In this document: piece by piece, positions 1 through 57,620 of the stretch | Position numbering within the stretch: the first letter of the stretch is position 1 | How the letters are laid out: each line of letters begins with the position of its first letter | IMG/VR virus record: IMGVR_UViG_3300021508_000002 | Span: 1 to 57,620 of that record | From: a virus | Lineage: Duplodnaviria > Caudoviricetes | DNA: 57,620 nt | Direction: 5' to 3' (one strand) | Translations under genes and position numbers: made by a program | Notes under the pieces: model-generated | The model's database searches: none | Seen by the model: the letters and a program-made list of their open reading frames with translations, nothing else | What the model was told of the DNA's origin: nothing

Positions 1-454
1 TCATTACGTAATTCATTTTCTAATTCATTACCTAATCCCCTACCTAATTCATTATGTAATTCATTACGTAATTCATTATTTAATTCATTATCTAATTTAT
101 TATATAATTCATTACCTAATTCATTATCTAATTCATTATGTAATTCATTATCTAATTCATTATTTAATTCATTACCTAATTCATTACGTAATGAATTATC
201 TAATTTACTACTTAATTCAGCATATAATTCATTACTTAATTCATTTTCTAATTCATTACTTAATTCAGCATATAATTCATTACTTAATTCATTACGTAAT
301 TCATTATCTAATTCATTACGTAATTCATTATCTAATTCATTATTTAATTCATTACCTAATTCATTATGTAATTCATTATCTAATTCATTATGTAATTCAT
401 TATCTAATTCATTACCTAATTCATTATCTAATTCATTACCTAATTCATTACGTA
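1..454. repeat. 12-bp tandem repeat TAATTCATTA-NN (about 37 copies), coding for xNEL on the minus strand
   Basis: Directly visible. Variation is concentrated in the 2 nt that specify residue x. Confidence 0.95.
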
Positions 455-728
455 ACATACTTTTTTTTCTTCGCTTTAGTATCGAAGAAAATAGATTAGT
501 ATTAAATATTTTGTTAAACATAAATTTGTAACTCATAGGATTATTTGCAATAATCACTAAAGGTTTTTTATACCCTGCAATATCATATACTCTAGTTATA
601 TAGTCTACAGTGTCTTGTCTAACATTTGTTTTATGTTCTTCTCCTGAATATAAATCATCTCTAACTTTAGTTTTGTATAGCTCTATTTTATCTCTTATTT
701 CTGGTGTCAGATCTTTAATTGTTTTCAT
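1..728 (-). CDS. Tetrapeptide (xNEL) repeat protein, DUF6745-like, truncated by window edge
   Basis: Not in the ORF track. Hand translation from ATG at 728: MKTIKDLTPEIRDKIELYKTKVRDDLYSGEEHK...VYDIAGYKKPLVIIANNPMSY...MLRNELGNELDNELGNELDNELHNEL..., running into the repeat and apparently off the left end. The family assignment is from memory of similar phage proteins. Confidence 0.8.
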   Translation of the reverse strand, partial: MKTIKDLTPEIRDKIELYKTKVRDDLYSGEEHKTNVRQDTVDYITRVYDIAGYKKPLVIIANNPMSYKFMFNKIFNTNLFSSILKRRKKSMLRNELGNELDNELGNELDNELHNELDNELHNELGNELNNELDNELRNELDNELRNELSNELYAELSNELENELSNELYAELSSKLDNSLRNELGNELNNELDNELHNELDNELGNELYNKLDNELNNELRNELHNELGRGLGNELENELRN

Positions 729-1108
729 GGCATTGTTTATTTTTATATTTTAGTAGTATTAATGTAAGATATCTTTCTTTTAGTACAAACTTAATCTCAA
801 ACCCTTTTGAATTATTACCTTTCTTATAAGCTTAATTTCTTTCTTTTTCGTTTCATTTCGTCTCTATAATTAAGTATATTTATCGTTAATCGTATTTTTC
901 TTTCCCTCTAATGGCTCTACGTAGTATGTTAAATTAACCAATGGTGGTATATGGATGGTTAAATGGTATGTGATTCTTTGTAATTGTTTGAAAATGTTTA
1001 TTAATAATTAGGGGTAAATTGTAATGGTAATGTGTTGAAAAGAGAATTGGGTGTTTTGTATACCCGTGTAGGCAACTATGTGATGTATGTCACACAACTC
1101 TCCTCATT

Positions 1109-1316
1109 TTACTTCCATAGAGATAAATCTTTTCTTATTTTATCTAATCTGTTAGAAATTTTACCCCATTTAGAGTTATCCTTAGTAGATTCTATTATTT
1201 CCTCTATGTTAGGTTCTATATATAGAGAAAGTTTTTCTGCTTTACGCACAAACTTTTCCCCTATTTAACTATTTTAAGTGTTTCTTTCCTGATTTTTCTA
1301 ACTCTTTCTTTGTCAT
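1109..1316 (-). pseudogene. Small gene with two 1-nt deletions (pseudogene or homopolymer sequencing error)
   Basis: MTKKELEK / IRKETLKIVK / IGEKFVRKAEKLSLYIEPNIEEIIESTKDNSKWGKISNRLDKIRKDLSLWK* joins into 69 aa if one A is added to each of two A-runs (span 208 nt = 210-2). Confidence 0.4.
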
Positions 1317-1337
1317 AATTTTTCTCTTTATTTACTT

Positions 1338-1369
1338 AAAAGAAAGGTGTAGTAATTTCTCACTACACC
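1338..1369 (-). terminator. Intrinsic terminator
   Basis: Minus strand GGTGTAGTG-AGAAAT-TACTACACC followed by TTTCTTTT, downstream of the 1424-2017 gene. Confidence 0.75.
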
Positions 1370-1423
1370 AATCTATTTGGGTTAAACCTTTACCAATCCG
1401 TTTGACTGTTAAATCTACCTGGT

Positions 1424-2017
1424 TTAACTTATTTTAATCCCCTTAATAATGTATTTATATAATCTAAACAATTCCACCCTTTCAGCACTCCTTAAATTAA
1501 ATTCATCAAACTCTAAAGGGTTGTTCCAAAAGTCTTTTTCCCAGTCCCCTAGTGTTCTAAGATAACATCCTAATTGTATATACCATGTTTTACTATTTAA
1601 TTCATAATAACATCTTGATTGGTACTTATAGTTATTAGGTATTATAATATGGTTACATATTTTAAACCCACTTCTCGCTCTAAAATTATATCCTGAACGA
1701 AAATGCTTATCTACATGAAAATTATTCCCCACTCTAAATCTTCTTCCTGCTCTAAAACCTATATCAGAGTAGAAATTGTTTACTGCCACAAAATGGTCAT
1801 CCACTTTGAAATCGTTTTCAGCGGTAAAATTATTACCAACTCTAAATCCACAACCGACTTTAAAAGGCGTATTTATTATAGCATTATCTCCAAATTTTGG
1901 TGTATCTGCAAAAATAATTGATTCATTATACTTGGATCTATATTCTTGTAATATATATCTCAAATCTTCTTGGGAGTTGTATTTGTGTTTTTCTCCATCT
2001 ATTGTAATAGTTTTCAT
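1424..2017 (-). CDS. Hexapeptide-repeat (beta-helix-like) protein
   Basis: About 11 F-x-[VA]-G-x-x-type repeats (FKVGCGFRVGNNFTAENDFKVDDH...) and a C-terminal IQLGC..W...FWNN..EF segment. Confidence 0.75.
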   Translation of the reverse strand: MKTITIDGEKHKYNSQEDLRYILQEYRSKYNESIIFADTPKFGDNAIINTPFKVGCGFRVGNNFTAENDFKVDDHFVAVNNFYSDIGFRAGRRFRVGNNFHVDKHFRSGYNFRARSGFKICNHIIIPNNYKYQSRCYYELNSKTWYIQLGCYLRTLGDWEKDFWNNPLEFDEFNLRSAERVELFRLYKYIIKGIKIS

Positions 2018-2196
2018 AATACCTCTTCTTCTGTAAAGTCTCCATCTGCTAATTCCTCCAAGAACTGTTCAAAGTTCTCATTATAAGTAGAGTCACTAAT
2101 TAATATTTCGTTATAAGACTCAGTTAATACTACTCTCATAGCATCTTCTTCTAATTGTTGTAATTCAATAATACTAAGCATATCTGTTATTGACAT
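2014..2196 (-). CDS. Small acidic hypothetical protein (60 aa)
   Basis: Start moved to the ATG at 2196 (MSITDMLS...), which follows an AT-rich leader shared with neighbouring genes. The stop overlaps the next start. Confidence 0.65.
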   Translation of the reverse strand: MSITDMLSIIELQQLEEDAMRVVLTESYNEILISDSTYNENFEQFLEELADGDFTEEEVL

Positions 2197-2294
2197 AATA
2201 ATTGTGTTTAAGTTTAAAATATATTTAGGTTCTTTGTGTTTAAGAAGCTCATTATGCAATTTGCATAACAAGCTTCACTTAAACAACACTTGAA

Positions 2295-2399
2295 TTGCTG
2301 TAAGACTCGAACTTACTTAAGCTTTCACTTAACCTCCCGGAGGAACAACTTTTCCACTATGTAGATCCCACGCAGGATACATAGCTTACCACTTTGCAA
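2295..2399 (-). ncRNA. Candidate tRNA-like small structured RNA
   Basis: Perfect T-arm GTAAG-TTCGAGT-CTTAC, D-loop-like AGTGGTAA, extra hairpins GCTATGTA/TACATAGT and TTAAG/CTTAA, ends TTGC/GCAA complementary. No canonical anticodon arm. Confidence 0.45.
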
Positions 2400-2405
2400 A
2401 GATCT

Positions 2406-2585
2406 TTAATTCTTTAGTTTTAGAATGACATAAGCTGAAGCTACATAAGTCGCTAATATGCTTAGTAATGCTATAGACATATATACCAGTATCAACATCT
2501 GTGGTTGGGCTACTATTGTGGCTCCAATTGATGTACTCACTAAAAGTATCAGTATAATAGCTAATAATATATTTAAATTCTTCAT
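2406..2585 (-). CDS. Small membrane protein, two TM helices (59 aa)
   Basis: Hand translation MKNLNILLAIILILLVSTSIGATIVAQPQMLILVYMSIALLSILATYVASAYVILKLKN*, directly after the conserved upstream motif. Confidence 0.7.
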   Translation of the reverse strand: MKNLNILLAIILILLVSTSIGATIVAQPQMLILVYMSIALLSILATYVASAYVILKLKN

Positions 2586-2597
2586 AATTATTGTTGT

Positions 2598-2644
2598 TTA
2601 AGTTTAAAGTAATAACTATGACTTTGTAAGGGTAATGGCCAAGA
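2598..2644 (-). promoter_or_regulatory. Conserved early-gene upstream motif, copy A
   Basis: Minus strand TCTTGGCCATTACCCTTA-CAA-AGTCATAGTTAT; same spacing as the copies at 3504-3536 and 3869-3901. Confidence 0.7.
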
Positions 2645-2654
2645 CATATAATAA

Positions 2655-2683
2655 GAGAAAATAACACCTCATACGAGGTATTA
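2655..2683 (-). terminator. Probable intrinsic terminator
   Basis: Minus strand TAATACCTC-GTAT-GAGGTGTTA followed by TTTTCTCTT, at the stop of 2681-2806. Confidence 0.55.
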
Positions 2684-2806
2684 CTTTCTAGGCTTGGCAT
2701 CTTCTTTAAACATAAAGAACCAAATTAGATACGCAAAAAACAGTGCATGTAATAAGGTTGTAAAATTCCATCCATATATAAATTCTGAAATTGCTCCTCC
2801 TGGCAT
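2681..2806 (-). CDS. Small single-TM protein (41 aa)
   Basis: MPGGAISEFIYGWNFTTLLHALFFAYLIWFFMFKEDAKPRK*, preceded by a partial motif copy (AGTCACAGTTATATTTTACATTTAAAT). Confidence 0.6.
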   Translation of the reverse strand: MPGGAISEFIYGWNFTTLLHALFFAYLIWFFMFKEDAKPRK

Positions 2807-3045
2807 AATATATAAAATTTAAATGTAAAATATAACTGTGACTCCTATCCCTTTACCCCCTCCAAAGCACTACGCCCCAGAACGGTATTTAAAGAGAGTA
2901 TATTTGCTTGTAAACGTTTATAAGTGCTTATAACACATTTTAAAGAGGTTTAAGGGAATTCCCTTCAATATGAACCTAACACATAAAAACTTTTAAATAA
3001 CTCAGCACAAGTCTTGTGTGAAGGTCATTTTAAGTTTAAATCTCT

Positions 3046-3138
3046 CTAATCCTCTGTTTTCTTTGATTTATAATCTCCAAATATTAAGTAAGCTGCAATT
3101 CCTTGTACTATTACCAGCACCAGTTCAAAGTATGACAT
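3046..3138 (-). CDS. Very small single-TM protein (30 aa)
   Basis: MSYFELVLVIVQGIAAYLIFGDYKSKKTED*: hydrophobic core and charged tail. Confidence 0.45.
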   Translation of the reverse strand: MSYFELVLVIVQGIAAYLIFGDYKSKKTED

Positions 3139-3157
3139 AACAATTGTGTCTAAGTAT

Positions 3158-3192
3158 AAAATAAGCAAAGCAAGGATCTCTCCTCACTTTGT
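3158..3192 (-). terminator. Probable intrinsic terminator
   Basis: Minus strand ACAAAGTGAGGA-GAGA-TCCTTGCTTTGC followed by TTATTTT, just after the stop at 3201. Confidence 0.6.
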
Positions 3193-3200
3193 AAATTGTA

Positions 3201-3479
3201 TTAATAACTGTAATCAGCTGGTGTATGTTGAACGATTCTATAACGAGTATAGTCACCTTTCTCACCTTTTGCAGTTTCTTCTTGAAGAGCTAAGCTCTTT
3301 AATTCAGCTCCATGTTGCTCTAGATTATCAATAGTATCTTTAGCGATACTTACCATAGCTCTAGGCTCATTAATCCAATGGTTGTACCAATCTTTATTAA
3401 CAACTCCATCTGCATCTGTTGCAGCACGAAAATCTAATTGTTTGACACCTAACTCTTCTTTAATTTGTAAAATATTCAT
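3201..3479 (-). CDS. Hypothetical protein (92 aa)
   Basis: True start is probably the ATG at 3479 (MNILQIKEELGVKQLDF...), since the longer ORF reads through the upstream motif. Confidence 0.75.
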   Translation of the reverse strand: MNILQIKEELGVKQLDFRAATDADGVVNKDWYNHWINEPRAMVSIAKDTIDNLEQHGAELKSLALQEETAKGEKGDYTRYRIVQHTPADYSY

Positions 3480-3489
3480 CCTTTTATTA

Positions 3490-3536
3490 TTTAAATGTAA
3501 AATATAACTAGGACTAAGTAAGGGTAATGACCTAGA
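3490..3536 (-). promoter_or_regulatory. Conserved early-gene upstream motif, copy C
   Basis: Minus strand TCTAGGTCATTACCCTTA-CTT-AGTCCTAGTTATATTTTACATTTAAA. Confidence 0.7.
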
Positions 3537-3565
3537 CGTTTCTTTTGAGTAACACAAAGAAATGA

Positions 3566-3844
3566 CTAGCTAGTCATTTCTTTATATAGCAACAATTCTA
3601 ACACATTATCAGTATCTGTTATTTCTGCGAGCTCTAGATAGAACTCCGCATATTTAATTAGCAAATCAAGCCCACCGTAGATGCCACAAATCACTTCTAA
3701 TATGGCATAATCTATAGGTTTTATTCCTAATGACTCTGCAACAAAACGCTCTGCTATATCCTTTACTATAGAATCACTCTCTTTAACACCACCAAACTTG
3801 TTTATCATATCAATATACACATCTACTGATTCACTATTTTTCAT
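3566..3844 (-). CDS. Hypothetical protein (92 aa)
   Basis: ORF track; directly follows motif copy D. Confidence 0.7.
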   Translation of the reverse strand: MKNSESVDVYIDMINKFGGVKESDSIVKDIAERFVAESLGIKPIDYAILEVICGIYGGLDLLIKYAEFYLELAEITDTDNVLELLLYKEMTS

Positions 3845-3854
3845 AATCGCACAA

Positions 3855-3901
3855 TTTAAATTAAAAATATAACTAGAACTTAATAAGGGTAATGGTCAAG
3901 A
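3855..3901 (-). promoter_or_regulatory. Conserved early-gene upstream motif, copy D
   Basis: Minus strand TCTTGACCATTACCCTTA-TTA-AGTTCTAGTTATATTTTTAATTTAAA. Confidence 0.7.
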
Positions 3902-4067
3902 TAGTTATAAAGAAAGAAAGAAAAAAATTTCGATCATTTTCTTTAAAGATTGACCTGTCAGGAACGTAGCGACTGACAGAACAAAGGTTTGGAGAAAATG
4001 ACAAAGTTAGAGCAAATCCCCTTACTCTACCTAATAGGACTTATTTTATTGGTGTAATAAGAGAAGA

Positions 4068-4292
4068 TTAATCCTCTCTTATTATGTTTACCAATATGAT
4101 TATAATGCCTAATACTACACTGAATGCTAACAGTAACAATCCACTCTGTGTAGATTCTGTTATACTTAGCTTCCAATATGGAACTCTCAAGTTTACTCCA
4201 AGTGTAGTTAAAATGAATAAACCTGTTGATCCTAGAAGGATAGAACCTACGTACAGTTGTAAAATGTACTTACGTATTAATTTAATTATCAT
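4068..4292 (-). CDS. Small membrane protein, two TM helices
   Basis: Two long hydrophobic stretches; same orientation as the early block. Confidence 0.65.
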   Translation of the reverse strand: MIIKLIRKYILQLYVGSILLGSTGLFILTTLGVNLRVPYWKLSITESTQSGLLLLAFSVVLGIIIILVNIIRED

Positions 4293-4325
4293 GTCCGCTT
4301 AAATTTATGTTTTGTAGCAATAGTG

Positions 4326-4434
4326 CCGGGGGTGTTAGATACTAGGAATTTGTGGGGGTTATGGGGGAGGGAGGGTCATATATAAACAACCCTCTAATTT
4401 TTTAACAACCCTTAAATTTTTCATAAAAAATTTT
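4326..4434. other. G-rich non-coding element at the strand switch
   Basis: Five G-runs (4328-4375), then a 2x AACAACCCT..AATTTTT direct repeat and A/T tracts. Confidence 0.5.
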
Positions 4435-4650
4435 CTGAGGTCTTTTAATCCCATTAACTACAATTACTATAATAAACAAATTTCCAATTCTCCACAATAA
4501 CTTTTGTGCAATTAGTTCAATTAATGTGCAATAAAAGCCAGGCCCCTATAGCAGGAACCTGACGTTAGAGTAAAACCAAACTTGACCGCAAGATTTAAAC
4601 AAGTCTTAAATGTTATATTGTAAATATATTCAAAATTATTATATTATCAC

Positions 4651-4658
4651 TACATTTG
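4651..4658 (+). promoter_or_regulatory. Bacteroidota sigma70-type -7 box
   Basis: TACATTTG matches TAnnTTTG, 19 nt before the ATG at 4678. Confidence 0.65.
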
Positions 4659-4677
4659 CCTAAACAAAATAACAGAT

Positions 4678-5100
4678 ATGAAAGATATTGCAGTAGTGGG
4701 TAAATTAATAGAAAGGGGAAAAACAAAAACATGGGATAACAGATCCATAAGACATTTTATTCTCTCCTGTGGGGAGAAGGCTAATATGATGGAGTTTGCT
4801 ATTATGAGCCCTAAAGAGTTAAACAACTTCAAACCATTCAAAGAGGGGGATTTACTTAAAGTGATCTTTTCTATAAATACTGGACCTTATATAGATAAGG
4901 ACGGCAAAGATAGGTGCTACACCTTCTTAAAAGCCCTAAGTACTACTTTGGTACAACGGAAGGATTTAAATGTCATGAAGGTTACTTATAATGCTTCTAT
5001 GGAGAAGATTAAGAAGAGTTACAGTAAGGCCTATCAAAGTGAGCGATTAGAAAAGAGAGCAGATGAACTTTTAAACAAGAGTCCTCTAAGAAAGGTATAA
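4678..5100 (+). CDS. DUF3127-like OB-fold (SSB-like) protein
   Basis: Pattern V.GKLI...F.L....F......FKEGD..KV.FSI....Y..L.A resembles Bacteroidota DUF3127. Confidence 0.6.
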   Translation: MKDIAVVGKLIERGKTKTWDNRSIRHFILSCGEKANMMEFAIMSPKELNNFKPFKEGDLLKVIFSINTGPYIDKDGKDRCYTFLKALSTTLVQRKDLNVMKVTYNASMEKIKKSYSKAYQSERLEKRADELLNKSPLRKV

Positions 5101-5105
5101 TCTTT

Positions 5106-5137
5106 TTTGGTTATGACCACACATTACTTTACCTTTG
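5106..5137 (+). promoter_or_regulatory. Bacteroidota promoter (-33 TTTG / -7 TACCTTTG)
   Basis: TTTG at 5106-5109, 20-nt spacer, TACCTTTG at 5130-5137. Confidence 0.8.
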
Positions 5138-5141
5138 CCAA

Positions 5142-5470
5142 ATGATTACAAATAAAACAATATCTTCTTATGCGTCTGAGAACACGATTGGGGATTTATT
5201 GTGTAGTCAAGTTAAAAGACAATACAATGGGGGTTACACACTGTCAGAGTTACCGAAAGATACGACTCGTAACAGCCTACTAGAGCAGGTAAAAAAAGTT
5301 GATGCAATGGTGCAAGCTAGTACAGCACCGGAGAACTTCTCATTATAGCTGGTCTAAGGTAACCACTCCTTTAGGAATAAGGTTATCTTCTAAGACTGGT
5401 AAGAAGTTTCAGCGTCCCAACACCTTTTTTTTTAAAGATGGTGACTAGGGAACCTGTAACTTCTTTTTGA
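5142..5470 (+). ncRNA. Candidate structured non-coding RNA (~320 nt), overlapping a doubtful 68-aa ORF
   Basis: Own promoter plus at least 8 mutually compatible helices, several with G-U pairs (see findings). Confidence 0.45.
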
Positions 5471-5622
5471 AGGAAACAAAGACAGTAAAAGAAATAAAAA
5501 GAAATATAATAATAAATATAGATAATATTATTATATTTGTATATCCCTTATAGAATAGGCGAGTGGGCGAGCTAACCTGACACTCTGTTAACTAGTATTT
5601 TAATAATAAAAGAAGAATTAAT

Positions 5623-5653
5623 TTTGTTATATAGTTAATTTAAACTATATTTG
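5623..5653 (+). promoter_or_regulatory. Bacteroidota promoter of the tRNA operon
   Basis: TTTG at 5623-5626, 19-nt spacer, TATATTTG at 5646-5653. Confidence 0.8.
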
Positions 5654-5657
5654 CCTC

Positions 5658-5717
5658 ATGGTAATGAAACAACTACATTTGAATCAACCGAAACCGCTTA
5701 AACTATTTAAGGGATGA
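5658..5717 (+). CDS. Putative attenuator leader peptide MVMKQLHLNQPKPLKLFKG
   Basis: ATG 4 nt after the -7 box (second ATG at 5664). 8 of 19 codons are CNN: CAA CTA CAT CAA CCG CCG CTT CTA. Confidence 0.7.
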   Translation: MVMKQLHLNQPKPLKLFKG

Positions 5718-5744
5718 TTTAATATGTACCGGCAATACTGTTAA

Positions 5745-5773
5745 ACCCATTCCTACCGAATGGGTCTTTTTTT
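5745..5773 (+). terminator. Intrinsic terminator (attenuator) upstream of the tRNA cluster
   Basis: ACCCATTC-CTACC-GAATGGGT then C and T7, ending 11 nt before tRNA-Pro. Confidence 0.85.
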
Positions 5774-5784
5774 GTGTTATAAAT

Positions 5785-5862
5785 CTTGGTGTTAGGTGCA
5801 GATGGCTATACCCGCCCGACTTGGAATCGGGAGATCCGTTGGTTCGAATCCAACCACTGAGA
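5785..5862 (+). tRNA. tRNA-Pro(UGG)
   Basis: Acceptor CTTGGTG/CACTGAG with A73; anticodon arm CCCGA-CTTGGAA-TCGGG; T-arm GTTGG-TTCGAAT-CCAAC. Confidence 0.9.
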
Positions 5863-5938
5863 CGAAATAGTTTTGACCTTGCGTTCTAAAATGACGTCTT
5901 AAAAAACATGAGGTGACCTTCAGGGAGAGGCCTGACCA

Positions 5939-6010
5939 TGAAGTATGATGTAATTGGTAGCATACGAAACTTTGATTTTCGTTGTTTGGGTTCGAGTCCT
6001 GATACTTCAA
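5939..6010 (+). tRNA. tRNA-Gln(UUG)
   Basis: Acceptor TGAAGTA/TACTTCA; anticodon arm CGAAA-CTTTGAT-TTTCG; T-loop TTCGAGT. Confidence 0.9.
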
Positions 6011-6016
6011 CAAAAT

Positions 6017-6090
6017 GGTATCTTTAGTATAACCGGTTAGTACAATGGGTTGTGATCCCATAAGTTTGAGTTCAAGTCTCAATTGATACC
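6017..6090 (+). tRNA. tRNA-His(GUG)
   Basis: G-1/C73; anticodon arm ATGGG-TTGTGAT-CCCAT; T-arm TTGAG-TTCAAGT-CTCAA; two U-U pairs at the base of the acceptor stem. Confidence 0.85.
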
Positions 6091-6095
6091 CAAAT

Positions 6096-6177
6096 GCAGA
6101 AGTGTTGGAATTGGTAGACATTGCGGGTTTAGAACCCGTTGCTTAATAGCGTGCGAGTTCGAGTCTCGCCTTCTGTA
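6096..6177 (+). tRNA. tRNA-Leu(UAG)
   Basis: Acceptor GCAGAAG/CTTCTGT with A73; anticodon arm GCGGG-TTTAGAA-CCCGT; long variable arm; T-arm GCGAG-TTCGAGT-CTCGC. Confidence 0.92.
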
Positions 6178-6181
6178 CTTT

Positions 6182-6253
6182 ATTTTCATAGTTTAACTGG
6201 AAAAACATTGGGTTTCGACCCCAAAGATGTAGGTTCGAGTCCTACTGAAAATT
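6182..6253 (+). tRNA. tRNA-Arg(UCG)
   Basis: Acceptor ATTTTCA/TGAAAAT; anticodon arm TTGGG-TTTCGAC-CCCAA; T-arm GTAGG-TTCGAGT-CCTAC; A20 present; atypical U73. Confidence 0.82.
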
Positions 6254-6345
6254 TTATAGTATGTCTCCTATGACATTTTACCTAAAATCCTTTGATAAAC
6301 AAGTTAAATACTGTTATTTTGCAGTAAACATATAATAAAGATTAA

Positions 6346-6723
6346 ATGGAGGTTCTGAAGTATTCTAAGGTATTAAGTGGTGTTGAGTATTACATAGCAC
6401 ACTTAAATATTATAAACTCCATATTTGATGTAAAGCTATCCTCTAAGGAGATTAGTGTATTGTCTTCTTTTATGTCACAAGAGGAGTCCATAGTGCAGGG
6501 AGATAGATTCAATTCTTTTATAAGAAAGCGTGTGAGAGTAGCTCTATCTTTGTCTCCTGGTGGTTTGGGTAATTACTTAAACACTATGGTTAAGAAGGGA
6601 TTTTTAATACGTAATAGTATCACAGGGAACTTAACTATACAGAAATATCTATTTCCAAGTAGTGCGGGACAAGGATATCAATTTAAAATAATCCATAAAA
6701 GTAATGAGGATGGTGGAATATGA
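6346..6723 (+). CDS. Winged-HTH-like DNA-binding protein
   Basis: LSSKEISVL...RVALSLSPGGLGNYLNTMVKKGFLIR resembles a MarR-type wHTH. Confidence 0.55.
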   Translation: MEVLKYSKVLSGVEYYIAHLNIINSIFDVKLSSKEISVLSSFMSQEESIVQGDRFNSFIRKRVRVALSLSPGGLGNYLNTMVKKGFLIRNSITGNLTIQKYLFPSSAGQGYQFKIIHKSNEDGGI

Positions 6724-6877
6724 AAGATGCCCAAAATGTCATGGGGTGGGTAGAGATAATAAAGGATTCTCCAAAGGGTCTTTTGAGAATGGGGATTGTA
6801 TTAAGTGTTATGGAAAAGGGTATTTAGATGGAACGGAGTTATATTTCACAGAAAATGCTTCTAAAAGAATACTATAA
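6710..6877 (+). CDS. Small DnaJ-type zinc-finger protein (55 aa)
   Basis: Hand translation MVEYERCPKCHGVGRDNKGFSKGSFENGDCIKCYGKGYLDG... with two CxxCxGxG motifs. Confidence 0.7.
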   Translation: MVEYERCPKCHGVGRDNKGFSKGSFENGDCIKCYGKGYLDGTELYFTENASKRIL

Positions 6878-7295
6878 TAGTATAAAAGAAGATTATCCTA
6901 ATTTATCTTTAAAGGAATTTACTATTGCAGTAAAAACTGCCTGGGAGGATGCTAGACAAGATATGAGGAATGGTAAAGTGTCTACCTTAAAATTTAAAGG
7001 GTTTGGTACATTTAAACCAAGTTTTCGACATTTTAAAATGTATAGTAGAAGGGTGGAACTATCGCATGCGGATGGGAATATTTCAGAGGAAGATTATAAA
7101 GATTACCAAAAATTATATAAAAGATATATAGATGCTTATGGAAAAGATTTCATACATACTGAGAAATATGATCCCATATATGATGGGGTCTTACAGAAAC
7201 TTGCTAAACGAAAAGGGCTTACAGTTTCTTATGAGGGACCATATTTTGGAACAGTGGACCTTCCGGATGAAAGTGATGGACAGGGAATGCTATAA
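6828..7295 (+). CDS. HU/IHF-like DNA-binding protein
   Basis: G..STLKFKGFGTFKP motif after two helices; typical of the crAss-like late region. Confidence 0.65.
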   Translation: MERSYISQKMLLKEYYNSIKEDYPNLSLKEFTIAVKTAWEDARQDMRNGKVSTLKFKGFGTFKPSFRHFKMYSRRVELSHADGNISEEDYKDYQKLYKRYIDAYGKDFIHTEKYDPIYDGVLQKLAKRKGLTVSYEGPYFGTVDLPDESDGQGML

Positions 7296-7431
7296 TCAGG
7301 GATCTTGTAAATATTGTGGTTGTGAGGTTCCTGCATTACAATTCTCTAATAATCGTTGTGAAGGTGATTGTTATCCTCCCATAATGTCCAAATCTGAATG
7401 GTATAAGTATAAACAGGAAAATAGTATATAA
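7132..7431 (+). CDS. Cys-rich (CxxCGC) putative Zn-binding protein
   Basis: ECYNQGSCKYCGCEVP...RCEGDCYP. Confidence 0.65.
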   Translation: MLMEKISYILRNMIPYMMGSYRNLLNEKGLQFLMRDHILEQWTFRMKVMDRECYNQGSCKYCGCEVPALQFSNNRCEGDCYPPIMSKSEWYKYKQENSI

Positions 7432-7739
7432 TGGAGGTTACAAAAACGTGGTTTACATATGATTTTAAAGATGTTGGGGAAGTAATTGCCGGTAAGCAGG
7501 TATTAGTGAAATTCTATGCTAAAGAGGGAATCCCTAAAATAAAAAGTTTAGCGGCCTCTTGTGGTTGCAGTAAACCTACATATGACAAGAAAAGTGAAGA
7601 AATTAAAATTTTATATAAACCAAATCCAATCCCCACCCATTTATTATCACAAGGGTATTATACAACAAAGAAGACTGTGACAGTAGTTTTTGAGAGTGGG
7701 GAAGTAAATAAGTTAGTATTTAAATCTAAAGTAGTATGA
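7431..7739 (+). CDS. DUF1573-like Ig-fold protein
   Basis: YDFKDVG...I..L.ASCGCS.P motif. Confidence 0.65.
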   Translation: MEVTKTWFTYDFKDVGEVIAGKQVLVKFYAKEGIPKIKSLAASCGCSKPTYDKKSEEIKILYKPNPIPTHLLSQGYYTTKKTVTVVFESGEVNKLVFKSKVV

Positions 7740-8197
7740 AAAGCAAGATATCAAAACACATCTCTTTAAGAGAAGCAACATTTAGTATCACTGCCATAAG
7801 AAAGGGATATTCAAATATACCTAACAAAGAACAATTAGAAAATATGAAATATGTTGCAGAAAACATATTTGAACCTGTAAGAGAGCATTTCAACAGTCCT
7901 ATACGTGTGAGTTCCATGTTTAGGTCTTATAAAGTAAATAGGGCAATAGGTGGATCAAAATCAAGCCAGCACATGAAAGGTGAAGCTATGGACATCAACA
8001 ACAGAGATAAAAAGCCTTCAAATTCTGAAATATTCAATTACATAAAGGATAATTTAGTGTTCGACCAATTGATTTGGGAATTTGGAGATAAAGATAATCC
8101 AGCCTGGGTACATGTATCTTTAAAGGAGTGTAAGAATAGAAATCAAATATTGAAAGCATATTCTAAGAATAGGAGAACTTACTACGAAAATTATTAA
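7736..8197 (+). CDS. Peptidase M15A (D-Ala-D-Ala carboxypeptidase-like), probable endolysin
   Basis: SMFRS..VN.AIGG...SQH..GEA.D and WVHVS zinc-binding motifs. Confidence 0.9.
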   Translation: MKSKISKHISLREATFSITAIRKGYSNIPNKEQLENMKYVAENIFEPVREHFNSPIRVSSMFRSYKVNRAIGGSKSSQHMKGEAMDINNRDKKPSNSEIFNYIKDNLVFDQLIWEFGDKDNPAWVHVSLKECKNRNQILKAYSKNRRTYYENY

Positions 8198-8309
8198 CTT
8201 GTTATTATGGGAAATTTTATTTTATTTTTATTATTGATAGTAGTCACAATAGGGGTCTTCGATTATATAATGAATGATGTTGAAGATGGTATGTTTTAAC
8301 TTTAGTCTT

Positions 8310-8633
8310 ATGATAAAAAAACTATTTACTGTTATTACTCTTCTACTAATAAGTTCCTTGGTGTATTCTCAAGAGACACAAATAAAAGAGGTATTAAAGT
8401 CTGTGGACTCTGATATGGATTGGTGTCCCAAATGTTTAGAAGAATCGAGACACAGTAGGAGATATGATATTATATTAGCTAAAACATATGTGATATTAAC
8501 ATACCACATAGAAAGAGAATATCCAAATTATATACTAAGAGTGGAGGATATGTTTGGTAATAAGGTACCCATAAGTAATAAAGAGAAGGGTCAGATACGT
8601 AAAATTATTTTAACTAGATGGTATCAGGACTGA
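8310..8633 (+). CDS. Hypothetical secreted protein
   Basis: MIKKLFTVITLLLISSLVYS-Q looks like a signal peptide; start moved from 8274. Confidence 0.6.
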   Translation: MIKKLFTVITLLLISSLVYSQETQIKEVLKSVDSDMDWCPKCLEESRHSRRYDIILAKTYVILTYHIEREYPNYILRVEDMFGNKVPISNKEKGQIRKIILTRWYQD

Positions 8634-8707
8634 TAATTGTATTACTTATTTTCATTGTAAAAAGAATCCTCCACAGTGAAGAGGATTGGTTTATTTCAGA
8701 TTAATTT

Positions 8708-9280
8708 ATGGCTAGTCTATTTATAGTAGAAGATAAAGTGGTAATACCACACACGGAGACACTTTTAATATCTCCATTCAAAGAAATATGGGATAGAGAT
8801 AAAAGTAAAACCAGAGAGTTCGCAACAGAGGACTTTTGTTATATGGAGTTTATGGCTTCAATGAAAGCTAGTAACCCCTATAGGCAATATCCCGAAGACA
8901 AGAAGCATGAGATAATATCTGAGGCAGTAATAACAAGGTCTAAGTGGGTGCCCGATGAATTAATAATAGAGGGAATCCTCAAAATACAAATGTTTCAAAA
9001 AGAAGCCTCCACTACATATTCTTATTACATGGCTGCTAAACAAGCTGTAGATAATATGCAAGAATTCTTTGAAACTGTAGATTTAAATGAGAGGAATGGA
9101 AAAACTGGAACACCAATATACAAACCTAGAGACTTAACCTCTGCTTTAAATGACACTGGAAAAGTGTTGGCTAATCTAAAAGCATTGGAGAAGAAGGTTG
9201 AGGAAGAATTGTACGAAAGTGCCAAAAAACGGTCAGATAAGGAAATTAGTCCTTTTGCAGAACCCTCTAGTTTGAAGTGA
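8708..9280 (+). CDS. Phage protein upstream of terminase (possible small terminase subunit)
   Basis: Helical protein with a C-terminal coiled coil, near TerL. Function inferred from position only. Confidence 0.5.
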   Translation: MASLFIVEDKVVIPHTETLLISPFKEIWDRDKSKTREFATEDFCYMEFMASMKASNPYRQYPEDKKHEIISEAVITRSKWVPDELIIEGILKIQMFQKEASTTYSYYMAAKQAVDNMQEFFETVDLNERNGKTGTPIYKPRDLTSALNDTGKVLANLKALEKKVEEELYESAKKRSDKEISPFAEPSSLK

Positions 9281-9525
9281 TGGGGAGACAAATATTTGTA
9301 TGTGAGTGTCATTCCCTAGAACACCAAGTGGTTTTTTGGTATGACCAAGAAGAGGGCTCCCTATATTGTGAGCCTCATTTGACAACCAATAGAAATTTCA
9401 TAGAGAGATTCTGGTATGGTGTGAAGTATGCTTTGGGGTACAAAAGTAGATTTGGGGATTGGGACAGTACTATATTTCAAAAGGGAGACTTGGAAAAACT
9501 AAAAAAACATTTGAACTCTATTTAA
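9277..9525 (+). CDS. Hypothetical protein
   Basis: ORF track; overlaps the upstream stop; CECH motif. Confidence 0.65.
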   Translation: MMGRQIFVCECHSLEHQVVFWYDQEEGSLYCEPHLTTNRNFIERFWYGVKYALGYKSRFGDWDSTIFQKGDLEKLKKHLNSI

Positions 9526-9528
9526 GGT

Positions 9529-12500
9529 TTGGCAAAGAAAGTAGTAAAAGAGAAGAAACCGAGAAAGAAACGTATTGCACCTCTGAGGGGTTCTAACGGT
9601 GTTTGGTTGAACACCAAACCATTCAAAGAAGTTGGTGAGTATTTCATGAAGCATGGATACTATATTGCAGACCCTTGGGGATCTCCTGCATGGTATGATT
9701 TCTGGAAAAGGGAGCGAGATAGGTGTATGAATGGATATGCTATTTCTAAATATAAGATTACAGGAGATTACTATTTCTATCTCAACTATTGCCCTATACA
9801 GAAAGTAGACATAGAAAATGCTGTAGGTAAAAGAGCAAGTAAGATAAAGGGGTTTCCGGATTTTTGGGATGGGGACTATGAATACTTCTGGTTTAGAGAA
9901 ATAGCAAGAAATGGTATTTTAGAAGCCTTAAATGTACCATTAACAAAACAACAAGTTGTATATAATCTTCCTGAAGAAGAGAAGATTGAAATATATAAAA
10001 AACACTTAGATAGTTTGGGTCTAAAAATGAAGCCTGTACTTTCTAGTGTAAATTTAGAAGGTGGTAAAGATTTGATACTGGGGAAAGCTCGGCGTCGTGG
10101 CTTTAGTTATAAAAACAGTGCTGTTGTAGTCAACAATTATTTCACTAGACCAAACAAGTACAACCTTTTAATGGCTTATGAAAAAAAGTATTTGTACCCT
10201 GGCATAAAAACCATATTCGGAAAATGTCAATCTTATATAAACTTTATAAATGAATATACAGGGTGGCTAATGCCCTCTGATGTTATTGATAAACAAAGTC
10301 ACATAAAAGCATCTTACATAGAGTATAAGAATGGTAAGAAAATAGAGAAAGGGTTTCTTTCTGAAATAGAAGCTATTTCTTTTAAAGATAATCCTGATGC
10401 AGGTAGGGGGGCAGATACTTATGAAACAATTGGTGAAGAGGTTGGTGCTTGGGGAGTTCCAGGGGGGTTAAAAGCTACCATAGCTGCTATGCGGTCTTCT
10501 TCGGAAGCTGGTGGATTTAAAACAGGTATGATGACCCTCTTCGGATGTGTGTGTAAAGGTACTAAAGTTTATTTGCCTAATGGGGCTATTTGTAACATAG
10601 AGGATGTGCATGAATCTGTAGGTATAATAGGTTACACAGGGGGGGGTGTTATTTCTGAAAGGATTATTAATATAAATCCTATTATTAAAAAAGAATGCTA
10701 TAGAATAGAAACCACTAATGGAGATTTTATAGAGTGCAGTAATGACCACCCACTACTTTGGAGTTCTCCTAAATACAAAAAACCCGGGAAAGATGGGAAG
10801 AAAGTTACCTTTAAGAAAGCAGAAGACATACTTGTTGGAGACCAACTTATGTTACTTAGGCAAATACCTGTTTTTGGGAAAAAGAAAATGCCTTACGCAA
10901 GACTTATTGGTTTATTAATAGGTGATGGCTACTATGGCTCTATCAATGGTAGGACATCCACACCACAATTAGCCATTAATAATGAAGGTGTATTTGATTA
11001 TGTTAAATCAACCGGGTTGTTTTATAAAGTGTACAAAAACAAAGGTTCTTTCAATTACATAGGAATACACTCTTTCCAGGGCATATTGAAGGTCTTACAA
11101 ATAGATGGGCAAAGCAAGAAACAAAAAAGACTACCCAAAAAATTGTATGAATATGATTTACAGTCTATTGCAGATCTTTTGGGTGGATACTACGATGCTG
11201 TTGGGAATGTTAATTTAACAAAAAAGAAAAATAATAATGTTTCTATTGCTATAAGATTAACCTCCGTTGTGAGACCTTTACTTGAAGAAGTTCAAGAAGC
11301 ATTGAGGAGATTTGGGGTATTGTCTAGTATAATTAAAAGAAGACATAAGCCAGGGACTCTTCTTAAAAGTAGTATAACAGGTAATACTTCTGTCATAAAT
11401 ACGTTAATTTCATACTCTTTGGAAATAACAGATAGGGAATCTTTAAGGTCTTTCCAGAAACATATATCTTTCACCGATAGCTTAAAAAAGGAGAGATTAA
11501 AAAACTATTGTACAGATAGAAGTGATAATGAGCGTCAACTCAATAATTTTACATATGAAAAAACAGTAAAGGGTGAGTACTTTACAGACAAAAAACTAGA
11601 TGGGTTAACTTCAAGAAAGGTCTTAAATACAATAAAACTGGGGGAAAGAGATGTGTATAATTTAGGTACAGAAGAAACACACACTTATATCACCAATAAT
11701 TTTGTATCTCACAATACCTCTGGAAGTTTGGAAAAAGGTACTGCTGATTTTGCAGATTTATTCAACAGACCAGGTGCGAATAACTTCATGGAATTCTACG
11801 ATATTTGGGGAGAGCACCCTGAAAAAGTAGAGGGTTTCTTTTTTCCCAAACAGCTTAATACAGAAGGGTTTTATGACAAGAATGGTAACTCTGATTTTCA
11901 AGGGGCAGAGAACCAGGAAATGGGTGTTCGAAAGTCTTTAATAGAAAAGGGGGCAACTTCTACTGAGATTTTAAAAAGAATGCAGGAAGAGCCATTAAAT
12001 TCGGCAGAGGCCTTTTCAATGGTATCCCAAAATAATTTCCCTGTTGTAGAGATTAGACAACAACTAAATAAGTTAATAGCTAAGGGTTGGCAAAACACTA
12101 AAGGTACACCGGTAAAATTACACTATGTAGATGGTAAAATTACTGCAACACCAATCTTGAATGGGAAAGTTGAGCCCATAACATCTTTAAGAAATCTGCC
12201 ATTTGACTTAAGTGGTTGTCCTGTGATATATGAGGCTCCTATAAGTAAACCACCAAGAGGGTTGTACAAAATGGGATATGATCCTGTAAGACAAGACACT
12301 GGAACTTCTTTAGCAGCTATTGTGGTATATAAGTCTTTTCATGCAGGGTCTGTATACCACAGTACAATAGTGGCAGAGTATATAGGTAGGTATAAGACAC
12401 CAGAAGATATAGACAGAACAGCGGAGATGTTTGCAGATTTATTCAATACAACTATTATGTATGAGAATGAGGTGACAGGTACAAAGAATTACTTTCGCAG

Positions 12501-12891
12501 AATAAAGAGGTTGCACTTATTGGCTGTACAACCTGATGCGGTGATAAGTAAAAATGTGAAAACATCTCGTGTTGCTAGGGTTTATGGGTGTCATATGAAT
12601 GAGCAATTAAAAGATGCAGGAGAGAGGTATGTGAAAGAGTGGCTATTGACAGTTTTGGATCATGATGAGAATGGAAACAAGATACTGGTAATAGATAGGA
12701 TATATTCTAGGAGATTATTAGAGGAATTAATAAACTATACGAGAAAGGGTAACTATGATTTAATATCTTCTTTGTTTATGTGCATGTTTCAAGTTCAGGA
12801 AGAACAACTTGGTAAAGTGTATGGAGATGGTGAAGAAAATAAAAATGCCAAAAAATTACTAAATATGATTGAAAGGATGTATAGAAAATAG
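9529..12891 (+). CDS. terL: Terminase large subunit with intein
   Basis: Walker A-like GKARRRGFSY, Walker B TIGEEVG, coupling motif FG|TSG, nuclease motifs GYDPV and YENE..GNYD; directly upstream of the portal. Confidence 0.93.
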   Translation: MAKKVVKEKKPRKKRIAPLRGSNGVWLNTKPFKEVGEYFMKHGYYIADPWGSPAWYDFWKRERDRCMNGYAISKYKITGDYYFYLNYCPIQKVDIENAVGKRASKIKGFPDFWDGDYEYFWFREIARNGILEALNVPLTKQQVVYNLPEEEKIEIYKKHLDSLGLKMKPVLSSVNLEGGKDLILGKARRRGFSYKNSAVVVNNYFTRPNKYNLLMAYEKKYLYPGIKTIFGKCQSYINFINEYTGWLMPSDVIDKQSHIKASYIEYKNGKKIEKGFLSEIEAISFKDNPDAGRGADTYETIGEEVGAWGVPGGLKATIAAMRSSSEAGGFKTGMMTLFGCVCKGTKVYLPNGAICNIEDVHESVGIIGYTGGGVISERIININPIIKKECYRIETTNGDFIECSNDHPLLWSSPKYKKPGKDGKKVTFKKAEDILVGDQLMLLRQIPVFGKKKMPYARLIGLLIGDGYYGSINGRTSTPQLAINNEGVFDYVKSTGLFYKVYKNKGSFNYIGIHSFQGILKVLQIDGQSKKQKRLPKKLYEYDLQSIADLLGGYYDAVGNVNLTKKKNNNVSIAIRLTSVVRPLLEEVQEALRRFGVLSSIIKRRHKPGTLLKSSITGNTSVINTLISYSLEITDRESLRSFQKHISFTDSLKKERLKNYCTDRSDNERQLNNFTYEKTVKGEYFTDKKLDGLTSRKVLNTIKLGERDVYNLGTEETHTYITNNFVSHNTSGSLEKGTADFADLFNRPGANNFMEFYDIWGEHPEKVEGFFFPKQLNTEGFYDKNGNSDFQGAENQEMGVRKSLIEKGATSTEILKRMQEEPLNSAEAFSMVSQNNFPVVEIRQQLNKLIAKGWQNTKGTPVKLHYVDGKITATPILNGKVEPITSLRNLPFDLSGCPVIYEAPISKPPRGLYKMGYDPVRQDTGTSLAAIVVYKSFHAGSVYHSTIVAEYIGRYKTPEDIDRTAEMFADLFNTTIMYENEVTGTKNYFRRIKRLHLLAVQPDAVISKNVKTSRVARVYGCHMNEQLKDAGERYVKEWLLTVLDHDENGNKILVIDRIYSRRLLEELINYTRKGNYDLISSLFMCMFQVQEEQLGKVYGDGEENKNAKKLLNMIERMYRK
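10546..11715 (+). mobile_element. Intein (390 aa) with LAGLIDADG homing endonuclease
   Basis: C1 (CVCKGTKV), block B (IECSNDHPL), LIGLLIGDG and LLGGYYDAVG motifs, block F/G (VYNL...HTYITNNFVSHN), followed by Thr+1. Confidence 0.93.
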
Positions 12892-12893
12892 GC

Positions 12894-12901
12894 TATCTTT
12901 G
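12894..12901 (+). promoter_or_regulatory. Bacteroidota -7 box before portal
   Basis: TATCTTTG. Equivalent intergenic boxes at 15409, 18109, 20932, 33394, 33787, 37042 and 45724. Confidence 0.65.
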
Positions 12902-12924
12902 CAGGTAGCATATAACTCACTCAA

Positions 12925-15342
12925 ATGAACGACAGAAAAGTAAAACAGAATCAGAGGCTTACCACTAAGGAAAAGAATGCAAAAAATAAACAGTGGTACA
13001 AGGATCAGGCAGATATGCTTGATGACTATCATGGTAATCTGAGATCTAGTGCTATCTCTAATAACACAGATGACATTTCTGAGTATAGACGAATGAAGAT
13101 AAATTATGATCTATACAACAATATCTTAAATCTTTCAGATTTTAAATATGTCTGCAAACCTTTTGGAGAGGAGGGTGGTGAGCTCCCTGCTAAGATGGTT
13201 AATAGGGATATAGTGTCTGGTAAAATAAAAGCTGTCTTGGGGATGGAAATGAAAAGGCCATTCTCTTGGAAAGTCATAGCAACAAACAAAGAAGCTACGA
13301 CAAGAATTGAAAAAGAAGAGTTTTCTAAAATAAGAGACTTTGTAATATCTTCTGTAATGAATCCAATTCAGGAGAAGATTAATACGCAGGCAGAGCAAGA
13401 GAATAAAGGTAGAGAACTATCACCAGATGAACAAGCACAAATACAACAAAAAGTAGAAGAAGATTATAAAGCTGCTACACCAGAGGAGGTTAAGCGATAT
13501 ATGAAAAGAGATCATCAAGATCCGGCAGAAGTCCTATCTCACCAATTGCTGAATTATCTCATAGAGAAAATAAACCTTAAAAGAAAATTCAATGATGGGT
13601 TTAAACATATGCACTTGTCAGCCAAGGAGATTTTTTATGTGGGAACATTTAATGGGGAGCCAGAGGTTTGGAATGTTAATCCACTAAGGTTTAATTGTGA
13701 TATCTCCCCTGATACTCAATTTATAGAGGATGGTGAGTGGGCCACTTGTGAGTATAGAATGACCCCTTCAGAAGTCATACAATATTTTAACTCAGAACTA
13801 TCACAAAGTGAAATAGATAAAATATACACAGATTATGCAAAATATGAAAATCTCAGAGTAGAAGATCGGATATTTTCATTTACAGAAATAGATGAAGAAG
13901 ATACAAGTAACACTGTACGGGTTCTACACTGTACTTGGAAGTCTTTAAGAAAATTGAAGTTTTTAGAGTATATAGGAGAAGATGGAGAAACAGCTTCTAT
14001 GATAGTAGATGAAACTTACAAGTTAGATAGAGAGTCGGGAGACATCTCTACAGAAGAAGTTTGGATACCTGAAGTGTATGAGGCTTGGAAAATAGGGAAT
14101 GATATTTACAAAAATATGCAACCTATTCCCGGTCAGTTTAAAGACTTAGATAATCTATATTATTGTAAGCTTCCTTATTATGGTGCCATATGTGACAATA
14201 TGAACTCTATTGCTACAGGGATCATGGACAGGTTAAAAGTGTATCAATACTATTATAATATTGTGATGTATAGAGTGGAACTTCTCTTAGCTTCAGACGA
14301 GGGTAAAAAAGTCCTAATGAATATTAATGCTATACCAGATAGTGCAGGAATAGATATAGAGAAGTGGACCTATTTTATGAAATCCTCATCTATCATGTGG
14401 TACGATCCAAATGAAGAAGGCTCATCTTATCAAGATGTGAATACAGTAGCAAAAACAATAGATTTATCTCTTGCCTCTGATATTGGAAGGTACATAGAGT
14501 TAGCTGAGTATTTAAAAAAACAAGCGGGAATTTCTGTGGGTATTACAGAAGCTATTGAAGGACAAATAGGAACCAATGAGTCTGTAGGTAATTCACAAGC
14601 CAATTTAATAAACTCTTCTCACATATTAGAACCCTATTTTGAATTGCATAATAATGTAAAGAGAAATGTGTTACAAGCATTATTAGAGACTGCTAAAGTG
14701 GCTTATGCAAATTCTAAACCTAGAAAACTGAACTATGTATTAGATGACATGTCTAGGGAAATAATAGATTTAGATCCTGTACTGCTAGATAATTCTACAC
14801 TGGGAATATTTGTATCGAATTCTTCTAAAGCTGATCAATCTATGCAAACTATACAACAACTTGCTCATGCAGCAATGCAAAATCAAAGAGTGGAATTGTC
14901 TGATGTTATTACTGTATTGAGACAAGAGGGATTAGTGGAAGCGGAAGAAGTGTTAAAGGTTGCTGAAGACAATAGAAGAGAGCAAGAAGGTGCAGCGCAA
15001 AAAGCACAACAAGAGGCTATAGCCGAAGAAGAAAAGAAGAAGAGGGAGTTTAGAAAGACAGAACATGAAATGGAGAAAGAGACTATCATATTAAAAGAGG
15101 AAGAGAAGAGAAAGACAGAGGTTATAAAAGGGTCCTTAATGGCAGCCTCCTTTAATGCAGATCAAGATGTTGATAATGATGGTGTAAATGACTTTGTTGA
15201 AATAGCAAGAGATGGGTTGAATGCTGACATTAAGAGAGAAAAGAATCAATTGGATAGGGAGAAGTTTGAGCATCAAAAGAAAGTAGATACTGAAAAAATA
15301 AAAATAGAGAAGGTAAAAATAAAGAAAGATAAGAATAATTAG
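12925..15342 (+). CDS. Portal protein
   Basis: 805 aa between TerL and the capsid genes, coiled-coil C-terminus; crAss-like synteny and size. Confidence 0.88.
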   Translation: MNDRKVKQNQRLTTKEKNAKNKQWYKDQADMLDDYHGNLRSSAISNNTDDISEYRRMKINYDLYNNILNLSDFKYVCKPFGEEGGELPAKMVNRDIVSGKIKAVLGMEMKRPFSWKVIATNKEATTRIEKEEFSKIRDFVISSVMNPIQEKINTQAEQENKGRELSPDEQAQIQQKVEEDYKAATPEEVKRYMKRDHQDPAEVLSHQLLNYLIEKINLKRKFNDGFKHMHLSAKEIFYVGTFNGEPEVWNVNPLRFNCDISPDTQFIEDGEWATCEYRMTPSEVIQYFNSELSQSEIDKIYTDYAKYENLRVEDRIFSFTEIDEEDTSNTVRVLHCTWKSLRKLKFLEYIGEDGETASMIVDETYKLDRESGDISTEEVWIPEVYEAWKIGNDIYKNMQPIPGQFKDLDNLYYCKLPYYGAICDNMNSIATGIMDRLKVYQYYYNIVMYRVELLLASDEGKKVLMNINAIPDSAGIDIEKWTYFMKSSSIMWYDPNEEGSSYQDVNTVAKTIDLSLASDIGRYIELAEYLKKQAGISVGITEAIEGQIGTNESVGNSQANLINSSHILEPYFELHNNVKRNVLQALLETAKVAYANSKPRKLNYVLDDMSREIIDLDPVLLDNSTLGIFVSNSSKADQSMQTIQQLAHAAMQNQRVELSDVITVLRQEGLVEAEEVLKVAEDNRREQEGAAQKAQQEAIAEEEKKKREFRKTEHEMEKETIILKEEEKRKTEVIKGSLMAASFNADQDVDNDGVNDFVEIARDGLNADIKREKNQLDREKFEHQKKVDTEKIKIEKVKIKKDKNN

Positions 15343-15423
15343 GTAAAAGGTTATTAGGACAACCTTCCTATTAATGTATATAAGCTATTAATAAATAATT
15401 TTTAACATTAAATTTGTAATTAA

Positions 15424-16551
15424 ATGGATAATGAGAAAGTAGAAAATGTATTTAGTGGGTGGGAAACGCAAGAGGGAGGGAGTTTTTTTGGAGATGCTGT
15501 AGTAGAAACCTCACCTGAAGAAGAAAAAGAAGAAGGGATTGCTGAAGAGGAAAAGGTAGATGTAGAAGACAAAGAGGTTGAAGAAGTTGAAGAAAAAGAA
15601 GACATCTTTGAAAACATTACAGCAGAACCAGAAGATACTACGCAAGTAGAGGAAGTAGAAGAAGTGGAAGCAGGGGAGCAAGATAGTGCTGCAATCACAA
15701 CACTTAATTATTTAAGGGAAAGTGGTGTTGCAGATCTTGGTTCCGAGGGAGAAGATCTCTCTTCTGAAGATGCAGAAGAACTTATACAAGATTCTATTAA
15801 TAAGAGTGTGGATACTACTATTGGTGAAATGTTTAGTGATCTACCTCAAGTTGTTAAAGATATCAACAAATATGTATTAGATGGGGGTAATGTAGAAGAG
15901 TTTCTTTCAAGTATTGTAAAATCTAATAGTGTTGGCATAACTGAGAACATAGATTTAACTGAAGAGGTTAATCAAAAAAAGGTTATAATAAATCAATTGA
16001 AATCTGAGGGGTATGACCAGGATTATATAGATAGCCAAATAGATTTTTTGAAAGATTCAGATAAATTGGAAAGCACTTCAAAAACTCATTTCAAAAGATG
16101 GAAACAAAAAACAGCAACAGAAAGAGAAGATCTGTTGGCAAAACAAGAAGAGCAAAAGCAAATAAAAAAGAAACAAGCATTAGAGTTCAAACGAAAAGTA
16201 AAAGACTTTGTAAGAAAATCAAATAAAGTTAAGGGATTTACTTTATCTAAGCAAGATAAGTTGGAACTTCCAAAATATACAACAGAGAGAACTGTAAAAT
16301 TAAGCAATGGTTCTGTAGTTACAGAAATGCAAAGTGATTTATATAAGGCATTAGAGGATGAAGAGAATTTTATGCTAATGGCTAAATTATTAAAATCAGA
16401 TTTTGATTTTTCTAATATAGAAACAAATATAAAAACTGAGGTAAGTAAAGAGATAAAAGCTTCTGTAAGAAGGGCTTCTAAAAATAAACCGTCTAGGTCG
16501 GCAACACAAGGTTCACAAAAACAAAAAAATGAGTTGGCTGATTTCTTTTAA
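15424..16551 (+). CDS. Acidic head-assembly (scaffold-like) protein
   Basis: Glu/Asp-rich N-terminus and helical C-terminus; lies between portal and MCP. Confidence 0.6.
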   Translation: MDNEKVENVFSGWETQEGGSFFGDAVVETSPEEEKEEGIAEEEKVDVEDKEVEEVEEKEDIFENITAEPEDTTQVEEVEEVEAGEQDSAAITTLNYLRESGVADLGSEGEDLSSEDAEELIQDSINKSVDTTIGEMFSDLPQVVKDINKYVLDGGNVEEFLSSIVKSNSVGITENIDLTEEVNQKKVIINQLKSEGYDQDYIDSQIDFLKDSDKLESTSKTHFKRWKQKTATEREDLLAKQEEQKQIKKKQALEFKRKVKDFVRKSNKVKGFTLSKQDKLELPKYTTERTVKLSNGSVVTEMQSDLYKALEDEENFMLMAKLLKSDFDFSNIETNIKTEVSKEIKASVRRASKNKPSRSATQGSQKQKNELADFF

Positions 16552-16577
16552 CAATTAAACTATTATAAATAAAAATT

Positions 16578-18029
16578 ATGGCAACACTTGGAAGTAAACT
16601 AATTACTAAAGAGATGGAATGGAATGCTAATATGACAGATCTCAACCATTTGGGGTCAGCCTTAGTAGCAAAACCTGCAAAACTCATGGGGAAAATGGAT
16701 CAACTGTTTTCAGCCCAAAACTATTACTCTGACAACCCTCTATTATCTATCTTAGGTGGTGGTAAGGAAAAGGAGCACCCAACAACAGATTGGACTTGGG
16801 AATTAAAAGGTGCAAATACGAGACCATTAGTTGTAATGGAAAATGTATTACCGGTATCTGAAGCTACCCCTGGAAAATTTGGGTTAGAGTTTAAGATAAA
16901 ATTAGATGAGAACTGGTTTGTACCTGGGGATGTGTTAAGTCCTGGAGCTTCTAACAAGAAGTATCAAGTACGTGTAATGCAAGAAGTGCAAAGACATGGG
17001 GATGGTTGGGTGTATTCTGTGCAAATGGTTACGAATAATGACTCTGATTTTATACCTGTTAAGTATTTAACACCTGGAACACAGTGGTCTAAACTATTCT
17101 CTCAGTATGAGGAGGCTACAGAGCAATCAGGATCTACTCAATTTAGTTTACCTATGTCTTTGAAAAATCACATGGGTAAATATCGTAAAAAGTATAAAAT
17201 TACTGATTATGCTTCAACTGAAGTGTTAGCGGTGGCAATACCTGACTCTAATGGGAAAATGCACACTTCTTGGATGAAATATGCTGAAGTTGAATATTGG
17301 AAGCAATGGTATAAGGAATTAGAAAGAGGTGCTTGGTATTCAAGATCTTCTGAAACTGTTATTGGAGCAAATGGGAGACCTGTTAGGTCAGGTGCCGGAT
17401 TGCAAGAGCAACTAGAAGATTCTCATGTACATAAATATTCTCATTTATCTGCAAAATTGATACAAGAGTACCTAATGGATATTTTCTATTCAAGGAAAAA
17501 ACCGGGTTCAGGAAGAAATGTGAAAGCTTATACTGGAGAGTATGGAATGATTATCTTTCATGAAGCTATTCAAGATTTAATGAATAAATCTGGATTTATC
17601 CAAAATGTAGAAGTTTATACAAATAAAGTTAAATCTGATTATCACGATAATGCTTTGGGGGCAGGATATCAGTTTGTTAGGTATAGTTTAGCTAATGGTG
17701 GAAGTATCGAATTGATTCATAACCCATTATATGATGACAGAGAGATTAATTCCGAGATAGACCCTGTAACAGGTTATCCCGTAGAATCTATGAGATTCAC
17801 ATTTTTAGATTTTGCTGGAGAAGGTGGTTCTGATAACATTCAATTAATGAAGAAAAAAGACAGTGAGTCTTTTGTATATGTTAATGGGTCTTTTGGGCCA
17901 ACTGGACCAAGTAAGGCAGGTACTGCTGCACATGCTGGAGACTACTATGAAATGCACGTAGGTAAAGTTTGTGGTTTGCACGTACAAGATGTGAGTAGGT
18001 GTGGGGAATTGATCTTATCTAGATCATAA
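16578..18029 (+). CDS. Major capsid protein
   Basis: 483 aa; GAGLQEQL, YTGEYGM..F, ELIHNPLYDD segments recalled from crAss-like MCPs; followed by a strong terminator. Confidence 0.88.
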   Translation: MATLGSKLITKEMEWNANMTDLNHLGSALVAKPAKLMGKMDQLFSAQNYYSDNPLLSILGGGKEKEHPTTDWTWELKGANTRPLVVMENVLPVSEATPGKFGLEFKIKLDENWFVPGDVLSPGASNKKYQVRVMQEVQRHGDGWVYSVQMVTNNDSDFIPVKYLTPGTQWSKLFSQYEEATEQSGSTQFSLPMSLKNHMGKYRKKYKITDYASTEVLAVAIPDSNGKMHTSWMKYAEVEYWKQWYKELERGAWYSRSSETVIGANGRPVRSGAGLQEQLEDSHVHKYSHLSAKLIQEYLMDIFYSRKKPGSGRNVKAYTGEYGMIIFHEAIQDLMNKSGFIQNVEVYTNKVKSDYHDNALGAGYQFVRYSLANGGSIELIHNPLYDDREINSEIDPVTGYPVESMRFTFLDFAGEGGSDNIQLMKKKDSESFVYVNGSFGPTGPSKAGTAAHAGDYYEMHVGKVCGLHVQDVSRCGELILSRS

Positions 18030-18051
18030 TATTTACTTATTAGACAATTAT

Positions 18052-18093
18052 AGAGGTCTTACAGCTGCAATAGCTGTAAGACTTCTTTTTTTT
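18052..18093 (+). terminator. Intrinsic terminator
   Basis: GTCTTACAGCTG-CAA-TAGCTGTAAGAC then TTCTTTTTTTT. Confidence 0.9.
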
Positions 18094-18149
18094 ATGATGT
18101 TATTTCTTTATCTTTGCAAATAAAGAAAGTTTAATTTACTGAAAAAATT

Positions 18150-18944
18150 ATGAGAATTGAGGTAAGGCCATTAGAAATAAAGAGATGGCATAATAAAAAG
18201 GGGAAAGAAAGTTTTAAAAATCCTATAAAAATACAAGCACTTGTAGATCCTTACAAGATGACATACAGTACAGGACTCTCTAGTTCTGATATAGATAAAC
18301 TCAAAAATAAAGGGTTTAATTATGATCTAACAAATAATTACATGAAAGGGGAATTACACCCTTTTTGGGATAGCTCAATGGGAGTTGTAAAGTTAGAAAA
18401 TCATAGTATGTTTTTTGACACTGAAAATCCCGTAGATTTTATTAAAGTTAAAATAATGAAAGCTTCTGAACAAGTTGCTAATTCAAAACAAGAGTGGGAA
18501 AATGGAATATTCCCTGATGCTACTCATGTAATATATGATGAAAATGCAGGAGTGGAGGTTAAAGCTACTAAAATAGCTGCCAAGAAGAAAGTTATTATTG
18601 AGTCAGCAAATCTTTCCAAAGAAAGGAAAGCACAAATAGTTGTAATACTCAGTGGAAAATCTTGTGCTGGGAAAAGTGATAACTTTGTTGAGGTGGCTTT
18701 GGATGAACTAACTGAAAAGAATCCAATAGAATTATTACGTTATGTAAGAATGGATTCTGAAGATGTGTCATTGCAAGCTTTAGTTTCAGAGTGTCTTCTT
18801 AGAAGTATTTTGATAAAGAAGGGGCACAAGATTTATTATATGGATTCTAATTTGGGAGCTAATGTCTTAGATGTAGTAGAATACTTAAAAGAGCCGGAAA
18901 ATCAAGATTTGAGGCTAAGATTAACTTTGGGACTAGAAGATTAA
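18150..18944 (+). CDS. Conserved crAss-like protein downstream of MCP
   Basis: Position in the capsid module; own -7 box at 18109. Confidence 0.6.
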   Translation: MRIEVRPLEIKRWHNKKGKESFKNPIKIQALVDPYKMTYSTGLSSSDIDKLKNKGFNYDLTNNYMKGELHPFWDSSMGVVKLENHSMFFDTENPVDFIKVKIMKASEQVANSKQEWENGIFPDATHVIYDENAGVEVKATKIAAKKKVIIESANLSKERKAQIVVILSGKSCAGKSDNFVEVALDELTEKNPIELLRYVRMDSEDVSLQALVSECLLRSILIKKGHKIYYMDSNLGANVLDVVEYLKEPENQDLRLRLTLGLED

Positions 18945-19646
18945 ATGACGATAGAGGAAATGCACTATGACTTCAAAATGAAGTTAAATAAAGTTGATAG
19001 TCAACAGTATAAGAATTTCCTCATTCCAGAAATCGATTGGTTATTAAATGAAGCACAAGAGATATTTGTCAAGATAGTTGCGGAACCAAGAAAAAGAAGT
19101 TATTTGGGGTTTGAAAAGACTCAAAGGACAATAGACGATATTAGGACAATAGTAATTACTGATAAAATTGTCCCCATAGAAAAAAGTATAGCACTATTAC
19201 CCACAGATTATTGGCATTTCTTGAAAGCAAATGTTAGAATGACTAAGGGGGGGTGTAAAAATATAAATGCAAGGTTGAAGCTCAGGCAACACGATGATGA
19301 GTTTGAGAATAGCCCTTTTGACAATTCTTCTTTTGAATGGAGAACTGTTAATGGAGTTTTTAATAAAGATGGTATTAAGTTTTATACAGATGGTACATTT
19401 ACCAATACGGATGTTGAGCTAAGTTATATAAAAAAATTAAAATATATACACAATGCTAAAGACTTCCGTAGTGGAAAATATAAGTTGCCTTCTGGGATTC
19501 TCTTGGATAAGTTCTGTAATTGTGAACTACCGAACCAAACACATAGGGAAATAGTTGATTTAGCAGTATTAATTGTAACAGGACAAATATATATTCCTGA
19601 TTATCAAATTAAGCTAAATAAATTAAATTTAAATGATTTAAAATAA
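18945..19646 (+). CDS. Head-tail adaptor / ring protein
   Basis: MT..EMH..F...L.K.DS...F...EID..LN.AQ N-terminus and CELP...H.EIVDLAV C-terminus, recalled from crAss ring proteins. Confidence 0.7.
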   Translation: MTIEEMHYDFKMKLNKVDSQQYKNFLIPEIDWLLNEAQEIFVKIVAEPRKRSYLGFEKTQRTIDDIRTIVITDKIVPIEKSIALLPTDYWHFLKANVRMTKGGCKNINARLKLRQHDDEFENSPFDNSSFEWRTVNGVFNKDGIKFYTDGTFTNTDVELSYIKKLKYIHNAKDFRSGKYKLPSGILLDKFCNCELPNQTHREIVDLAVLIVTGQIYIPDYQIKLNKLNLNDLK

Positions 19647-19653
19647 TACAATT

Positions 19654-20841
19654 ATGAGTGTAAATAATGATGTATTTCAAGTTTTAGTAACAAAAGGTAA
19701 TCAAGCAGTACTTCCAGCAGGGGGTAAAGTAGATACTCTTGGAGTAGGGCAAATTGGGGTATTTGATGCAAATACAAATTTATCTTTTACGGCAGGGGCT
19801 ACTGTGAAAGACTTTTTTATCGCAGTTGGTGTAGATAAGACAGGGGGGAGTGTTACTAATTCTATAAACACCTCTGCTGGACAATTAATCCAGAAGAAAA
19901 ATATTAGAGCATATAGTTTTAGACCTCATACAGCAGCAAGGCCCCAGGTAACAGAACTTACAGACTTCACATCAAGTTGTGATACTGATTATTCTGTGAA
20001 GATAGAATTTAGGAATCAAGAAGTTTATCGTAGACAGGGGTACAATCAGTTTACTAAACTATATTCAGTTAGAACAGCTTGTTGTGATGGTTGTGAAACC
20101 TGTCCTACAGGTGATTGTAACGAATTAGCAAAACTTTTGATTGAGAATATTAATTCAGATTCTTCAGGATTAATATTAGCAGAAGCTATTGATGGACCGG
20201 GCGGTGCTGTTGTTGCGGATATTGATGCATTTATTGCAACAAATGCTGCGGTGAATAGTGATGCAGATAAAACAAATGATGTTTGTCTTTCTATTAGGTT
20301 GACTACTATCCCATCTGCTGTAGAATCTTATTGTAGTATTAACACTAGGTATTTTAAGCCTAGGGATACTGTAGTTATTGTTTCTTTGGCAGGGGGTTTT
20401 GACTGTACAGGTAAAATTACTGTAACACAAGAGGCTGCTTTCGAAGAGGGTTCCGGTTATGATGTTATGCAAAGAGAATATAAGGCAGGAGGTTACAATG
20501 GTAAACCAGGGCCTTATAGAGCAGATGCAACTACTGGACTAGCGACTACAGGATTTAAATATTTTGCAGAAGCTGGTATACAGTATGATAAAATTGCTTT
20601 GACATATGATATGTTTTCTGTAAGTGGGTGGCAAGAACATTTTAATAACTTAGCAACAGAAATTGCCGTACCTGCAGTAGACATTATTACTAGAGATGCT
20701 CTAGTGGCAGTGTTAGATAGTATTGTCACTCCATTTGGATATGATGCATTAGCAGATGATGCAGCAAGTGCAAGTGTTGATCCAACAGTAGTAGAAACTA
20801 CTTCGGGACAAGACGACCCAGCATTGGATGGAATTGGTTAA
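19654..20841 (+). CDS. Virion structural protein (auxiliary capsid-like)
   Basis: Structural module position; followed by a terminator. Confidence 0.55.
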   Translation: MSVNNDVFQVLVTKGNQAVLPAGGKVDTLGVGQIGVFDANTNLSFTAGATVKDFFIAVGVDKTGGSVTNSINTSAGQLIQKKNIRAYSFRPHTAARPQVTELTDFTSSCDTDYSVKIEFRNQEVYRRQGYNQFTKLYSVRTACCDGCETCPTGDCNELAKLLIENINSDSSGLILAEAIDGPGGAVVADIDAFIATNAAVNSDADKTNDVCLSIRLTTIPSAVESYCSINTRYFKPRDTVVIVSLAGGFDCTGKITVTQEAAFEEGSGYDVMQREYKAGGYNGKPGPYRADATTGLATTGFKYFAEAGIQYDKIALTYDMFSVSGWQEHFNNLATEIAVPAVDIITRDALVAVLDSIVTPFGYDALADDAASASVDPTVVETTSGQDDPALDGIG

Positions 20842-20891
20842 GATGAAAAGTATATTTTTTTAACTTTAATTAATATATTTTTCCCAATAAA

Positions 20892-20927
20892 GAAAGAGGG
20901 TGCATTTATTGTAACCCTCTTTTTTTT
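20892..20927 (+). terminator. Intrinsic terminator
   Basis: AAGAGGGTGCA...TGTAACCCTCTT followed by a T-run. Confidence 0.8.
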
Positions 20928-20958
20928 GAAGTATCTTTGTAGCTAAATATGTTCCACC

Positions 20959-21549
20959 ATGATTAATCTAAATTCTATAACCATTGATCAATTCTCCTCA
21001 AAAATAGATGTAGATGTCTCTACAGATGTTGGGAACCTTTTTACTAAGGTACTTTTATGGAAATCAAAAGATTTTAAAAAGTCTTCCAAAGTAATTGATC
21101 TATCTCAACTACTTCAAAAAACTAATAATATTGAGTCTTTTGCAATATCTGCACAAGATATTGAAATGAAAAATGTAACAGGGTTGTTCTTTATAGAGTT
21201 CTTCACAGATGAGGTGATAGTCCCAGAAGATTGTGTGAAGAACAGCAATGTTTCTTTAGCAGTAGTGGCCAACCTTTTGCCATATAAAGAGTGTGTGCTA
21301 AGTAAAACCCTATCTCTTGATATAAAAGGTTGTGGTACGGGGGGTTGTGAGAGTGTTACATTAATATCTACTTTATTAAGCACATTACAGACAACAATTA
21401 AGTATGGATTCTACGAGGAGGCTGTTAAAATTATAGAATCCTTAGATGAGTTATGCACGGATTGCGACAATTGCCCAGATTACAAAAACACACTTCTAAT
21501 AAATGAAGAGGGGTTTGGGACTGTAAATAACGCTATCATACTTATTTAA
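20959..21549 (+). CDS. Cys-rich putative virion protein
   Basis: ORF track; abuts the next gene. Confidence 0.6.
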   Translation: MINLNSITIDQFSSKIDVDVSTDVGNLFTKVLLWKSKDFKKSSKVIDLSQLLQKTNNIESFAISAQDIEMKNVTGLFFIEFFTDEVIVPEDCVKNSNVSLAVVANLLPYKECVLSKTLSLDIKGCGTGGCESVTLISTLLSTLQTTIKYGFYEEAVKIIESLDELCTDCDNCPDYKNTLLINEEGFGTVNNAIILI

Positions 21550-24375
21550 ATGTCTCAGATAAATAATAGGAAAATATTGATTGGTAGCACATCTAAAAAA
21601 CTAGATGAAGATATTATCTTGGGACATAGAAGTAAATCTATTCTTCCTATACTCTCCGTATTAATAGAAGCTATTAGGTATTGTACAGAACAATATAATA
21701 GTAGTATTTCACAAAATTTCGGAGATCTCGGAAAGTATGAAGAAAAAATTAAATTCTTAAATATAAAACTTCAAATATTAAAATATAAATGTAAAGATGT
21801 TTGTATTTATAAAGATAGATTTGTAAAGGTAGGTTTTACAAGCACTGCACCCACAATTCAAGACAACCTGATAGAACTCCCTATATTAAACGAGTTCCAA
21901 GATTTAAATTTTACAGATGTTGTATATAGTTTTAATGACCCTGAAAACAATTTAATATCAAATGTTGTGGTATTATCAAAGGATTCAGAAAATACTTTAA
22001 AGCTAAATACTTTAGACGCTAGTATTAATACACTAGTTCCTGTACCTGTATATTTTACGGCAAGATATAAAACTGATAACTACATATATTTAATAAAGAA
22101 CACAGGAGACCCTTGTACATCAAATATTATAGAAATTGACAAGTCAGATTATGACAATAAGATAAATTCTAATTGGAATGTGCTAGAACTATTCAATGCT
22201 AATCAAACAACATTTCAAAAATATGCAGATGGTGCCTTTGTGACAGAAACATTACCTTCTATAGATTTAGGAACTTCAGTAGATGTTCAAATGTCAGTAA
22301 AGGTACAGGATAATAATCCTATAAATCCCTTGTTTTCTAATGTAGCCAATATAATACTTAGATACACTTCAGAGTGTATACAGGTACTTGCCTGTACTTC
22401 CGGAATTACTAAAAATATAAATTTACCGTTTGGGGAAAACTATACATTCTTATGGGATGATTTTACTTCAGATGTAGCAGCAGAGAAAGTAAAAATAACC
22501 TCTTTACTTTTAACACAAGGAGCTTTGCAGTTTGACAATACAGATATTATAAGTCTTCCTATAATATTAACCAAAAGTAACATACAGGGTGGAAATTTAA
22601 TATATGTTGTAGACACATTGGCACAAAATATCACAACTATAGAGGTGGGGTTTAATGTTTCTAAAGAAGGAGACTCTAATTTTTGTACTGAAACTTCTAT
22701 TATAGAAATTAAAAAAGAAGCCAATCCAATTATACCACCTGTAATTTTAGGACAGGATTTAAATTTAGTAGTACCTTTACCTGATAGCATTACATCTTCT
22801 AATATGGATATAGGTATAACTTACCCTGGATTAGACGGTTACACTATTTTGTGGGAGTTGGTTTCAGGTGATATTGATGTACAGTTAAATAACCCAATAG
22901 CAGAAGATTTAAGTTTAAGTAATTTGAAAGTTGGCGTTTATGTGGTTAAAATAACTGTAACTACAAATGTACAACCTTTTACAGTTACGGAAAACTATAC
23001 AATTACAGTAACATCCAATTACACACTGCCTACCATTGATGCAGGATCTGATAAGAGTATAACATTACCTGTGAACTTTAGTAGTGCAATAGCAACTAAT
23101 ACTGGAATATTTTCATCAATATTATGGTCACAAGCATCTGGACCAAATACAGCAATAATAAATAACATAGGTTCTTTAACACCATCATTTGACAGTTTAG
23201 TTGAAGGTATATATCAGTTTACAATAACAGGGAGTGATAACTATAGTAATATTGTCACAGACACTATGCAAGTTACAGTATCTCCTCCACAGCCTACGAT
23301 GACTGTACATGCAGGTAATCCTATAACAATAACATTACCGATTAATAATACTGCCTCTCAAGCTATTGCTTCTAATAGTACAGGGACTGTAACATATTTA
23401 TGGTCACAAATATCTGGCCCAAACACTGGGGGGTTACCCTTCCCTACAAATTCAACGGGAGTTTTTAATACTCTTATTGAAGGTATTTATGTATTTCAAG
23501 TACAGGCAACTGATGATAATGGTACGGCCACTGATACTGTGCAGATAACTGTATTACCTTCTATCATACCATTTTCAATTGATGTTGGTGCAGATGTGAT
23601 AATAACATTACCTACAAACAGTTCTGGTACACAGGCTATTCCCACAGGTGGTGTGGGTGTTATCACATATGTGTGGACACAACTTTCTGGACCTAACACA
23701 GCACTTTTGACTACACCTAATACAAATAGTGTGGGGTTTACACAACTAATTGAGGGTGTATATGTATTTCAATGTGTTGCCACTGATGATAATGGAACAG
23801 CTACTGATACAATACAAGTTATTGTAGAACCTGAACCTATAGCACCTTTAGCTATCACTGTCCCAAATGAAAATATAACACTTCCTATAAATTCTGTTAT
23901 ATTACAAGGTGTTGTGACAAGTGGTTCTGCAACATCTTACAGTTGGTCACAAGTCTCCGGTCCGACTTCTGCAACCATTACAAATGGTACTACCATAACT
24001 CCTACCATGTCTAATTTATTTGAAGGTAGTTATGTATTTGAAATTGTAGGGACCCAATCTGTCGGAGCAAATGTTATAGTATCTTGCACGGTTACAGTTA
24101 ATCCGGCCTTACAGGAGCTAACCATAACAGTCCAAAATACGACAATTACATTGCCTGTTAATAGTGTACAGGGAGCGGGAATTGTTATAGCAGGCACTGC
24201 CTCTATTAATTTATGGACACAAGTATCAGGACCAAATACAGCTACTATAGTTTCAGGAGATACAACAGATCCTTTATTGTCTGGTTTAATCCAAGGAGCT
24301 TATGTATTTAATTGGTCAGCAAGTGATGGAGTGACTACTGTAAATGTGGACAAAAATGTAACCGTGACAATATAA
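21550..24375 (+). CDS. PKD/Ig-like repeat protein (putative fibre or decoration)
   Basis: About 6 repeats of ~90 aa: ITLP.N...WSQ.SGPNTA...L.EG.Y.F...TD, from ~22740 to the end. Confidence 0.8.
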   Translation: MSQINNRKILIGSTSKKLDEDIILGHRSKSILPILSVLIEAIRYCTEQYNSSISQNFGDLGKYEEKIKFLNIKLQILKYKCKDVCIYKDRFVKVGFTSTAPTIQDNLIELPILNEFQDLNFTDVVYSFNDPENNLISNVVVLSKDSENTLKLNTLDASINTLVPVPVYFTARYKTDNYIYLIKNTGDPCTSNIIEIDKSDYDNKINSNWNVLELFNANQTTFQKYADGAFVTETLPSIDLGTSVDVQMSVKVQDNNPINPLFSNVANIILRYTSECIQVLACTSGITKNINLPFGENYTFLWDDFTSDVAAEKVKITSLLLTQGALQFDNTDIISLPIILTKSNIQGGNLIYVVDTLAQNITTIEVGFNVSKEGDSNFCTETSIIEIKKEANPIIPPVILGQDLNLVVPLPDSITSSNMDIGITYPGLDGYTILWELVSGDIDVQLNNPIAEDLSLSNLKVGVYVVKITVTTNVQPFTVTENYTITVTSNYTLPTIDAGSDKSITLPVNFSSAIATNTGIFSSILWSQASGPNTAIINNIGSLTPSFDSLVEGIYQFTITGSDNYSNIVTDTMQVTVSPPQPTMTVHAGNPITITLPINNTASQAIASNSTGTVTYLWSQISGPNTGGLPFPTNSTGVFNTLIEGIYVFQVQATDDNGTATDTVQITVLPSIIPFSIDVGADVIITLPTNSSGTQAIPTGGVGVITYVWTQLSGPNTALLTTPNTNSVGFTQLIEGVYVFQCVATDDNGTATDTIQVIVEPEPIAPLAITVPNENITLPINSVILQGVVTSGSATSYSWSQVSGPTSATITNGTTITPTMSNLFEGSYVFEIVGTQSVGANVIVSCTVTVNPALQELTITVQNTTITLPVNSVQGAGIVIAGTASINLWTQVSGPNTATIVSGDTTDPLLSGLIQGAYVFNWSASDGVTTVNVDKNVTVTI

Positions 24376-24379
24376 TAAT

Positions 24380-27300
24380 ATGTTAAACTTTGAGCAAGAA
24401 ATAAGAAGAAAAATACAATACCTTGTAGAACAAATACAATGTATAAAAGAGGGGGGATGTGCTTTTACTGAACCTTTGTTGGATTATAATTCCAGTAATG
24501 ATACATTATCTTCCACATATGTAAATAATCAAACAAAAACTGCATTAATACAATTACCTAAGAAAACTTCAGATTTAATTAATGATGGTGATGGAGTTTC
24601 CGGGCCTTTTGGAACAGGTGGAACAGGTGGTATAGGTGATATGGTTAAGACTGTATATGATCCTGATAGCATTAATGCAAATGCTTTTGATTATAATAAT
24701 CTAATTAATGTTCCTATAAATTCTGATGTAAAGGTTGTTAGTGGTTTTGTTGTAGGGAATAATTTAACTTTAGTATTATCAGATAATAACAATGTTATTA
24801 TAGATGTAACTACATTAGTGGATGGTGGTTCGGATATAAGGGTATCTTCAGGAAGTGTCTCAGGAAATAATTTAACTTTAACATTATCAGATTCTAGTAC
24901 TGTTGTTATAGATGTTTCAACATTAGTGACTGGATTGGATGTTAAACTAATTTCTGGTACTGTTTTAGGAAATGACTTAACTTTTACATTGTCAGATTCT
25001 AGTACTATTATTGTGGATGTTTCAACATTAGTCGGTGGAGGGTCTGCCAACCCATTAGTTCAAAACCTAACTTTACCAAATATTACAGATGTATTAAGTA
25101 CACAAGGAGTTCAAAATGCATTAAATTTACTAACAGATATTAAGTTAACCTCTGGAGTAATCTTAGGAACGAGCTTACTTTTAACATTAAGTGATTCAAC
25201 AATAGTATCAGTAGATGTAACAACATTAACGGATACAGGAAGTGACACTGTCCCAGTCTCAGGTGTTGTTGTAGGAAATAATCTTACTATAACCATGAGT
25301 GATGCATCCACAATCATTGTTGATGTCACAACATTATCGGGAGGTGGGTCTGGTAATCCACTAGTACAAGATTTAACATCCCCAAATGCAATAGACGTAT
25401 TAAGTACTCAGGGAATCCAAGATGCACTGAACGCAATGGGAGGTGGAGGAACAGATGATGAAAAGTGGATTCCAAATCATGATTATGCTGCAAAAGAAAC
25501 ATTTACAATTTCTCCGACTCAGCAAAATGCAGTATTAGCAAGCGGTCAAAAATTGACATTAGGAAAAGTGTATTCGGTGTATTATGATGTCGCAACAACG
25601 TCCTCAGCAACACTGGTATTATCTGAGATTTTAAAATTAGAACTATCAAATCCAAATGAATTGGTAAAAAGTAGGGAATTCGTAAACGGATCAATGCTTT
25701 TTGACGGAAATGTAATATACGATACTATTCACGTTCAAAGTGGTGTGGAATCATTTGCCTTGGTTTCCTCTGCTGATAACGTGCCAGGAGCTGAACACTA
25801 TTTAAAATACACTTCCAACGGAGATGTTATTAATTCAACAGCGGTCTTTAACGATTTTGGGAAAGGTGTTTTTGCATATATGCAATCCAATCCAGATACC
25901 TATGAATTAAAATTTGAATACATAAAAACCGATAATATTGAAGAAATATGGATTACTGCCAAAAGAGCTGAGTCTGTTGGTGTTTCAGACGTAACGGGGC
26001 AGCACCAAGGAAGCTACAACGAAGGAGATACGCTACCGGATGCAACTATTAATAGTGGAGATTTTATTTTCATATCAAAAAACAACAATGAATTTTGGAT
26101 TCAAGTATCAAATGGAGCAACGTGGGTTGATGATAAACAAATTGTAGACCCTATTGCAATACAGGCATTAACTATTGCGAATAATGTTCAGATACAATTA
26201 AATGACATATCGGTAGTGTCAAGACCATTTACACCTGTAATTACTTTTGATAGAGATGTAACTCACGCACCAATTTATAATCAAACAGGAGATATTACTT
26301 TGTCATTGGCGTCTTCTGGAAATATAACCGGAAAATCTCAATTTGTAAGATTTGTATCTAATGGAGGACAGATTAATTTTCCAACAGCATTTAAAGAAAT
26401 GCAGCTTGGTATGATTAACTATATGATATCAAATCCGGGGTCATATCCATTTATGACAATGTACATGGAAGAAATAGGCGAGGTGTGGATGTCGAGCCCA
26501 AGAGCCTCGTCTGGAGATGCGTCTACACCACAAGTAGCAACAATAGTTACCTTAAGTGTTTTGACAATTCAAGAAAACAACACCTTAAATCAAGAAATAG
26601 GAGACCTCGGAAGTGATGCTGTTCCAGATGCCACCTCATATGTATTAGCTGGTGCAGATGCGGCACACTTCAACGTTTTTGATAATGGAGGAATTTTAAA
26701 GTTAAGAGCTACTACCCTATTCAATTTCGAAGCCCCCGGTTCAGCAGCGAGCAGTAACGATTATTCATTAACATTTGCAGCGGTGAACAGTGAAGGGACA
26801 CAGGTAACGCCAACATCAATTACAGTATCTGTTACAGACGTTAGTGAGGCTGGCAACACCGTTCCAGATCATGTTGTAAACATCTTTGTAAGACCAGATG
26901 CTGGGGCTATAGATGACGCTATTCATATACAATGGGAATTGCCCATAAGTGATGGTGGCACACCAATAACAGGATACCAGATAGAAAGATCAACAGTGCT
27001 TGGGGGCGCTTGGAGCGTATTGGTTGTAGATACTGGAAATACAAATCTTGAGTATATTGATACAGGCGTTGGAGAGGGATTCTATGCACTATATAGAGTT
27101 GCTGCAATTAATAATGTGGGAACTGGAATTGCTTTTGGAATCGCAACCGCAATAACCGTAGATTTAATATCAGGAGGCGGATTTACAGGAGCTGTTGACA
27201 ATTTCAATACACATGCCGTTGGCACTAGCCCTTCAACGTTTGACGAACTATTAGGAAATTCTGTCACAGAAGATATTAGCGGAGGTGTCATTAGAGCATT

Positions 27301-28744
27301 GTCTTGGGATTCAAAAACAGGAGGTTCATACGCCACAAATCCTTGGGGGACAGCACAATCAAAATTCAATCTATTTTCAGATGCGCAGACAGATTATACA
27401 GTTCTGTGTCATATGACCTTTAAATCACAGGCATCAAAAGCTGGCATTTGGGTTCGTTCAACAACAAACGGAAGCTTTACAGAGGGATACTTTTTGCAAT
27501 TTGATCAGGTTACAGATGAATTAAAATTATGGAGTATTCATAGTGGAGGACAATTTGATCAAATAAATCCTGCTACAGTTACAACCTCAATGACACTGAA
27601 CGATAGACATTTAATTAAGATAGACATTGTTGGAAGTTTAATAGAGGTTTTCATTAATAATATGACCGCTCCTATTATATCCCATACATTTATTCAGAAT
27701 CTCCACGCATCTGGTGGCGTTGTGTTATCTGCTGGATGGGATGGAACAAATGAAAACAACGTGCAATATGACAATTTGTATTGTACTCTTTGGGATGCTG
27801 CTACCGCACTTCCAACCGCACCGCTATCGTTAGTGGCTGCTGCTGGTGCAGTTCCCGAAACTGAAATAGATTTGACATGGCTAGTGCCTGCTAGTGATGG
27901 TGGGAGTGCAATTACAGGATATAGAATAGAGAGAGAGAGTCCTACAGGAAATGGGTTTGCGTTAATAGTAGCAGACACAGGAGATACGAATCTATCATAT
28001 AGTGACACTACTCTAACTAGTGGCGTTCAATATAATTATAGAGTTAGTGCCATTAATGGTGTGGGTACAGGGTCTTTTAGCAATTCAAGTTCGTTGAGCA
28101 CCACAACCTCTAATGTGTTGTTGACAATTGGAACTCCTGATTATCTTTATTCGGCAGATGTTGTTGTTGGTGTCGAACCTGTACAGCAAGTGATAGGAAG
28201 TCCTGACTACCAGACAATAGCATCTAGTGTAACTATTATCACAGGAATGAATGGACTGCCTGTCTGGAAGTTTTCAACAGTTGCCAGCTATATAAGGACA
28301 GTTACCAATATTGCTACAGTGCCTCAGGGGTTCTATAGATTCATGCTCATTGAATTCAAATCTATATCTGGAGGTAACGAGTATTTTGGAGACGGCAACG
28401 CTGCTCCTGCTCCGAATAGGATAGGTCTAAAATCTGGGAAGTGGGCTATTTATGGTGGCTCGTGGGTTGAATCTACCTCTTCTCCCGTTGTTGACACGCC
28501 TTATTTAATTGAAATATACGCAAATGGAGCGGCGTCATATATGAGGGTTAACGACTTAGAGGTTCTTTCTGGCAATCCTGGATCAAACGACTTAAGAGGC
28601 ACGGTTTTGGGTAATCTCAGTGCGATGAACGCAGGGTGTGACGTTGAAATAGGTCTGGATTATGTTAATTCTTCGAATTTATCAGCGCAAAATCTTCTTG
28701 ACATTAGAACAGAGATAGCAACGATGGCAGGAATTTCCCTATAA
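24380..28744 (+). CDS. Large tail fibre/adhesin with internal repeats, cadherin-like, 2x FN3 and lectin-like domains
   Basis: 5x SG.V.GN.LT..LSD.S....DV.TL repeats; I.EN...G.L...FNFE (cadherin-like); two W..P.SDGG..ITGY.IER...YRV.AIN.VG FN3 domains. Confidence 0.8.
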   Translation: MLNFEQEIRRKIQYLVEQIQCIKEGGCAFTEPLLDYNSSNDTLSSTYVNNQTKTALIQLPKKTSDLINDGDGVSGPFGTGGTGGIGDMVKTVYDPDSINANAFDYNNLINVPINSDVKVVSGFVVGNNLTLVLSDNNNVIIDVTTLVDGGSDIRVSSGSVSGNNLTLTLSDSSTVVIDVSTLVTGLDVKLISGTVLGNDLTFTLSDSSTIIVDVSTLVGGGSANPLVQNLTLPNITDVLSTQGVQNALNLLTDIKLTSGVILGTSLLLTLSDSTIVSVDVTTLTDTGSDTVPVSGVVVGNNLTITMSDASTIIVDVTTLSGGGSGNPLVQDLTSPNAIDVLSTQGIQDALNAMGGGGTDDEKWIPNHDYAAKETFTISPTQQNAVLASGQKLTLGKVYSVYYDVATTSSATLVLSEILKLELSNPNELVKSREFVNGSMLFDGNVIYDTIHVQSGVESFALVSSADNVPGAEHYLKYTSNGDVINSTAVFNDFGKGVFAYMQSNPDTYELKFEYIKTDNIEEIWITAKRAESVGVSDVTGQHQGSYNEGDTLPDATINSGDFIFISKNNNEFWIQVSNGATWVDDKQIVDPIAIQALTIANNVQIQLNDISVVSRPFTPVITFDRDVTHAPIYNQTGDITLSLASSGNITGKSQFVRFVSNGGQINFPTAFKEMQLGMINYMISNPGSYPFMTMYMEEIGEVWMSSPRASSGDASTPQVATIVTLSVLTIQENNTLNQEIGDLGSDAVPDATSYVLAGADAAHFNVFDNGGILKLRATTLFNFEAPGSAASSNDYSLTFAAVNSEGTQVTPTSITVSVTDVSEAGNTVPDHVVNIFVRPDAGAIDDAIHIQWELPISDGGTPITGYQIERSTVLGGAWSVLVVDTGNTNLEYIDTGVGEGFYALYRVAAINNVGTGIAFGIATAITVDLISGGGFTGAVDNFNTHAVGTSPSTFDELLGNSVTEDISGGVIRALSWDSKTGGSYATNPWGTAQSKFNLFSDAQTDYTVLCHMTFKSQASKAGIWVRSTTNGSFTEGYFLQFDQVTDELKLWSIHSGGQFDQINPATVTTSMTLNDRHLIKIDIVGSLIEVFINNMTAPIISHTFIQNLHASGGVVLSAGWDGTNENNVQYDNLYCTLWDAATALPTAPLSLVAAAGAVPETEIDLTWLVPASDGGSAITGYRIERESPTGNGFALIVADTGDTNLSYSDTTLTSGVQYNYRVSAINGVGTGSFSNSSSLSTTTSNVLLTIGTPDYLYSADVVVGVEPVQQVIGSPDYQTIASSVTIITGMNGLPVWKFSTVASYIRTVTNIATVPQGFYRFMLIEFKSISGGNEYFGDGNAAPAPNRIGLKSGKWAIYGGSWVESTSSPVVDTPYLIEIYANGAASYMRVNDLEVLSGNPGSNDLRGTVLGNLSAMNAGCDVEIGLDYVNSSNLSAQNLLDIRTEIATMAGISL

Positions 28745-28756
28745 ATTAAAATAATT

Positions 28757-30439
28757 ATGATGTCAACATTTCTATTCTCATTGTCTAGGAGCTCTTCAGT
28801 AAGCGTTCCTCCATCATTCCCGCCTGTTTCTGGACAAGAGGAATCTTTTGAGATTTTGCCAAAGAAGATGGTAAATCTGTCGTATAATTCTTCATCTAAA
28901 GTATATGAAAAGACTTCTGGAAATCAAAAATATGATGCAGGATTTATTGCCGACAAAATGATTTTCGCAAATACAGGAGCTGTCATATGTCAAGTGGAAG
29001 GCGAAGATGTGAGTAGATTCATTGCTTTAAGTGCCGATCATCAGAACTGGTCGTTTGAAACAATGGATTTCGGATTACTTTTTGGCAATAACGGAGCTTG
29101 TCAAATTAATGAAAATACAGTACCTGCAACTCAGAACTTACAGCCAATTGCGTATCAAGATGTGTGGTTCAAAATAGAGGTAACTCCTGACTTGAATGAC
29201 AGCCTATTGGGAAATGTAAAGTACTATTCTAGTACAGATGGCATAAGCTGGGGAAGTCCAATTTATGAGTCAAATAATAAGACTCCATATCCGATTTACG
29301 TTACAAGCTCTCTTTATAACATCGGAAATAAATTAAAAAACTGCTCCATTGTTGGCACAAATATTGTCGATACAATTTTACCGTTAAAATTTGTAAAAAA
29401 GTTTTTATCTGACAATAATTATAACGCCTTCGGTCAATCATTTTCATACTATAATTCAAACGGAAATATACCAATAGATGAAGTCCATCATTACACAAGA
29501 GCAGGAGTAGGTGGACATATAGGCGTCTATGCATATACCATTAAAAATGTCTATCATAAATCTACAGATACGTGGGATGCCCCAATAAATGTCATTGATG
29601 AAGGGAATGCATACGATTTAAGAGACCCGAGAGGTGGTTATATTGGGAATACATTATTTATTTTCATGCAAAAAAATACCACAAATTTGGCGGAGCAAAA
29701 ATTCGGATATTACAAGTCCTCAAATAATGGGGCTTCTTTTGGTGGCTTTACAGAAATACTCGGATATGACGAAAAGAGGGCTTTCCCTTTTGGGTATTTG
29801 CAGCCGTCAAATGTCCCTGGCACATATTTTCAATATTTTACAGATTTTGACCATAATGCAAATTCAAAATATAACAACTATATTTTGAAAACGATTGACA
29901 ATGGCATTAACTGGACTATTATCAAAATTAATTCAGGGCTGACGGTTAATGATTTTATAACAGAAAGTGCATTGTCTTGGCTTGGTGGACAGAAATACTT
30001 ACTTCTTATGAGAAATGGTTCTGGGGTGTTAATGCAAATGACGTCCTCCGACAACTGGCAAACTTGGACTAGTCCTGTTGTCACTAATTTAGGCGGTACT
30101 GGTTATCCCGCTAGTCTATTGCCGACAATGTGCGACATATATTATAACCACCCAACTGATGATTTATATATAATTTACCAAGACAGAACTATCGGAAGAA
30201 TTGAGGGAATTAAAGTAAAATCAGTCGATGTATTTTCTTCTCCAACAAATTATCCTGCACCGATTTTTACAGAAAGAAATAGGCAGGGCATTCATAACGG
30301 AATTGGATACCCTTCAATCATAAAAATTCAAGACAATCCTTTAAAACTTCACATGGTATACAGCGATGAGTCAACTCCTGAGAGGACAAATGATTTTTGT
30401 GATGCGAAATATACACTATTTGATGAAAATTTAAGATAA
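28757..30439 (+). CDS. BNR/Asp-box beta-propeller (sialidase-like) protein
   Basis: Asp boxes SSNNGASF, TIDNGINW, SSDNWQTW; RDP, ESAL and GYPS motifs. Confidence 0.75.
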   Translation: MMSTFLFSLSRSSSVSVPPSFPPVSGQEESFEILPKKMVNLSYNSSSKVYEKTSGNQKYDAGFIADKMIFANTGAVICQVEGEDVSRFIALSADHQNWSFETMDFGLLFGNNGACQINENTVPATQNLQPIAYQDVWFKIEVTPDLNDSLLGNVKYYSSTDGISWGSPIYESNNKTPYPIYVTSSLYNIGNKLKNCSIVGTNIVDTILPLKFVKKFLSDNNYNAFGQSFSYYNSNGNIPIDEVHHYTRAGVGGHIGVYAYTIKNVYHKSTDTWDAPINVIDEGNAYDLRDPRGGYIGNTLFIFMQKNTTNLAEQKFGYYKSSNNGASFGGFTEILGYDEKRAFPFGYLQPSNVPGTYFQYFTDFDHNANSKYNNYILKTIDNGINWTIIKINSGLTVNDFITESALSWLGGQKYLLLMRNGSGVLMQMTSSDNWQTWTSPVVTNLGGTGYPASLLPTMCDIYYNHPTDDLYIIYQDRTIGRIEGIKVKSVDVFSSPTNYPAPIFTERNRQGIHNGIGYPSIIKIQDNPLKLHMVYSDESTPERTNDFCDAKYTLFDENLR

Positions 30440-30445
30440 TAATTT

Positions 30446-30547
30446 ATGAAAAAAATAGCAACAAAATTTTTGACAACATTAGTTTTGACAATAATTATCT
30501 TGACTGAAAATGCCACAACGTATTACGTAAGAACAACAAATATATAA
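30446..30547 (+). pseudogene. Orphan signal-peptide remnant, in frame with the next gene
   Basis: MKKIATKFLTTLVLTIIILTENA-TTYYVRTTNI*. One TAA and 8 codons separate it from MATYYIS at 30572. Confidence 0.55.
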
Positions 30548-30571
30548 TTATCTAATGGTAAAATTATAAGA

Positions 30572-33283
30572 ATGGCAACATACTATATATCAACAACTGG
30601 AACAATTACAGCAGCAGGTACAGAACTTGATCCATATTCAATGAAATATTTAGAACTTGCAAATAATCATGCAGGAGATACATTTCTAGTTAAGAATGGA
30701 GAGTATAATAAAAATTGGAAATTCTTAGTATTTGGAGTGGCAGGTAATCCAGTTAAAGTGAAAGCAGAGAATTGGAAACAAGCAAAGATAGTAGGAGGTA
30801 CAAATAAGTATGATAATAAAAGATCAGTTATAAAATTATCAGGCCCCTTTTGTTGGGTTATGGATTTTGAGATATTTGATAACAATCAAAAGAGGATATG
30901 GATTAATTGGAGTGATGATATTTTAATGAGTACTGGTTGCGAATTATTTGCTCCAGGAACTAAATTTATTAATAATTCCATAAACAACCTAATAGAGGGT
31001 ATAGAATGTTGGAGTACAGCCGAAGGAGCTGCTAATAGAAACGATGCTGCGGAAGCTCATTTTAATGTTATATATAATATAGGATTAGACTTCTCAGATG
31101 ACCCCAGACCACAATCAGGCCATGGCCATGCTATATACGCTCAGAATAAAGAAGGGGCAGATTTACCTAAATACTTTACAGGTAATACTATATGGGGAAA
31201 TTTTGCAGAAGGTATTCATTTTTATACTGAAGGGGGTAATATAAAAAGCATGGTTTGCCAAGATAATTCTGTCTTTAATATGATTGGGTATGCTATAGAT
31301 AAGATTAAATCAAGAGCTACCATTATTGGATCACTTAGTAAAACATTTGATAATTTAGTTTATGAAAGAAATATAATATTCGAAGAAGCAGTAAGTATAG
31401 GATACGGTAATCCTTGGCAACAAAATGTAAAGGTTAATGATAATGCTTTTTACACCCCATCAGGAATAACAATGAAAAGATTCTTTGGTGCAGGAACAGA
31501 AGTCAAAAGGAATATATTCCATACAGAAAATGGTACTCTATTTAATTACTCATTATCTGTACAGAGTGATTTAGATTTACTAAATCTTCATGATAACAGT
31601 ATGATAAATACTTCTACACAATGGTCTACTGTTATTGGAATCCAACCTCCTGGTGGAGGTACTACTCAGTTAACAGAACCCAATTGGGGACCAAATTCCG
31701 TTAACAATACAGTCACCACAACCCCTCCCCCATTAAATATAAAAATTACAACTAATGATTATGATAATAATTTCATAAAAGTAACAATAGTAAATTATGC
31801 AGCTACTAATACGGTTAATGTGACTACAATGCCTTTTGTGAATGGTGATATTTTGGAAATATATGATACTCAAAATATGAATGGAACTCCAATAAGTATA
31901 ACATATAATGGTAGTTCTTATGATTTCCCCATGAATAATACAGATTTTGCACCTCTTTTCCAAAATGATGTAGATGTATCCCACGCTTCCCATACAGATA
32001 GTAGATTTGCAGAATTTTTAGTTAGAAGAGTGACAGGAAGTGGAAATCCTACTCCAGATCAAATTATTGCAAAGAATGATACAGGTAATAATTTAGAAGA
32101 GGGTATTGCTGGTCAAATTGTTGCATCTGTATTAAATGATAATGGGAATGGAGTGGACATATTAGATGGAGTAGCAGCGACTCTTGCTGCTGTAACAATA
32201 TCACTTGTTAGTAAAACTGATATTGGAATTTCCTTAAATACAGTTACAGGGGAAGTGACAGTTGATGCAAATGTTTTAGTAGGGAATCATAATTTAGTTT
32301 ATCAAATATGTCAACAATCTGATCCAACAAATTGCGATAATGGTACCATTACATTTAGTATCACTAATACTGCACCAACGATTCAAGCAGTCAATTCATT
32401 CACATTATATGATGGAAGTCAAAATATAGTAAGTGGATTCACAACCATTCCAAATAATGCGGTAATCAATCTCCAAAGTGTGCCAACCTCATTGAACATA
32501 CGTGCGAATACAACCCCAACAATAGTTGGGAGTGTATATTTTCAGCTTGATGCAGCGTTTACAGGAGAAAATGTAGCACCCTATGATTGGTTTGGAAACG
32601 GTTCGGGCACTTTTTCATTAGGAGCACATACTATTACAGCAACTCCATATACAGAAATAGGACAAGCGGGAGCAATTGGCACCCCATTAACAATAAACTT
32701 TACAGTAATAGATACTTCATCTACACCTATTCAAGCTTTTAATGATAGTTTTTCCGGAGATACAGATGGAGGAGATGTTGGTATAGTGACAGAAAATGAT
32801 TTATTCAACAATATAAATGCTGATATTAATTTAATTACAGCTACTCTAACTAGTGATGGTGGAAGTGGGGCTAGCATAACTGGTGGTAATACTCTAAGCA
32901 TGCCTATAGGTATTAATTCAGGAACATATAACCTCACTTACGAAATTTGTGAAATAGCCTCCCCAGCCAATTGTGATTCAGCAAATATTACTGTAGTGAT
33001 TACTGACCCTGTTTCTGGAAAAACAGAACAGGTAAATTTCCAAACTACTTTCAGAATCTATAAAGATAATATTAGTGATGTATATTCTGTAGATTTTACT
33101 GTTGATACAGTTGTTGAAAAAATATTAGTATATACAGAACAGGGGGACCTTGTCATATTTAAAGACTATTTAAACCAAGTAAATGAAAAAGTATATGAAT
33201 TAACTGGTGTAACGGCTGGTAGTTTTTATATTGTGATATATTTTCAAGGTTATTATATTGGAGAATTTATTACTTTAGATTAA
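30572..33283 (+). CDS. Right-handed beta-helix (pectin-lyase-like) protein with Ig-like domains and degenerate T9SS C-terminal domain
   Basis: ATYYIS..G...AAGT..DP...AGDT..V..G.Y start, Asn-rich coils, GHAIY.QN, two A.ND...YQIC/YEIC....NCD repeats, CTD-like tail. Confidence 0.75.
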   Translation: MATYYISTTGTITAAGTELDPYSMKYLELANNHAGDTFLVKNGEYNKNWKFLVFGVAGNPVKVKAENWKQAKIVGGTNKYDNKRSVIKLSGPFCWVMDFEIFDNNQKRIWINWSDDILMSTGCELFAPGTKFINNSINNLIEGIECWSTAEGAANRNDAAEAHFNVIYNIGLDFSDDPRPQSGHGHAIYAQNKEGADLPKYFTGNTIWGNFAEGIHFYTEGGNIKSMVCQDNSVFNMIGYAIDKIKSRATIIGSLSKTFDNLVYERNIIFEEAVSIGYGNPWQQNVKVNDNAFYTPSGITMKRFFGAGTEVKRNIFHTENGTLFNYSLSVQSDLDLLNLHDNSMINTSTQWSTVIGIQPPGGGTTQLTEPNWGPNSVNNTVTTTPPPLNIKITTNDYDNNFIKVTIVNYAATNTVNVTTMPFVNGDILEIYDTQNMNGTPISITYNGSSYDFPMNNTDFAPLFQNDVDVSHASHTDSRFAEFLVRRVTGSGNPTPDQIIAKNDTGNNLEEGIAGQIVASVLNDNGNGVDILDGVAATLAAVTISLVSKTDIGISLNTVTGEVTVDANVLVGNHNLVYQICQQSDPTNCDNGTITFSITNTAPTIQAVNSFTLYDGSQNIVSGFTTIPNNAVINLQSVPTSLNIRANTTPTIVGSVYFQLDAAFTGENVAPYDWFGNGSGTFSLGAHTITATPYTEIGQAGAIGTPLTINFTVIDTSSTPIQAFNDSFSGDTDGGDVGIVTENDLFNNINADINLITATLTSDGGSGASITGGNTLSMPIGINSGTYNLTYEICEIASPANCDSANITVVITDPVSGKTEQVNFQTTFRIYKDNISDVYSVDFTVDTVVEKILVYTEQGDLVIFKDYLNQVNEKVYELTGVTAGSFYIVIYFQGYYIGEFITLD

Positions 33284-33405
33284 AGAGAGTAATTTTTATG
33301 AATAGAGCGTAAAACTCATTAATCAATTTTTCAGGAGTTGATGCTATGTAAGTTGTCCTATTAAATAAGATATTTTAAATATTAAATTATAGTTACCTTT
33401 GCATC

Positions 33406-33786
33406 ATGCAAGAGATAGACAAATACAATAGTCCGGGTTATTCTGTGATCCAGACGTGGAAGATGTATGCTCTTTTCTTAGCACCCATAATCACAAGTAT
33501 TGGTATCCTCGCTTTCATTGTTAGAAAAACCGACTTGACTTTTGACAATCAAAAACAAAAATATGATACAGTCCAGCACCACGAAAATGGGTATAGTCAT
33601 ATGACCTTTGAAAAAGGAAATAAAATAGAAGTTCTCGATTTAAAAGTAAATAGTCTGATAAAAGAGCAACAGGAAATGAATACTAAAATAGATAATGAAG
33701 CCATTAGGAGTAAAGGGGCTGACAAAAAATTGGGAGGGGACTTGGCGGAAATAAAAGTTAAAATTGATAATATCAATAAAAAATAG
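33406..33786 (+). CDS. Single-TM coiled-coil protein (lysis-module candidate)
   Basis: One TM helix plus a coiled coil; ATG 4 nt after TACCTTTG. Confidence 0.6.
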   Translation: MQEIDKYNSPGYSVIQTWKMYALFLAPIITSIGILAFIVRKTDLTFDNQKQKYDTVQHHENGYSHMTFEKGNKIEVLDLKVNSLIKEQQEMNTKIDNEAIRSKGADKKLGGDLAEIKVKIDNINKK

Positions 33787-33813
33787 TATATTTGCCCAAA
33801 CTAAATAAAAATT

Positions 33814-33984
33814 ATGAAAGGTTATAAAACATTAATTTTCAATATTATTGCAGCTCTGCTTATGATAGCAGAGAATTATGGAGTGACATTTGGATTATCA
33901 GCGGAAATAGTAGGGTACATTGCCGTTATAGGTAATTTTGTGCTAAGATTTTTCACTACGACTTCTGTATTGAAATCTGAATAG
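33814..33984 (+). CDS. Small holin-like protein (56 aa)
   Basis: Hand translation MKGYKTLIFNIIAALLMIAENYGVTFGLSAEIVGYIAVIGNFVLRFFTTTSVLKSE*; two TM helices. Confidence 0.65.
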   Translation: MKGYKTLIFNIIAALLMIAENYGVTFGLSAEIVGYIAVIGNFVLRFFTTTSVLKSE

Positions 33985-34025
33985 ATAACATATTTTAGTG
34001 TTTGTTTCAATTTGGTAAGTGTTTT

Positions 34026-34523
34026 ATGAATTATTTAAAGAGTCTGTTACAAATAGTTGTAATAACTGCAGGCCTTTTTTTCACTTCAGAGTCTTTTAGT
34101 CAAAAGAAAGATGTTAATTTCTGGGCTAATAGATACAAATACACAGTGCCATTAATGTTCACTTCTGGTATAGTCGATGGTCATGTAGAGATTTTAAATC
34201 ATAAGTATCACAAGTTCAAAGAAAAGCATCCAAACGCCAATGATAAATTTTGGAACCCAAACATTTCTTGGCGGAATAAATGGAAAAATGGAGATAGGTC
34301 ACAAGGTGAGAAGTTTCTATTAAGCTCTACAATACTTGTCAGCACTACAGATGCCTATCATATGCTCAGAACCTATGAGCATGTGAGCACTGTAACGGCA
34401 GTAATTATACCTGTAGCAGGGAAAAGATATAAGTTTTGGGTATATTTGATTGACTTTTTGGTAATTTCAGGATCAAAATCGTTAGGGTTTTATTTAACTT
34501 ATGAGCTATATTATGAAGGGTGA
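34026..34523 (+). CDS. Hypothetical membrane protein
   Basis: Signal-like N-terminus, FWNP..SW.NKWKNG and TDAYH motifs, hydrophobic C-terminus. Confidence 0.65.
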   Translation: MNYLKSLLQIVVITAGLFFTSESFSQKKDVNFWANRYKYTVPLMFTSGIVDGHVEILNHKYHKFKEKHPNANDKFWNPNISWRNKWKNGDRSQGEKFLLSSTILVSTTDAYHMLRTYEHVSTVTAVIIPVAGKRYKFWVYLIDFLVISGSKSLGFYLTYELYYEG

Positions 34524-34878
34524 GCTAAAATCTATCATACAACTGCTTGTTATTTGCGTTCTTATATTAATGGCTTCCATAATATATTTTAAGGATAGAA
34601 AAATAACAAAACAAGAGGAAATTATAAGAATGATAAGTAAAGATAATGACATCGATAAAAACCTTTTGAAAAACGATTCTATAATTTCAAAAATGGACAG
34701 TATTATTAACGTAATTTATATTGATTCAGTAACTTACACGAATAATATTGATGTAATAATTGAAGAGAATAAGAAATTAAAGCACCAAATTTGGCGAAGT
34801 AGAAACGATAAAAAGTATAGGAATTTATTTGGTTGGTTAGAGGACAGTTTAAAATATTATACAGTATTTAAGAAGTAA
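34501..34878 (+). CDS. N-terminal TM coiled-coil protein (spanin-like candidate)
   Basis: TM helix followed by a helical domain, in the membrane-gene block. Confidence 0.5.
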   Translation: MSYIMKGELKSIIQLLVICVLILMASIIYFKDRKITKQEEIIRMISKDNDIDKNLLKNDSIISKMDSIINVIYIDSVTYTNNIDVIIEENKKLKHQIWRSRNDKKYRNLFGWLEDSLKYYTVFKK

Positions 34879-34906
34879 ATGGAAACGCCTTAAACCATTT
34901 GAAATC

Positions 34907-35281
34907 ATGAAAGAAATATTATTTGTAATATTATTGTTTTGTGCCCTTCCGTATTCATCGGCTCAGGGGATAGATGACTATGCTCCTGAGACTATTGCCA
35001 ATCTTAAGGCAGGTTACAACTGTAAACTCACCCTAGACAAGATGGAGCAACAAATTGATAGTATTGTATCAAGGGGCGCACGCCAATATCTAGCCTATCA
35101 GGCTCTAAATTCTTACATATCACAATTAAAGCAAAATAATTCTGATATGAAATTCAACAATAAAAGTCTTAAAGTGAGATTAGCAGAATTCGAAATAAAA
35201 GAAAAGAAATATGATAAGGAAAAGAGAATAATGAGAATTGTTGTTGGGGGTGTACTTTTACTAGTTGGACTTAGTTTATAA
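34907..35281 (+). CDS. Signal peptide + coiled coil + C-terminal TM protein (spanin-like candidate)
   Basis: Hydrophobic at both ends with a heptad-rich middle. Confidence 0.5.
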   Translation: MKEILFVILLFCALPYSSAQGIDDYAPETIANLKAGYNCKLTLDKMEQQIDSIVSRGARQYLAYQALNSYISQLKQNNSDMKFNNKSLKVRLAEFEIKEKKYDKEKRIMRIVVGGVLLLVGLSL

Positions 35282-35319
35282 TGTGAGTCAGTTTTACAAA
35301 ATACACCACTTTATAAAAC

Positions 35320-35688
35320 ATGATTCCTACAAATAAAAATTTATATTTTCTCCCAACGTTAATACTCTCCATATTTGTATTATTATCCCTACTTCAATAT
35401 AATTTCTTTACAAGAGACTATTATATTTTGCATAATACAGTTGTGATTTTATTTATATTGGTAACAATTAGTACTTTAATAGCTAAGTTAGTATCTAACT
35501 CCAAAAAATATGATTTATGGTTGAGACTTGTTTTGGCAGATTTGTTGATTTTTAATATGATTGAGTTGTTCAATTATATTTTAAATATAAAATATCAATT
35601 GTCTTTAGACTTAGAAGTAGCAATAATATTATCAATTATTTTCATAGTAGCTTTTGTCTACGTACACATAAAAAAGATAGATTTTTAA
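35320..35688 (+). CDS. Four-TM membrane protein
   Basis: Four hydrophobic segments. Confidence 0.6.
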   Translation: MIPTNKNLYFLPTLILSIFVLLSLLQYNFFTRDYYILHNTVVILFILVTISTLIAKLVSNSKKYDLWLRLVLADLLIFNMIELFNYILNIKYQLSLDLEVAIILSIIFIVAFVYVHIKKIDF

Positions 35689-35713
35689 TTATTTCCCACT
35701 AAAATTTAATATT

Positions 35714-37033
35714 TTGAAACATAAAGTGATTACTTTAATGAAAAAAAATGCAGGTAGTTTACCTGAAAATGAGACTTGGTATGGTGTGGCAGTGTCTTGT
35801 GGAATTAGTCCTAGGAACAAAAAAAGGGCCTTAACAGATTCTAAATATAAAATTAAAAGTGTATCAAGGAAAGCACAAAGCTATTGGCAATCTTATTTAA
35901 AACAGGAGAATAGACTAAAATTACAAAAACAAGTTTTTAAAGATGGGAAGATTTTTGTAGAGACTTATACAAAACAACCAGAACCTGCTCCTGAAGTAAA
36001 TTTAGATGATTTTTTTGTAGAGAAAATGACCACAAATCCACATGGAGGTTCTTGGATGAAGTATAAGAGGAAAGAGAATTTCTATACAGAAGAGCACCTA
36101 GAATCCCTAAAAGAAGTTCTAATTAAGGAAATAGAACCCGTTAAGTTTAAAGAACCAAAAAAGAATAATAAAAAAGCTTTGTTTGTTTATGGATCAGATA
36201 AACATATAGGAGCTTTAACAAAGGAGGGGTCCATCTATACTAACAAGTATGATAGACAAGAAATAAAAAATAGGGTAGTTGTAGAAACTTTAAAACTTGT
36301 CTTAGATTCAGTAGATTTATACGGAACTTTTGAAGATCTCTATATAATGGATTTAGGAGATGCTTTAGATGGGTTTAATCAAAAGACAACAGGTGGTCTT
36401 AGGGGGCACTCTGCTCATACATTACCACAACAATTAAATAATAGAGAGCAACATGATTTTTATGTAGAGACACATAAGATTCTTTTTGACTCCTTAGTTA
36501 AATTTCAAGTTGCCAAGAATATATTTTTCGTAGCTACATCTAATTCTAACCATGGTGGGGATTTTGAGTATGGTGCTATGAGAAATTTAGAAACTTACTT
36601 GAATGTAAAGTATCCACAAATAAAAACATATATATCTTACAAATCCTATAATCACTTGATTTATGGAGAGCATGCTATTATTTTTGGCCATGGGAAAGAT
36701 GATGAAGATATGAGAAATGGTTTACCACTTGTATTGAACCCTAAAGTTGAGATGGTACTTTCCGACTATCTTAGGGTGAATGATTTGAATAAATACAATG
36801 TAACGTTTGTTAGTGGTGACTTGCACCAATCAGCAGAGACTTATGCTAAGAATTTCAGATATAAAAAAGTCTTGTCTCAATTTGGTAGTAGCAAGTGGGC
36901 ACATACAAATTTTGGGTCTGGTACTCCAGGGGTATCTTATGAGGTGTTCTTTAAAGAGAGTCCAGTTATAATAAAACAAGATAAGTTTTTCGATATAGGG
37001 AATCAGTCTAATACCGGCATAGAATTCTCCTAA
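35714..37033 (+). CDS. Calcineurin-like metallophosphoesterase
   Basis: SDKHIG, LGDALDG, SNHG, GHG and GDLHQ motifs. Confidence 0.85.
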   Translation: MKHKVITLMKKNAGSLPENETWYGVAVSCGISPRNKKRALTDSKYKIKSVSRKAQSYWQSYLKQENRLKLQKQVFKDGKIFVETYTKQPEPAPEVNLDDFFVEKMTTNPHGGSWMKYKRKENFYTEEHLESLKEVLIKEIEPVKFKEPKKNNKKALFVYGSDKHIGALTKEGSIYTNKYDRQEIKNRVVVETLKLVLDSVDLYGTFEDLYIMDLGDALDGFNQKTTGGLRGHSAHTLPQQLNNREQHDFYVETHKILFDSLVKFQVAKNIFFVATSNSNHGGDFEYGAMRNLETYLNVKYPQIKTYISYKSYNHLIYGEHAIIFGHGKDDEDMRNGLPLVLNPKVEMVLSDYLRVNDLNKYNVTFVSGDLHQSAETYAKNFRYKKVLSQFGSSKWAHTNFGSGTPGVSYEVFFKESPVIIKQDKFFDIGNQSNTGIEFS

Positions 37034-37053
37034 ATTCTCCTTACCTTTGTGGG

Positions 37054-37770
37054 ATGCTGCAAATAAGAGATAAAGTATTGGATTTTTTTAAAGATTTATA
37101 TTTTGAAGAAGAAAAACATAAATATTTTGTAAGTGGTACTCCTATAAAATCTTCTGTTTCAAAAATATTAAAAGTATTTGTTGAGGCAGTGGATTTTGAT
37201 CTTATAGCACATTTTATTGATAAAAGAGATAAATTAACTTCCGGTGTCACTAAAAAGAGGTGGGACTTGAATTCTAAGATTTCTCTAGCAATAGGAATAA
37301 GTAGCCATTACTTTGGGGAATTGTATGCTTTTAATAAAAACATAAAGCCCACATCTGGATATGAAGAAGCTGTGGTTAAGTTTTGGGATAGCTTACCGAA
37401 ACACATATTACCATTTGAAATGGAATTGCAAATGTACCACAAAGAGTATATGTTTGCCGGTACAGCAGATATTTTACTTTATAACACTAAAACAGGTAAG
37501 TTCATATTATGTGATTTTAAAACCAATAAAGACTTATTCAAAAATTATAAGGGTAAAAAAATGATGGGTGAGTTTAGAGATTTGCCCGACACACCATTAA
37601 ACCATTATCAACTCCAATTATCTTTTTATCAAATTTTATTCGAACAGACAGGATTTAAGGTGGAGAACAGAGCAGTTATTTCTCTAAGGCCAGACGGAGA
37701 ATTTAAAATGTACAGCACTGAAGATTATACAAAAGTGTTGGTGGAGTACCTCAAAAATAATAAAGTTTAA
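37054..37770 (+). CDS. PD-(D/E)xK (RecB/Cas4-like) nuclease
   Basis: G...H, E, AGTADIL, DFKTNK and Y.LQLS.Y motifs. Confidence 0.88.
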   Translation: MLQIRDKVLDFFKDLYFEEEKHKYFVSGTPIKSSVSKILKVFVEAVDFDLIAHFIDKRDKLTSGVTKKRWDLNSKISLAIGISSHYFGELYAFNKNIKPTSGYEEAVVKFWDSLPKHILPFEMELQMYHKEYMFAGTADILLYNTKTGKFILCDFKTNKDLFKNYKGKKMMGEFRDLPDTPLNHYQLQLSFYQILFEQTGFKVENRAVISLRPDGEFKMYSTEDYTKVLVEYLKNNKV

Positions 37771-37773
37771 CAC

Positions 37774-38499
37774 ATGGTTTTAAGAGAACTAATACAAAGA
37801 GTGCAAAGCCTTTATTCTAAAGGTGTGCACAGTGATGATACTAGATTATCTGATAGACATATTTATAGTAAGTTATTATCATTGAGGTCAAAACTTATTT
37901 CAGATAAGGTTAAAAAGAAACAAAAACTAACTCAATGGAGTTATCAAACGTTACCTTGTGTGCAATTAACTAAAGCCTTTCCGTATGAATGTCCATGCTT
38001 ACCATCTGTGGGATGTGAAGTACTTAAAACTACTATCAAATTACCTGATGTATTAACTAGTTATAGCAAACATTTAATACAATCTGTAACATCCCTAGAT
38101 GGGAGTATAGAGTATTCTGAATCTTCTTGGGAAGCTCAAAAGTACAAAAGCTCAAGTAGGTATACTAGTGACAAGGCTGATTATTATATAAGAGACAATT
38201 ACTTGTACATAACACACAAAAGTGGACCTAAAGTTGTTTCTGTAACTGCATTGTTTGAAAATCCTATTAGTGCACTACAATACCCATCATACTGTTGTGA
38301 AAAGGGGGATGATTGTGAAGATACAAGCCCTTGTAAAGAATCCTGTTGGTCCCCTTTAGATTTAGAGTTTCCCATCGAACTATCTTTAGTAGATGTGTTA
38401 ATAGATTTAGCAGTTAAAGAACTTATATTCACATTCAATCAGGGAATTGAGGATTTGACTAATGACAGCAAGGATAATATAACTGAAAGCAGTAAATGA
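37774..38499 (+). CDS. Tail ring/tubular protein
   Basis: SDD..LSDRHI, Y.IRDNYLY, V.ALFENP and FPI motifs; crAss-like tail-module synteny. Confidence 0.6.
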   Translation: MVLRELIQRVQSLYSKGVHSDDTRLSDRHIYSKLLSLRSKLISDKVKKKQKLTQWSYQTLPCVQLTKAFPYECPCLPSVGCEVLKTTIKLPDVLTSYSKHLIQSVTSLDGSIEYSESSWEAQKYKSSSRYTSDKADYYIRDNYLYITHKSGPKVVSVTALFENPISALQYPSYCCEKGDDCEDTSPCKESCWSPLDLEFPIELSLVDVLIDLAVKELIFTFNQGIEDLTNDSKDNITESSK

Positions 38500-39029
38500 T
38501 TGGGAAAAGAAAAAGTTCATATTATAAAACTGAGAAATACTTAAAGTATAAAAAATCTGTTTATACGAGTTATAAGGAATATAGAAAACAAAGCAGGGCT
38601 TTGAACAAAGAATCATATTTACATATTGCCAATGGATATAATAACTTTATGTTAGATAAGATACTGTCCGGGGAGGAAATAGAATTACCAGCCAGATTTG
38701 GTAGAATGTCTATAACAGGGTCAAAACCTAGAGTATCTTTTGGAGAAGACGGCTTTCCAAAAGGATTAATGCCAGATTGGGGGAAAACTGTACCATTTTG
38801 GGAAAAGTATCCAGAGGCAAAAAAACTAGGAAAATTTATTTACCACTTAAATCCTCACACAGATGGTGTAGTTTATAAATATTTTTGGTCACAAAAAAGA
38901 GTTTTAATAAAATATAAGAAGTTGTATAAATTTTTTCCAGTTAGAAGTGCAAAAACAAAGTTGGGAAAGAAAATACGTAGTGGGGCAGAGTATGTAATAA
39001 AGCCACATTATATGGAAAATAGAATATAA
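38496..39029 (+). CDS. HU/IHF-like basic protein
   Basis: ILSGEEIELPARFGRMSI...YKFFPVR pattern; Lys-rich. Confidence 0.65.
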   Translation: MIGKRKSSYYKTEKYLKYKKSVYTSYKEYRKQSRALNKESYLHIANGYNNFMLDKILSGEEIELPARFGRMSITGSKPRVSFGEDGFPKGLMPDWGKTVPFWEKYPEAKKLGKFIYHLNPHTDGVVYKYFWSQKRVLIKYKKLYKFFPVRSAKTKLGKKIRSGAEYVIKPHYMENRI

Positions 39030-39032
39030 AAT

Positions 39033-40004
39033 ATGAAGTATATTTCAATAGATAGGGTATTAAACAAATTCCAAAGGGATTTAAAGGGTACTGAAATAAA
39101 TGAAACAGATGCTATAGAGTGGATTGGAGAAGCCTTAGAATTCTTACAAGTATATGGTTCACAAGAGGAAGTTGTTGCCTTCGTTGAAGTTAAAGACTAT
39201 TCTATAGAACTCCCTAAAAACTTACAGACAATACTCCAGATAGCAAGAGATAATTCTTGGACATCACAAAAGCAGACTTGTATTAAAGATATTTGCGATA
39301 AAAAACAAGAAGGGGTTAACAGAGTTTCTTGCCCCACAGATCACCCCGCTAACATTGCAGGATACCCTATCCCACTTGACTGTAATGGAAAACCTATTAC
39401 AGACTATGATGTTGCTTATTACAGACCTTATTTTGATCTTAAATGGGAATATGAGGGTTGGAACAATAGTTCTTACAGGACAGAACAGTATACACCCATA
39501 AGACTAGCAAATAATATTTTCTTTAAATCTATTGTATGTAAAGAGAGAGATATGGAAATTTATAATTCTTGTCAAGATGAGTATACCATAGTAGGGAATG
39601 AAGATAGAAAAATTAAATTTTCTTTTGCAGAAGGGGCTATAGCCATATCTTACTTACGTTCTAAAATATCTGAAGATACGGGATACCCATTGATTCCTGA
39701 AAACCCATCTTACATGGCAGCAATAACTTACTACCTTAAATGGAAAATATCTGAATGGCATTTATGGAGTGGGAGAGAAGGTTATGTAGGTATTGCACAA
39801 GATAGTGAGAGAAAATGGTTAAAATATGCTAGGCAAGCAAAAAATTACATGAAGATGCCTAAGAGTATTGATGATTACCAGAATCTGTTAGATCAAAGTC
39901 ATTATTTAATACCAAATCATAAAAGATATTATGGTTTCTTTGGAAATTTAGCTGTTCCTGAAAATAGAAATTTTAACAATCCACATTCGTATGGCCGAAA
40001 TTGA
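39033..40004 (+). CDS. Tail tubular/ring protein
   Basis: IEWIGEALE, GYPLIP....AI..Y and W..Y..QA motifs; precedes the stabilisation protein. Confidence 0.7.
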   Translation: MKYISIDRVLNKFQRDLKGTEINETDAIEWIGEALEFLQVYGSQEEVVAFVEVKDYSIELPKNLQTILQIARDNSWTSQKQTCIKDICDKKQEGVNRVSCPTDHPANIAGYPIPLDCNGKPITDYDVAYYRPYFDLKWEYEGWNNSSYRTEQYTPIRLANNIFFKSIVCKERDMEIYNSCQDEYTIVGNEDRKIKFSFAEGAIAISYLRSKISEDTGYPLIPENPSYMAAITYYLKWKISEWHLWSGREGYVGIAQDSERKWLKYARQAKNYMKMPKSIDDYQNLLDQSHYLIPNHKRYYGFFGNLAVPENRNFNNPHSYGRN

Positions 40005-43000
40005 TATCACTAAAGCTAATAAAGGTTTACACACTGATAATTCTTATATAAGTCAACCAAAGGGAACATACTCTTTTGCACTAAATGCTATAAATGAGAC
40101 TTATCAAGGGGATTTAATAGAGAATTCTAACGAGGAGAGTAATATAGAGTGTGCAAAATTACCAAATGGTTATATACCTATTGGTAAAGTTTATATAGGA
40201 GATGAAAATACATTAATATTTTCAATAGGAGAAAATTCTGAGATAGGTATATTAGATAGGGATTGTAGGTATGAAACTGTTGTTAACGGAGAATTAAACT
40301 TTAAATTAACACATCAGATTGATGCCACATTTAGGCTAAGACGTGGATGTGAACGAACTATTTATTGGGTTGATGGCAATAACAACAAACCTTTATATTT
40401 TAACATAGATAGCCCTGATAAGTTTAAAACAGGTGGTGTCTTTGATTTATCAAAATTTGAACTGACAAGATCTTATACAAAAATCCCTAGGTTTTTTTCT
40501 GTTAAAGTACATAATTCTGGAGGTAATCTTGCTCCAGGTAGTTACAACATAGGAATTCAATATCTAGACGATAATCTAAATCCTACAGAATGGATAACAA
40601 CAAGTGAGATTATTAACGTATATAATGATAGTACTACAGAAGATTTTTTAGATATTAGGGGGTCTATAAATAGTGAGATAGATTACATTAATTTTCCTAA
40701 TACAAATAAGTCTATTGAAATAGAATTATCTAATTTAGATCAAAAATTCACTTTCTATAGATTGGCTTTTATACAAGCTACTGTTGGAAATGGCCAAGTG
40801 TCTGATATATTTTACTCTCAAAAATTACCTACAAGTAAAAAAGAATTTATTTATACAGGAAATAACCATGAAACTAAAGGAACACAAGAAGAGATTGCAG
40901 TATTTAACAATGTTATTGAAAGTGCGGGATCTATAGAGCAAGTTGAAAATAGACTAATATTAGCCAACACTAAAGGTAAGAAAGTTAACTTTTGTAACCT
41001 TCAACAATATGCATCTACTATTAAAGCAGATGTTGTTACTAAAGAAGTTATAAATAATGCTACTGTTCCCGGTAGTTTAAAGAGTCCTACAATACATTTT
41101 GAAAGTGTAGGTTATATGCCTGGGGAAATATATTCTTTCGGGATTGTTTATATATTTGAAGATGCTACACTATCCCCCGTGTATCATATACCGGGGAAAA
41201 ATCAAAGTGTATCTTCTGAAACTACGTATACGCAAGGCGATAATATATATGCAATGTCAAATGACAATGTATCTCAGACAAATGTCTATACAGATAATTC
41301 AAGTTGTGAGCACAAAGAGTACTGGGGAGTGGATTCAGAAGGAGATTTATTAAAAAATACACCTGTAAGACACCACAGATTTCCATTAAGAACAGACATT
41401 AATGTACCAATGCTTAAAGTTGGGGATAATACTACTTCACAAACAGATGTAAAACAGATTATCTTAACAGGGATAGGAACTATAAATACACCTTGTACTC
41501 AAGAAGATATAGATAATGGTGATTGTGCAATACTGCAGGATGCCCCATCTTTCCAAGTACAAGTCACATATGACGAGGATGGTGTTATAAAAACATTTAA
41601 TCATCAAATAAACCCTGCAATATATTTTGAATTTGATGGGACTTCTGATATAGAAATTGAAATAAGATCTCCATTTCTTCCAGGGTCTATTGTTAGTATT
41701 GTATCAATAGAGGAATCTTTGGATGTGGGTGGAGTGCAGGATGTAACTGATGGAAACCCTTCCCCCCATGGTGTATCATATACTACAACAATTGTAGATA
41801 CAACACTAAGTTCTTCTAATTCGATTTACAAAACAGATATTTTTGGAATTAAATTTTCAGGAATTGTCTTACCTCCGGATGGTGAGATTGGTGGAGAAAA
41901 AATAGTAGGGTATTACATAGTACGGAATGAAAGGATTGAACAGGAAAAAACAATATTAGATAGTGGAGTTTTAGTTTCTTCTGTGGTAAATGATAAATTT
42001 ATTTCCCATGGATTACTAGGTTCAGAATTTCAAAATGAAGATAGAATATCTAAAAAGTTTTTTGGATTAATTCATCCAGAACATAAGTTTAAGGGTAGGG
42101 AATATAGTGAGTATACAGAAATAATACAACAAGGGGAGTTTAATATAGTAGATAGAAAGAAAAGTAAGAGTAGGTATGTAGATGTCCTAGATGGAACCTC
42201 TTTTGATGAAGAACATCACAAGAAGCCGGAAGATGATGATGGGTGGGCACTAAAAACTATATCAAGAGACAGTGTGGTGGAATATTCTCCTAAAGTGGAT
42301 GAATATAGTCATAATAGTGCAAATATAAAATCTACATTCTACTTATCTGCATTAGAAAGTAAAGAGATCTCTGGAGAGACTGTATATAATATTTCAGGAG
42401 ACAACAAAGTAGGTTTTATAGAATTAGACACAGATAATATAAATCCAATAAAAGATAAGTTCCCTTATGTGTACATTAAAAAATCTATAGCAAATTCATA
42501 TTCTACGTTCAGAAGTCTACCTTATTACAAGACTTCTCTAAATGTTGAAACAAATAGTAGTGTTGAAGTATTTAATGGAGATTCTTATGTGTCTCCTGTT
42601 AGATATGTAAATACTATGTTTTGGGATAACCGCATAGCAGAGAGGGCAACTAAAAAATCTTTTTGGCAAATATTAGCCGGTGTTGTTTTGGTTATTGTGG
42701 GTGCTGTTCTTACATTCTTTACAGCAGGTGCGTCTACTATAATTATTGGTGCAGGAGTGGCTTTAATAGGTGGAGGTGCGCTATTTGTATCTTCAGGTAT
42801 AAAAAAATCTGCTTGGAATAAGGCCTATAATAATGAGTATAAGTTAGGGCTAAGAGAAACTGTTTTAGATGATTGGACACATGGAGAATATAATTACGCA
42901 AATTACACACAAGCAACCACTCCTGGAGATGATGAGATCCAATGGATAGGGGATTGTGTAACAGATTTATGGTTTGAGTCTAAAATAAACACTTCTTTAA

Positions 43001-45693
43001 GACACAAGATGGTGTCTTCTGTCCCAACATTCTTAGATGCTCCTGGTAACGTAGAATCGGGTAGAGAGGGATTAGAAGCTACGGGAAAAACAAAGAGTGT
43101 GCATTGGGTAGCAAAAGTTCCACTAGACCCATTTACTAAGCTTGACACTCATTTGATGGATAAATTATCAACCTTCGACCCTGAAAGAAGTAGTGGTAAA
43201 TCTTATTTAGGACATTGCTTGGGAGAATGGTATCAAGTTAATCCTGATTATGAAAGATTAAACAAAGAAAAAATATTTTTTCACCTAGCTTTAGAGTATG
43301 ACTGCTGTTCAGAGTGTCAAGAAGAGTTTCCACATAGGGTTTTGTATTCAGAGCAATCTTTCCAAGAGGAATTAACTGATAATTTTAAAGTATTCCTACC
43401 TAATAATTATAGAGATATTGAAGGTGAGACTGGGGAGATTACAGATTTATTCCGTATAAAAAATAATCTATATATACACACAGAAGAAAATTTGTGGCAT
43501 TTACCTCAAAATTATCAAGAAAGAATTACAGACAACATAGTTTCTTTCATTGGCTCGGGTGATTATTTTAACATCCCACCTAGAAGAGTAGTAGACCAAA
43601 ATAGAATATCAGGAGGATGCTCCCACAAGTGGGCTACACTTCAAACAAAACATGGAGTTTTCTTTGTTTCTGAAAGGGAGGGTAAAATCTACAGGTTTAC
43701 AGGAAACGAGTTGATAATATTAAGTGATATTGGAAATTCTAATTGGTTTAGGGAAAATATTGAGTTGAAGATGTTAAATGATTATCACAAAGCTAGTGGT
43801 GCACCATATCTCTATTCTAATAATCCATCAAATAAAGAGAGTGTTGGATTCATATCTACTTATGATACAGAGAAGGAGCGTATAATATTTACAAAAAAAG
43901 ATGGTGTTTTAGCAGAAGAGTTACAAAATAAGGAAGATTTCAGAATTTGTAATCATGATGGTGTTTATACAGTTTTTGAAAACTATGGTGAGACAATACA
44001 AAACAGAATAAATAATGGTTGGTCATTTGAGGGTATAGAAGAATGTAAGTTGGTATTCAGAAAAGTTTTTTATGATGAGATTTCTGAAACTAGATATGAG
44101 ACTAGTACTAGCTCTATACCAAATGACAGTGCAGTAGTTGTGCAGATGGATTTATCTGTATCTTTTGGTGAAACTTCTAGGGATCAAATAAAAAGTTCTG
44201 TGATAAGTTGGAAGAATACTTTTGGTGCTGCTAACCCCGACTGGATAGGTAGCTTGTATTTCATTGACAAACCACTACCACTCTCTGCGGAAGAACAAGT
44301 GGATAGTGAGAGGTGGTTAAAAGGTCTTGAATGGGCTTTAGCAGGGACTAACTTGACAGATCAAAATGGTAATACTACAACTATAAGTAGTAGTAATATT
44401 ATACTTGTTTCATTTGTCAATGAAAATTCTACACTTTCTGCATTTCCTACACACTATCATGAAATTAACTATAATAACCCAGCGCCTAATCCAACATCTG
44501 GGTATGCTCCAGACTATAACAGTTACACAACAGCCTACAATAATCACATTGCAGGTGGTGGAACTTTTAGAGGCTTGATATATCCTATTGTTTTTGAGTC
44601 AGGGATACCAAATTATGAACATACGGAAGGTTTTGTACAACATGTTTTAGCAGCTTTAAAGAATACTTATACGCAAGCAGAGATAAATATACTAAATCTT
44701 AATGCTAATCCACACACAGTTAATTGGCAAAGTATTACAGCAGGATTATTAGGGACCAATAACTACCCACCAGGTTTAGAAGACTTTGGGTGGGCCACTA
44801 TATATAATAGGGGTTGGGATGGTATAGGAGATGTCTTAACCGCCACACAATTCCAAGAAGATATGAATTCTTTTCTTACAGGAGAAACTATTATAACAGA
44901 GAAAGAAATTTATAAATTAATAAAGAAGCCCAGGACGGAGTATGAAAATGGAGTGGGAATACACCCACCTAAAATAATAGAATTAGATAATTCTTGGACT
45001 GTGAGTTTCTCTTTGAAAACAAACAATTGGATTTCTTGGCATTCTTACTTACCCAACTTCTATTATTCCTTAGCTAATAAGTTTTTCTCTTGGGTGCATG
45101 GAAGTCCCTATTTTTGGAAACATGGATTAAAGGGTAAATTTCAAACTTTCTACAAAAAACACTATCCATATATTGTAGAGTATGTAACTATCTCCAATCC
45201 CCTACAAACTAAAATCTATGAAGATTTGATGTTACATACAGAGGCCAGAAAATATCAAGGTGATGACTGTGTTGATCAGAGGTTTACAACTTTTAATAAA
45301 GCTATTTTTTACAATACAAAACAATGTACAGGAGAGTTGAAATTAACTATTAAAGAAGATAACCAAGACTATATGTTGCAACAAGTAGTTAATGTAACAC
45401 CTGGAACTATACTTATTGATAGAAATGAGCGTAATTGGACTCTGAATGATGTAAGGGACATTCGTATAGATTATGATCAACCAATTTTTAAATCTGACAT
45501 TGTTAGTCGTAAAGATAATTATTTCATTGATAAGGTTTTAAATGATTCCACTTTAGATTTTAATAAAAATTGGGACGAGCTACAGAATCTAAGGGATAAA
45601 TTTATAGTTGTGAGATTGATTTTTGATTCTCATGAAGATGTTAAGTTATTACTTAACTATTCTATAGACACAATCAATGAATCCCCACGTTAA
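39991..45693 (+). CDS. Tail stabilisation (muzzle, P22 gp10-like) protein
   Basis: 1900 aa; KGL.TD...Q....Y.FALN start, F.PNNY.D....GEIT and WT.SFS.....W.S.HSY.P motifs. Confidence 0.8.
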   Translation: MAEIDITKANKGLHTDNSYISQPKGTYSFALNAINETYQGDLIENSNEESNIECAKLPNGYIPIGKVYIGDENTLIFSIGENSEIGILDRDCRYETVVNGELNFKLTHQIDATFRLRRGCERTIYWVDGNNNKPLYFNIDSPDKFKTGGVFDLSKFELTRSYTKIPRFFSVKVHNSGGNLAPGSYNIGIQYLDDNLNPTEWITTSEIINVYNDSTTEDFLDIRGSINSEIDYINFPNTNKSIEIELSNLDQKFTFYRLAFIQATVGNGQVSDIFYSQKLPTSKKEFIYTGNNHETKGTQEEIAVFNNVIESAGSIEQVENRLILANTKGKKVNFCNLQQYASTIKADVVTKEVINNATVPGSLKSPTIHFESVGYMPGEIYSFGIVYIFEDATLSPVYHIPGKNQSVSSETTYTQGDNIYAMSNDNVSQTNVYTDNSSCEHKEYWGVDSEGDLLKNTPVRHHRFPLRTDINVPMLKVGDNTTSQTDVKQIILTGIGTINTPCTQEDIDNGDCAILQDAPSFQVQVTYDEDGVIKTFNHQINPAIYFEFDGTSDIEIEIRSPFLPGSIVSIVSIEESLDVGGVQDVTDGNPSPHGVSYTTTIVDTTLSSSNSIYKTDIFGIKFSGIVLPPDGEIGGEKIVGYYIVRNERIEQEKTILDSGVLVSSVVNDKFISHGLLGSEFQNEDRISKKFFGLIHPEHKFKGREYSEYTEIIQQGEFNIVDRKKSKSRYVDVLDGTSFDEEHHKKPEDDDGWALKTISRDSVVEYSPKVDEYSHNSANIKSTFYLSALESKEISGETVYNISGDNKVGFIELDTDNINPIKDKFPYVYIKKSIANSYSTFRSLPYYKTSLNVETNSSVEVFNGDSYVSPVRYVNTMFWDNRIAERATKKSFWQILAGVVLVIVGAVLTFFTAGASTIIIGAGVALIGGGALFVSSGIKKSAWNKAYNNEYKLGLRETVLDDWTHGEYNYANYTQATTPGDDEIQWIGDCVTDLWFESKINTSLRHKMVSSVPTFLDAPGNVESGREGLEATGKTKSVHWVAKVPLDPFTKLDTHLMDKLSTFDPERSSGKSYLGHCLGEWYQVNPDYERLNKEKIFFHLALEYDCCSECQEEFPHRVLYSEQSFQEELTDNFKVFLPNNYRDIEGETGEITDLFRIKNNLYIHTEENLWHLPQNYQERITDNIVSFIGSGDYFNIPPRRVVDQNRISGGCSHKWATLQTKHGVFFVSEREGKIYRFTGNELIILSDIGNSNWFRENIELKMLNDYHKASGAPYLYSNNPSNKESVGFISTYDTEKERIIFTKKDGVLAEELQNKEDFRICNHDGVYTVFENYGETIQNRINNGWSFEGIEECKLVFRKVFYDEISETRYETSTSSIPNDSAVVVQMDLSVSFGETSRDQIKSSVISWKNTFGAANPDWIGSLYFIDKPLPLSAEEQVDSERWLKGLEWALAGTNLTDQNGNTTTISSSNIILVSFVNENSTLSAFPTHYHEINYNNPAPNPTSGYAPDYNSYTTAYNNHIAGGGTFRGLIYPIVFESGIPNYEHTEGFVQHVLAALKNTYTQAEINILNLNANPHTVNWQSITAGLLGTNNYPPGLEDFGWATIYNRGWDGIGDVLTATQFQEDMNSFLTGETIITEKEIYKLIKKPRTEYENGVGIHPPKIIELDNSWTVSFSLKTNNWISWHSYLPNFYYSLANKFFSWVHGSPYFWKHGLKGKFQTFYKKHYPYIVEYVTISNPLQTKIYEDLMLHTEARKYQGDDCVDQRFTTFNKAIFYNTKQCTGELKLTIKEDNQDYMLQQVVNVTPGTILIDRNERNWTLNDVRDIRIDYDQPIFKSDIVSRKDNYFIDKVLNDSTLDFNKNWDELQNLRDKFIVVRLIFDSHEDVKLLLNYSIDTINESPR

Positions 45694-45795
45694 AGGGAGG
45701 TTGCTTACCATCTCAATAATGCATATCTTTGTGGTGTGAAATCTTTATTTAATACTTTAAGATATTAAGATTAAAATTAACTAATTCAGATAATT

Positions 45796-47676
45796 ATGCA
45801 GAAAAGGAAGCAACGGATGAAATATTCATTAGGTACTAATAAAAGAGGAATCTTGAGAAATTACATAGAGGATCCCAGTACGGCATTAGCAGAGAACGAT
45901 ATTGCTATTGCAAAAGCTGAACAGAAAGTTGATTCTAATCCTTGGTTAAAGGGTTTAGATATGGCAGGTAACCTAGCTCTACAAGCAGGTAATGGACCTT
46001 TAGGGGGAGTTCTCCAGGGCGTGAACCAAGCAACAAGATACGCAGATGGAGGCACTGTCCCTGTGGAGGTGGAGGGAGAGGAGGTTGCAGAAACCCCAGA
46101 CGGTTCCCTTTTAGACTTCCAAGGAAATTCTCATGAAGTGGGCGGTATTAATGTAGATTTACCAGAAGGTACAGAAATATTCTCCAAACGCATTAAAGTT
46201 AAAGGAAAAACCCTGGCAGACAGAAAAAAGAAAAGAGAGAAGAGGGTAAGTAAACTCAGGAAAAAACTTGCAGGGGATAAGTTAGATAAGATAACAAAAA
46301 GTACCCTAGAGAAGTCCCTAGCAAACAACGATAAAGAGGAGCAAAAAGATCAAGAGAAGCAAAAAATAGCTAAGGCCATAAAGCAAATGATGTTTGCTAA
46401 TGGTATAGATAGACAATCTTATGCTTTTGGGGACACTGTAGTTGATCTGGTTAAAGACGGGGAAGAGTTAGAACCTTGGGAGATAAAACAAATAGAACGT
46501 AGAGAAAGGATTATAAGTCAAGCTAAGGGGTCTGTAGCAGATAGGCAGCAGCAAAACCAACCATTGTATGATTTAATGGACTCTGAACAAGTGTTCGAAG
46601 ATGAATCTTTTGAAGAACTGGATAAAGAGTTACTTAGAAAAAACAGACATGATAAAGCAGGATTGTCGTATGCTTATGGCACAGATGGTGTGACAGACCC
46701 TGTAGAGGGGGATGATGTGGCACCACAACTAGAGCCTTGGGAATTAGATGAGATAATGTATAGGAATGCACAAATGGGGAAAGCAAAACAATCTCTTGAT
46801 AAAAGAGATCAATTACATAACCTATTAGACCAAGATCCTGTGTATGAAGGAGAAACTGTAGACTCTATTGAGGGCGAGCAGTATGCTCAGGGAGGTACTA
46901 TACCTTATATGAAAGGTTTTGGTGCAGACATAGATCCAGTAGACCCGGATATGAGTGGTATAATCAAAGGGGTTCCTGAAACTCAGAGGGGTTACAAAGT
47001 TGGAAGACAAAAGCTAATGGACTTTCTAGGAAATGCAGGGGAAATTGCAGGGGAGTTTAATGGGGGTGATGCAGTTGGTTTAGCAGGAACATTATATTCT
47101 GCATTTAAGCCTATGGAAAATACTAAAAAGAATAGGGCAGGAGATACAGCTAATATTAATGCATTCCAAGATTACGGTCAAGAAGGTTTAGACACTTTAG
47201 ATCAATCTATGGAATATGTAGATGATCAAAGAGCTAACACTTTAAGAAATTTAGAATCTTCTAGAGTGGGTAGTATTCAAAGGGGTAGAAATTCTTCTCG
47301 TGGAGTCAACACTAACAGAGCATTGGATTTGGCAGGGCAACTACAAACTAACAAAGCAGTTGGTGATGTGTATTCTAATTATGCAGGACAAATGCAAGGA
47401 CTTCTAGGACAAAAATCTCAGAAACAAGATAGAAGAGACCAAATGGTTATGAGAGGGGAGGACACTAGGGATACAAGAGATAGACAAGATAGGGACAACT
47501 ACTACACACAATTAGCTAGAGATATTTCCACTAAAGGAGAGGGTGTACAAAGAGTGGGAGGGTATATTAATAGTATAAAAGAGAACAAAGTTTCTCAACG
47601 ACTTATTAACCAACTATCTAAATATGGATTCAGAGTGGATAATAAAGGTAATATCATACAAGACACTAAAAAGTAA
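45796..47676 (+). CDS. Internal virion (cargo/ejection) protein
   Basis: VEVEGEE..ETPDG...G.SHE.GG......GT.IFS motif, repeated YAxG motifs, Gln/Arg-rich helical tail. Confidence 0.65.
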   Translation: MQKRKQRMKYSLGTNKRGILRNYIEDPSTALAENDIAIAKAEQKVDSNPWLKGLDMAGNLALQAGNGPLGGVLQGVNQATRYADGGTVPVEVEGEEVAETPDGSLLDFQGNSHEVGGINVDLPEGTEIFSKRIKVKGKTLADRKKKREKRVSKLRKKLAGDKLDKITKSTLEKSLANNDKEEQKDQEKQKIAKAIKQMMFANGIDRQSYAFGDTVVDLVKDGEELEPWEIKQIERRERIISQAKGSVADRQQQNQPLYDLMDSEQVFEDESFEELDKELLRKNRHDKAGLSYAYGTDGVTDPVEGDDVAPQLEPWELDEIMYRNAQMGKAKQSLDKRDQLHNLLDQDPVYEGETVDSIEGEQYAQGGTIPYMKGFGADIDPVDPDMSGIIKGVPETQRGYKVGRQKLMDFLGNAGEIAGEFNGGDAVGLAGTLYSAFKPMENTKKNRAGDTANINAFQDYGQEGLDTLDQSMEYVDDQRANTLRNLESSRVGSIQRGRNSSRGVNTNRALDLAGQLQTNKAVGDVYSNYAGQMQGLLGQKSQKQDRRDQMVMRGEDTRDTRDRQDRDNYYTQLARDISTKGEGVQRVGGYINSIKENKVSQRLINQLSKYGFRVDNKGNIIQDTKK

Positions 47677-49484
47677 TGGGGAGGTTTTACAACACTGCAC
47701 AAGCATCTTTTGTAGATGATATAATGTATGAGGCTCCAACAGACTTGATGACTCAAGCTATAGGTGTGAAGGATCAAGAGAGACAAAATACTGAAAATGA
47801 GATAGGTTCTTTAAATTCTTTACTGAAAGGTTTGGGGAATTTAAAGCAAGATGACCAAGAAGTCAACGATAAACGGTTGGAATATACCCAAAAAATTAAT
47901 GACCTATCTCAAATGGTGTATGAAAATAAAGATGGGTATCAAAAGAGACTCCCGGAAATATCAAAATTGAGTCAAGAACTGTTGGCAGAATTAGATACAG
48001 GTGTATTTGGTTCTGCAAAGAAGAATTTAGATAGGGAGAATGCATTAGTAGAAAGAGTTAATAAAAACAAAGATTTTACAGATAGACAAAAGCAAGCTCT
48101 CATAAATACCAGAAAAGGTCGTTATAAGGGACTGAATTTCAATGATACTGGAGATTATAAACAATATGATGATTCCGGTGAAATACTCCAATCCTTAGAT
48201 TATGATGATATAAGGAAAAATACAAAAGATGCAATAACAGCAGATCAAACAGCAACCGCAAGTTCTTTTAATTCTAAAACAGGTTATATATATAAACTTA
48301 AAGGTACTAATAAGTTTGTTACAGAAGATACTATAATAAAATCTATAGACAATAACCCTGAATTTCAAAAGTTCATAGATAAAGAGGCTCAAACTTTAAG
48401 GAGAGAAGGTGAATTGAGTGGGGAAGATCCAAACATAACAGAGCAAAAGATTAGAGATTTTCACAATAAATCAAGAAATGGCTTAATCAATGACTTGTCT
48501 TATAATCAAGAAACTAAAGACAAGTCAATGAAAAATGATAGTTTATTTAATAAAAGAGAAGCAGATGCTAGGAAACAAGCTGAAAGAAATGAGGATGTGA
48601 ACATGTTTGTTCCTAGAATAAATGTTAATAGGAGTACGGGAAATAACTTTAATTCTACTGCAACTGAAATTGCAATAGGAGAAAAACACAAAAAATCATT
48701 GGCTAAAGCTTTCAGTGTTGGTGGATTTACTGACCTAAAAGATTACGCAGCTAAAACAGCCACACCGCAGGCTAAGAGGGAGTCAGACAAAGCTATATAT
48801 GACAAGCTTGGGCAGAAAGGTCTTGATGAATTTGTAGAGGCTAGAAATGATGCTTATAAAAATGTTGATAGATTTGGTATTACATATAAAGGAGAGGGTT
48901 CTGAAAATTTAACTCCTTTACAGAAATCAAAAATGGACAAAAAGTTTAAAGATGCTATAGTAGAAAGCATTAATAATAGACCTGGTGATCAAGAGGTTAA
49001 TAAAGCCAATATTATATTACCTAACGGCAGTGTGAAAACCTTGGAAGACATCAATGGTGCAATTAGTACTGTAGCAGGGGTTAATAAATTTGTTGTAGAC
49101 TCTGGAATCAAAATATTTCCTCAAAATAAAGCCTATACAGAAATTGTTAAAAGGGATGACATGGATAATATCTTAGATGAGAATGGTAATACTATTCTTG
49201 GAGAGGGTGGATTTCCTATAAAAGAATTATCTGATGTTCCTAATGACATTAAGATAGGAGTAGATCAAGAAGTGAAATACATACAGGCAGTAAATGATAA
49301 ATCTTTAGCTGTAAATCCTAACAAAGTCATGGAATATATGGAACATAGGGCAAATCCCTGGGAAAAGGATACCAAAACCTCCATGATTACATATTCTGTT
49401 CAGGGATTAGACCAGAATAATAGGTTGATTACGATAGAGGTAACAGATAAATTAGAGGATTTAGAGCCTGAATTAATAAAGTAA
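47676..49484 (+). CDS. Internal virion (cargo/ejection) protein
   Basis: Helical charged protein between a cargo gene and the giant protein. Confidence 0.55.
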   Translation: MGRFYNTAQASFVDDIMYEAPTDLMTQAIGVKDQERQNTENEIGSLNSLLKGLGNLKQDDQEVNDKRLEYTQKINDLSQMVYENKDGYQKRLPEISKLSQELLAELDTGVFGSAKKNLDRENALVERVNKNKDFTDRQKQALINTRKGRYKGLNFNDTGDYKQYDDSGEILQSLDYDDIRKNTKDAITADQTATASSFNSKTGYIYKLKGTNKFVTEDTIIKSIDNNPEFQKFIDKEAQTLRREGELSGEDPNITEQKIRDFHNKSRNGLINDLSYNQETKDKSMKNDSLFNKREADARKQAERNEDVNMFVPRINVNRSTGNNFNSTATEIAIGEKHKKSLAKAFSVGGFTDLKDYAAKTATPQAKRESDKAIYDKLGQKGLDEFVEARNDAYKNVDRFGITYKGEGSENLTPLQKSKMDKKFKDAIVESINNRPGDQEVNKANIILPNGSVKTLEDINGAISTVAGVNKFVVDSGIKIFPQNKAYTEIVKRDDMDNILDENGNTILGEGGFPIKELSDVPNDIKIGVDQEVKYIQAVNDKSLAVNPNKVMEYMEHRANPWEKDTKTSMITYSVQGLDQNNRLITIEVTDKLEDLEPELIK

Positions 49485-49485
49485 G

Positions 49486-52400
49486 ATGGATGAAAAACAA
49501 TTAGCTTACCTGGAAGGGTTAGGGTATAAATACAGTGATGGTGCAATCACAGATAATAAAGGTAATTATGTTTCATCTGTGGCTTATGGGGATGGACAAA
49601 TTATATCTGCAATGCCTGATTATGTCTATAAGGAAAAGACAGAGTATGAAAACAGATTAAAAAACAAAGGTTTTAAAGAGGATTATAATTCAGAGATTCC
49701 AAGGACATCCCAAATCCAACAATTTGAAGCCTTCCATAAAGTAAAGGAGTTTGAAAAATCACCTGATAAAATAAACTTACCCAAAGATGGCGAAGAAGGT
49801 TCCGAACTTGTTGTAGAGGCCTTACAAAAGAGGGGGGAAGGGAAACCATCCTATACCAATGTTAAGGATTTTGAGGATACCAAACAGATGCAGTACACTG
49901 CTGAGACAGGTGATACTACTTTAGAGGTATTAGATAGAGTAGCTCCTGAAAACAAGGCAGAGTATAAGGACGTGCAGAACAGAATTTCTGAAATAATGAA
50001 AGAAGATCCTGACCAAAAAACATGGCATTTAAATGACCTAAAAAAAGAAGAGGGGGATGAAAACTTTTTAGAGGGTCTATATAGAGGTGGGTATAATGCA
50101 TTAACCAAGGTGGGAGCAGCTCTATCAAAGGATGGAAAGGGCATGAAAAACCCTGAACTACAAAAGGAGTATGCTGCATTGAGGAAACGTAGGAAGGGCT
50201 TAATAGAACCGGCACTGACAGCACAGACTAATATATTGAAAGAAGAGAGGGATTCTGTACTGAAAGAGCTAGAGGGTATGGACATAACTGAACAATATAA
50301 CTTCTCTCAAGATAGTGAACTTTTGATGAGGAGAAGAGATATATTAGAGAAGGCAATAACCTCTTCTGAAGCATCTTTGGAGGATGAATCTTTATTTAAT
50401 CCATTCAATTTAGACACTGGTGGTAGATTTACATCTTTTGGGTTAATCCCACTTTATAGGAGTTGGGACTTTAATAGGATAAAAGGTAAGCTTGAAAATG
50501 ATGAAGAACTAACTGATGCAGAAAAATCACTTGTAGAGACACAAGCTAGGGTAGATGAACTCCAAGGTATTAATTACAAAAAACCTTTTTCTTATGAGTT
50601 GGTAGAGGGGACTGTTGAATCTACACACTTCTTACAGGAATCTATGGGGGGTAGAAGAGTGGCAGCTAAACTATTAGCTAAACAACTTTTAAAGAAGGGT
50701 GCAGCAAAAATATTACCTAAAATAGCACAGATAGGGACTCAAACCATTTTACATCCACAAACATACAGTAAGGCTTTTGAAAGACATGCAGGTCAAATAA
50801 CAGTGACAGAAGGCGAGGATGGGAATCCTGTTTATGAGACGAATACTAGAACTTACAAAGCCACTAAAATAGCTGGAGAGAACGCTTTAAAAAATAATGA
50901 GGAATTATTAAGAGAAGAAAAAGATCCTAAAAAGGTTAAAGATTTAAAGCTACAAAGAGTAGAAATACAAAAATCCTTAGATTCCCTAAAAGAGCCTATG
51001 GACATGAAAAATAGTTTGATTTATGGGGCCTCTGATGTATTCAAAGAAGTTGTAATAGAAGATTACGCAAGGTATTTATACAAAAACCCATTAACTAAAA
51101 AACTTTTCTCTAATCCGCTGTTTGATAAGTTAAAAAGTAAACAATCAAATGGTTTATTTAAAGGTGGGTTAGATAAACTGAATAAGTATTTAGGTGGTGG
51201 AAGTACTATTGGGGGATTGGGTGAGGAAACTTTTGAGGAAGTGTTGGCTCAAGCGGTGCCGGAGTATGAAAGTAATAAACTAGAGCGTGCTAAACAGTGG
51301 GAAGAGTTAACTAACCCGGAGTTTTATGCTAAAGTAATGGGGCAAACTCTTTTGATGAGAGGTGCTTTAGGGGGCAGTACACAAGCCTACAGTAAACTGA
51401 CAGAGGGTAAGAGCTTACGAGATAAAAAGAAGTTTTTTAACAGCCTATATAAAGACTTAGACAATAGTGGGTTGTCACAAGAACAATTCAATACTATTTT
51501 TGCTAAAACAGGGGAGGGTAACCTGTCTGTAACAGAGTATAATAATGCTATTCAAAAAGAAAAGGATTCAGGGAATATAGATGCAGCTAATGAAATAGAG
51601 AGAAACAAGTATTTTAACATGGGCAAAACTGCCATAAGGTATGGTAAGGGGGATAAATTTATAAAGTCACTTGACCAAGCTGTTAAAAATACAAATTTAG
51701 ATGGCCACACAATATTAGCTATACAGAAAGCAAAAGAGGAAGTGAAGGATATACAGAATACCTTAAACGATTTACCTTCTTTACGTAATATGGATGAGGT
51801 TTTAGAATTGAAGTCTAAAATACGATACAATGAAAATAACACGGAAGAATTAAAGAAAGAAATAGATAAGATCTCGGAAAAGGACTTAAAGATTCCTGAA
51901 ATAAAAACCAAGAAGGAGTCTTTAGAAACACTAATTAAAGATTTGGAGACCTCTAATGCAAAATTAAATTCTGCTTTAATAAAATCCACTTCATACAAAG
52001 TCCAAAAAGAACTTCAAGCAGAGGACAACTTTATAAAGACAATTGACCAAGCCCTGAAGACTCTAAAGAGACAACCTAAGCTGCAAGACATAAAAACTAT
52101 TAGGGATACTGTTGGTGCGCAGTTTAAGGGTAAAATGAAGCCTGAAAACATTGAAGTTATACTAAAGCAGTATGAGCATAATATCAGTGTTTTAGACTCC
52201 TCTAAGAAAGAAAAGAAAGTAGAGGAGACCATAAAGTCTGTAAAAAAAGAAAATGCACCAAAAGAAACCATACCAGAGGTAAAGGAAAAGGGTGGGGAGT
52301 TAAAAGAGGATTTACCCGGAGAAAGAAGTTATGATGATGCAGCGGATAGATTCTTAGCTAGTTTAGTGCCACTTCATATAAACAAACAAAGTCCTGAAAA

Positions 52401-55400
52401 AAAAGTTGAGGAAAAAGATGATGATACAAATGTAGATGGTTCTCCAAAATCTAATGAACCGCCAGCATTTAGTTTTTTACTTGCTTCTGATGGTGGAGAA
52501 TATAACCAAGAAGATTTGAGTGAATCTTCTGATGCTATAAAAGAATTTTCAGAAGCTTACAAAAACATTAATGGAACCACTCCTAAGTTTAAAAATATAA
52601 TAGAGTCCTTTGTGGATAGAGTTGATGGAGAAGCACATCTACTAAAAGATCACTTTGAATCTATTGGATTAGCTTGGGAACAAGCTGGATTAGGTGAAAG
52701 TGGTTGGAAGAATTTATATAACACTTATTATAAGAATATAGACAACGCTGTAGATAAAGCTTTTGGTGCTCTAAAAATTAAAACTAAAGCAGAGACTATA
52801 GGGGAAGCTACAGCAAAAGTGGTAACTGAGGTACAAGCCGTAGAGAATACACTCTCTGAAAAATCAAAAGAATCTAGTGTACTTACAGATCCTGTAACAG
52901 GAGAGACAGTTAAGGCTACTCTAAATATTGGAAAGACTTCAACTGCTGACCATAAATTGAGATATTCTGCTATAGAGTATGAAATACAAAGGGAAGAAGT
53001 CGATGGTAAAACTATTACAACCTATCAGAACGAAGCTAAACCAAACCTCAGAAAACCTGATTATGTAGATATAAGGGACCTTGTTAACCCAAATAAAAAT
53101 AATCCTGGAGACAAGTTATCTGCAAACCTAACAGAATCCACTGATTGGGATGCAGTAAAAATAACCAAAAGAGACAAGTATGGAGTTCCTATTGGAACTG
53201 AACTATTTTCAGACTGGGTTACAGATAATAAGAAAGGGTTCAAATCTCTAGAGGACTTTTATGCATCTGACAAATTTATTTCAAAAGTCCCAATAGTGTA
53301 CAAAGATTCACAAGGAAATAAAGTCAGTTTTGTTCCTGATGTAGATTCGTACAACAATTTTAGTACATCGGATTTGAGTAAAGAGTTTGGTGATGAGGTT
53401 GATTTAAAAAACCCAACACCTATACAACTAGATTTAATAAAAGAAGGGAAAGAGAATTTATTGGGTCTTAGGAAATCTATCCTCAATGGGGATGTAGAGA
53501 GTGTCAGGATTGAAGATAATACTTCATTCAAATTCATCACAATACCTCACAAAACCAAAGATGGGAATGTTGTACCATTACCGTATTTATCTGAGGTTGC
53601 ACCAGGTTCCACTGTTGTTATAGCTAATAAGGATGGTACTTTACTAGGACTAGACAGTAAAGTTGTTAGTAAAGAAAATATTCTTGGTATAGAGAGTCTA
53701 ATACAATTTAAAGGAGAAAAACTCCCATCAGGGGAGGTAGTTCCAAGATTTACAAATACAGGAATACCATTATACCTCAGTCACACAACTGAGTTGGATG
53801 GTAAGAAAAAATATGTTGCGATAAAAGCAATGCAGTATAGTGAAGATAGTAAGCCAGTTGCTAGGACACAGGATATGACCACTGCTAAGTGGATTTCTGC
53901 TGCCCAAGAGATTTTAGCTTTAGGAGATAAGTCATCTGTACTACAAGATAAGAAGCATTTATACAACCTCTCTGTTGTAGAAGCTAAAAATATACAGAGA
54001 CAAGTGTTGGATGTTACAGGTTATGATATTAAAAACTCTAAGAGTTATTTCCAAGTACTAAAATCTTTAGTTGCTTTAAGGACAGAAACAGGTAAGAGTT
54101 TTGATCCCAAACAAACCACAAATGCATTGTTATCTAATTCAGTGTCTTTCGGAGGTAATATATCGATATCTTATAAAGGTAAGGGTGTAGCTGCTGTTAA
54201 GAGAAATGCAGAGGGTTCTATACAAGTGGATAAAATTGCAGACAGTTATGAAGATTACCTTAAAAACACTTTGTCAACTAATGTTATGGGCTATAATGTT
54301 GGAACTAAGGAGAATCCGATATTTACCCCAGCCGTGCAACAGAATATTCTAGTACAACCTCTTATAAAAGACCCTACTAAACTTTTCAAGAAAAAAGAAG
54401 AAACAGGGGTTGTAAAAAATAGAGAAGGGGAAGCTCCTATATTAGGAGACACTTTATCCTTTTTAGAAGATCTAAAGATAGAGGTTGCTGATTACTTGAT
54501 AGAGGTGAATAATCAGCTCGCACCTGACCTGTCTGATACAAAATCCCTAGAAAGCTCCTCTAAAATGGTGGAAGGGTTTACCATAAGACAACAATTAGAC
54601 ATAAGAGATTTTACAGTTTCTTTAATAGCTAAAAACTCTAATAAGGAAGAGGTACAAAATAAATATAATGAATTTTATGTAAGTAGGAAAAATCTCATTT
54701 CTAATCATGTGAAGAGTTTAGGGTTAAAGATTGAAACTATAGAAGATGCAGAGACATTAAATAAAGCAAATAAAATACTAAAAGGGTTATCTTCTGAGGT
54801 ATTTAAAATTGACACTATAATAGAGAGTTTTGATAAAGTGTTTCATGAAGCTGCTGATACTGCTAGTAAGTTCACTAAAATAGAAGACGAATTCACGAAG
54901 GATTTCAGTACTATAATAGAGGGTAAAAACTATGCCAAAGAGGGTTGGGAAGAAAGTCCAATCAGCAAGGTTGGACCAATTGTAAAGAGGGTGTTTGCCA
55001 AAGTTAGTAATGGGGATACTGGATTATATGGTGTCCCAAGATATAGTCCTTTTAAAACCATGTTTGATTCTGTAATGGAAATTGTTGCAGGGGACACTCA
55101 TAAATCTCCATCCTTTAATGTAATGATGGATAAGCTAAAGTTATATCAAAAATCATTACCCTGGGTCAACCCTCTCATAAAAGAATTGGAGGATACAGAT
55201 AGGCAGGCTAAAAATCAATTTGTTGTTAATTTTTATAAAGAGAAAGTTAATCCTGTGTTTATTGCAGTTACTAAAAAAGGAAAAGACATTGAAACCAAAA
55301 TCTTTGAGAGTAACTCGAATGCACCTAAGAGGGTTTTGCTAGAGGGTTGGGAAAGTAATTTCAACAGGATTAAAAGTAAATCAGCAAGCTATAAAAGAGC

Positions 55401-57620
55401 TTTGTCTATCTGGAATAATTCTGCTACAGACCCTGTAAAAAACCAAAAAGACTTTAAGGAATTTCTTGATCTGTTTGGTATAAATGTGTCAGAGAAAACT
55501 TGGGATGCTATCCTTAAAGGGCAGTTGGCAGTTAAAACCATAGCAGGAACTCAGAGAACACCATACACCACTCTTTTTACAAATAATAAAGGGCATATAT
55601 TTTATTCTCTAAAAGAGTTTGCAAAAAAGGAGTTAAAAGACACGAAAGAAAACTCTTCTCCTTTTTCTCAGATGGGATCCATATTAGATAACCTGAGTAA
55701 AATTGAGAATTTCTACAATCCACAGAATCCTAGCAGCACTAGGTATGTTGGTGGCAAAAGTATTACAGAATATGAAAACCCTAATTATTTTTATTCTCAG
55801 ATAAATAAACTAAAGGGGTCTGCTTTAAAAAATGGAGAGTATATTAAATCCATGAAAAGTTTAAGCTTTTCAAAAAACTCTTTACTTTTAAATTTACTTG
55901 AAGATAAAAACTTTGCGGAGGAGTTTAAGCATATCACAATAGATAATACAGCTTTGAAAGACTTGCACTCAAATAGTAGTACACCAAGTGGTATTACGGA
56001 TTTGAATGAGGTAGACCATATGCTAGTAAAGCGAGGCCTTTTTCAGGACACAAAGCTTTCAGGGAAGTTGGAGGATTACAATGGCTCACCAATGCGTTAT
56101 GCCATGATGACTACACCAACACCTTCAGATAAGGGTAGGATGCATGCGATTAAGACTGGAGTTTTTGATATTTATAAAAACCCCGAACTGTTTTTTGAAA
56201 ATGAGACCTTCTCTAATTCTTTAAATGATTTATTGTATGAGCAACTTGTAGCACCAGAAGTTGCTAGGGCATTAAAACACACTGAAACTAACTACCCTGC
56301 ATATGACAATGCAGCAAAGCAAATTGTCTTATTTCCAACATTAAATGATGTAGCAAATGAAGAGGGTGTGACAGTAGGAGATGTCTTGAAAACAGATATT
56401 ACAGAAGAGGGGTTTAAGAAATTATTTGCACCTCAAGTAGCTAAACATATTGAGCAAATCATTAAAGATGAGGTTGGTCACAATCTAAGAGTTGTGGGAG
56501 ATTCAAATATCAATAGTGTAACATACTTAGGTGAAAAGGGGGACAAAACTTTAGCAGAATATGATTTTGTTATTAACTCTATGGTTACAAACCAGGATAT
56601 GTTTAAGACTTTGGTAGGAGACCCTGCCCAATTTCATAACTCCGAAAAGGGAGATGTGAATGAGATAGAGGCTCTAAATTTGAACTTAGGTAAAAGATTA
56701 GCTTTACTAATAGCTCCTGGTAGTACACTTGCAGAATCAAGAGGGGAAAAATACTATCAAGTATTCCTGAAAGATGCTTCTGTTGTTGCAGAAAACATAA
56801 AAGATATATTATCCTATAAATATGGAAATAAGGCATTAGAGGAGACCATAGAGGGTGTGAAGGTGAAAGATGTAATCTCTAATTTTGGAGAGTCTAGCCC
56901 CGAAGTGAAAAATGAAATTTACAAAAGGTTTCCTGCAATAAAAGATTTCCTGAACATTGAAAGTACAGATGCACAAGAATTGACCACAGATAGAGAGCAC
57001 ATAAATTTACTTTTTAAAGAAGGTAAACTATCTGAGGAAGATCATATAAGGTTAACAGATAAGATAACTAAAAGAAGGGCGAAAGAGAAGAGGGGGGATA
57101 AATTATTAGAATCAGATAAATTGAGTTCTACAGATATAGATTTAATCTTACAACCGGTTAAACCTGTATATTCAGGTACACATATTGATTTAGAGCAAGA
57201 TTTAAACAGAGTAGTTTACATAAAATCTTCTTCCTACCCATTACTTTCAGAGGTTACTAAAGGCAGTAAGTTAGATGCTTTAAGGGTGAAGTTAGAACAG
57301 TTAGAGGATACACTAGGCGGAAAGTCTGTAGATGGTAGCCCCTCAATGACAGGCGTGAGAGCATCCTACAATTCTGCTAACAAGGTTGGTGCTTTGAGGG
57401 AGTCTATTGACCCATTTGATGATAGTAGCTTAGATAATTTAAATTCTGTAGATGGTTTAGGAAAATACTATTTGGAGTTAGATAGAAGTAATCTAAAAAT
57501 ACAGCAACAAATACCTTACAAATCAAAAGACAAAAAAGATGACGGGGTTAGTATGAGTACGCAAATACACAAGCTTCTTTTTGGAAATAATGTAAATAAA
57601 CTTGAAGGGTTTATATATAA
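49486..57620 (+). CDS. Giant virion protein containing crAss-like virion RNA polymerase (partial, >2700 aa)
   Basis: Absent from the ORF track, consistent with having no stop in the window. Starts MDEKQLAYLEGLGY. Late segments ESTDAQE, LQPVKPVYSG, YIKSSSYPL, SANKVG, LKIQQQIP and STQIHKLLF resemble crAss vRNAPs. The catalytic DxDxD was not seen and probably lies beyond the window. Confidence 0.75.
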   Translation, partial: MDEKQLAYLEGLGYKYSDGAITDNKGNYVSSVAYGDGQIISAMPDYVYKEKTEYENRLKNKGFKEDYNSEIPRTSQIQQFEAFHKVKEFEKSPDKINLPKDGEEGSELVVEALQKRGEGKPSYTNVKDFEDTKQMQYTAETGDTTLEVLDRVAPENKAEYKDVQNRISEIMKEDPDQKTWHLNDLKKEEGDENFLEGLYRGGYNALTKVGAALSKDGKGMKNPELQKEYAALRKRRKGLIEPALTAQTNILKEERDSVLKELEGMDITEQYNFSQDSELLMRRRDILEKAITSSEASLEDESLFNPFNLDTGGRFTSFGLIPLYRSWDFNRIKGKLENDEELTDAEKSLVETQARVDELQGINYKKPFSYELVEGTVESTHFLQESMGGRRVAAKLLAKQLLKKGAAKILPKIAQIGTQTILHPQTYSKAFERHAGQITVTEGEDGNPVYETNTRTYKATKIAGENALKNNEELLREEKDPKKVKDLKLQRVEIQKSLDSLKEPMDMKNSLIYGASDVFKEVVIEDYARYLYKNPLTKKLFSNPLFDKLKSKQSNGLFKGGLDKLNKYLGGGSTIGGLGEETFEEVLAQAVPEYESNKLERAKQWEELTNPEFYAKVMGQTLLMRGALGGSTQAYSKLTEGKSLRDKKKFFNSLYKDLDNSGLSQEQFNTIFAKTGEGNLSVTEYNNAIQKEKDSGNIDAANEIERNKYFNMGKTAIRYGKGDKFIKSLDQAVKNTNLDGHTILAIQKAKEEVKDIQNTLNDLPSLRNMDEVLELKSKIRYNENNTEELKKEIDKISEKDLKIPEIKTKKESLETLIKDLETSNAKLNSALIKSTSYKVQKELQAEDNFIKTIDQALKTLKRQPKLQDIKTIRDTVGAQFKGKMKPENIEVILKQYEHNISVLDSSKKEKKVEETIKSVKKENAPKETIPEVKEKGGELKEDLPGERSYDDAADRFLASLVPLHINKQSPEKKVEEKDDDTNVDGSPKSNEPPAFSFLLASDGGEYNQEDLSESSDAIKEFSEAYKNINGTTPKFKNIIESFVDRVDGEAHLLKDHFESIGLAWEQAGLGESGWKNLYNTYYKNIDNAVDKAFGALKIKTKAETIGEATAKVVTEVQAVENTLSEKSKESSVLTDPVTGETVKATLNIGKTSTADHKLRYSAIEYEIQREEVDGKTITTYQNEAKPNLRKPDYVDIRDLVNPNKNNPGDKLSANLTESTDWDAVKITKRDKYGVPIGTELFSDWVTDNKKGFKSLEDFYASDKFISKVPIVYKDSQGNKVSFVPDVDSYNNFSTSDLSKEFGDEVDLKNPTPIQLDLIKEGKENLLGLRKSILNGDVESVRIEDNTSFKFITIPHKTKDGNVVPLPYLSEVAPGSTVVIANKDGTLLGLDSKVVSKENILGIESLIQFKGEKLPSGEVVPRFTNTGIPLYLSHTTELDGKKKYVAIKAMQYSEDSKPVARTQDMTTAKWISAAQEILALGDKSSVLQDKKHLYNLSVVEAKNIQRQVLDVTGYDIKNSKSYFQVLKSLVALRTETGKSFDPKQTTNALLSNSVSFGGNISISYKGKGVAAVKRNAEGSIQVDKIADSYEDYLKNTLSTNVMGYNVGTKENPIFTPAVQQNILVQPLIKDPTKLFKKKEETGVVKNREGEAPILGDTLSFLEDLKIEVADYLIEVNNQLAPDLSDTKSLESSSKMVEGFTIRQQLDIRDFTVSLIAKNSNKEEVQNKYNEFYVSRKNLISNHVKSLGLKIETIEDAETLNKANKILKGLSSEVFKIDTIIESFDKVFHEAADTASKFTKIEDEFTKDFSTIIEGKNYAKEGWEESPISKVGPIVKRVFAKVSNGDTGLYGVPRYSPFKTMFDSVMEIVAGDTHKSPSFNVMMDKLKLYQKSLPWVNPLIKELEDTDRQAKNQFVVNFYKEKVNPVFIAVTKKGKDIETKIFESNSNAPKRVLLEGWESNFNRIKSKSASYKRALSIWNNSATDPVKNQKDFKEFLDLFGINVSEKTWDAILKGQLAVKTIAGTQRTPYTTLFTNNKGHIFYSLKEFAKKELKDTKENSSPFSQMGSILDNLSKIENFYNPQNPSSTRYVGGKSITEYENPNYFYSQINKLKGSALKNGEYIKSMKSLSFSKNSLLLNLLEDKNFAEEFKHITIDNTALKDLHSNSSTPSGITDLNEVDHMLVKRGLFQDTKLSGKLEDYNGSPMRYAMMTTPTPSDKGRMHAIKTGVFDIYKNPELFFENETFSNSLNDLLYEQLVAPEVARALKHTETNYPAYDNAAKQIVLFPTLNDVANEEGVTVGDVLKTDITEEGFKKLFAPQVAKHIEQIIKDEVGHNLRVVGDSNINSVTYLGEKGDKTLAEYDFVINSMVTNQDMFKTLVGDPAQFHNSEKGDVNEIEALNLNLGKRLALLIAPGSTLAESRGEKYYQVFLKDASVVAENIKDILSYKYGNKALEETIEGVKVKDVISNFGESSPEVKNEIYKRFPAIKDFLNIESTDAQELTTDREHINLLFKEGKLSEEDHIRLTDKITKRRAKEKRGDKLLESDKLSSTDIDLILQPVKPVYSGTHIDLEQDLNRVVYIKSSSYPLLSEVTKGSKLDALRVKLEQLEDTLGGKSVDGSPSMTGVRASYNSANKVGALRESIDPFDDSSLDNLNSVDGLGKYYLELDRSNLKIQQQIPYKSKDKKDDGVSMSTQIHKLLFGNNVNKLEGFIY

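What the first reader, a model, noticed from the sequence alone, without database searches (positions are those of the whole stretch)
5623..6253. Candidate tRNA-sensing attenuator: a CNN-codon leader peptide gates a tRNA operon decoding those codons
Seen: a host-type promoter (5623-5653), a 19-codon ORF (5658-5717), an intrinsic terminator (5745-5773), then five tRNAs. Eight of 19 leader codons are CNN (CAA, CTA, CAT, CAA, CCG, CCG, CTT, CTA), and CCG looks rare in this CG-poor genome. They specify Gln, Leu, His and Pro, four of the five downstream tRNA specificities. The stop region GGGATGATTTAATATGTA (5711-5728) can pair with TACTGTTAAACCCATTCC (5736-5753), which contains the terminator 5' arm, so the two hairpins are mutually exclusive. 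Established: this is the geometry of ribosome-mediated attenuation (trp/his leaders), and the Pro-codon leader mgtL of Salmonella responds to TrmD/m1G37 status. Inference: a ribosome reaching UGA masks the antiterminator, so the tRNAs stay off. Stalling on CNN codons (5670-5699) frees it, so the phage makes its tRNAs only when host CNN-decoding tRNAs are cleaved, uncharged or unmodified: an inducible counter-defence. I know of no described phage attenuator controlling tRNA genes, but cannot check the literature.
Basis: partly seen in the sequence, partly recalled or inferred. Interest (0 to 1): 0.95.

Follow-up and report, generated by a model that had tools for sequence, protein, structure and literature searches.

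The report
Codon-matched leader peptide gating phage tRNAs
A tiny gene in front of this phage's tRNA cluster is written in the very codons those tRNAs read and sits in a switchable terminator, so the phage probably makes its tRNAs only when ribosomes run short of them, a form of control not found described for tRNA genes.

Summary
The window holds a Bacteroidetes-type promoter, a 19-codon ORF, an intrinsic terminator and five tRNAs (Pro, Gln, His, Leu, Arg) at the stated coordinates.

The ATG lies 4 nt after the -7 box, so the transcript probably starts at the AUG (leaderless).

Three hairpins of about equal strength (-10.7, -10.2 and -10.2 kcal/mol) form a classic 1:2 / 2:3 / 3:4 attenuator.

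I collected 21 distinct leader/array pairs with full statistics, including Cellulophaga phage phi19:1, plus 5 more leaders read by eye or by script.
- In 19 of the 21, every tRNA of the array has a cognate codon in the leader.
- Arrays with other tRNA sets have other leaders: Tyr/Ser/Asn/Trp/Phe/Cys, Trp/Pro/Asp/Asn/Gln/His, and Ala/Lys/Ile/Gly/Asp/Thr/Val/Arg/Met/Asn.
- One contig has two arrays in tandem, each with its own matched leader.
- Synonymous choice is skewed: CCG is 18 of 21 Pro codons against 9.9% in the background.
- A purine-rich stretch about 11-13 nt after the run is complementary to the terminator's 5' arm in 18 of 21 leaders.

Best reading: ribosome-mediated attenuation that closes a feedback loop on tRNA supply. 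There is no expression data. The counter-defence role is untested. Seven literature searches found no prior description.

The parts
5623..5626 (+). -33 element TTTG of a Bacteroidetes sigma-A type promoter
   Evidence: Read directly. It lies 19 nt upstream of the -7 box. The sigma-70 scan lists 5624-5651.
5646..5653 (+). -7 box TATATTTG (consensus TAnnTTTG)
   Evidence: In Flavobacterium psychrophilum this box sits at -12 to -5 of mapped starts (PMC9723704, passages read). The same box followed by 4 nt (18 leaders) or 5 nt (2 leaders) and then ATG occurs in 20 of the 21 leaders tabulated.
5658..5717 (+). Leader ORF of 19 codons plus TGA. A5658 is the predicted transcription start, which would make the mRNA leaderless.
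   Evidence: Short ORFs at the same position are kept open in all relatives except L072.
5670..5705 (+). Regulatory codon run: CAA, CTA, CAT, (TTG, AAT), CAA, CCG, (AAA), CCG, CTT, (AAA), CTA. It covers Gln, Leu, His and Pro, four of the five tRNA specificities.
   Evidence: 8 of 18 codons are CNN against 11.8% background, P = 5.6e-4. The longest cognate run is 3, p = 0.021.
5674..5689 (+). Region 1: pairs with region 2 when no ribosome covers it
   Evidence: MFE of 5655-5780. The hairpin 5674-5728 has -10.7 kcal/mol.
5710..5728 (+). Region 2: the 5' strand of the antiterminator. It overlaps the last sense codon and the UGA stop.
   Evidence: A purine-rich stretch complementary to the terminator arm is found in the relatives.
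5736..5754 (+). Region 3: the 3' strand of the antiterminator. It contains most of the terminator's 5' arm.
   Evidence: The 2:3 hairpin 5710-5754 has -10.2 kcal/mol. It is the MFE when 5670-5702 is masked.
5745..5773 (+). Intrinsic terminator: stem 5745-5765, T tract 5767-5773
   Evidence: Stability is -10.2 kcal/mol. The probability of the terminator is 0.99 with no mask or with a ribosome at UGA.
5785..5863 (+). tRNA-Pro (UGG), atypical 79-nt form
   Evidence: ARAGORN. Rfam gives 27.9 bits, below the 29-bit threshold. A near-identical form occurs in L028.
5939..6011 (+). tRNA-Gln (UUG)
6018..6091 (+). tRNA-His (GUG)
6096..6178 (+). tRNA-Leu (UAG)
6182..6253 (+). tRNA-Arg (UCG). It has no cognate codon in this window's leader.

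Best explanation
This is a ribosome-mediated (leader-peptide) transcription attenuator in front of a phage tRNA operon. Its regulatory codons are the codons read by the tRNAs it controls.

Proposed mechanism (inferred):
1. Transcription starts at the A of the ATG at 5658, so the mRNA is leaderless. A ribosome loads on the 5' AUG and follows the polymerase.
2. If the aminoacyl-tRNAs for Gln, Leu, His and Pro codons are plentiful, the ribosome runs to UGA 5715 and sits on region 2 (5710-5728).
3. Region 3 is then free to pair with region 4. The terminator 5745-5765 forms and transcription stops before tRNA-Pro.
4. If any of those tRNAs is scarce, the ribosome stalls in the run (5670-5699). That melts the 1:2 hairpin and leaves region 2 free.
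5. Region 2 captures the terminator's 5' arm as soon as it is made, and the polymerase reads on into the five tRNA genes.
6. The new tRNAs relieve the stall. This closes a negative feedback loop that fits phage tRNA supply to translational demand.

Shown here: the anatomy, its conservation, the codon-to-tRNA match and the alternative pairings in silico.

Inferred: the transcription start, translation of the leader, stalling, and the effect on read-through.
For: (1) The layout is conserved in unrelated phages.
- The window is FpV4-like by its terminase (48% identity). FpV4 itself has no tRNAs at the syntenic spot.
- The same array with a leader occurs in the siphovirus Cellulophaga phage phi19:1, where the ORF is not annotated.
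- It also occurs in many uncultured viral contigs.

(2) Leader codons match the array.
- In 19 of 21 leaders every tRNA of the array has a cognate codon in the leader. The window and L025 reach 4 of 5.
- The longest cognate run beats simulation at p <= 0.01 in 18 of 21.

(3) Leader codons co-vary with the tRNA set.
- Arrays with tRNA-Glu have a Glu codon within codons 2-16 in 6 of 6 leaders. Arrays without it have one in 1 of 12 (Fisher 3.8e-4).
- L095 lacks both tRNA-Arg and any Arg codon. Its close relative L083 has both.
- The L088 array carries Asp and Met tRNAs, and its leader has GAC and ATG.
- Arrays of Tyr, Ser(UGA), Ser(GCU), Asn, Trp, Phe and Cys have runs of 11 and 15 consecutive cognate codons (L027b, L205).
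- Where Leu(UAA) replaces Asn in that set, the run has Leu in place of Asn codons (L070, L077 internal leaders).
- The L107 array (Trp, Pro, Asp, Asn, Gln, His) has a leader with TGG, GAT GAT and four AAT.
- L027 has two tandem arrays, each with its own leader. Cognate codons of 15 are 9 (own set) against 3 (other set) for one leader, and 12 against 2 for the other.
- Across 8 representative pairs, only 2 of 40,320 permutations reach the matched score.

(4) Selection acts on codons, not only on amino acids (18 class-A leaders against pooled background).
- Pro: CCG 18 of 21 against 9.9% (P = 9e-16).
- Arg: CGU/C/A 15 of 18 against 23% (1e-7), and never CGG, as expected for an ACG (inosine) anticodon.
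- Leu: CUN 27 of 44 against 33% (8e-5).

(5) The geometry fits attenuation.
- The stretch complementary to the terminator's 5' arm beats dinucleotide shuffles at p <= 0.05 in 18 of 21 leaders, although terminator sequences differ.
- In most leaders the main run ends at nt 39-41 and that stretch starts at nt 50-54.
- In the 7 leaders folded first, the terminator arm is sequestered (P 0.6-0.88) while the A site is in the run. This falls to 0-0.3 within 1-3 codons after the run.
- In the window, masking 5670-5702 gives the antiterminator as MFE and masking 5700-5730 gives the terminator.

(6) A -7 box followed by 4 nt and then ATG also heads many ordinary long ORFs in viral contigs (93 of 119 matches have ORFs longer than 45 codons). 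Leader-peptide attenuation is reported as likely in a flavobacterium (PMC9723704, passages read).
Against: - No transcript, ribosome or reporter data exist for any member. No RNA run was listed for the window.
- In the window alone, the region 2: region 3 complementarity is not better than shuffles (p = 0.158). The fold z-score is only -1.83.
- At equilibrium on the full-length leader, the terminator stays favoured whatever the ribosome position in several relatives. P(terminator) is 0.94-0.96 in L025 and L026, 0.94-0.95 in L046 at all but one codon (0.53), and 0.72-0.93 in L029. Terminators there are -14 to -16 kcal/mol, against -7 to -12 for the competing duplex. Read-through would therefore have to be kinetic, with the antiterminator forming first.
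- With a stricter criterion only 10 of 21 leaders pass (arm sequestered at >= 0.5 at the last cognate codon and <= 0.3 soon after). That criterion is sensitive to the assumed ribosome footprint and to stray cognate codons.
- Without any ribosome, the antiterminator is predicted to form partly in some leaders (0.4-0.8) and not in others (0.01-0.13). The untranslated state is therefore not uniform.
- The window and L025 leaders have no Arg codon although their arrays carry tRNA-Arg. L104 has an Arg codon without an Arg tRNA. L029's opposite-strand leader keeps codons for tRNAs that its array lacks.
- The loci are related, so the P values overstate independence.
- Several array members came from ARAGORN at a lowered threshold or from my reading of an alignment.
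- Cognate assignment assumes that U34 reads all four codons of a family box.
- Leaderless mRNAs were only 5.5% of mRNAs in F. psychrophilum.
- L028 carries the window-type tRNA-Pro directly behind a promoter with no leader. L072 has lost the ATG.
Confidence: 0.75

Rival explanations
1. The same element is mainly an inducible counter-defence. It would keep the tRNA array silent until host anticodon nucleases, tRNA depletion or loss of tRNA modification stall ribosomes on the leader. This is a claim about purpose. The mechanism is the same as in the best explanation.
For: The stall-to-read-through polarity fits. Each array is gated by its own codon set, so a hit on any one tRNA species would switch on the array that replaces it. 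That phage tRNAs can act against tRNA-targeting defences is recalled knowledge, not checked here.
Against: No defence or nuclease gene was linked to these loci, and none was looked for. The sensed codons are simply rare in these AT-rich genomes: CCG is 0.26% and all CGN together 0.4% of window codons. Stalling is therefore expected early in any infection without an attack. Arrays that cover most of the code carry leaders too, which points to general supply rather than a specific nuclease.
Confidence: 0.2
2. The short ORF encodes a functional micropeptide with its own terminator. The tRNAs would be expressed by unregulated read-through or from another promoter, and the codon match would be a by-product of the peptide sequence.
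For: The N-terminal (M-K-T/K) and C-terminal (G-G-T/I-S/G-V) flanks are similar across leader classes. L028 shows that a tRNA-Pro can be driven directly by a promoter.
Against: The central run changes composition with the tRNA set, and its residue order is shuffled. Synonymous codon choice is strongly skewed to the cognate rare codons, which peptide-level selection cannot explain. The conserved GGAGG-like C-terminal codons are complementary to each locus's own terminator arm. Only 11 nt separate the T tract from tRNA-Pro. The TTTTTTTG there (5767-5774) is not conserved in the relatives.
Confidence: 0.05
3. The leader is translated and senses these codons, but the output is not intrinsic termination. 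It could be processing or stability of the tRNA precursor. Or the polarity could be reversed, with stalling lowering tRNA output.
For: At equilibrium the terminators of several relatives stay folded whatever the ribosome position. Internal leaders sit between tRNAs inside longer transcripts, where RNase P/Z processing is at work.
Against: Every leader is followed by a canonical hairpin plus T tract directly before the first tRNA. The stop codon lies 25-50 nt upstream of the hairpin, so a terminating ribosome cannot melt it. The only conserved competitor of the terminator is the stretch just 3' of the run. Reversed polarity would give positive feedback without a brake.
Confidence: 0.07
4. Chance: an ordinary intergenic region in which a promoter, a spurious ORF and a terminator happen to sit in front of tRNAs.
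For: In the window alone the fold z-score (-1.83) and the 2:3 complementarity (p = 0.158) are unremarkable.
Against: Conservation, co-variation and synonymous-codon bias across 21 leaders.
Confidence: 0.01

Closest known systems
Leader-peptide transcription attenuators of amino-acid operons (trpL, hisL, pheL, leuL, thrL, ilvL types). This description is recalled textbook knowledge; pheL and trpL papers were seen only in search listings.
   Same: A short ORF lies between the promoter and an intrinsic terminator. It has a run of diagnostic codons and three overlapping pairings (1:2, 2:3, 3:4). A ribosome stalled in the run frees the antiterminator, and a ribosome that reaches the end masks it.
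   Different: The regulated genes are tRNAs, not biosynthetic enzymes, so the product itself relieves the stall. The run mixes 4 to 10 different specificities that mirror the tRNA set, instead of repeating one amino acid. The mRNA is probably leaderless. The element is on phage genomes and moves with the array between unrelated phages.
Polycysteine leaderless short ORFs of mycobacteria (Canestrari et al., bioRxiv 10.1101/834739; abstract read)
   Same: A leaderless short ORF starts at the 5' AUG, and ribosome pausing on it at diagnostic codons controls downstream genes. Several loci share one signal.
   Different: [quoted passage not shown] It responds to cysteine and controls cysteine metabolism. 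Here the output is an intrinsic terminator in front of untranslated tRNA genes.
mgtL / mgtP proline-codon leaders of Salmonella mgtA and mgtCBR.
   Same: Pro codons in a short leader ORF couple translation speed to alternative leader RNA structures.
   Different: Those control Mg2+ transport and virulence genes, not tRNAs, and there is no match between the leader and a downstream tRNA set. No sequence similarity was tested or seen.
T-box riboswitches
   Same: A cis-acting leader reads tRNA status and decides between a terminator and an antiterminator.
   Different: T-boxes bind uncharged tRNA directly, need no translation, and control aminoacyl-tRNA synthetase and amino-acid genes. No Rfam family other than tRNA matched 4500-7500, even at E <= 1.

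Membership tests
Ribosome-mediated leader-peptide transcription attenuator | A short ORF between the promoter and an intrinsic terminator, upstream of the regulated genes | tested here: met
   Window features at 5646-5653, 5658-5717 and 5745-5773. The same layout occurs in 21 leaders.
Ribosome-mediated leader-peptide transcription attenuator | Leader enriched in codons tied to the regulated function | tested here: met
   Window: 8 of 18 CNN against 11.8%. In 19 of 21 leaders every tRNA of the array is represented. Synonymous bias. Permutation test, 2 of 40,320.
Ribosome-mediated leader-peptide transcription attenuator | Mutually exclusive terminator and antiterminator, with the antiterminator's 5' strand placed just beyond a ribosome stalled in the run | tested here: met
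   In silico only. Window hairpins are -10.7, -10.2 and -10.2 kcal/mol, and the MFE switches with the mask. In 18 of 21 leaders the complementarity is better than shuffles, and the run-to-strand gap is about 11-13 nt. The window alone gives p = 0.158.
Ribosome-mediated leader-peptide transcription attenuator | The leader is translated, and read-through rises when the cognate charged tRNA is limiting | not testable with these tools
   No RNA run was listed. No Ribo-seq, Term-seq or reporter data are available.
Ribosome-mediated leader-peptide transcription attenuator | The regulated genes are amino-acid biosynthesis, transport or aminoacylation genes (all classical members) | tested here: not met
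   The first downstream genes are tRNAs, starting 11 nt after the T tract. This is why I call it a new variant and not a new member.
T-box riboswitch | Stem I with a specifier loop, and the conserved T-box sequence in the antiterminator | tested here: not met
   cmscan of 4500-7500 at E <= 1 returned only the five tRNAs.
Leaderless short-ORF attenuators (mycobacterial Cys type) | Transcription start at the A of the start codon | tested here: inconclusive
   Predicted only. The -7 box ends 4 nt before the ATG in 18 of 21 leaders and 5 nt before it in 2. The box sits at -12 to -5 in F. psychrophilum. No 5'-end data exist.
Leaderless short-ORF attenuators (mycobacterial Cys type) | [quoted passage not shown] | tested here: not met
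   The downstream genes are tRNAs, which are not translated. The competing structure is an intrinsic terminator.

The most novel reading that the evidence does not exclude
Phages of Bacteroidota run their tRNA genes as self-adjusting regulons. The arrays are sorted roughly by codon class: C-starting codons, U-starting codons, and A/G-starting codons. Each array is gated by its own interchangeable leader peptide, whose central codon cassette is rewritten whenever a tRNA is gained or lost. The ribosome itself would then be the sensor that tells the phage which decoding capacities the infected cell lacks, whether through codon-usage mismatch, host shut-off or tRNA-cleaving defence. This would be the first case of leader-peptide attenuation controlling tRNA genes, and a natural, modular sensor for any tRNA.
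Probability: 0.55. Interest if true: 0.92.

Novelty: new variant of a known kind. Interest (0 to 1): 0.9.

Why it matters
Why phages carry tRNAs is debated, with codon compensation, host shut-off and escape from tRNA-cleaving defences all proposed. How the phage controls those tRNAs is largely unexplored, and that debate is recalled here, not checked.

If this reading is right, several things follow.
- tRNA genes can be under direct, product-sensing feedback through the ribosome.
- The leader sequence tells us which decoding steps the phage 'expects' to be limiting.
- The same scaffold has been re-coded many times in nature for different tRNA sets, which makes it a ready-made design for synthetic tRNA or codon sensors.
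- The debate becomes testable in two cultivable systems: Cellulophaga baltica with phage phi19:1, and Flavobacterium with FpV4-like phages.
- Genome annotation gains a rule: unannotated ORFs of 18-32 codons in front of phage tRNA arrays should be looked for.

Tried and rejected
- The first pattern, on the tRNA-Gln D-arm, was unspecific. It gave 19 loci, mostly tRNA-Trp of unrelated phages, and only phi19:1 itself was relevant.
- The protein next door (6346-6723) gave 1 related locus, which has no tRNAs.
- FpV4, the nearest named relative by terminase, has no tRNAs at the syntenic place.
- Pro-arm pattern in viral contigs: 1 of 7 loci (L030) was a chance match inside a GC-rich coding region and was dropped.
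- Pro-arm pattern in metagenomes: of 28 loci, 21 had no tRNA. Two (L035, L044) carry tRNA-Pro inside a different, larger array and were not followed. L032 and L053 duplicate L027 and L028.
- Pro-arm pattern in bacterial genomes: 20 loci, mostly Bradyrhizobium and other non-Bacteroidota records, taken as chance matches and not examined further. There is therefore no host or prophage evidence.
- The 75-nt gap between tRNA-Pro and tRNA-Gln is not a detectable remnant of the tRNA-Glu that relatives carry there (p 0.45-0.93 against shuffles).
- I first thought the Asn and Phe codons of the L027 first leader matched distant Asn and Phe tRNAs. Those tRNAs belong to a second array with its own leader.
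- No RNA holder was listed for window 5400-6400.
- Seven literature searches found no paper describing a leader-peptide attenuator for tRNA genes. Papers in subscription journals and supplements were not searchable.
- The leader peptides are too short (under 30 aa) for the protein-search and folding tools, so none was used.
Full report
**1. What is in the window**

- Promoter: TTTG (5623-5626), then 19 nt, then TATATTTG (5646-5653). This is the Bacteroidetes sigma-A pattern.
- ORF: ATG at 5658 opens 19 codons that end at TGA 5715-5717.
- Terminator: an 8-bp hairpin (5745-5765) followed by seven T (5767-5773).
- tRNAs: tRNA-Pro starts 11 nt later, followed by Gln, His, Leu and Arg. Rfam confirms four of them and scores tRNA-Pro just under its threshold (27.9 against 29 bits). 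No other RNA family matches.

Eight leader codons are CNN: CAA, CTA, CAT, CAA, CCG, CCG, CTT and CTA. That is 8 of 18 after the start, against 11.8% in the window's long ORFs (P = 5.6e-4). CCG is indeed rare, at 36 of 13,962 codons.

**2. The fold in the window**

The unconstrained MFE pairs 5674-5689 with 5711-5728 (regions 1 and 2) and forms the terminator (regions 3 and 4).

Three hairpins are nearly equal in strength:
- 1:2, -10.7 kcal/mol
- 2:3 (5710-5754), -10.2 kcal/mol
- 3:4, -10.2 kcal/mol

- Masking 5670-5702, a ribosome stalled in the run, makes the 2:3 antiterminator the MFE.
- Masking 5700-5730, a ribosome at the stop, restores the terminator (P = 0.99).

Taken alone, the window is not statistically compelling. 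The fold z-score is -1.83. The 2:3 complementarity gives p = 0.158 against shuffles.

**3. Relatives**

By terminase the window phage is FpV4-like (48% identity). FpV4 has no tRNAs at the syntenic place.

The nearest DNA match to the array is in an unrelated siphovirus, Cellulophaga phage phi19:1.
- The same five tRNAs are there. Pro is not annotated in the record but is found by ARAGORN.
- They are preceded by an unannotated 30-codon ORF and a terminator.
- The ORF contains eight consecutive codons reading His, Ile, Gln, Arg, Leu, Pro, Gln, Pro.

Pattern scans brought in many more loci:
- the tRNA-Pro anticodon arm
- a tRNA-His pattern

After removing duplicates I tabulated 21 leader/array pairs. 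I also found one partial leader (L054) and four more, internal or on the opposite strand: three in L070 and L077 and one in L029.

The array with its leader therefore behaves as a mobile cassette shared by different phage lineages.

**4. Leader codons follow the tRNA set**

I counted a codon as cognate by standard wobble, with U34 reading a whole family box.

Coverage and runs:
- In 19 of 21 leaders every tRNA of the array is represented.
- The window and L025 lack an Arg codon (4 of 5).
- The longest run of cognate codons beats simulation from pooled codon usage at p <= 0.01 in 18 of 21. The exceptions are the window (0.021), L080 (0.14) and L088 (0.12).

When the array differs, the leader differs with it:
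- tRNA-Glu against a Glu codon in codons 2-16: 6 of 6 leaders with the tRNA, 1 of 12 without it.
- L095 has no tRNA-Arg and no Arg codon. Its near relative L083 has both.
- L088 carries Asp and Met tRNAs and has GAC and ATG in the run.
- L225 (Pro, Glu, Gln, His, Leu-UAG, Leu-UAA, Arg) has ten consecutive cognate codons covering all seven.
- L205 and the second leader of L027 precede Tyr, Ser-UGA, Ser-GCU, Asn, Trp, Phe and Cys. They have runs of 15 and 11 cognate codons that include both UCN and AGU serine codons.
- The internal leaders of L070 and L077 precede the same set with Leu-UAA in place of Asn. Their runs contain Leu codons instead of Asn codons.
- L107 (Trp, Pro, Asp, Asn, Gln, His) has TGG, GAT GAT, four AAT, CCT, CAT and CAA.
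- A long array starting Ala, Lys, Ile, Gly, Asp, Thr, Val, Arg-UCU, Met, Asn has a leader that represents 10 of 10.

Two summary tests:
- L027 holds two arrays in tandem, each with its own promoter, leader and terminator. Cognate codons of 15 are 9 (own) against 3 (other) for the first leader, and 12 against 2 for the second.
- Over 8 representative pairs, 2 of 40,320 permutations reach the matched score.

**5. The selection is on codons**

In the 18 leaders of the Pro-first class, against the pooled background:
- Pro is CCG in 18 of 21 cases (background 9.9%, P = 9e-16).
- Arg is CGU/CGC/CGA in 15 of 18 (background 23%, P = 1e-7). It is never CGG, as expected for an ACG anticodon read as inosine.
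- Leu is CUN in 27 of 44 (background 33%, P = 8e-5).

A peptide selected for its amino-acid sequence would not show this.

**6. Geometry across the family**

- In each leader a purine-rich stretch (GGGAGG, GGAGG, GGGAAGG, GGGUGG, GCAAGAC, AAGGG and others) is complementary to that locus's own terminator 5' arm.
- The duplex beats dinucleotide shuffles at p <= 0.05 in 18 of 21. The exceptions are the window, L077 and L095, at about 0.15.
- In most leaders the main run ends at nt 39-41, usually on CCG. The complementary stretch starts at nt 50-54, just outside a ribosome whose A site is on that codon.
- In the first seven leaders, the terminator arm is predicted to be captured (P 0.6-0.88) while the A site is anywhere up to the end of the run. 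It is free (0-0.3) one to three codons later.

**7. Leaderless start**

- The -7 box ends 4 nt before the ATG in 18 of the 21 leaders and 5 nt before it in 2.
- In Flavobacterium psychrophilum the box occupies -12 to -5, which puts +1 on the A of the ATG. Leaderless mRNAs exist there but are a minority (5.5%). The authors report clues for leader-peptide attenuation upstream of amino-acid operons (PMC9723704, passages read).
- The same box plus 4 nt plus ATG also heads many ordinary long ORFs in viral contigs (93 of 119 matches).
- Internal leaders (L107, L070, L077) follow a tRNA instead of a promoter. The Ala-first class has a 5' UTR of about 20-25 nt.

**8. Weak points**

- Nothing is shown experimentally.
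- In several relatives the terminator is much stronger than the competing duplex and stays folded at equilibrium whatever is masked. The switch must therefore be kinetic.
- A stricter positional criterion is met by only 10 of 21 leaders.
- The untranslated state is not uniform across leaders.
- There are mismatches between leader and array (window, L025, L104, L029 opposite strand).
- Some tRNAs were called at lowered thresholds or by eye.
- The loci are related, so the P values are not independent.
- L028 has the window-type tRNA-Pro directly behind a promoter with no leader. L072 has lost its start codon.

**9. Comparison with known systems**

The element works like the classical leader-peptide attenuators and meets their structural criteria in silico. 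It differs in four ways:
- The regulated genes are tRNAs.
- The run is a mixed 'bar code' of the array.
- The mRNA is probably leaderless.
- The element is phage-borne and mobile.

The mycobacterial polycysteine leaderless ORFs share the leaderless sensor, but they act on a ribosome-binding site (abstract read). T-box elements sense tRNA without translation, and none is detected here.

Seven full-text searches found no description of a leader-peptide attenuator for tRNA genes. Subscription journals and supplements were outside the search.

**10. Verdict**

I rate it a new variant of a known kind of regulation, of high interest.

The counter-defence purpose remains open. A supply-and-demand feedback on rare-codon decoding is the more economical reading.

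Noticed in passing
window 9529-12891 (+): The large terminase ORF is 1120 aa. Phage relatives match it in two pieces (66% coverage), and the middle carries a LAGLIDADG domain (548-646) and an intein splicing domain (384-729, just under Pfam's cut-off). It is probably an intein with a homing endonuclease inside the terminase.
   Followed up: partly
window 5785-5863; L028 4394-4472 (-): The window's tRNA-Pro is an atypical 79-nt form with the anticodon at position 38, and it scores below Rfam's threshold. L028 has a near-identical one directly behind a TATATTTG box with no leader or terminator. It is followed by tRNA-like stretches that ARAGORN does not call.
   Followed up: partly
window 5864-5938: A 75-nt spacer separates tRNA-Pro and tRNA-Gln. 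Relatives have 41-65 nt there, or a tRNA-Glu. The window and phi19:1 share a short similar stretch before tRNA-Gln. It is not a detectable tRNA-Glu remnant, and its function is unknown.
   Followed up: partly
L027, L029, L060, L070, L077, L205: In these phages the tRNA genes are grouped roughly by the first codon letter, each group behind its own leader. The groups are C-starting codons (Pro, Gln, His, Leu-CUN, Arg-CGN), mostly U-starting codons (Tyr, Ser, Trp, Phe, Cys, Leu-UUR, plus Asn and Ser-AGY), and A/G-starting codons (Ala, Lys, Ile, Gly, Asp, Thr, Val, Arg-AGR, Met, Asn). Whether this reflects position-37 modification classes was not examined.
   Followed up: no
L072: This relative keeps the codon run, the GGGAGG stretch and the terminator, but it has no ATG and a degraded -7 box. 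It is possibly a decaying attenuator.
   Followed up: no
L109-L225: The motif of a -7 box, 4 nt and then ATG AAA AC heads many ordinary genes in viral contigs. One ORF length, 155 aa, occurs about 30 times. Of the 26 ORFs of 45 codons or fewer, 23 have no tRNA downstream. Some of these might be leaders for other genes.
   Followed up: no
window 5349-5620: A 270-nt stretch with no ORF of 40 or more codons outside 5299-5448 lies upstream of the promoter. It has a T tract at about 5427-5436 and AT-rich repeats. It probably holds the terminator of the preceding genes (4678-5348) and was not analysed.
   Followed up: no
window 5767-5774: The terminator's T tract plus the next G reads TTTTTTTG, one letter away from a -7 box. 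It is not conserved in the relatives, so I do not take it for a promoter.
   Followed up: partly

What the first reader, a model, noticed from the sequence alone, without database searches (positions are those of the whole stretch)
5785..6253. tRNA set covers all five CNN amino acids and every member has G36-A37 (TrmD-independent)
Seen: anticodon loops CT-TGG-AA (Pro), CT-TTG-AT (Gln), TT-GTG-AT (His), TT-TAG-AA (Leu) and TT-TCG-AC (Arg). There is one tRNA per CNN amino acid, no other canonical tRNA in the window, and A at position 37 in all five. Established: TrmD makes m1G37 on G36-G37 tRNAs; bacterial tRNA-Pro and tRNA-Leu(UAG) normally have G37, and in some taxa His, Gln and Arg tRNAs do too. 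Inference: the set replaces the whole m1G37-dependent class. This points to a host defence or stress acting on that class (an anticodon nuclease reading G36-m1G37, TrmD loss, or SAM/Mg depletion), or to a phage factor that disables the host class. Codon-bias compensation fits poorly, since an AT-rich phage would be expected to favour tRNAs for A/T-starting codons.
Basis: partly seen in the sequence, partly recalled or inferred. Interest (0 to 1): 0.88.

Follow-up and report, generated by a model that had tools for sequence, protein, structure and literature searches.

The report
Self-regulated phage tRNA cassette for CNN codons
The five tRNA genes are real and form a mobile phage cassette whose members all differ from the host's versions at one key base, and the cassette appears to be switched on by a tiny upstream gene that senses when those same codons are read slowly.

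Summary
Observation confirmed. Window 5785-6253 holds five tRNA genes, Pro(UGG), Gln(UUG), His(GUG), Leu(UAG) and Arg(UCG), all G36-A37, and no other tRNA. Two caveats: tRNA-Pro is atypical, and the record is probably about 62% of a genome.

In a Flavobacteriaceae genome, 8 of 8 G36 tRNAs have G37 and 31 of 31 others have A37. TrmD is present in 5 of 5 genomes tested. Codon compensation is not supported.

Two points weaken the reading. A37 is common in phage G36 tRNAs generally (104 of 240). Cassette relatives add Glu, Asp, Met, Leu(UAA), Asn or Phe.

New findings:
- The array is a mobile cassette shared with the unrelated siphovirus Cellulophaga phage phi19:1 and about 20 low-GC contigs.
- It is preceded by a Bacteroidetes-type promoter, a leaderless 19-codon mini-ORF rich in the same codons, and an intrinsic terminator with a candidate antiterminator.
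- Leaders of six operon types are enriched in the amino acids of their own downstream tRNAs.

Best reading: a leader-peptide attenuator gives demand-controlled supply of tRNAs that cannot carry m1G37. Why this class is needed remains open.

The parts
5623..5626 (+). -33-like TTTG of a Bacteroidetes-type promoter
   Evidence: Located by script. The consensus itself (TTTG, then about 19 nt, then TAnnTTTG) is recalled from the literature on Bacteroides/Flavobacterium promoters and was not tested here. A sigma-70-type scan also places a promoter-like site at 5624-5651.
5646..5653 (+). -7 box TATATTTG, 4 nt before the ATG of the mini-ORF; this spacing implies a leaderless or near-leaderless mRNA
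   Evidence: A box of this kind lies 4-5 nt before the ATG in the cassettes aligned. Two of them (phi19:1, L365) need one mismatch to the motif, by my reading of the alignment.
5658..5717 (+). Leader mini-ORF: 19 codons plus stop, of which 8 are CNN codons (Gln, Leu, His, Pro; no Arg codon)
   Evidence: Homologous mini-ORFs stand at the same place in 14 other loci. Within the window alone its CNN share ranks only 16th of 369 mini-ORFs.
5710..5716 (+). Candidate antiterminator segment (overlaps the stop codon), complementary to 5748-5754
   Evidence: RNAduplex -9.3 kcal/mol against a shuffle mean of -4.6, p=0.029. Same result in 7 of 7 cassettes tested. Column-wise support is moderate.
5745..5773 (+). 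Intrinsic terminator: 8-bp stem 5745-5752/5758-5765, 5-nt loop, then T7 at 5767-5773. It ends 11 nt before tRNA-Pro.
   Evidence: Across 15 leaders 87.4% of cells pair, 14 cells show changes on both sides, and 0 of 500 shuffles reach this.
5785..5863 (+). tRNA-Pro(UGG), G36-A37; atypical 79-nt form with an enlarged D-arm
   Evidence: Infernal 27.9 bits, below the cut-off of 29. Acceptor-stem changes on both strands relative to L368.
5864..5938 (+). 75-nt spacer. Relatives hold tRNA-Glu, or tRNA-Asp plus tRNA-Met, at this position. Possibly a decayed tRNA.
   Evidence: No tRNA match here at E<=10.
5939..6011 (+). tRNA-Gln(UUG), G36-A37
   Evidence: 55.4 bits.
6018..6091 (+). tRNA-His(GUG), G36-A37, with an encoded G at -1 (6017) opposite C73
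   Evidence: 52.8 bits. G-1/C73 read directly from the sequence.
6096..6178 (+). tRNA-Leu(UAG), G36-A37, class II with a long variable arm
   Evidence: 47.9 bits.
6182..6253 (+). tRNA-Arg(UCG), G36-A37. Most cassette relatives have ACG here.
   Evidence: 68.9 bits.

Best explanation
The five genes form one transcription unit, a horizontally mobile phage tRNA cassette for the C-starting codons. Its layout is: Bacteroidetes-type promoter, leaderless mini-ORF, intrinsic terminator, then the five tRNAs.

The mini-ORF is rich in the codons that the downstream tRNAs read. The proposed mechanism is classical ribosome-mediated attenuation:
- When the cell decodes these codons quickly, the ribosome runs over the segment at the end of the mini-ORF. 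The terminator hairpin forms and little tRNA is made.
- When decoding is slow, the ribosome stalls in the CNN run. The downstream segment pairs with the 5' arm of the terminator, and RNA polymerase reads through into the tRNA genes.

The tRNAs delivered all carry A37, whereas the host family's chromosomal versions carry G37. They therefore cannot be, and need not be, methylated by TrmD.

Shown here: the genes, A37 against host G37, cassette mobility, the promoter-like box, the conserved mini-ORF, the terminator, and the match between leader amino acids and tRNAs.

Inferred: translation of the mini-ORF, the antiterminator switch, and the direction of regulation.

Open: why this class in particular needs a conditional back-up.
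For: 1. Genes and loops.

2. Host contrast. In G003, 8 of 8 G36 tRNAs have G37 and 31 of 31 others have A37. By my count from the listings, G37 strings for Pro occur in 31 of the 35 genomes listed and for Gln in 20 of 35, for His in 25 of 41 genomes, and for Leu(UAG) in 5 listed genomes. TrmD is present in 5 of 5 genomes.

3. Mobility. The cassette aligns from Pro to Arg, spacers included, with phi19:1. That phage is an HK97-type siphovirus with a tape-measure protein. The window has a crAss-type capsid (4e-154) and crAss tail-ring proteins. tblastn finds only one genuine shared protein, an SbcD-like exonuclease. Further copies lie in IMG/VR and metagenome loci. All 88 G36 tRNA calls in 20 cassette loci have A37, though several loci are near-identical.

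4. Leader layout is conserved: box, 4-5 nt, ATG, 18-30 codons, then 55-67 nt from the stop to tRNA-Pro.

5. Terminator: 87.4% of cells paired, 14 cells with compensatory changes, 0 of 500 shuffles as good.

6. Antiterminator. The duplex is stronger than 2000 shuffles in 7 of 7 cassettes (p 0.006-0.048; Stouffer z -6.4). In one fixed register 77.8% of cells pair, reached by 3 of 500 shuffles. By my reading of alignment A3, L406 and L408 differ at one base of the leader segment and at the matching bases of both terminator arms.

7. Leaders track their operons.
- A Glu codon lies inside the CNN run only in cassettes that carry tRNA-Glu (L366, L373, L402, L406, L537).
- An Asp codon lies there in L417, which carries tRNA-Asp, but also in L408/L428, which do not.
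- No Arg codon occurs in L422/L425, which lack tRNA-Arg.
- A TTA codon occurs where tRNA-Leu(UAA) is present.
- Operons of other make-up have leaders enriched in their own amino acids: 5 of 6 operon types at p<0.05, Fisher combined 3.5e-10.
- In an automated set of 21 unique leaders, the share of leader residues that match the own operon is 0.340. Permuting leaders among operons gives 0.267, sd 0.017, with 0 of 20000 permutations as high.

8. In L402 and L406 all five G36 tRNAs, plus Glu, sit in one operon. The other 15-16 tRNAs sit in a divergent second operon, which in L402 has its own leader and terminator.

9. A37 versions of G36 tRNAs compensate for trmD deficiency in E. coli (PMC8643618, passages read).
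Against: - There are no expression data. No RNA run holds the stretch, so translation of the mini-ORF and terminator read-through are untested.
- The window's own leader is only in the top 4% of 369 mini-ORFs for CNN share.
- The leader RNA folds only modestly better than shuffles (z -1.38).
- In simple masked folds the terminator still forms in most states.
- The antiterminator helix is short (6-7 bp) and made of purine-rich against pyrimidine-rich strands, so slid registers also pair 46-69%.
- The leaders and cassettes share ancestry, so the permutation and Fisher p-values overstate independence. The six operon types were chosen after they had been seen.
- The window and L363 have tRNA-Arg but no Arg codon in the leader. 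L408/L428 have an Asp codon but no tRNA-Asp.
- L368 has the 79-nt tRNA-Pro directly behind a promoter box with no leader.
- Most tRNA blocks surveyed show no such leader: 26 of 444 blocks under the strict rule.
- Host data come from family proxies. The true host of this record is unknown.
Confidence: 0.55

Rival explanations
1. TrmD-capacity or m1G37-failure bypass is the reason for the set. The cassette exists because the whole G36-G37 class of the host becomes limiting together. Possible causes are undermethylation during long infections, stress, or saturation of TrmD by a burst of tRNA synthesis. A37 copies work without the enzyme. It is compatible with the attenuator as the sensor.
For: In the host family G36 is strictly tied to G37 (8 of 8), and TrmD is present. 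All cassette G36 tRNAs have A37. All G36 tRNAs are grouped in one operon in L402 and L406. By my arithmetic, the chance that all 5 fall in a 6-gene operon out of 22 tRNAs is about 2e-4. A37-bearing recoded tRNA-Arg arises in trmD-deficient E. coli (PMC8643618). The Pro codon in the leaders of the Pro-Gln-His cassette family is CCG, which in G003 only tRNA-Pro(UGG) could read.
Against: - A37 is widespread in phage G36 tRNAs, in arrays of any make-up (104 of 240). It is therefore not tied to a CNN-only set.
- Relatives add Glu, Asp, Met, Leu(UAA), Asn or Phe.
- Other leader-controlled operons have quite different sets, for example Pro/Ala/Thr/Gly/Val and Pro/Glu/His/Ile.
- No SAM-degrading or TrmD-directed gene was recognised, but most ORFs have no annotation.
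- Mature host tRNAs are stable, so a drop in methylation would matter only in long infections.
Confidence: 0.25
2. Evasion of a tRNA-targeting defence. A host or competitor anticodon nuclease or modifier recognises the G36-(m1)G37 loop. The phage copies escape through A37 and other loop changes, and they replace the cleaved class.
For: The general principle is published: phage tRNAs predicted to resist VapC, PrrC and colicins D and E5 through anticodon-loop changes (PMC10264068, abstract and passages read). tRNA rescue from PARIS and retrons appears in search listings and abstracts. Every phage copy differs from the host orthologue at position 37, and 3 of 5 also differ at position 32. A conditional sensor such as the attenuator fits a threat that is not always present.
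Against: - No nuclease with this class-wide specificity is known to me. None turned up in the papers found by searches.
- No defence gene was examined in host genomes here.
- The non-CNN members in relatives, and the other operon types with leaders, are not explained.
Confidence: 0.15
3. Classical codon-usage compensation. The tRNAs boost decoding of codons that the phage uses more than its host does.
For: This is the most widely accepted general explanation for phage tRNAs (stated in PMC10264068). Each host CNN tRNA is single-copy in G003.
Against: - CNN codons make up 117 per 1000 in the window and 96 per 1000 in phi19:1. Three low-GC Flavobacteriaceae proxies have 120-130 per 1000.
- log2 phage/host ratios for CCA, CAA and CTA are within about 0.35 of zero, and CAT is depleted (-0.52/-0.78).
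- CGN codons number only 60 of 16499 and are depleted: CGA -1.97, CGT -1.93.
- The codons most enriched in the phage (AGG, GGG, GAG, AAG, ATA) have no phage tRNA.
- Caveat: the host genomes are proxies, each sampled over about 20000 codons.
Confidence: 0.08
4. Historical accident with no special meaning. One ancestral cassette happened to hold these five tRNAs with A37, perhaps because of AT mutation pressure. It spreads as a unit. The upstream mini-ORF and hairpin are merely a small gene or a leaky terminator.
For: All copies descend from one cassette, so both the set and A37 could be inherited. Both the phage and the cassette are AT-rich. The window's leader is not extreme on its own. The terminator forms in most folds.
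Against: - The cassette has been kept at about 70% identity across unrelated phage backbones, with A37 retained in 88 of 88 calls.
- Leader content changes together with tRNA content.
- Spacing of the box, ATG, stop and tRNA is conserved.
- Compensatory changes keep the terminator paired.
- The five tRNAs are not recent duplicates of one another (54-66% identity).
Confidence: 0.12

Closest known systems
Leader-peptide (ribosome-mediated) transcription attenuators of amino-acid operons (trp, his, phe, leu, ilv) and of pheST
   Same: A promoter, then a short ORF with a run of 'reporter' codons, then an intrinsic terminator before the controlled genes, with alternative pairings. The logic is the same: slow decoding of the reporter codons gives read-through. 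Papers on pheL, his and ilv attenuators appear in search listings only. The mechanism itself is recalled textbook knowledge.
   Different: - The controlled genes are tRNAs, not enzymes or synthetases.
- The leader carries a mixed list of several amino acids that mirrors the tRNA content, instead of a run of one amino acid.
- The mRNA appears to be leaderless.
- The element is phage-borne and mobile.
- No paper describing this was found.
Phage tRNAs proposed to resist host anticodon nucleases (van den Berg et al. 2023, eLife, PMC10264068); tRNA rescue from PARIS and retron defences
   Same: Phage copies of host tRNAs with altered anticodon loops, proposed to keep translation going when host tRNAs are attacked.
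   Different: Those cases concern single tRNAs with named nucleases. The passages I read do not mention position 37, m1G or TrmD (0 occurrences). Here a whole codon row is covered, the shared change is G37 to A37, and no nuclease is known.
Suppressors of trmD deficiency in E. coli (Clifton et al. 2021, NAR, PMC8643618)
   Same: Extra G36 tRNAs that carry A37 arise and are described as unaffected by m1G37 deficiency. Supply of tRNA-Pro and tRNA-Arg is the limiting factor.
   Different: That is a laboratory evolution of a bacterium affecting one tRNA species. Here the element is natural, phage-borne and covers five tRNA species.
Ordinary phage tRNA arrays read as codon compensation (Bailly-Bechet et al. 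2007, cited in PMC10264068)
   Same: A compact array of tRNA genes in a virulent-type phage.
   Different: The codon-usage test fails here. The set is confined to one row of the code, and it has its own sensor-like leader.
E. coli chromosomal operon argX-hisR-leuT-proM (recalled; not checked with any tool)
   Same: A natural operon made only of CNN-reading tRNAs (Arg, His, Leu, Pro). This shows that co-transcription of this class has a precedent.
   Different: It is bacterial and, as far as I recall, has no leader peptide. Three of its four tRNAs carry G37.
T-box riboswitches
   Same: They sense the state of a particular tRNA and act by a terminator/antiterminator choice.
   Different: T-boxes bind uncharged tRNA directly and control synthetase or amino-acid genes. 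No T-box or any other Rfam family matches the leader.

Membership tests
Ribosome-mediated (leader-peptide) transcription attenuator | Promoter immediately upstream of a short ORF | tested here: met
   A -7-type box lies 4-5 nt before the ATG in the aligned cassettes. This is a consensus match only; no transcription start was mapped.
Ribosome-mediated (leader-peptide) transcription attenuator | The short ORF is enriched in codons that report on the controlled product | tested here: met
   8 of 19 codons are CNN in the window. Leaders match their own operons: 0.340 against 0.267, with 0 of 20000 permutations as high. Six operon types give a combined p of 3.5e-10. The window alone is weak, ranking 16 of 369.
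Ribosome-mediated (leader-peptide) transcription attenuator | Intrinsic terminator between the ORF and the controlled genes | tested here: met
   Stem 5745-5765 plus T7. Across 15 leaders 87.4% of cells pair, with 14 compensatory cells and 0 of 500 shuffles as good.
Ribosome-mediated (leader-peptide) transcription attenuator | Antiterminator pairing that excludes the terminator | tested here: inconclusive
   Stronger than shuffles in 7 of 7 cassettes. Column-wise, 77.8% of cells pair and 3 of 500 shuffles reach this. However, slid registers also pair 46-69%, and the helix is only 6-7 bp.
Ribosome-mediated (leader-peptide) transcription attenuator | Pairing of the reporter-codon segment with the antiterminator segment (1:2), which gives termination when there is no translation | tested here: inconclusive
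   Present in the minimum-energy folds of the window and several relatives. It was not tested for covariation.
Ribosome-mediated (leader-peptide) transcription attenuator | Read-through responds to translation of the leader | not testable with these tools
   No RNA run holds the stretch.
TrmD (m1G37) substrate tRNAs | G36 followed by G37 | tested here: not met
   All five window tRNAs are G36-A37. Host-family orthologues meet the feature: 8 of 8 in G003.
Functional bacterial-type tRNA genes | Cloverleaf, and a covariance-model score above the Rfam cut-off | tested here: met
   ARAGORN of 5. Infernal scores 4 of 5 above 29 bits; Pro scores 27.9. The Pro acceptor stem is supported by changes on both strands relative to L368.
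Functional bacterial-type tRNA genes | Expression, processing and aminoacylation | not testable with these tools
   None of the genes encodes CCA. tRNA-His has an encoded G-1 opposite C73.
Codon-compensating phage tRNAs | Codons read by the phage tRNAs are used more by the phage than by the host | tested here: not met
   (host proxies only).
Anticodon-nuclease-evading phage tRNAs | Anticodon loop differs from the host orthologue | tested here: met
   Position 37 differs in 5 of 5 and position 32 in 3 of 5, relative to G003.
Anticodon-nuclease-evading phage tRNAs | The host has a nuclease that cleaves the corresponding host tRNAs | not tested
   No search for defence genes was made in host genomes.

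The most novel reading that the evidence does not exclude
Phages of Bacteroidota carry portable, self-regulating tRNA modules. A leaderless 'checklist' peptide, whose codons list the tRNAs encoded downstream, measures codon by codon whether the infected cell can still decode them. It opens an attenuator when the cell cannot. The CNN module in this window is the version that backs up the host's entire TrmD-dependent (G36-m1G37) class with A37 copies. This would imply that class-wide failure of m1G37-dependent decoding, whether through defence, stress or phage action, is a recurrent event in these infections.
Probability: 0.2. Interest if true: 0.92.

Novelty: new variant of a known kind. Interest (0 to 1): 0.8.

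Why it matters
Why phages carry tRNAs has been argued for decades. Here the phage seems to carry its own read-out of the need. A sensor peptide whose codons mirror the tRNA cargo would say directly which decoding steps become limiting in infected cells.

If confirmed, it would be the first leader-peptide attenuator known to control tRNA genes, as far as searches and my own recall go. It would also give a simple genomic rule for predicting what each phage tRNA operon responds to.

The systematic G37-to-A37 difference from the host ties phage tRNAs to TrmD, an essential enzyme and antibiotic target. It makes the bypass idea testable, because a culturable pair exists: Cellulophaga baltica and phage phi19:1.

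Tried and rejected
- Megablast of window 6300-31000 against 50697 phage records: no match.
- Duplication origin of the five tRNAs: rejected. They are 54-66% identical to one another, which is background level.
- Recent capture from the host: rejected. They are 55-73% identical to G003 orthologues, close to the level seen with unrelated tRNAs.
- A protein co-transferred with the cassette: the only protein shared by the window and phi19:1 is an SbcD-like exonuclease (phrog_284/704) with no PDB sequence match. It is not obviously linked to tRNA.
- Search for TrmD in the window: none.
- Pfam and PHROGs on 48 ORFs gave no tRNA-modifying, RNA-ligase, nuclease-toxin or SAM-degrading family. Most ORFs have no hit.
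- Relatives found through the phrog_16390 protein (61 loci): none has the cassette.
- Arg(ACG) pattern search in host genomes: uninformative.
- His-arm scan with a wrong gap found nothing and cost one scan. It was repeated correctly.
- Rfam at E<=10 over 5000-6800: nothing credible in the leader or in the Pro-Gln spacer.
- No RNA holder is listed for window 5400-6400.
- The first two automated rules for the binomial test mis-split dispersed operons. They were replaced by the rule.
- Supplementary files of PMC10264068, which list phage-against-host anticodon loops, could not be seen and may bear on position 37.
- Structure prediction, the protein atlas and the complex predictor were not used. 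No protein question arose that needed them.
Full report
1. The observation.
ARAGORN finds five tRNA genes in the window and no others:
- Pro(UGG) 5785-5863
- Gln(UUG) 5939-6011
- His(GUG) 6018-6091
- Leu(UAG) 6096-6178
- Arg(UCG) 6182-6253

All five loops have G36-A37. Rfam's tRNA model scores four of them well above its cut-off. tRNA-Pro reaches only 27.9 bits against a cut-off of 29 and is modelled as 79 nt with an enlarged D-arm. A 92%-identical copy in locus L368 differs on both strands of the acceptor stem in ways that keep it paired. I therefore take it as real but atypical.

The window is the whole record held. That record is classed linear with an estimated completeness of 62%. A 2711-codon frame runs off its end, and no replication genes were recognised. 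'No other tRNA in the genome' cannot be claimed for this phage. It can be claimed for the complete genome of Cellulophaga phage phi19:1, which has the same five kinds and nothing else.

2. What kind of phage, and what host.
The window encodes a crAss-type major capsid protein (PF23898, 4e-154), crAss tail-ring proteins, an M15 peptidase and a very large virion-protein homologue. GC content is about 34%.

The only DNA-level relative among 50697 phage records is the tRNA array of phi19:1, whose host is Cellulophaga baltica (71.5% identity). Together with the Bacteroidetes-type promoter box described below, this points to a host in Flavobacteriaceae or a near relative. The true host is unknown.

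I reached Flavobacteriaceae genomes through a 16S probe scan.
- The complete tRNA set of Flagellimonas sp. W118 has 39 genes. All 8 G36 tRNAs have G37 and all 31 others have A37.
- Pattern searches over 41-61 family genomes show the G37 forms. By my count from the listings, Pro(UGG) appears in 31 and Gln(UUG) in 20 of the 35 genomes whose matches were listed. His(GUG) appears in 25 of 41 genomes. Leu(UAG) appears in 5 listed genomes; that search was noisy and only 150 of 369 matches were shown.
- TrmD is present in 5 of 5 genomes tested.

In this host family the whole C-row of the code is therefore read by G36-G37 tRNAs, the substrate class of TrmD. The phage copies differ from them at position 37 in every case.

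4. Codon compensation fails.
CNN codons make up 117 per 1000 in the window and 96 per 1000 in phi19:1. Three low-GC family genomes have 120-130 per 1000. None of the codons read by the phage tRNAs is notably enriched. CGN codons are rare (60 of 16499) and depleted about 4-fold. The codons that are enriched (AGG, GGG, GAG, AAG, ATA) have no phage tRNA. The host genomes are proxies, each sampled over about 20000 codons.

- In 117 IMG/VR loci picked by a Pro/T-loop pattern, which is a biased sample, 914 tRNAs were called. Of 240 unique G36 tRNAs, 104 have A37: Pro 18 of 88, Leu(UAG) 19 of 35, Gln(UUG) 25 of 44, His 13 of 27, Arg(ACG) 16 of 18, Arg(UCG) 5 of 5. Several arrays of about 20 tRNAs have A37 in all their G36 members. 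A37 is thus a common trait of phage G36 tRNAs and is not a mark of this set.
- Two Flavobacteriaceae genomes carry 12- and 16-tRNA arrays of phage type in which all G36 tRNAs again have A37.
- The literature searches found no paper that notes this trait. The eLife paper on loop mutations in phage tRNAs does not mention position 37 in its main text. Its supplements could not be read.

6. The array is a mobile cassette.
- It aligns with the phi19:1 array from Pro to Arg, inter-tRNA spacers included.
- phi19:1 is an HK97-type siphovirus with a tape-measure protein. It shares only one real protein with the window.
- A scan for the 17-nt Pro anticodon arm, and a scan for the His arm, found the cassette in further low-GC contigs.
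- Some contigs hold exactly the five tRNAs: L363, L365, L408, L428, L506, L541.
- Some have additions: Glu in L366, L373, L402, L406 and L537; Leu-UAA in L364/L371 and L366; Asp plus Met in L417; Asn and Phe in L366.
- Some have fewer, such as L422/L425, which lack Arg.
- In L402 and L406 the five G36 tRNAs plus Glu form one operon, and the other 15-16 tRNAs lie in a divergent second operon.
- All 88 G36 tRNA calls in the 20 cassette loci have A37.
- The 75-nt spacer at window 5864-5938 sits where relatives hold tRNA-Glu or Asp plus Met.

7. The upstream leader.
All cassettes share the same upstream layout:
- a TAnnTTTG-like box;
- 4-5 nt later, an ATG that opens a mini-ORF of 18-30 codons;
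- then, 55-67 nt from the stop codon to tRNA-Pro, a GC-rich hairpin and T-run that ends a few bases before the tRNA.

In the window the parts are the box at 5646-5653, the ORF at 5658-5717, and the hairpin at 5745-5765 with T7 to 5773. No room is left for another promoter, so the tRNAs can be transcribed only by reading through this terminator.

The terminator is strongly supported by compensatory change. A segment at the end of the mini-ORF is complementary to the 5' arm of the terminator in 7 of 7 cassettes tested, beyond shuffled controls. In one fixed register across 15 leaders the support is moderate. Minimum-energy folds also pair the codon-run segment with this segment.

8. The leader mirrors the cargo.
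- The mini-ORFs contain a run of His, Leu, Gln, Pro and, in most cases, Arg codons: 8 of 19 in the window and six in a row in L365.
- Content varies with the cassette. A Glu codon inside the run occurs only where tRNA-Glu is present. An Asp codon occurs in L417, which has tRNA-Asp. There is no Arg codon in L422/L425, which lack tRNA-Arg. TTA occurs where tRNA-Leu(UAA) is present.
- There are exceptions. The window and L363 have tRNA-Arg but no Arg codon. L408/L428 have an Asp codon but no tRNA-Asp.
- Operons of other make-up have the same device. The second operon of L402 has a leader in which 22 of 23 residues belong to its 15 amino acids. A Pro/Ala/Thr/Gly/Val group has 18 of 32. A Pro/Glu/His/Ile group has 14 of 22. 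A Tyr/Met/Thr group has 7 of 17.
- Against the window's amino-acid background, 5 of 6 operon types are individually significant and the combined p is 3.5e-10.
- An automated, stricter set of 21 unique leaders matches its own operons better than any of 20000 permutations.
- These tests overstate independence because leaders and operons are inherited together. The six types were picked after they had been seen. In the dispersed cases (L450, L479, L460) ORFs lie between the tRNAs.
- On its own, the window's leader is only in the top 4% of the window's 369 mini-ORFs for CNN share.

9. Mechanism proposed.
The layout is that of a classical leader-peptide attenuator. Fast translation of the leader lets the terminator form. 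Stalling in the codon run frees the downstream segment to pair with the terminator's 5' arm, and polymerase reads into the tRNA genes. The cassette would thus be a demand-controlled, or self-limiting, supply of decoders for C-starting codons.

No paper describing such control of tRNA genes was found. No RNA data exist for this stretch.

10. Why this class.
The attenuator says that the need is conditional. It does not say what causes the need.
- The TrmD-bypass idea has real support. In the host family G36 is strictly tied to G37. All G36 tRNAs are grouped in one operon. In an E. coli experiment, A37-bearing tRNAs arose to offset trmD deficiency (PMC8643618).
- Two facts caution against a TrmD-only story: A37 is general in phage G36 tRNAs, and leader-controlled operons exist for quite different amino-acid sets.
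- A class-specific nuclease is possible, but I found no evidence for one.
- A neutral, inherited origin cannot explain the co-variation of leader and cargo.

My estimates are 0.55 for the attenuator-controlled cassette as described. The estimates for the cause are 0.25 for m1G37/TrmD bypass, 0.15 for defence evasion, 0.08 for codon compensation and 0.12 for no special meaning. The first two are compatible with the attenuator.

11. Verdict.
The locus is more interesting than described, because it carries what looks like a new use of a known regulatory principle, and that can be tested directly in a culturable phage-host pair.

Noticed in passing
window 1-450: A 12-nt tandem repeat of 37.5 copies (81% matches) at the start of the record. 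When the end of the record is joined to its start, the giant frame stays open through the repeat. This is probably chance in a 12-nt period. It may mark a genome end or an assembly break.
   Followed up: partly
window 49486-57618: A 2711-codon open frame with no stop before the end of the record. Together with the 62% completeness estimate and the lack of recognised replication genes, this suggests that the record is a fragment of a larger crAss-like genome.
   Followed up: partly
window 9529-12891: A 1120-aa ORF carrying a LAGLIDADG domain (9.9e-14). It also has an intein-splicing match just under Pfam's cut-off (34.5 against 35.8 bits). This suggests an intein inside a large, probably packaging-related, protein.
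   Followed up: no
window 5864-5938: The 75-nt Pro-Gln spacer. Relatives have tRNA-Glu (L366, L373, L402, L406, L537) or tRNA-Asp plus tRNA-Met (L417) at this position. It may be a decayed tRNA. No tRNA match at E<=10.
   Followed up: partly
L001 1658-1732; also L363, L365, L366: The tRNA-Leu(UAG) of phi19:1 and several relatives is only 74-75 nt and lacks the long variable arm that the window's 83-nt copy has. The two align with an 8-nt gap. Whether LeuRS still charges the short form is open.
   Followed up: no
L556 (G030:C14:30001-48000) and L557 (G029:C1:990001-1008000): Two unnamed Flavobacteriaceae genomes hold dense arrays of 12 and 16 tRNA genes of phage type. Every G36 tRNA in them has A37, unlike chromosomal tRNAs of the family. 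These are probably prophages or other mobile elements. No leader of the cassette type was seen upstream.
   Followed up: partly
L368 (13200-nt contig), tRNA-Pro at 4394-4472, minus strand: The 79-nt tRNA-Pro form stands directly behind a TAnnTTTG-type box, with no mini-ORF and no terminator. It is followed by tRNA-like sequences that ARAGORN does not call.
   Followed up: partly
L364/L371, L373, L411, L422/L425: ARAGORN misses some cassette members that are visible in alignments or by eye. These are a Leu(UAG)-like gene with an odd D-arm in L364/L371 and L373, and a Pro(UGG)-like gene with a shortened D-arm in L411 and L422/L425. Counts of tRNAs per cassette are therefore lower bounds.
   Followed up: partly
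L182, L189, L208; L209-L211: Distant relatives of the window phage carry tmRNA genes (three loci). Three other loci carry a 70-nt tRNA-like gene that ARAGORN reads with a two-base anticodon.
   Followed up: no
window 35714-37033 and phi19:1 3164-4465: This is the only protein shared by the two otherwise unrelated cassette-bearing phages (28% identity over 289 aa, E 1e-27). It is an SbcD/Mre11-like exonuclease by PHROGs.
   Followed up: partly
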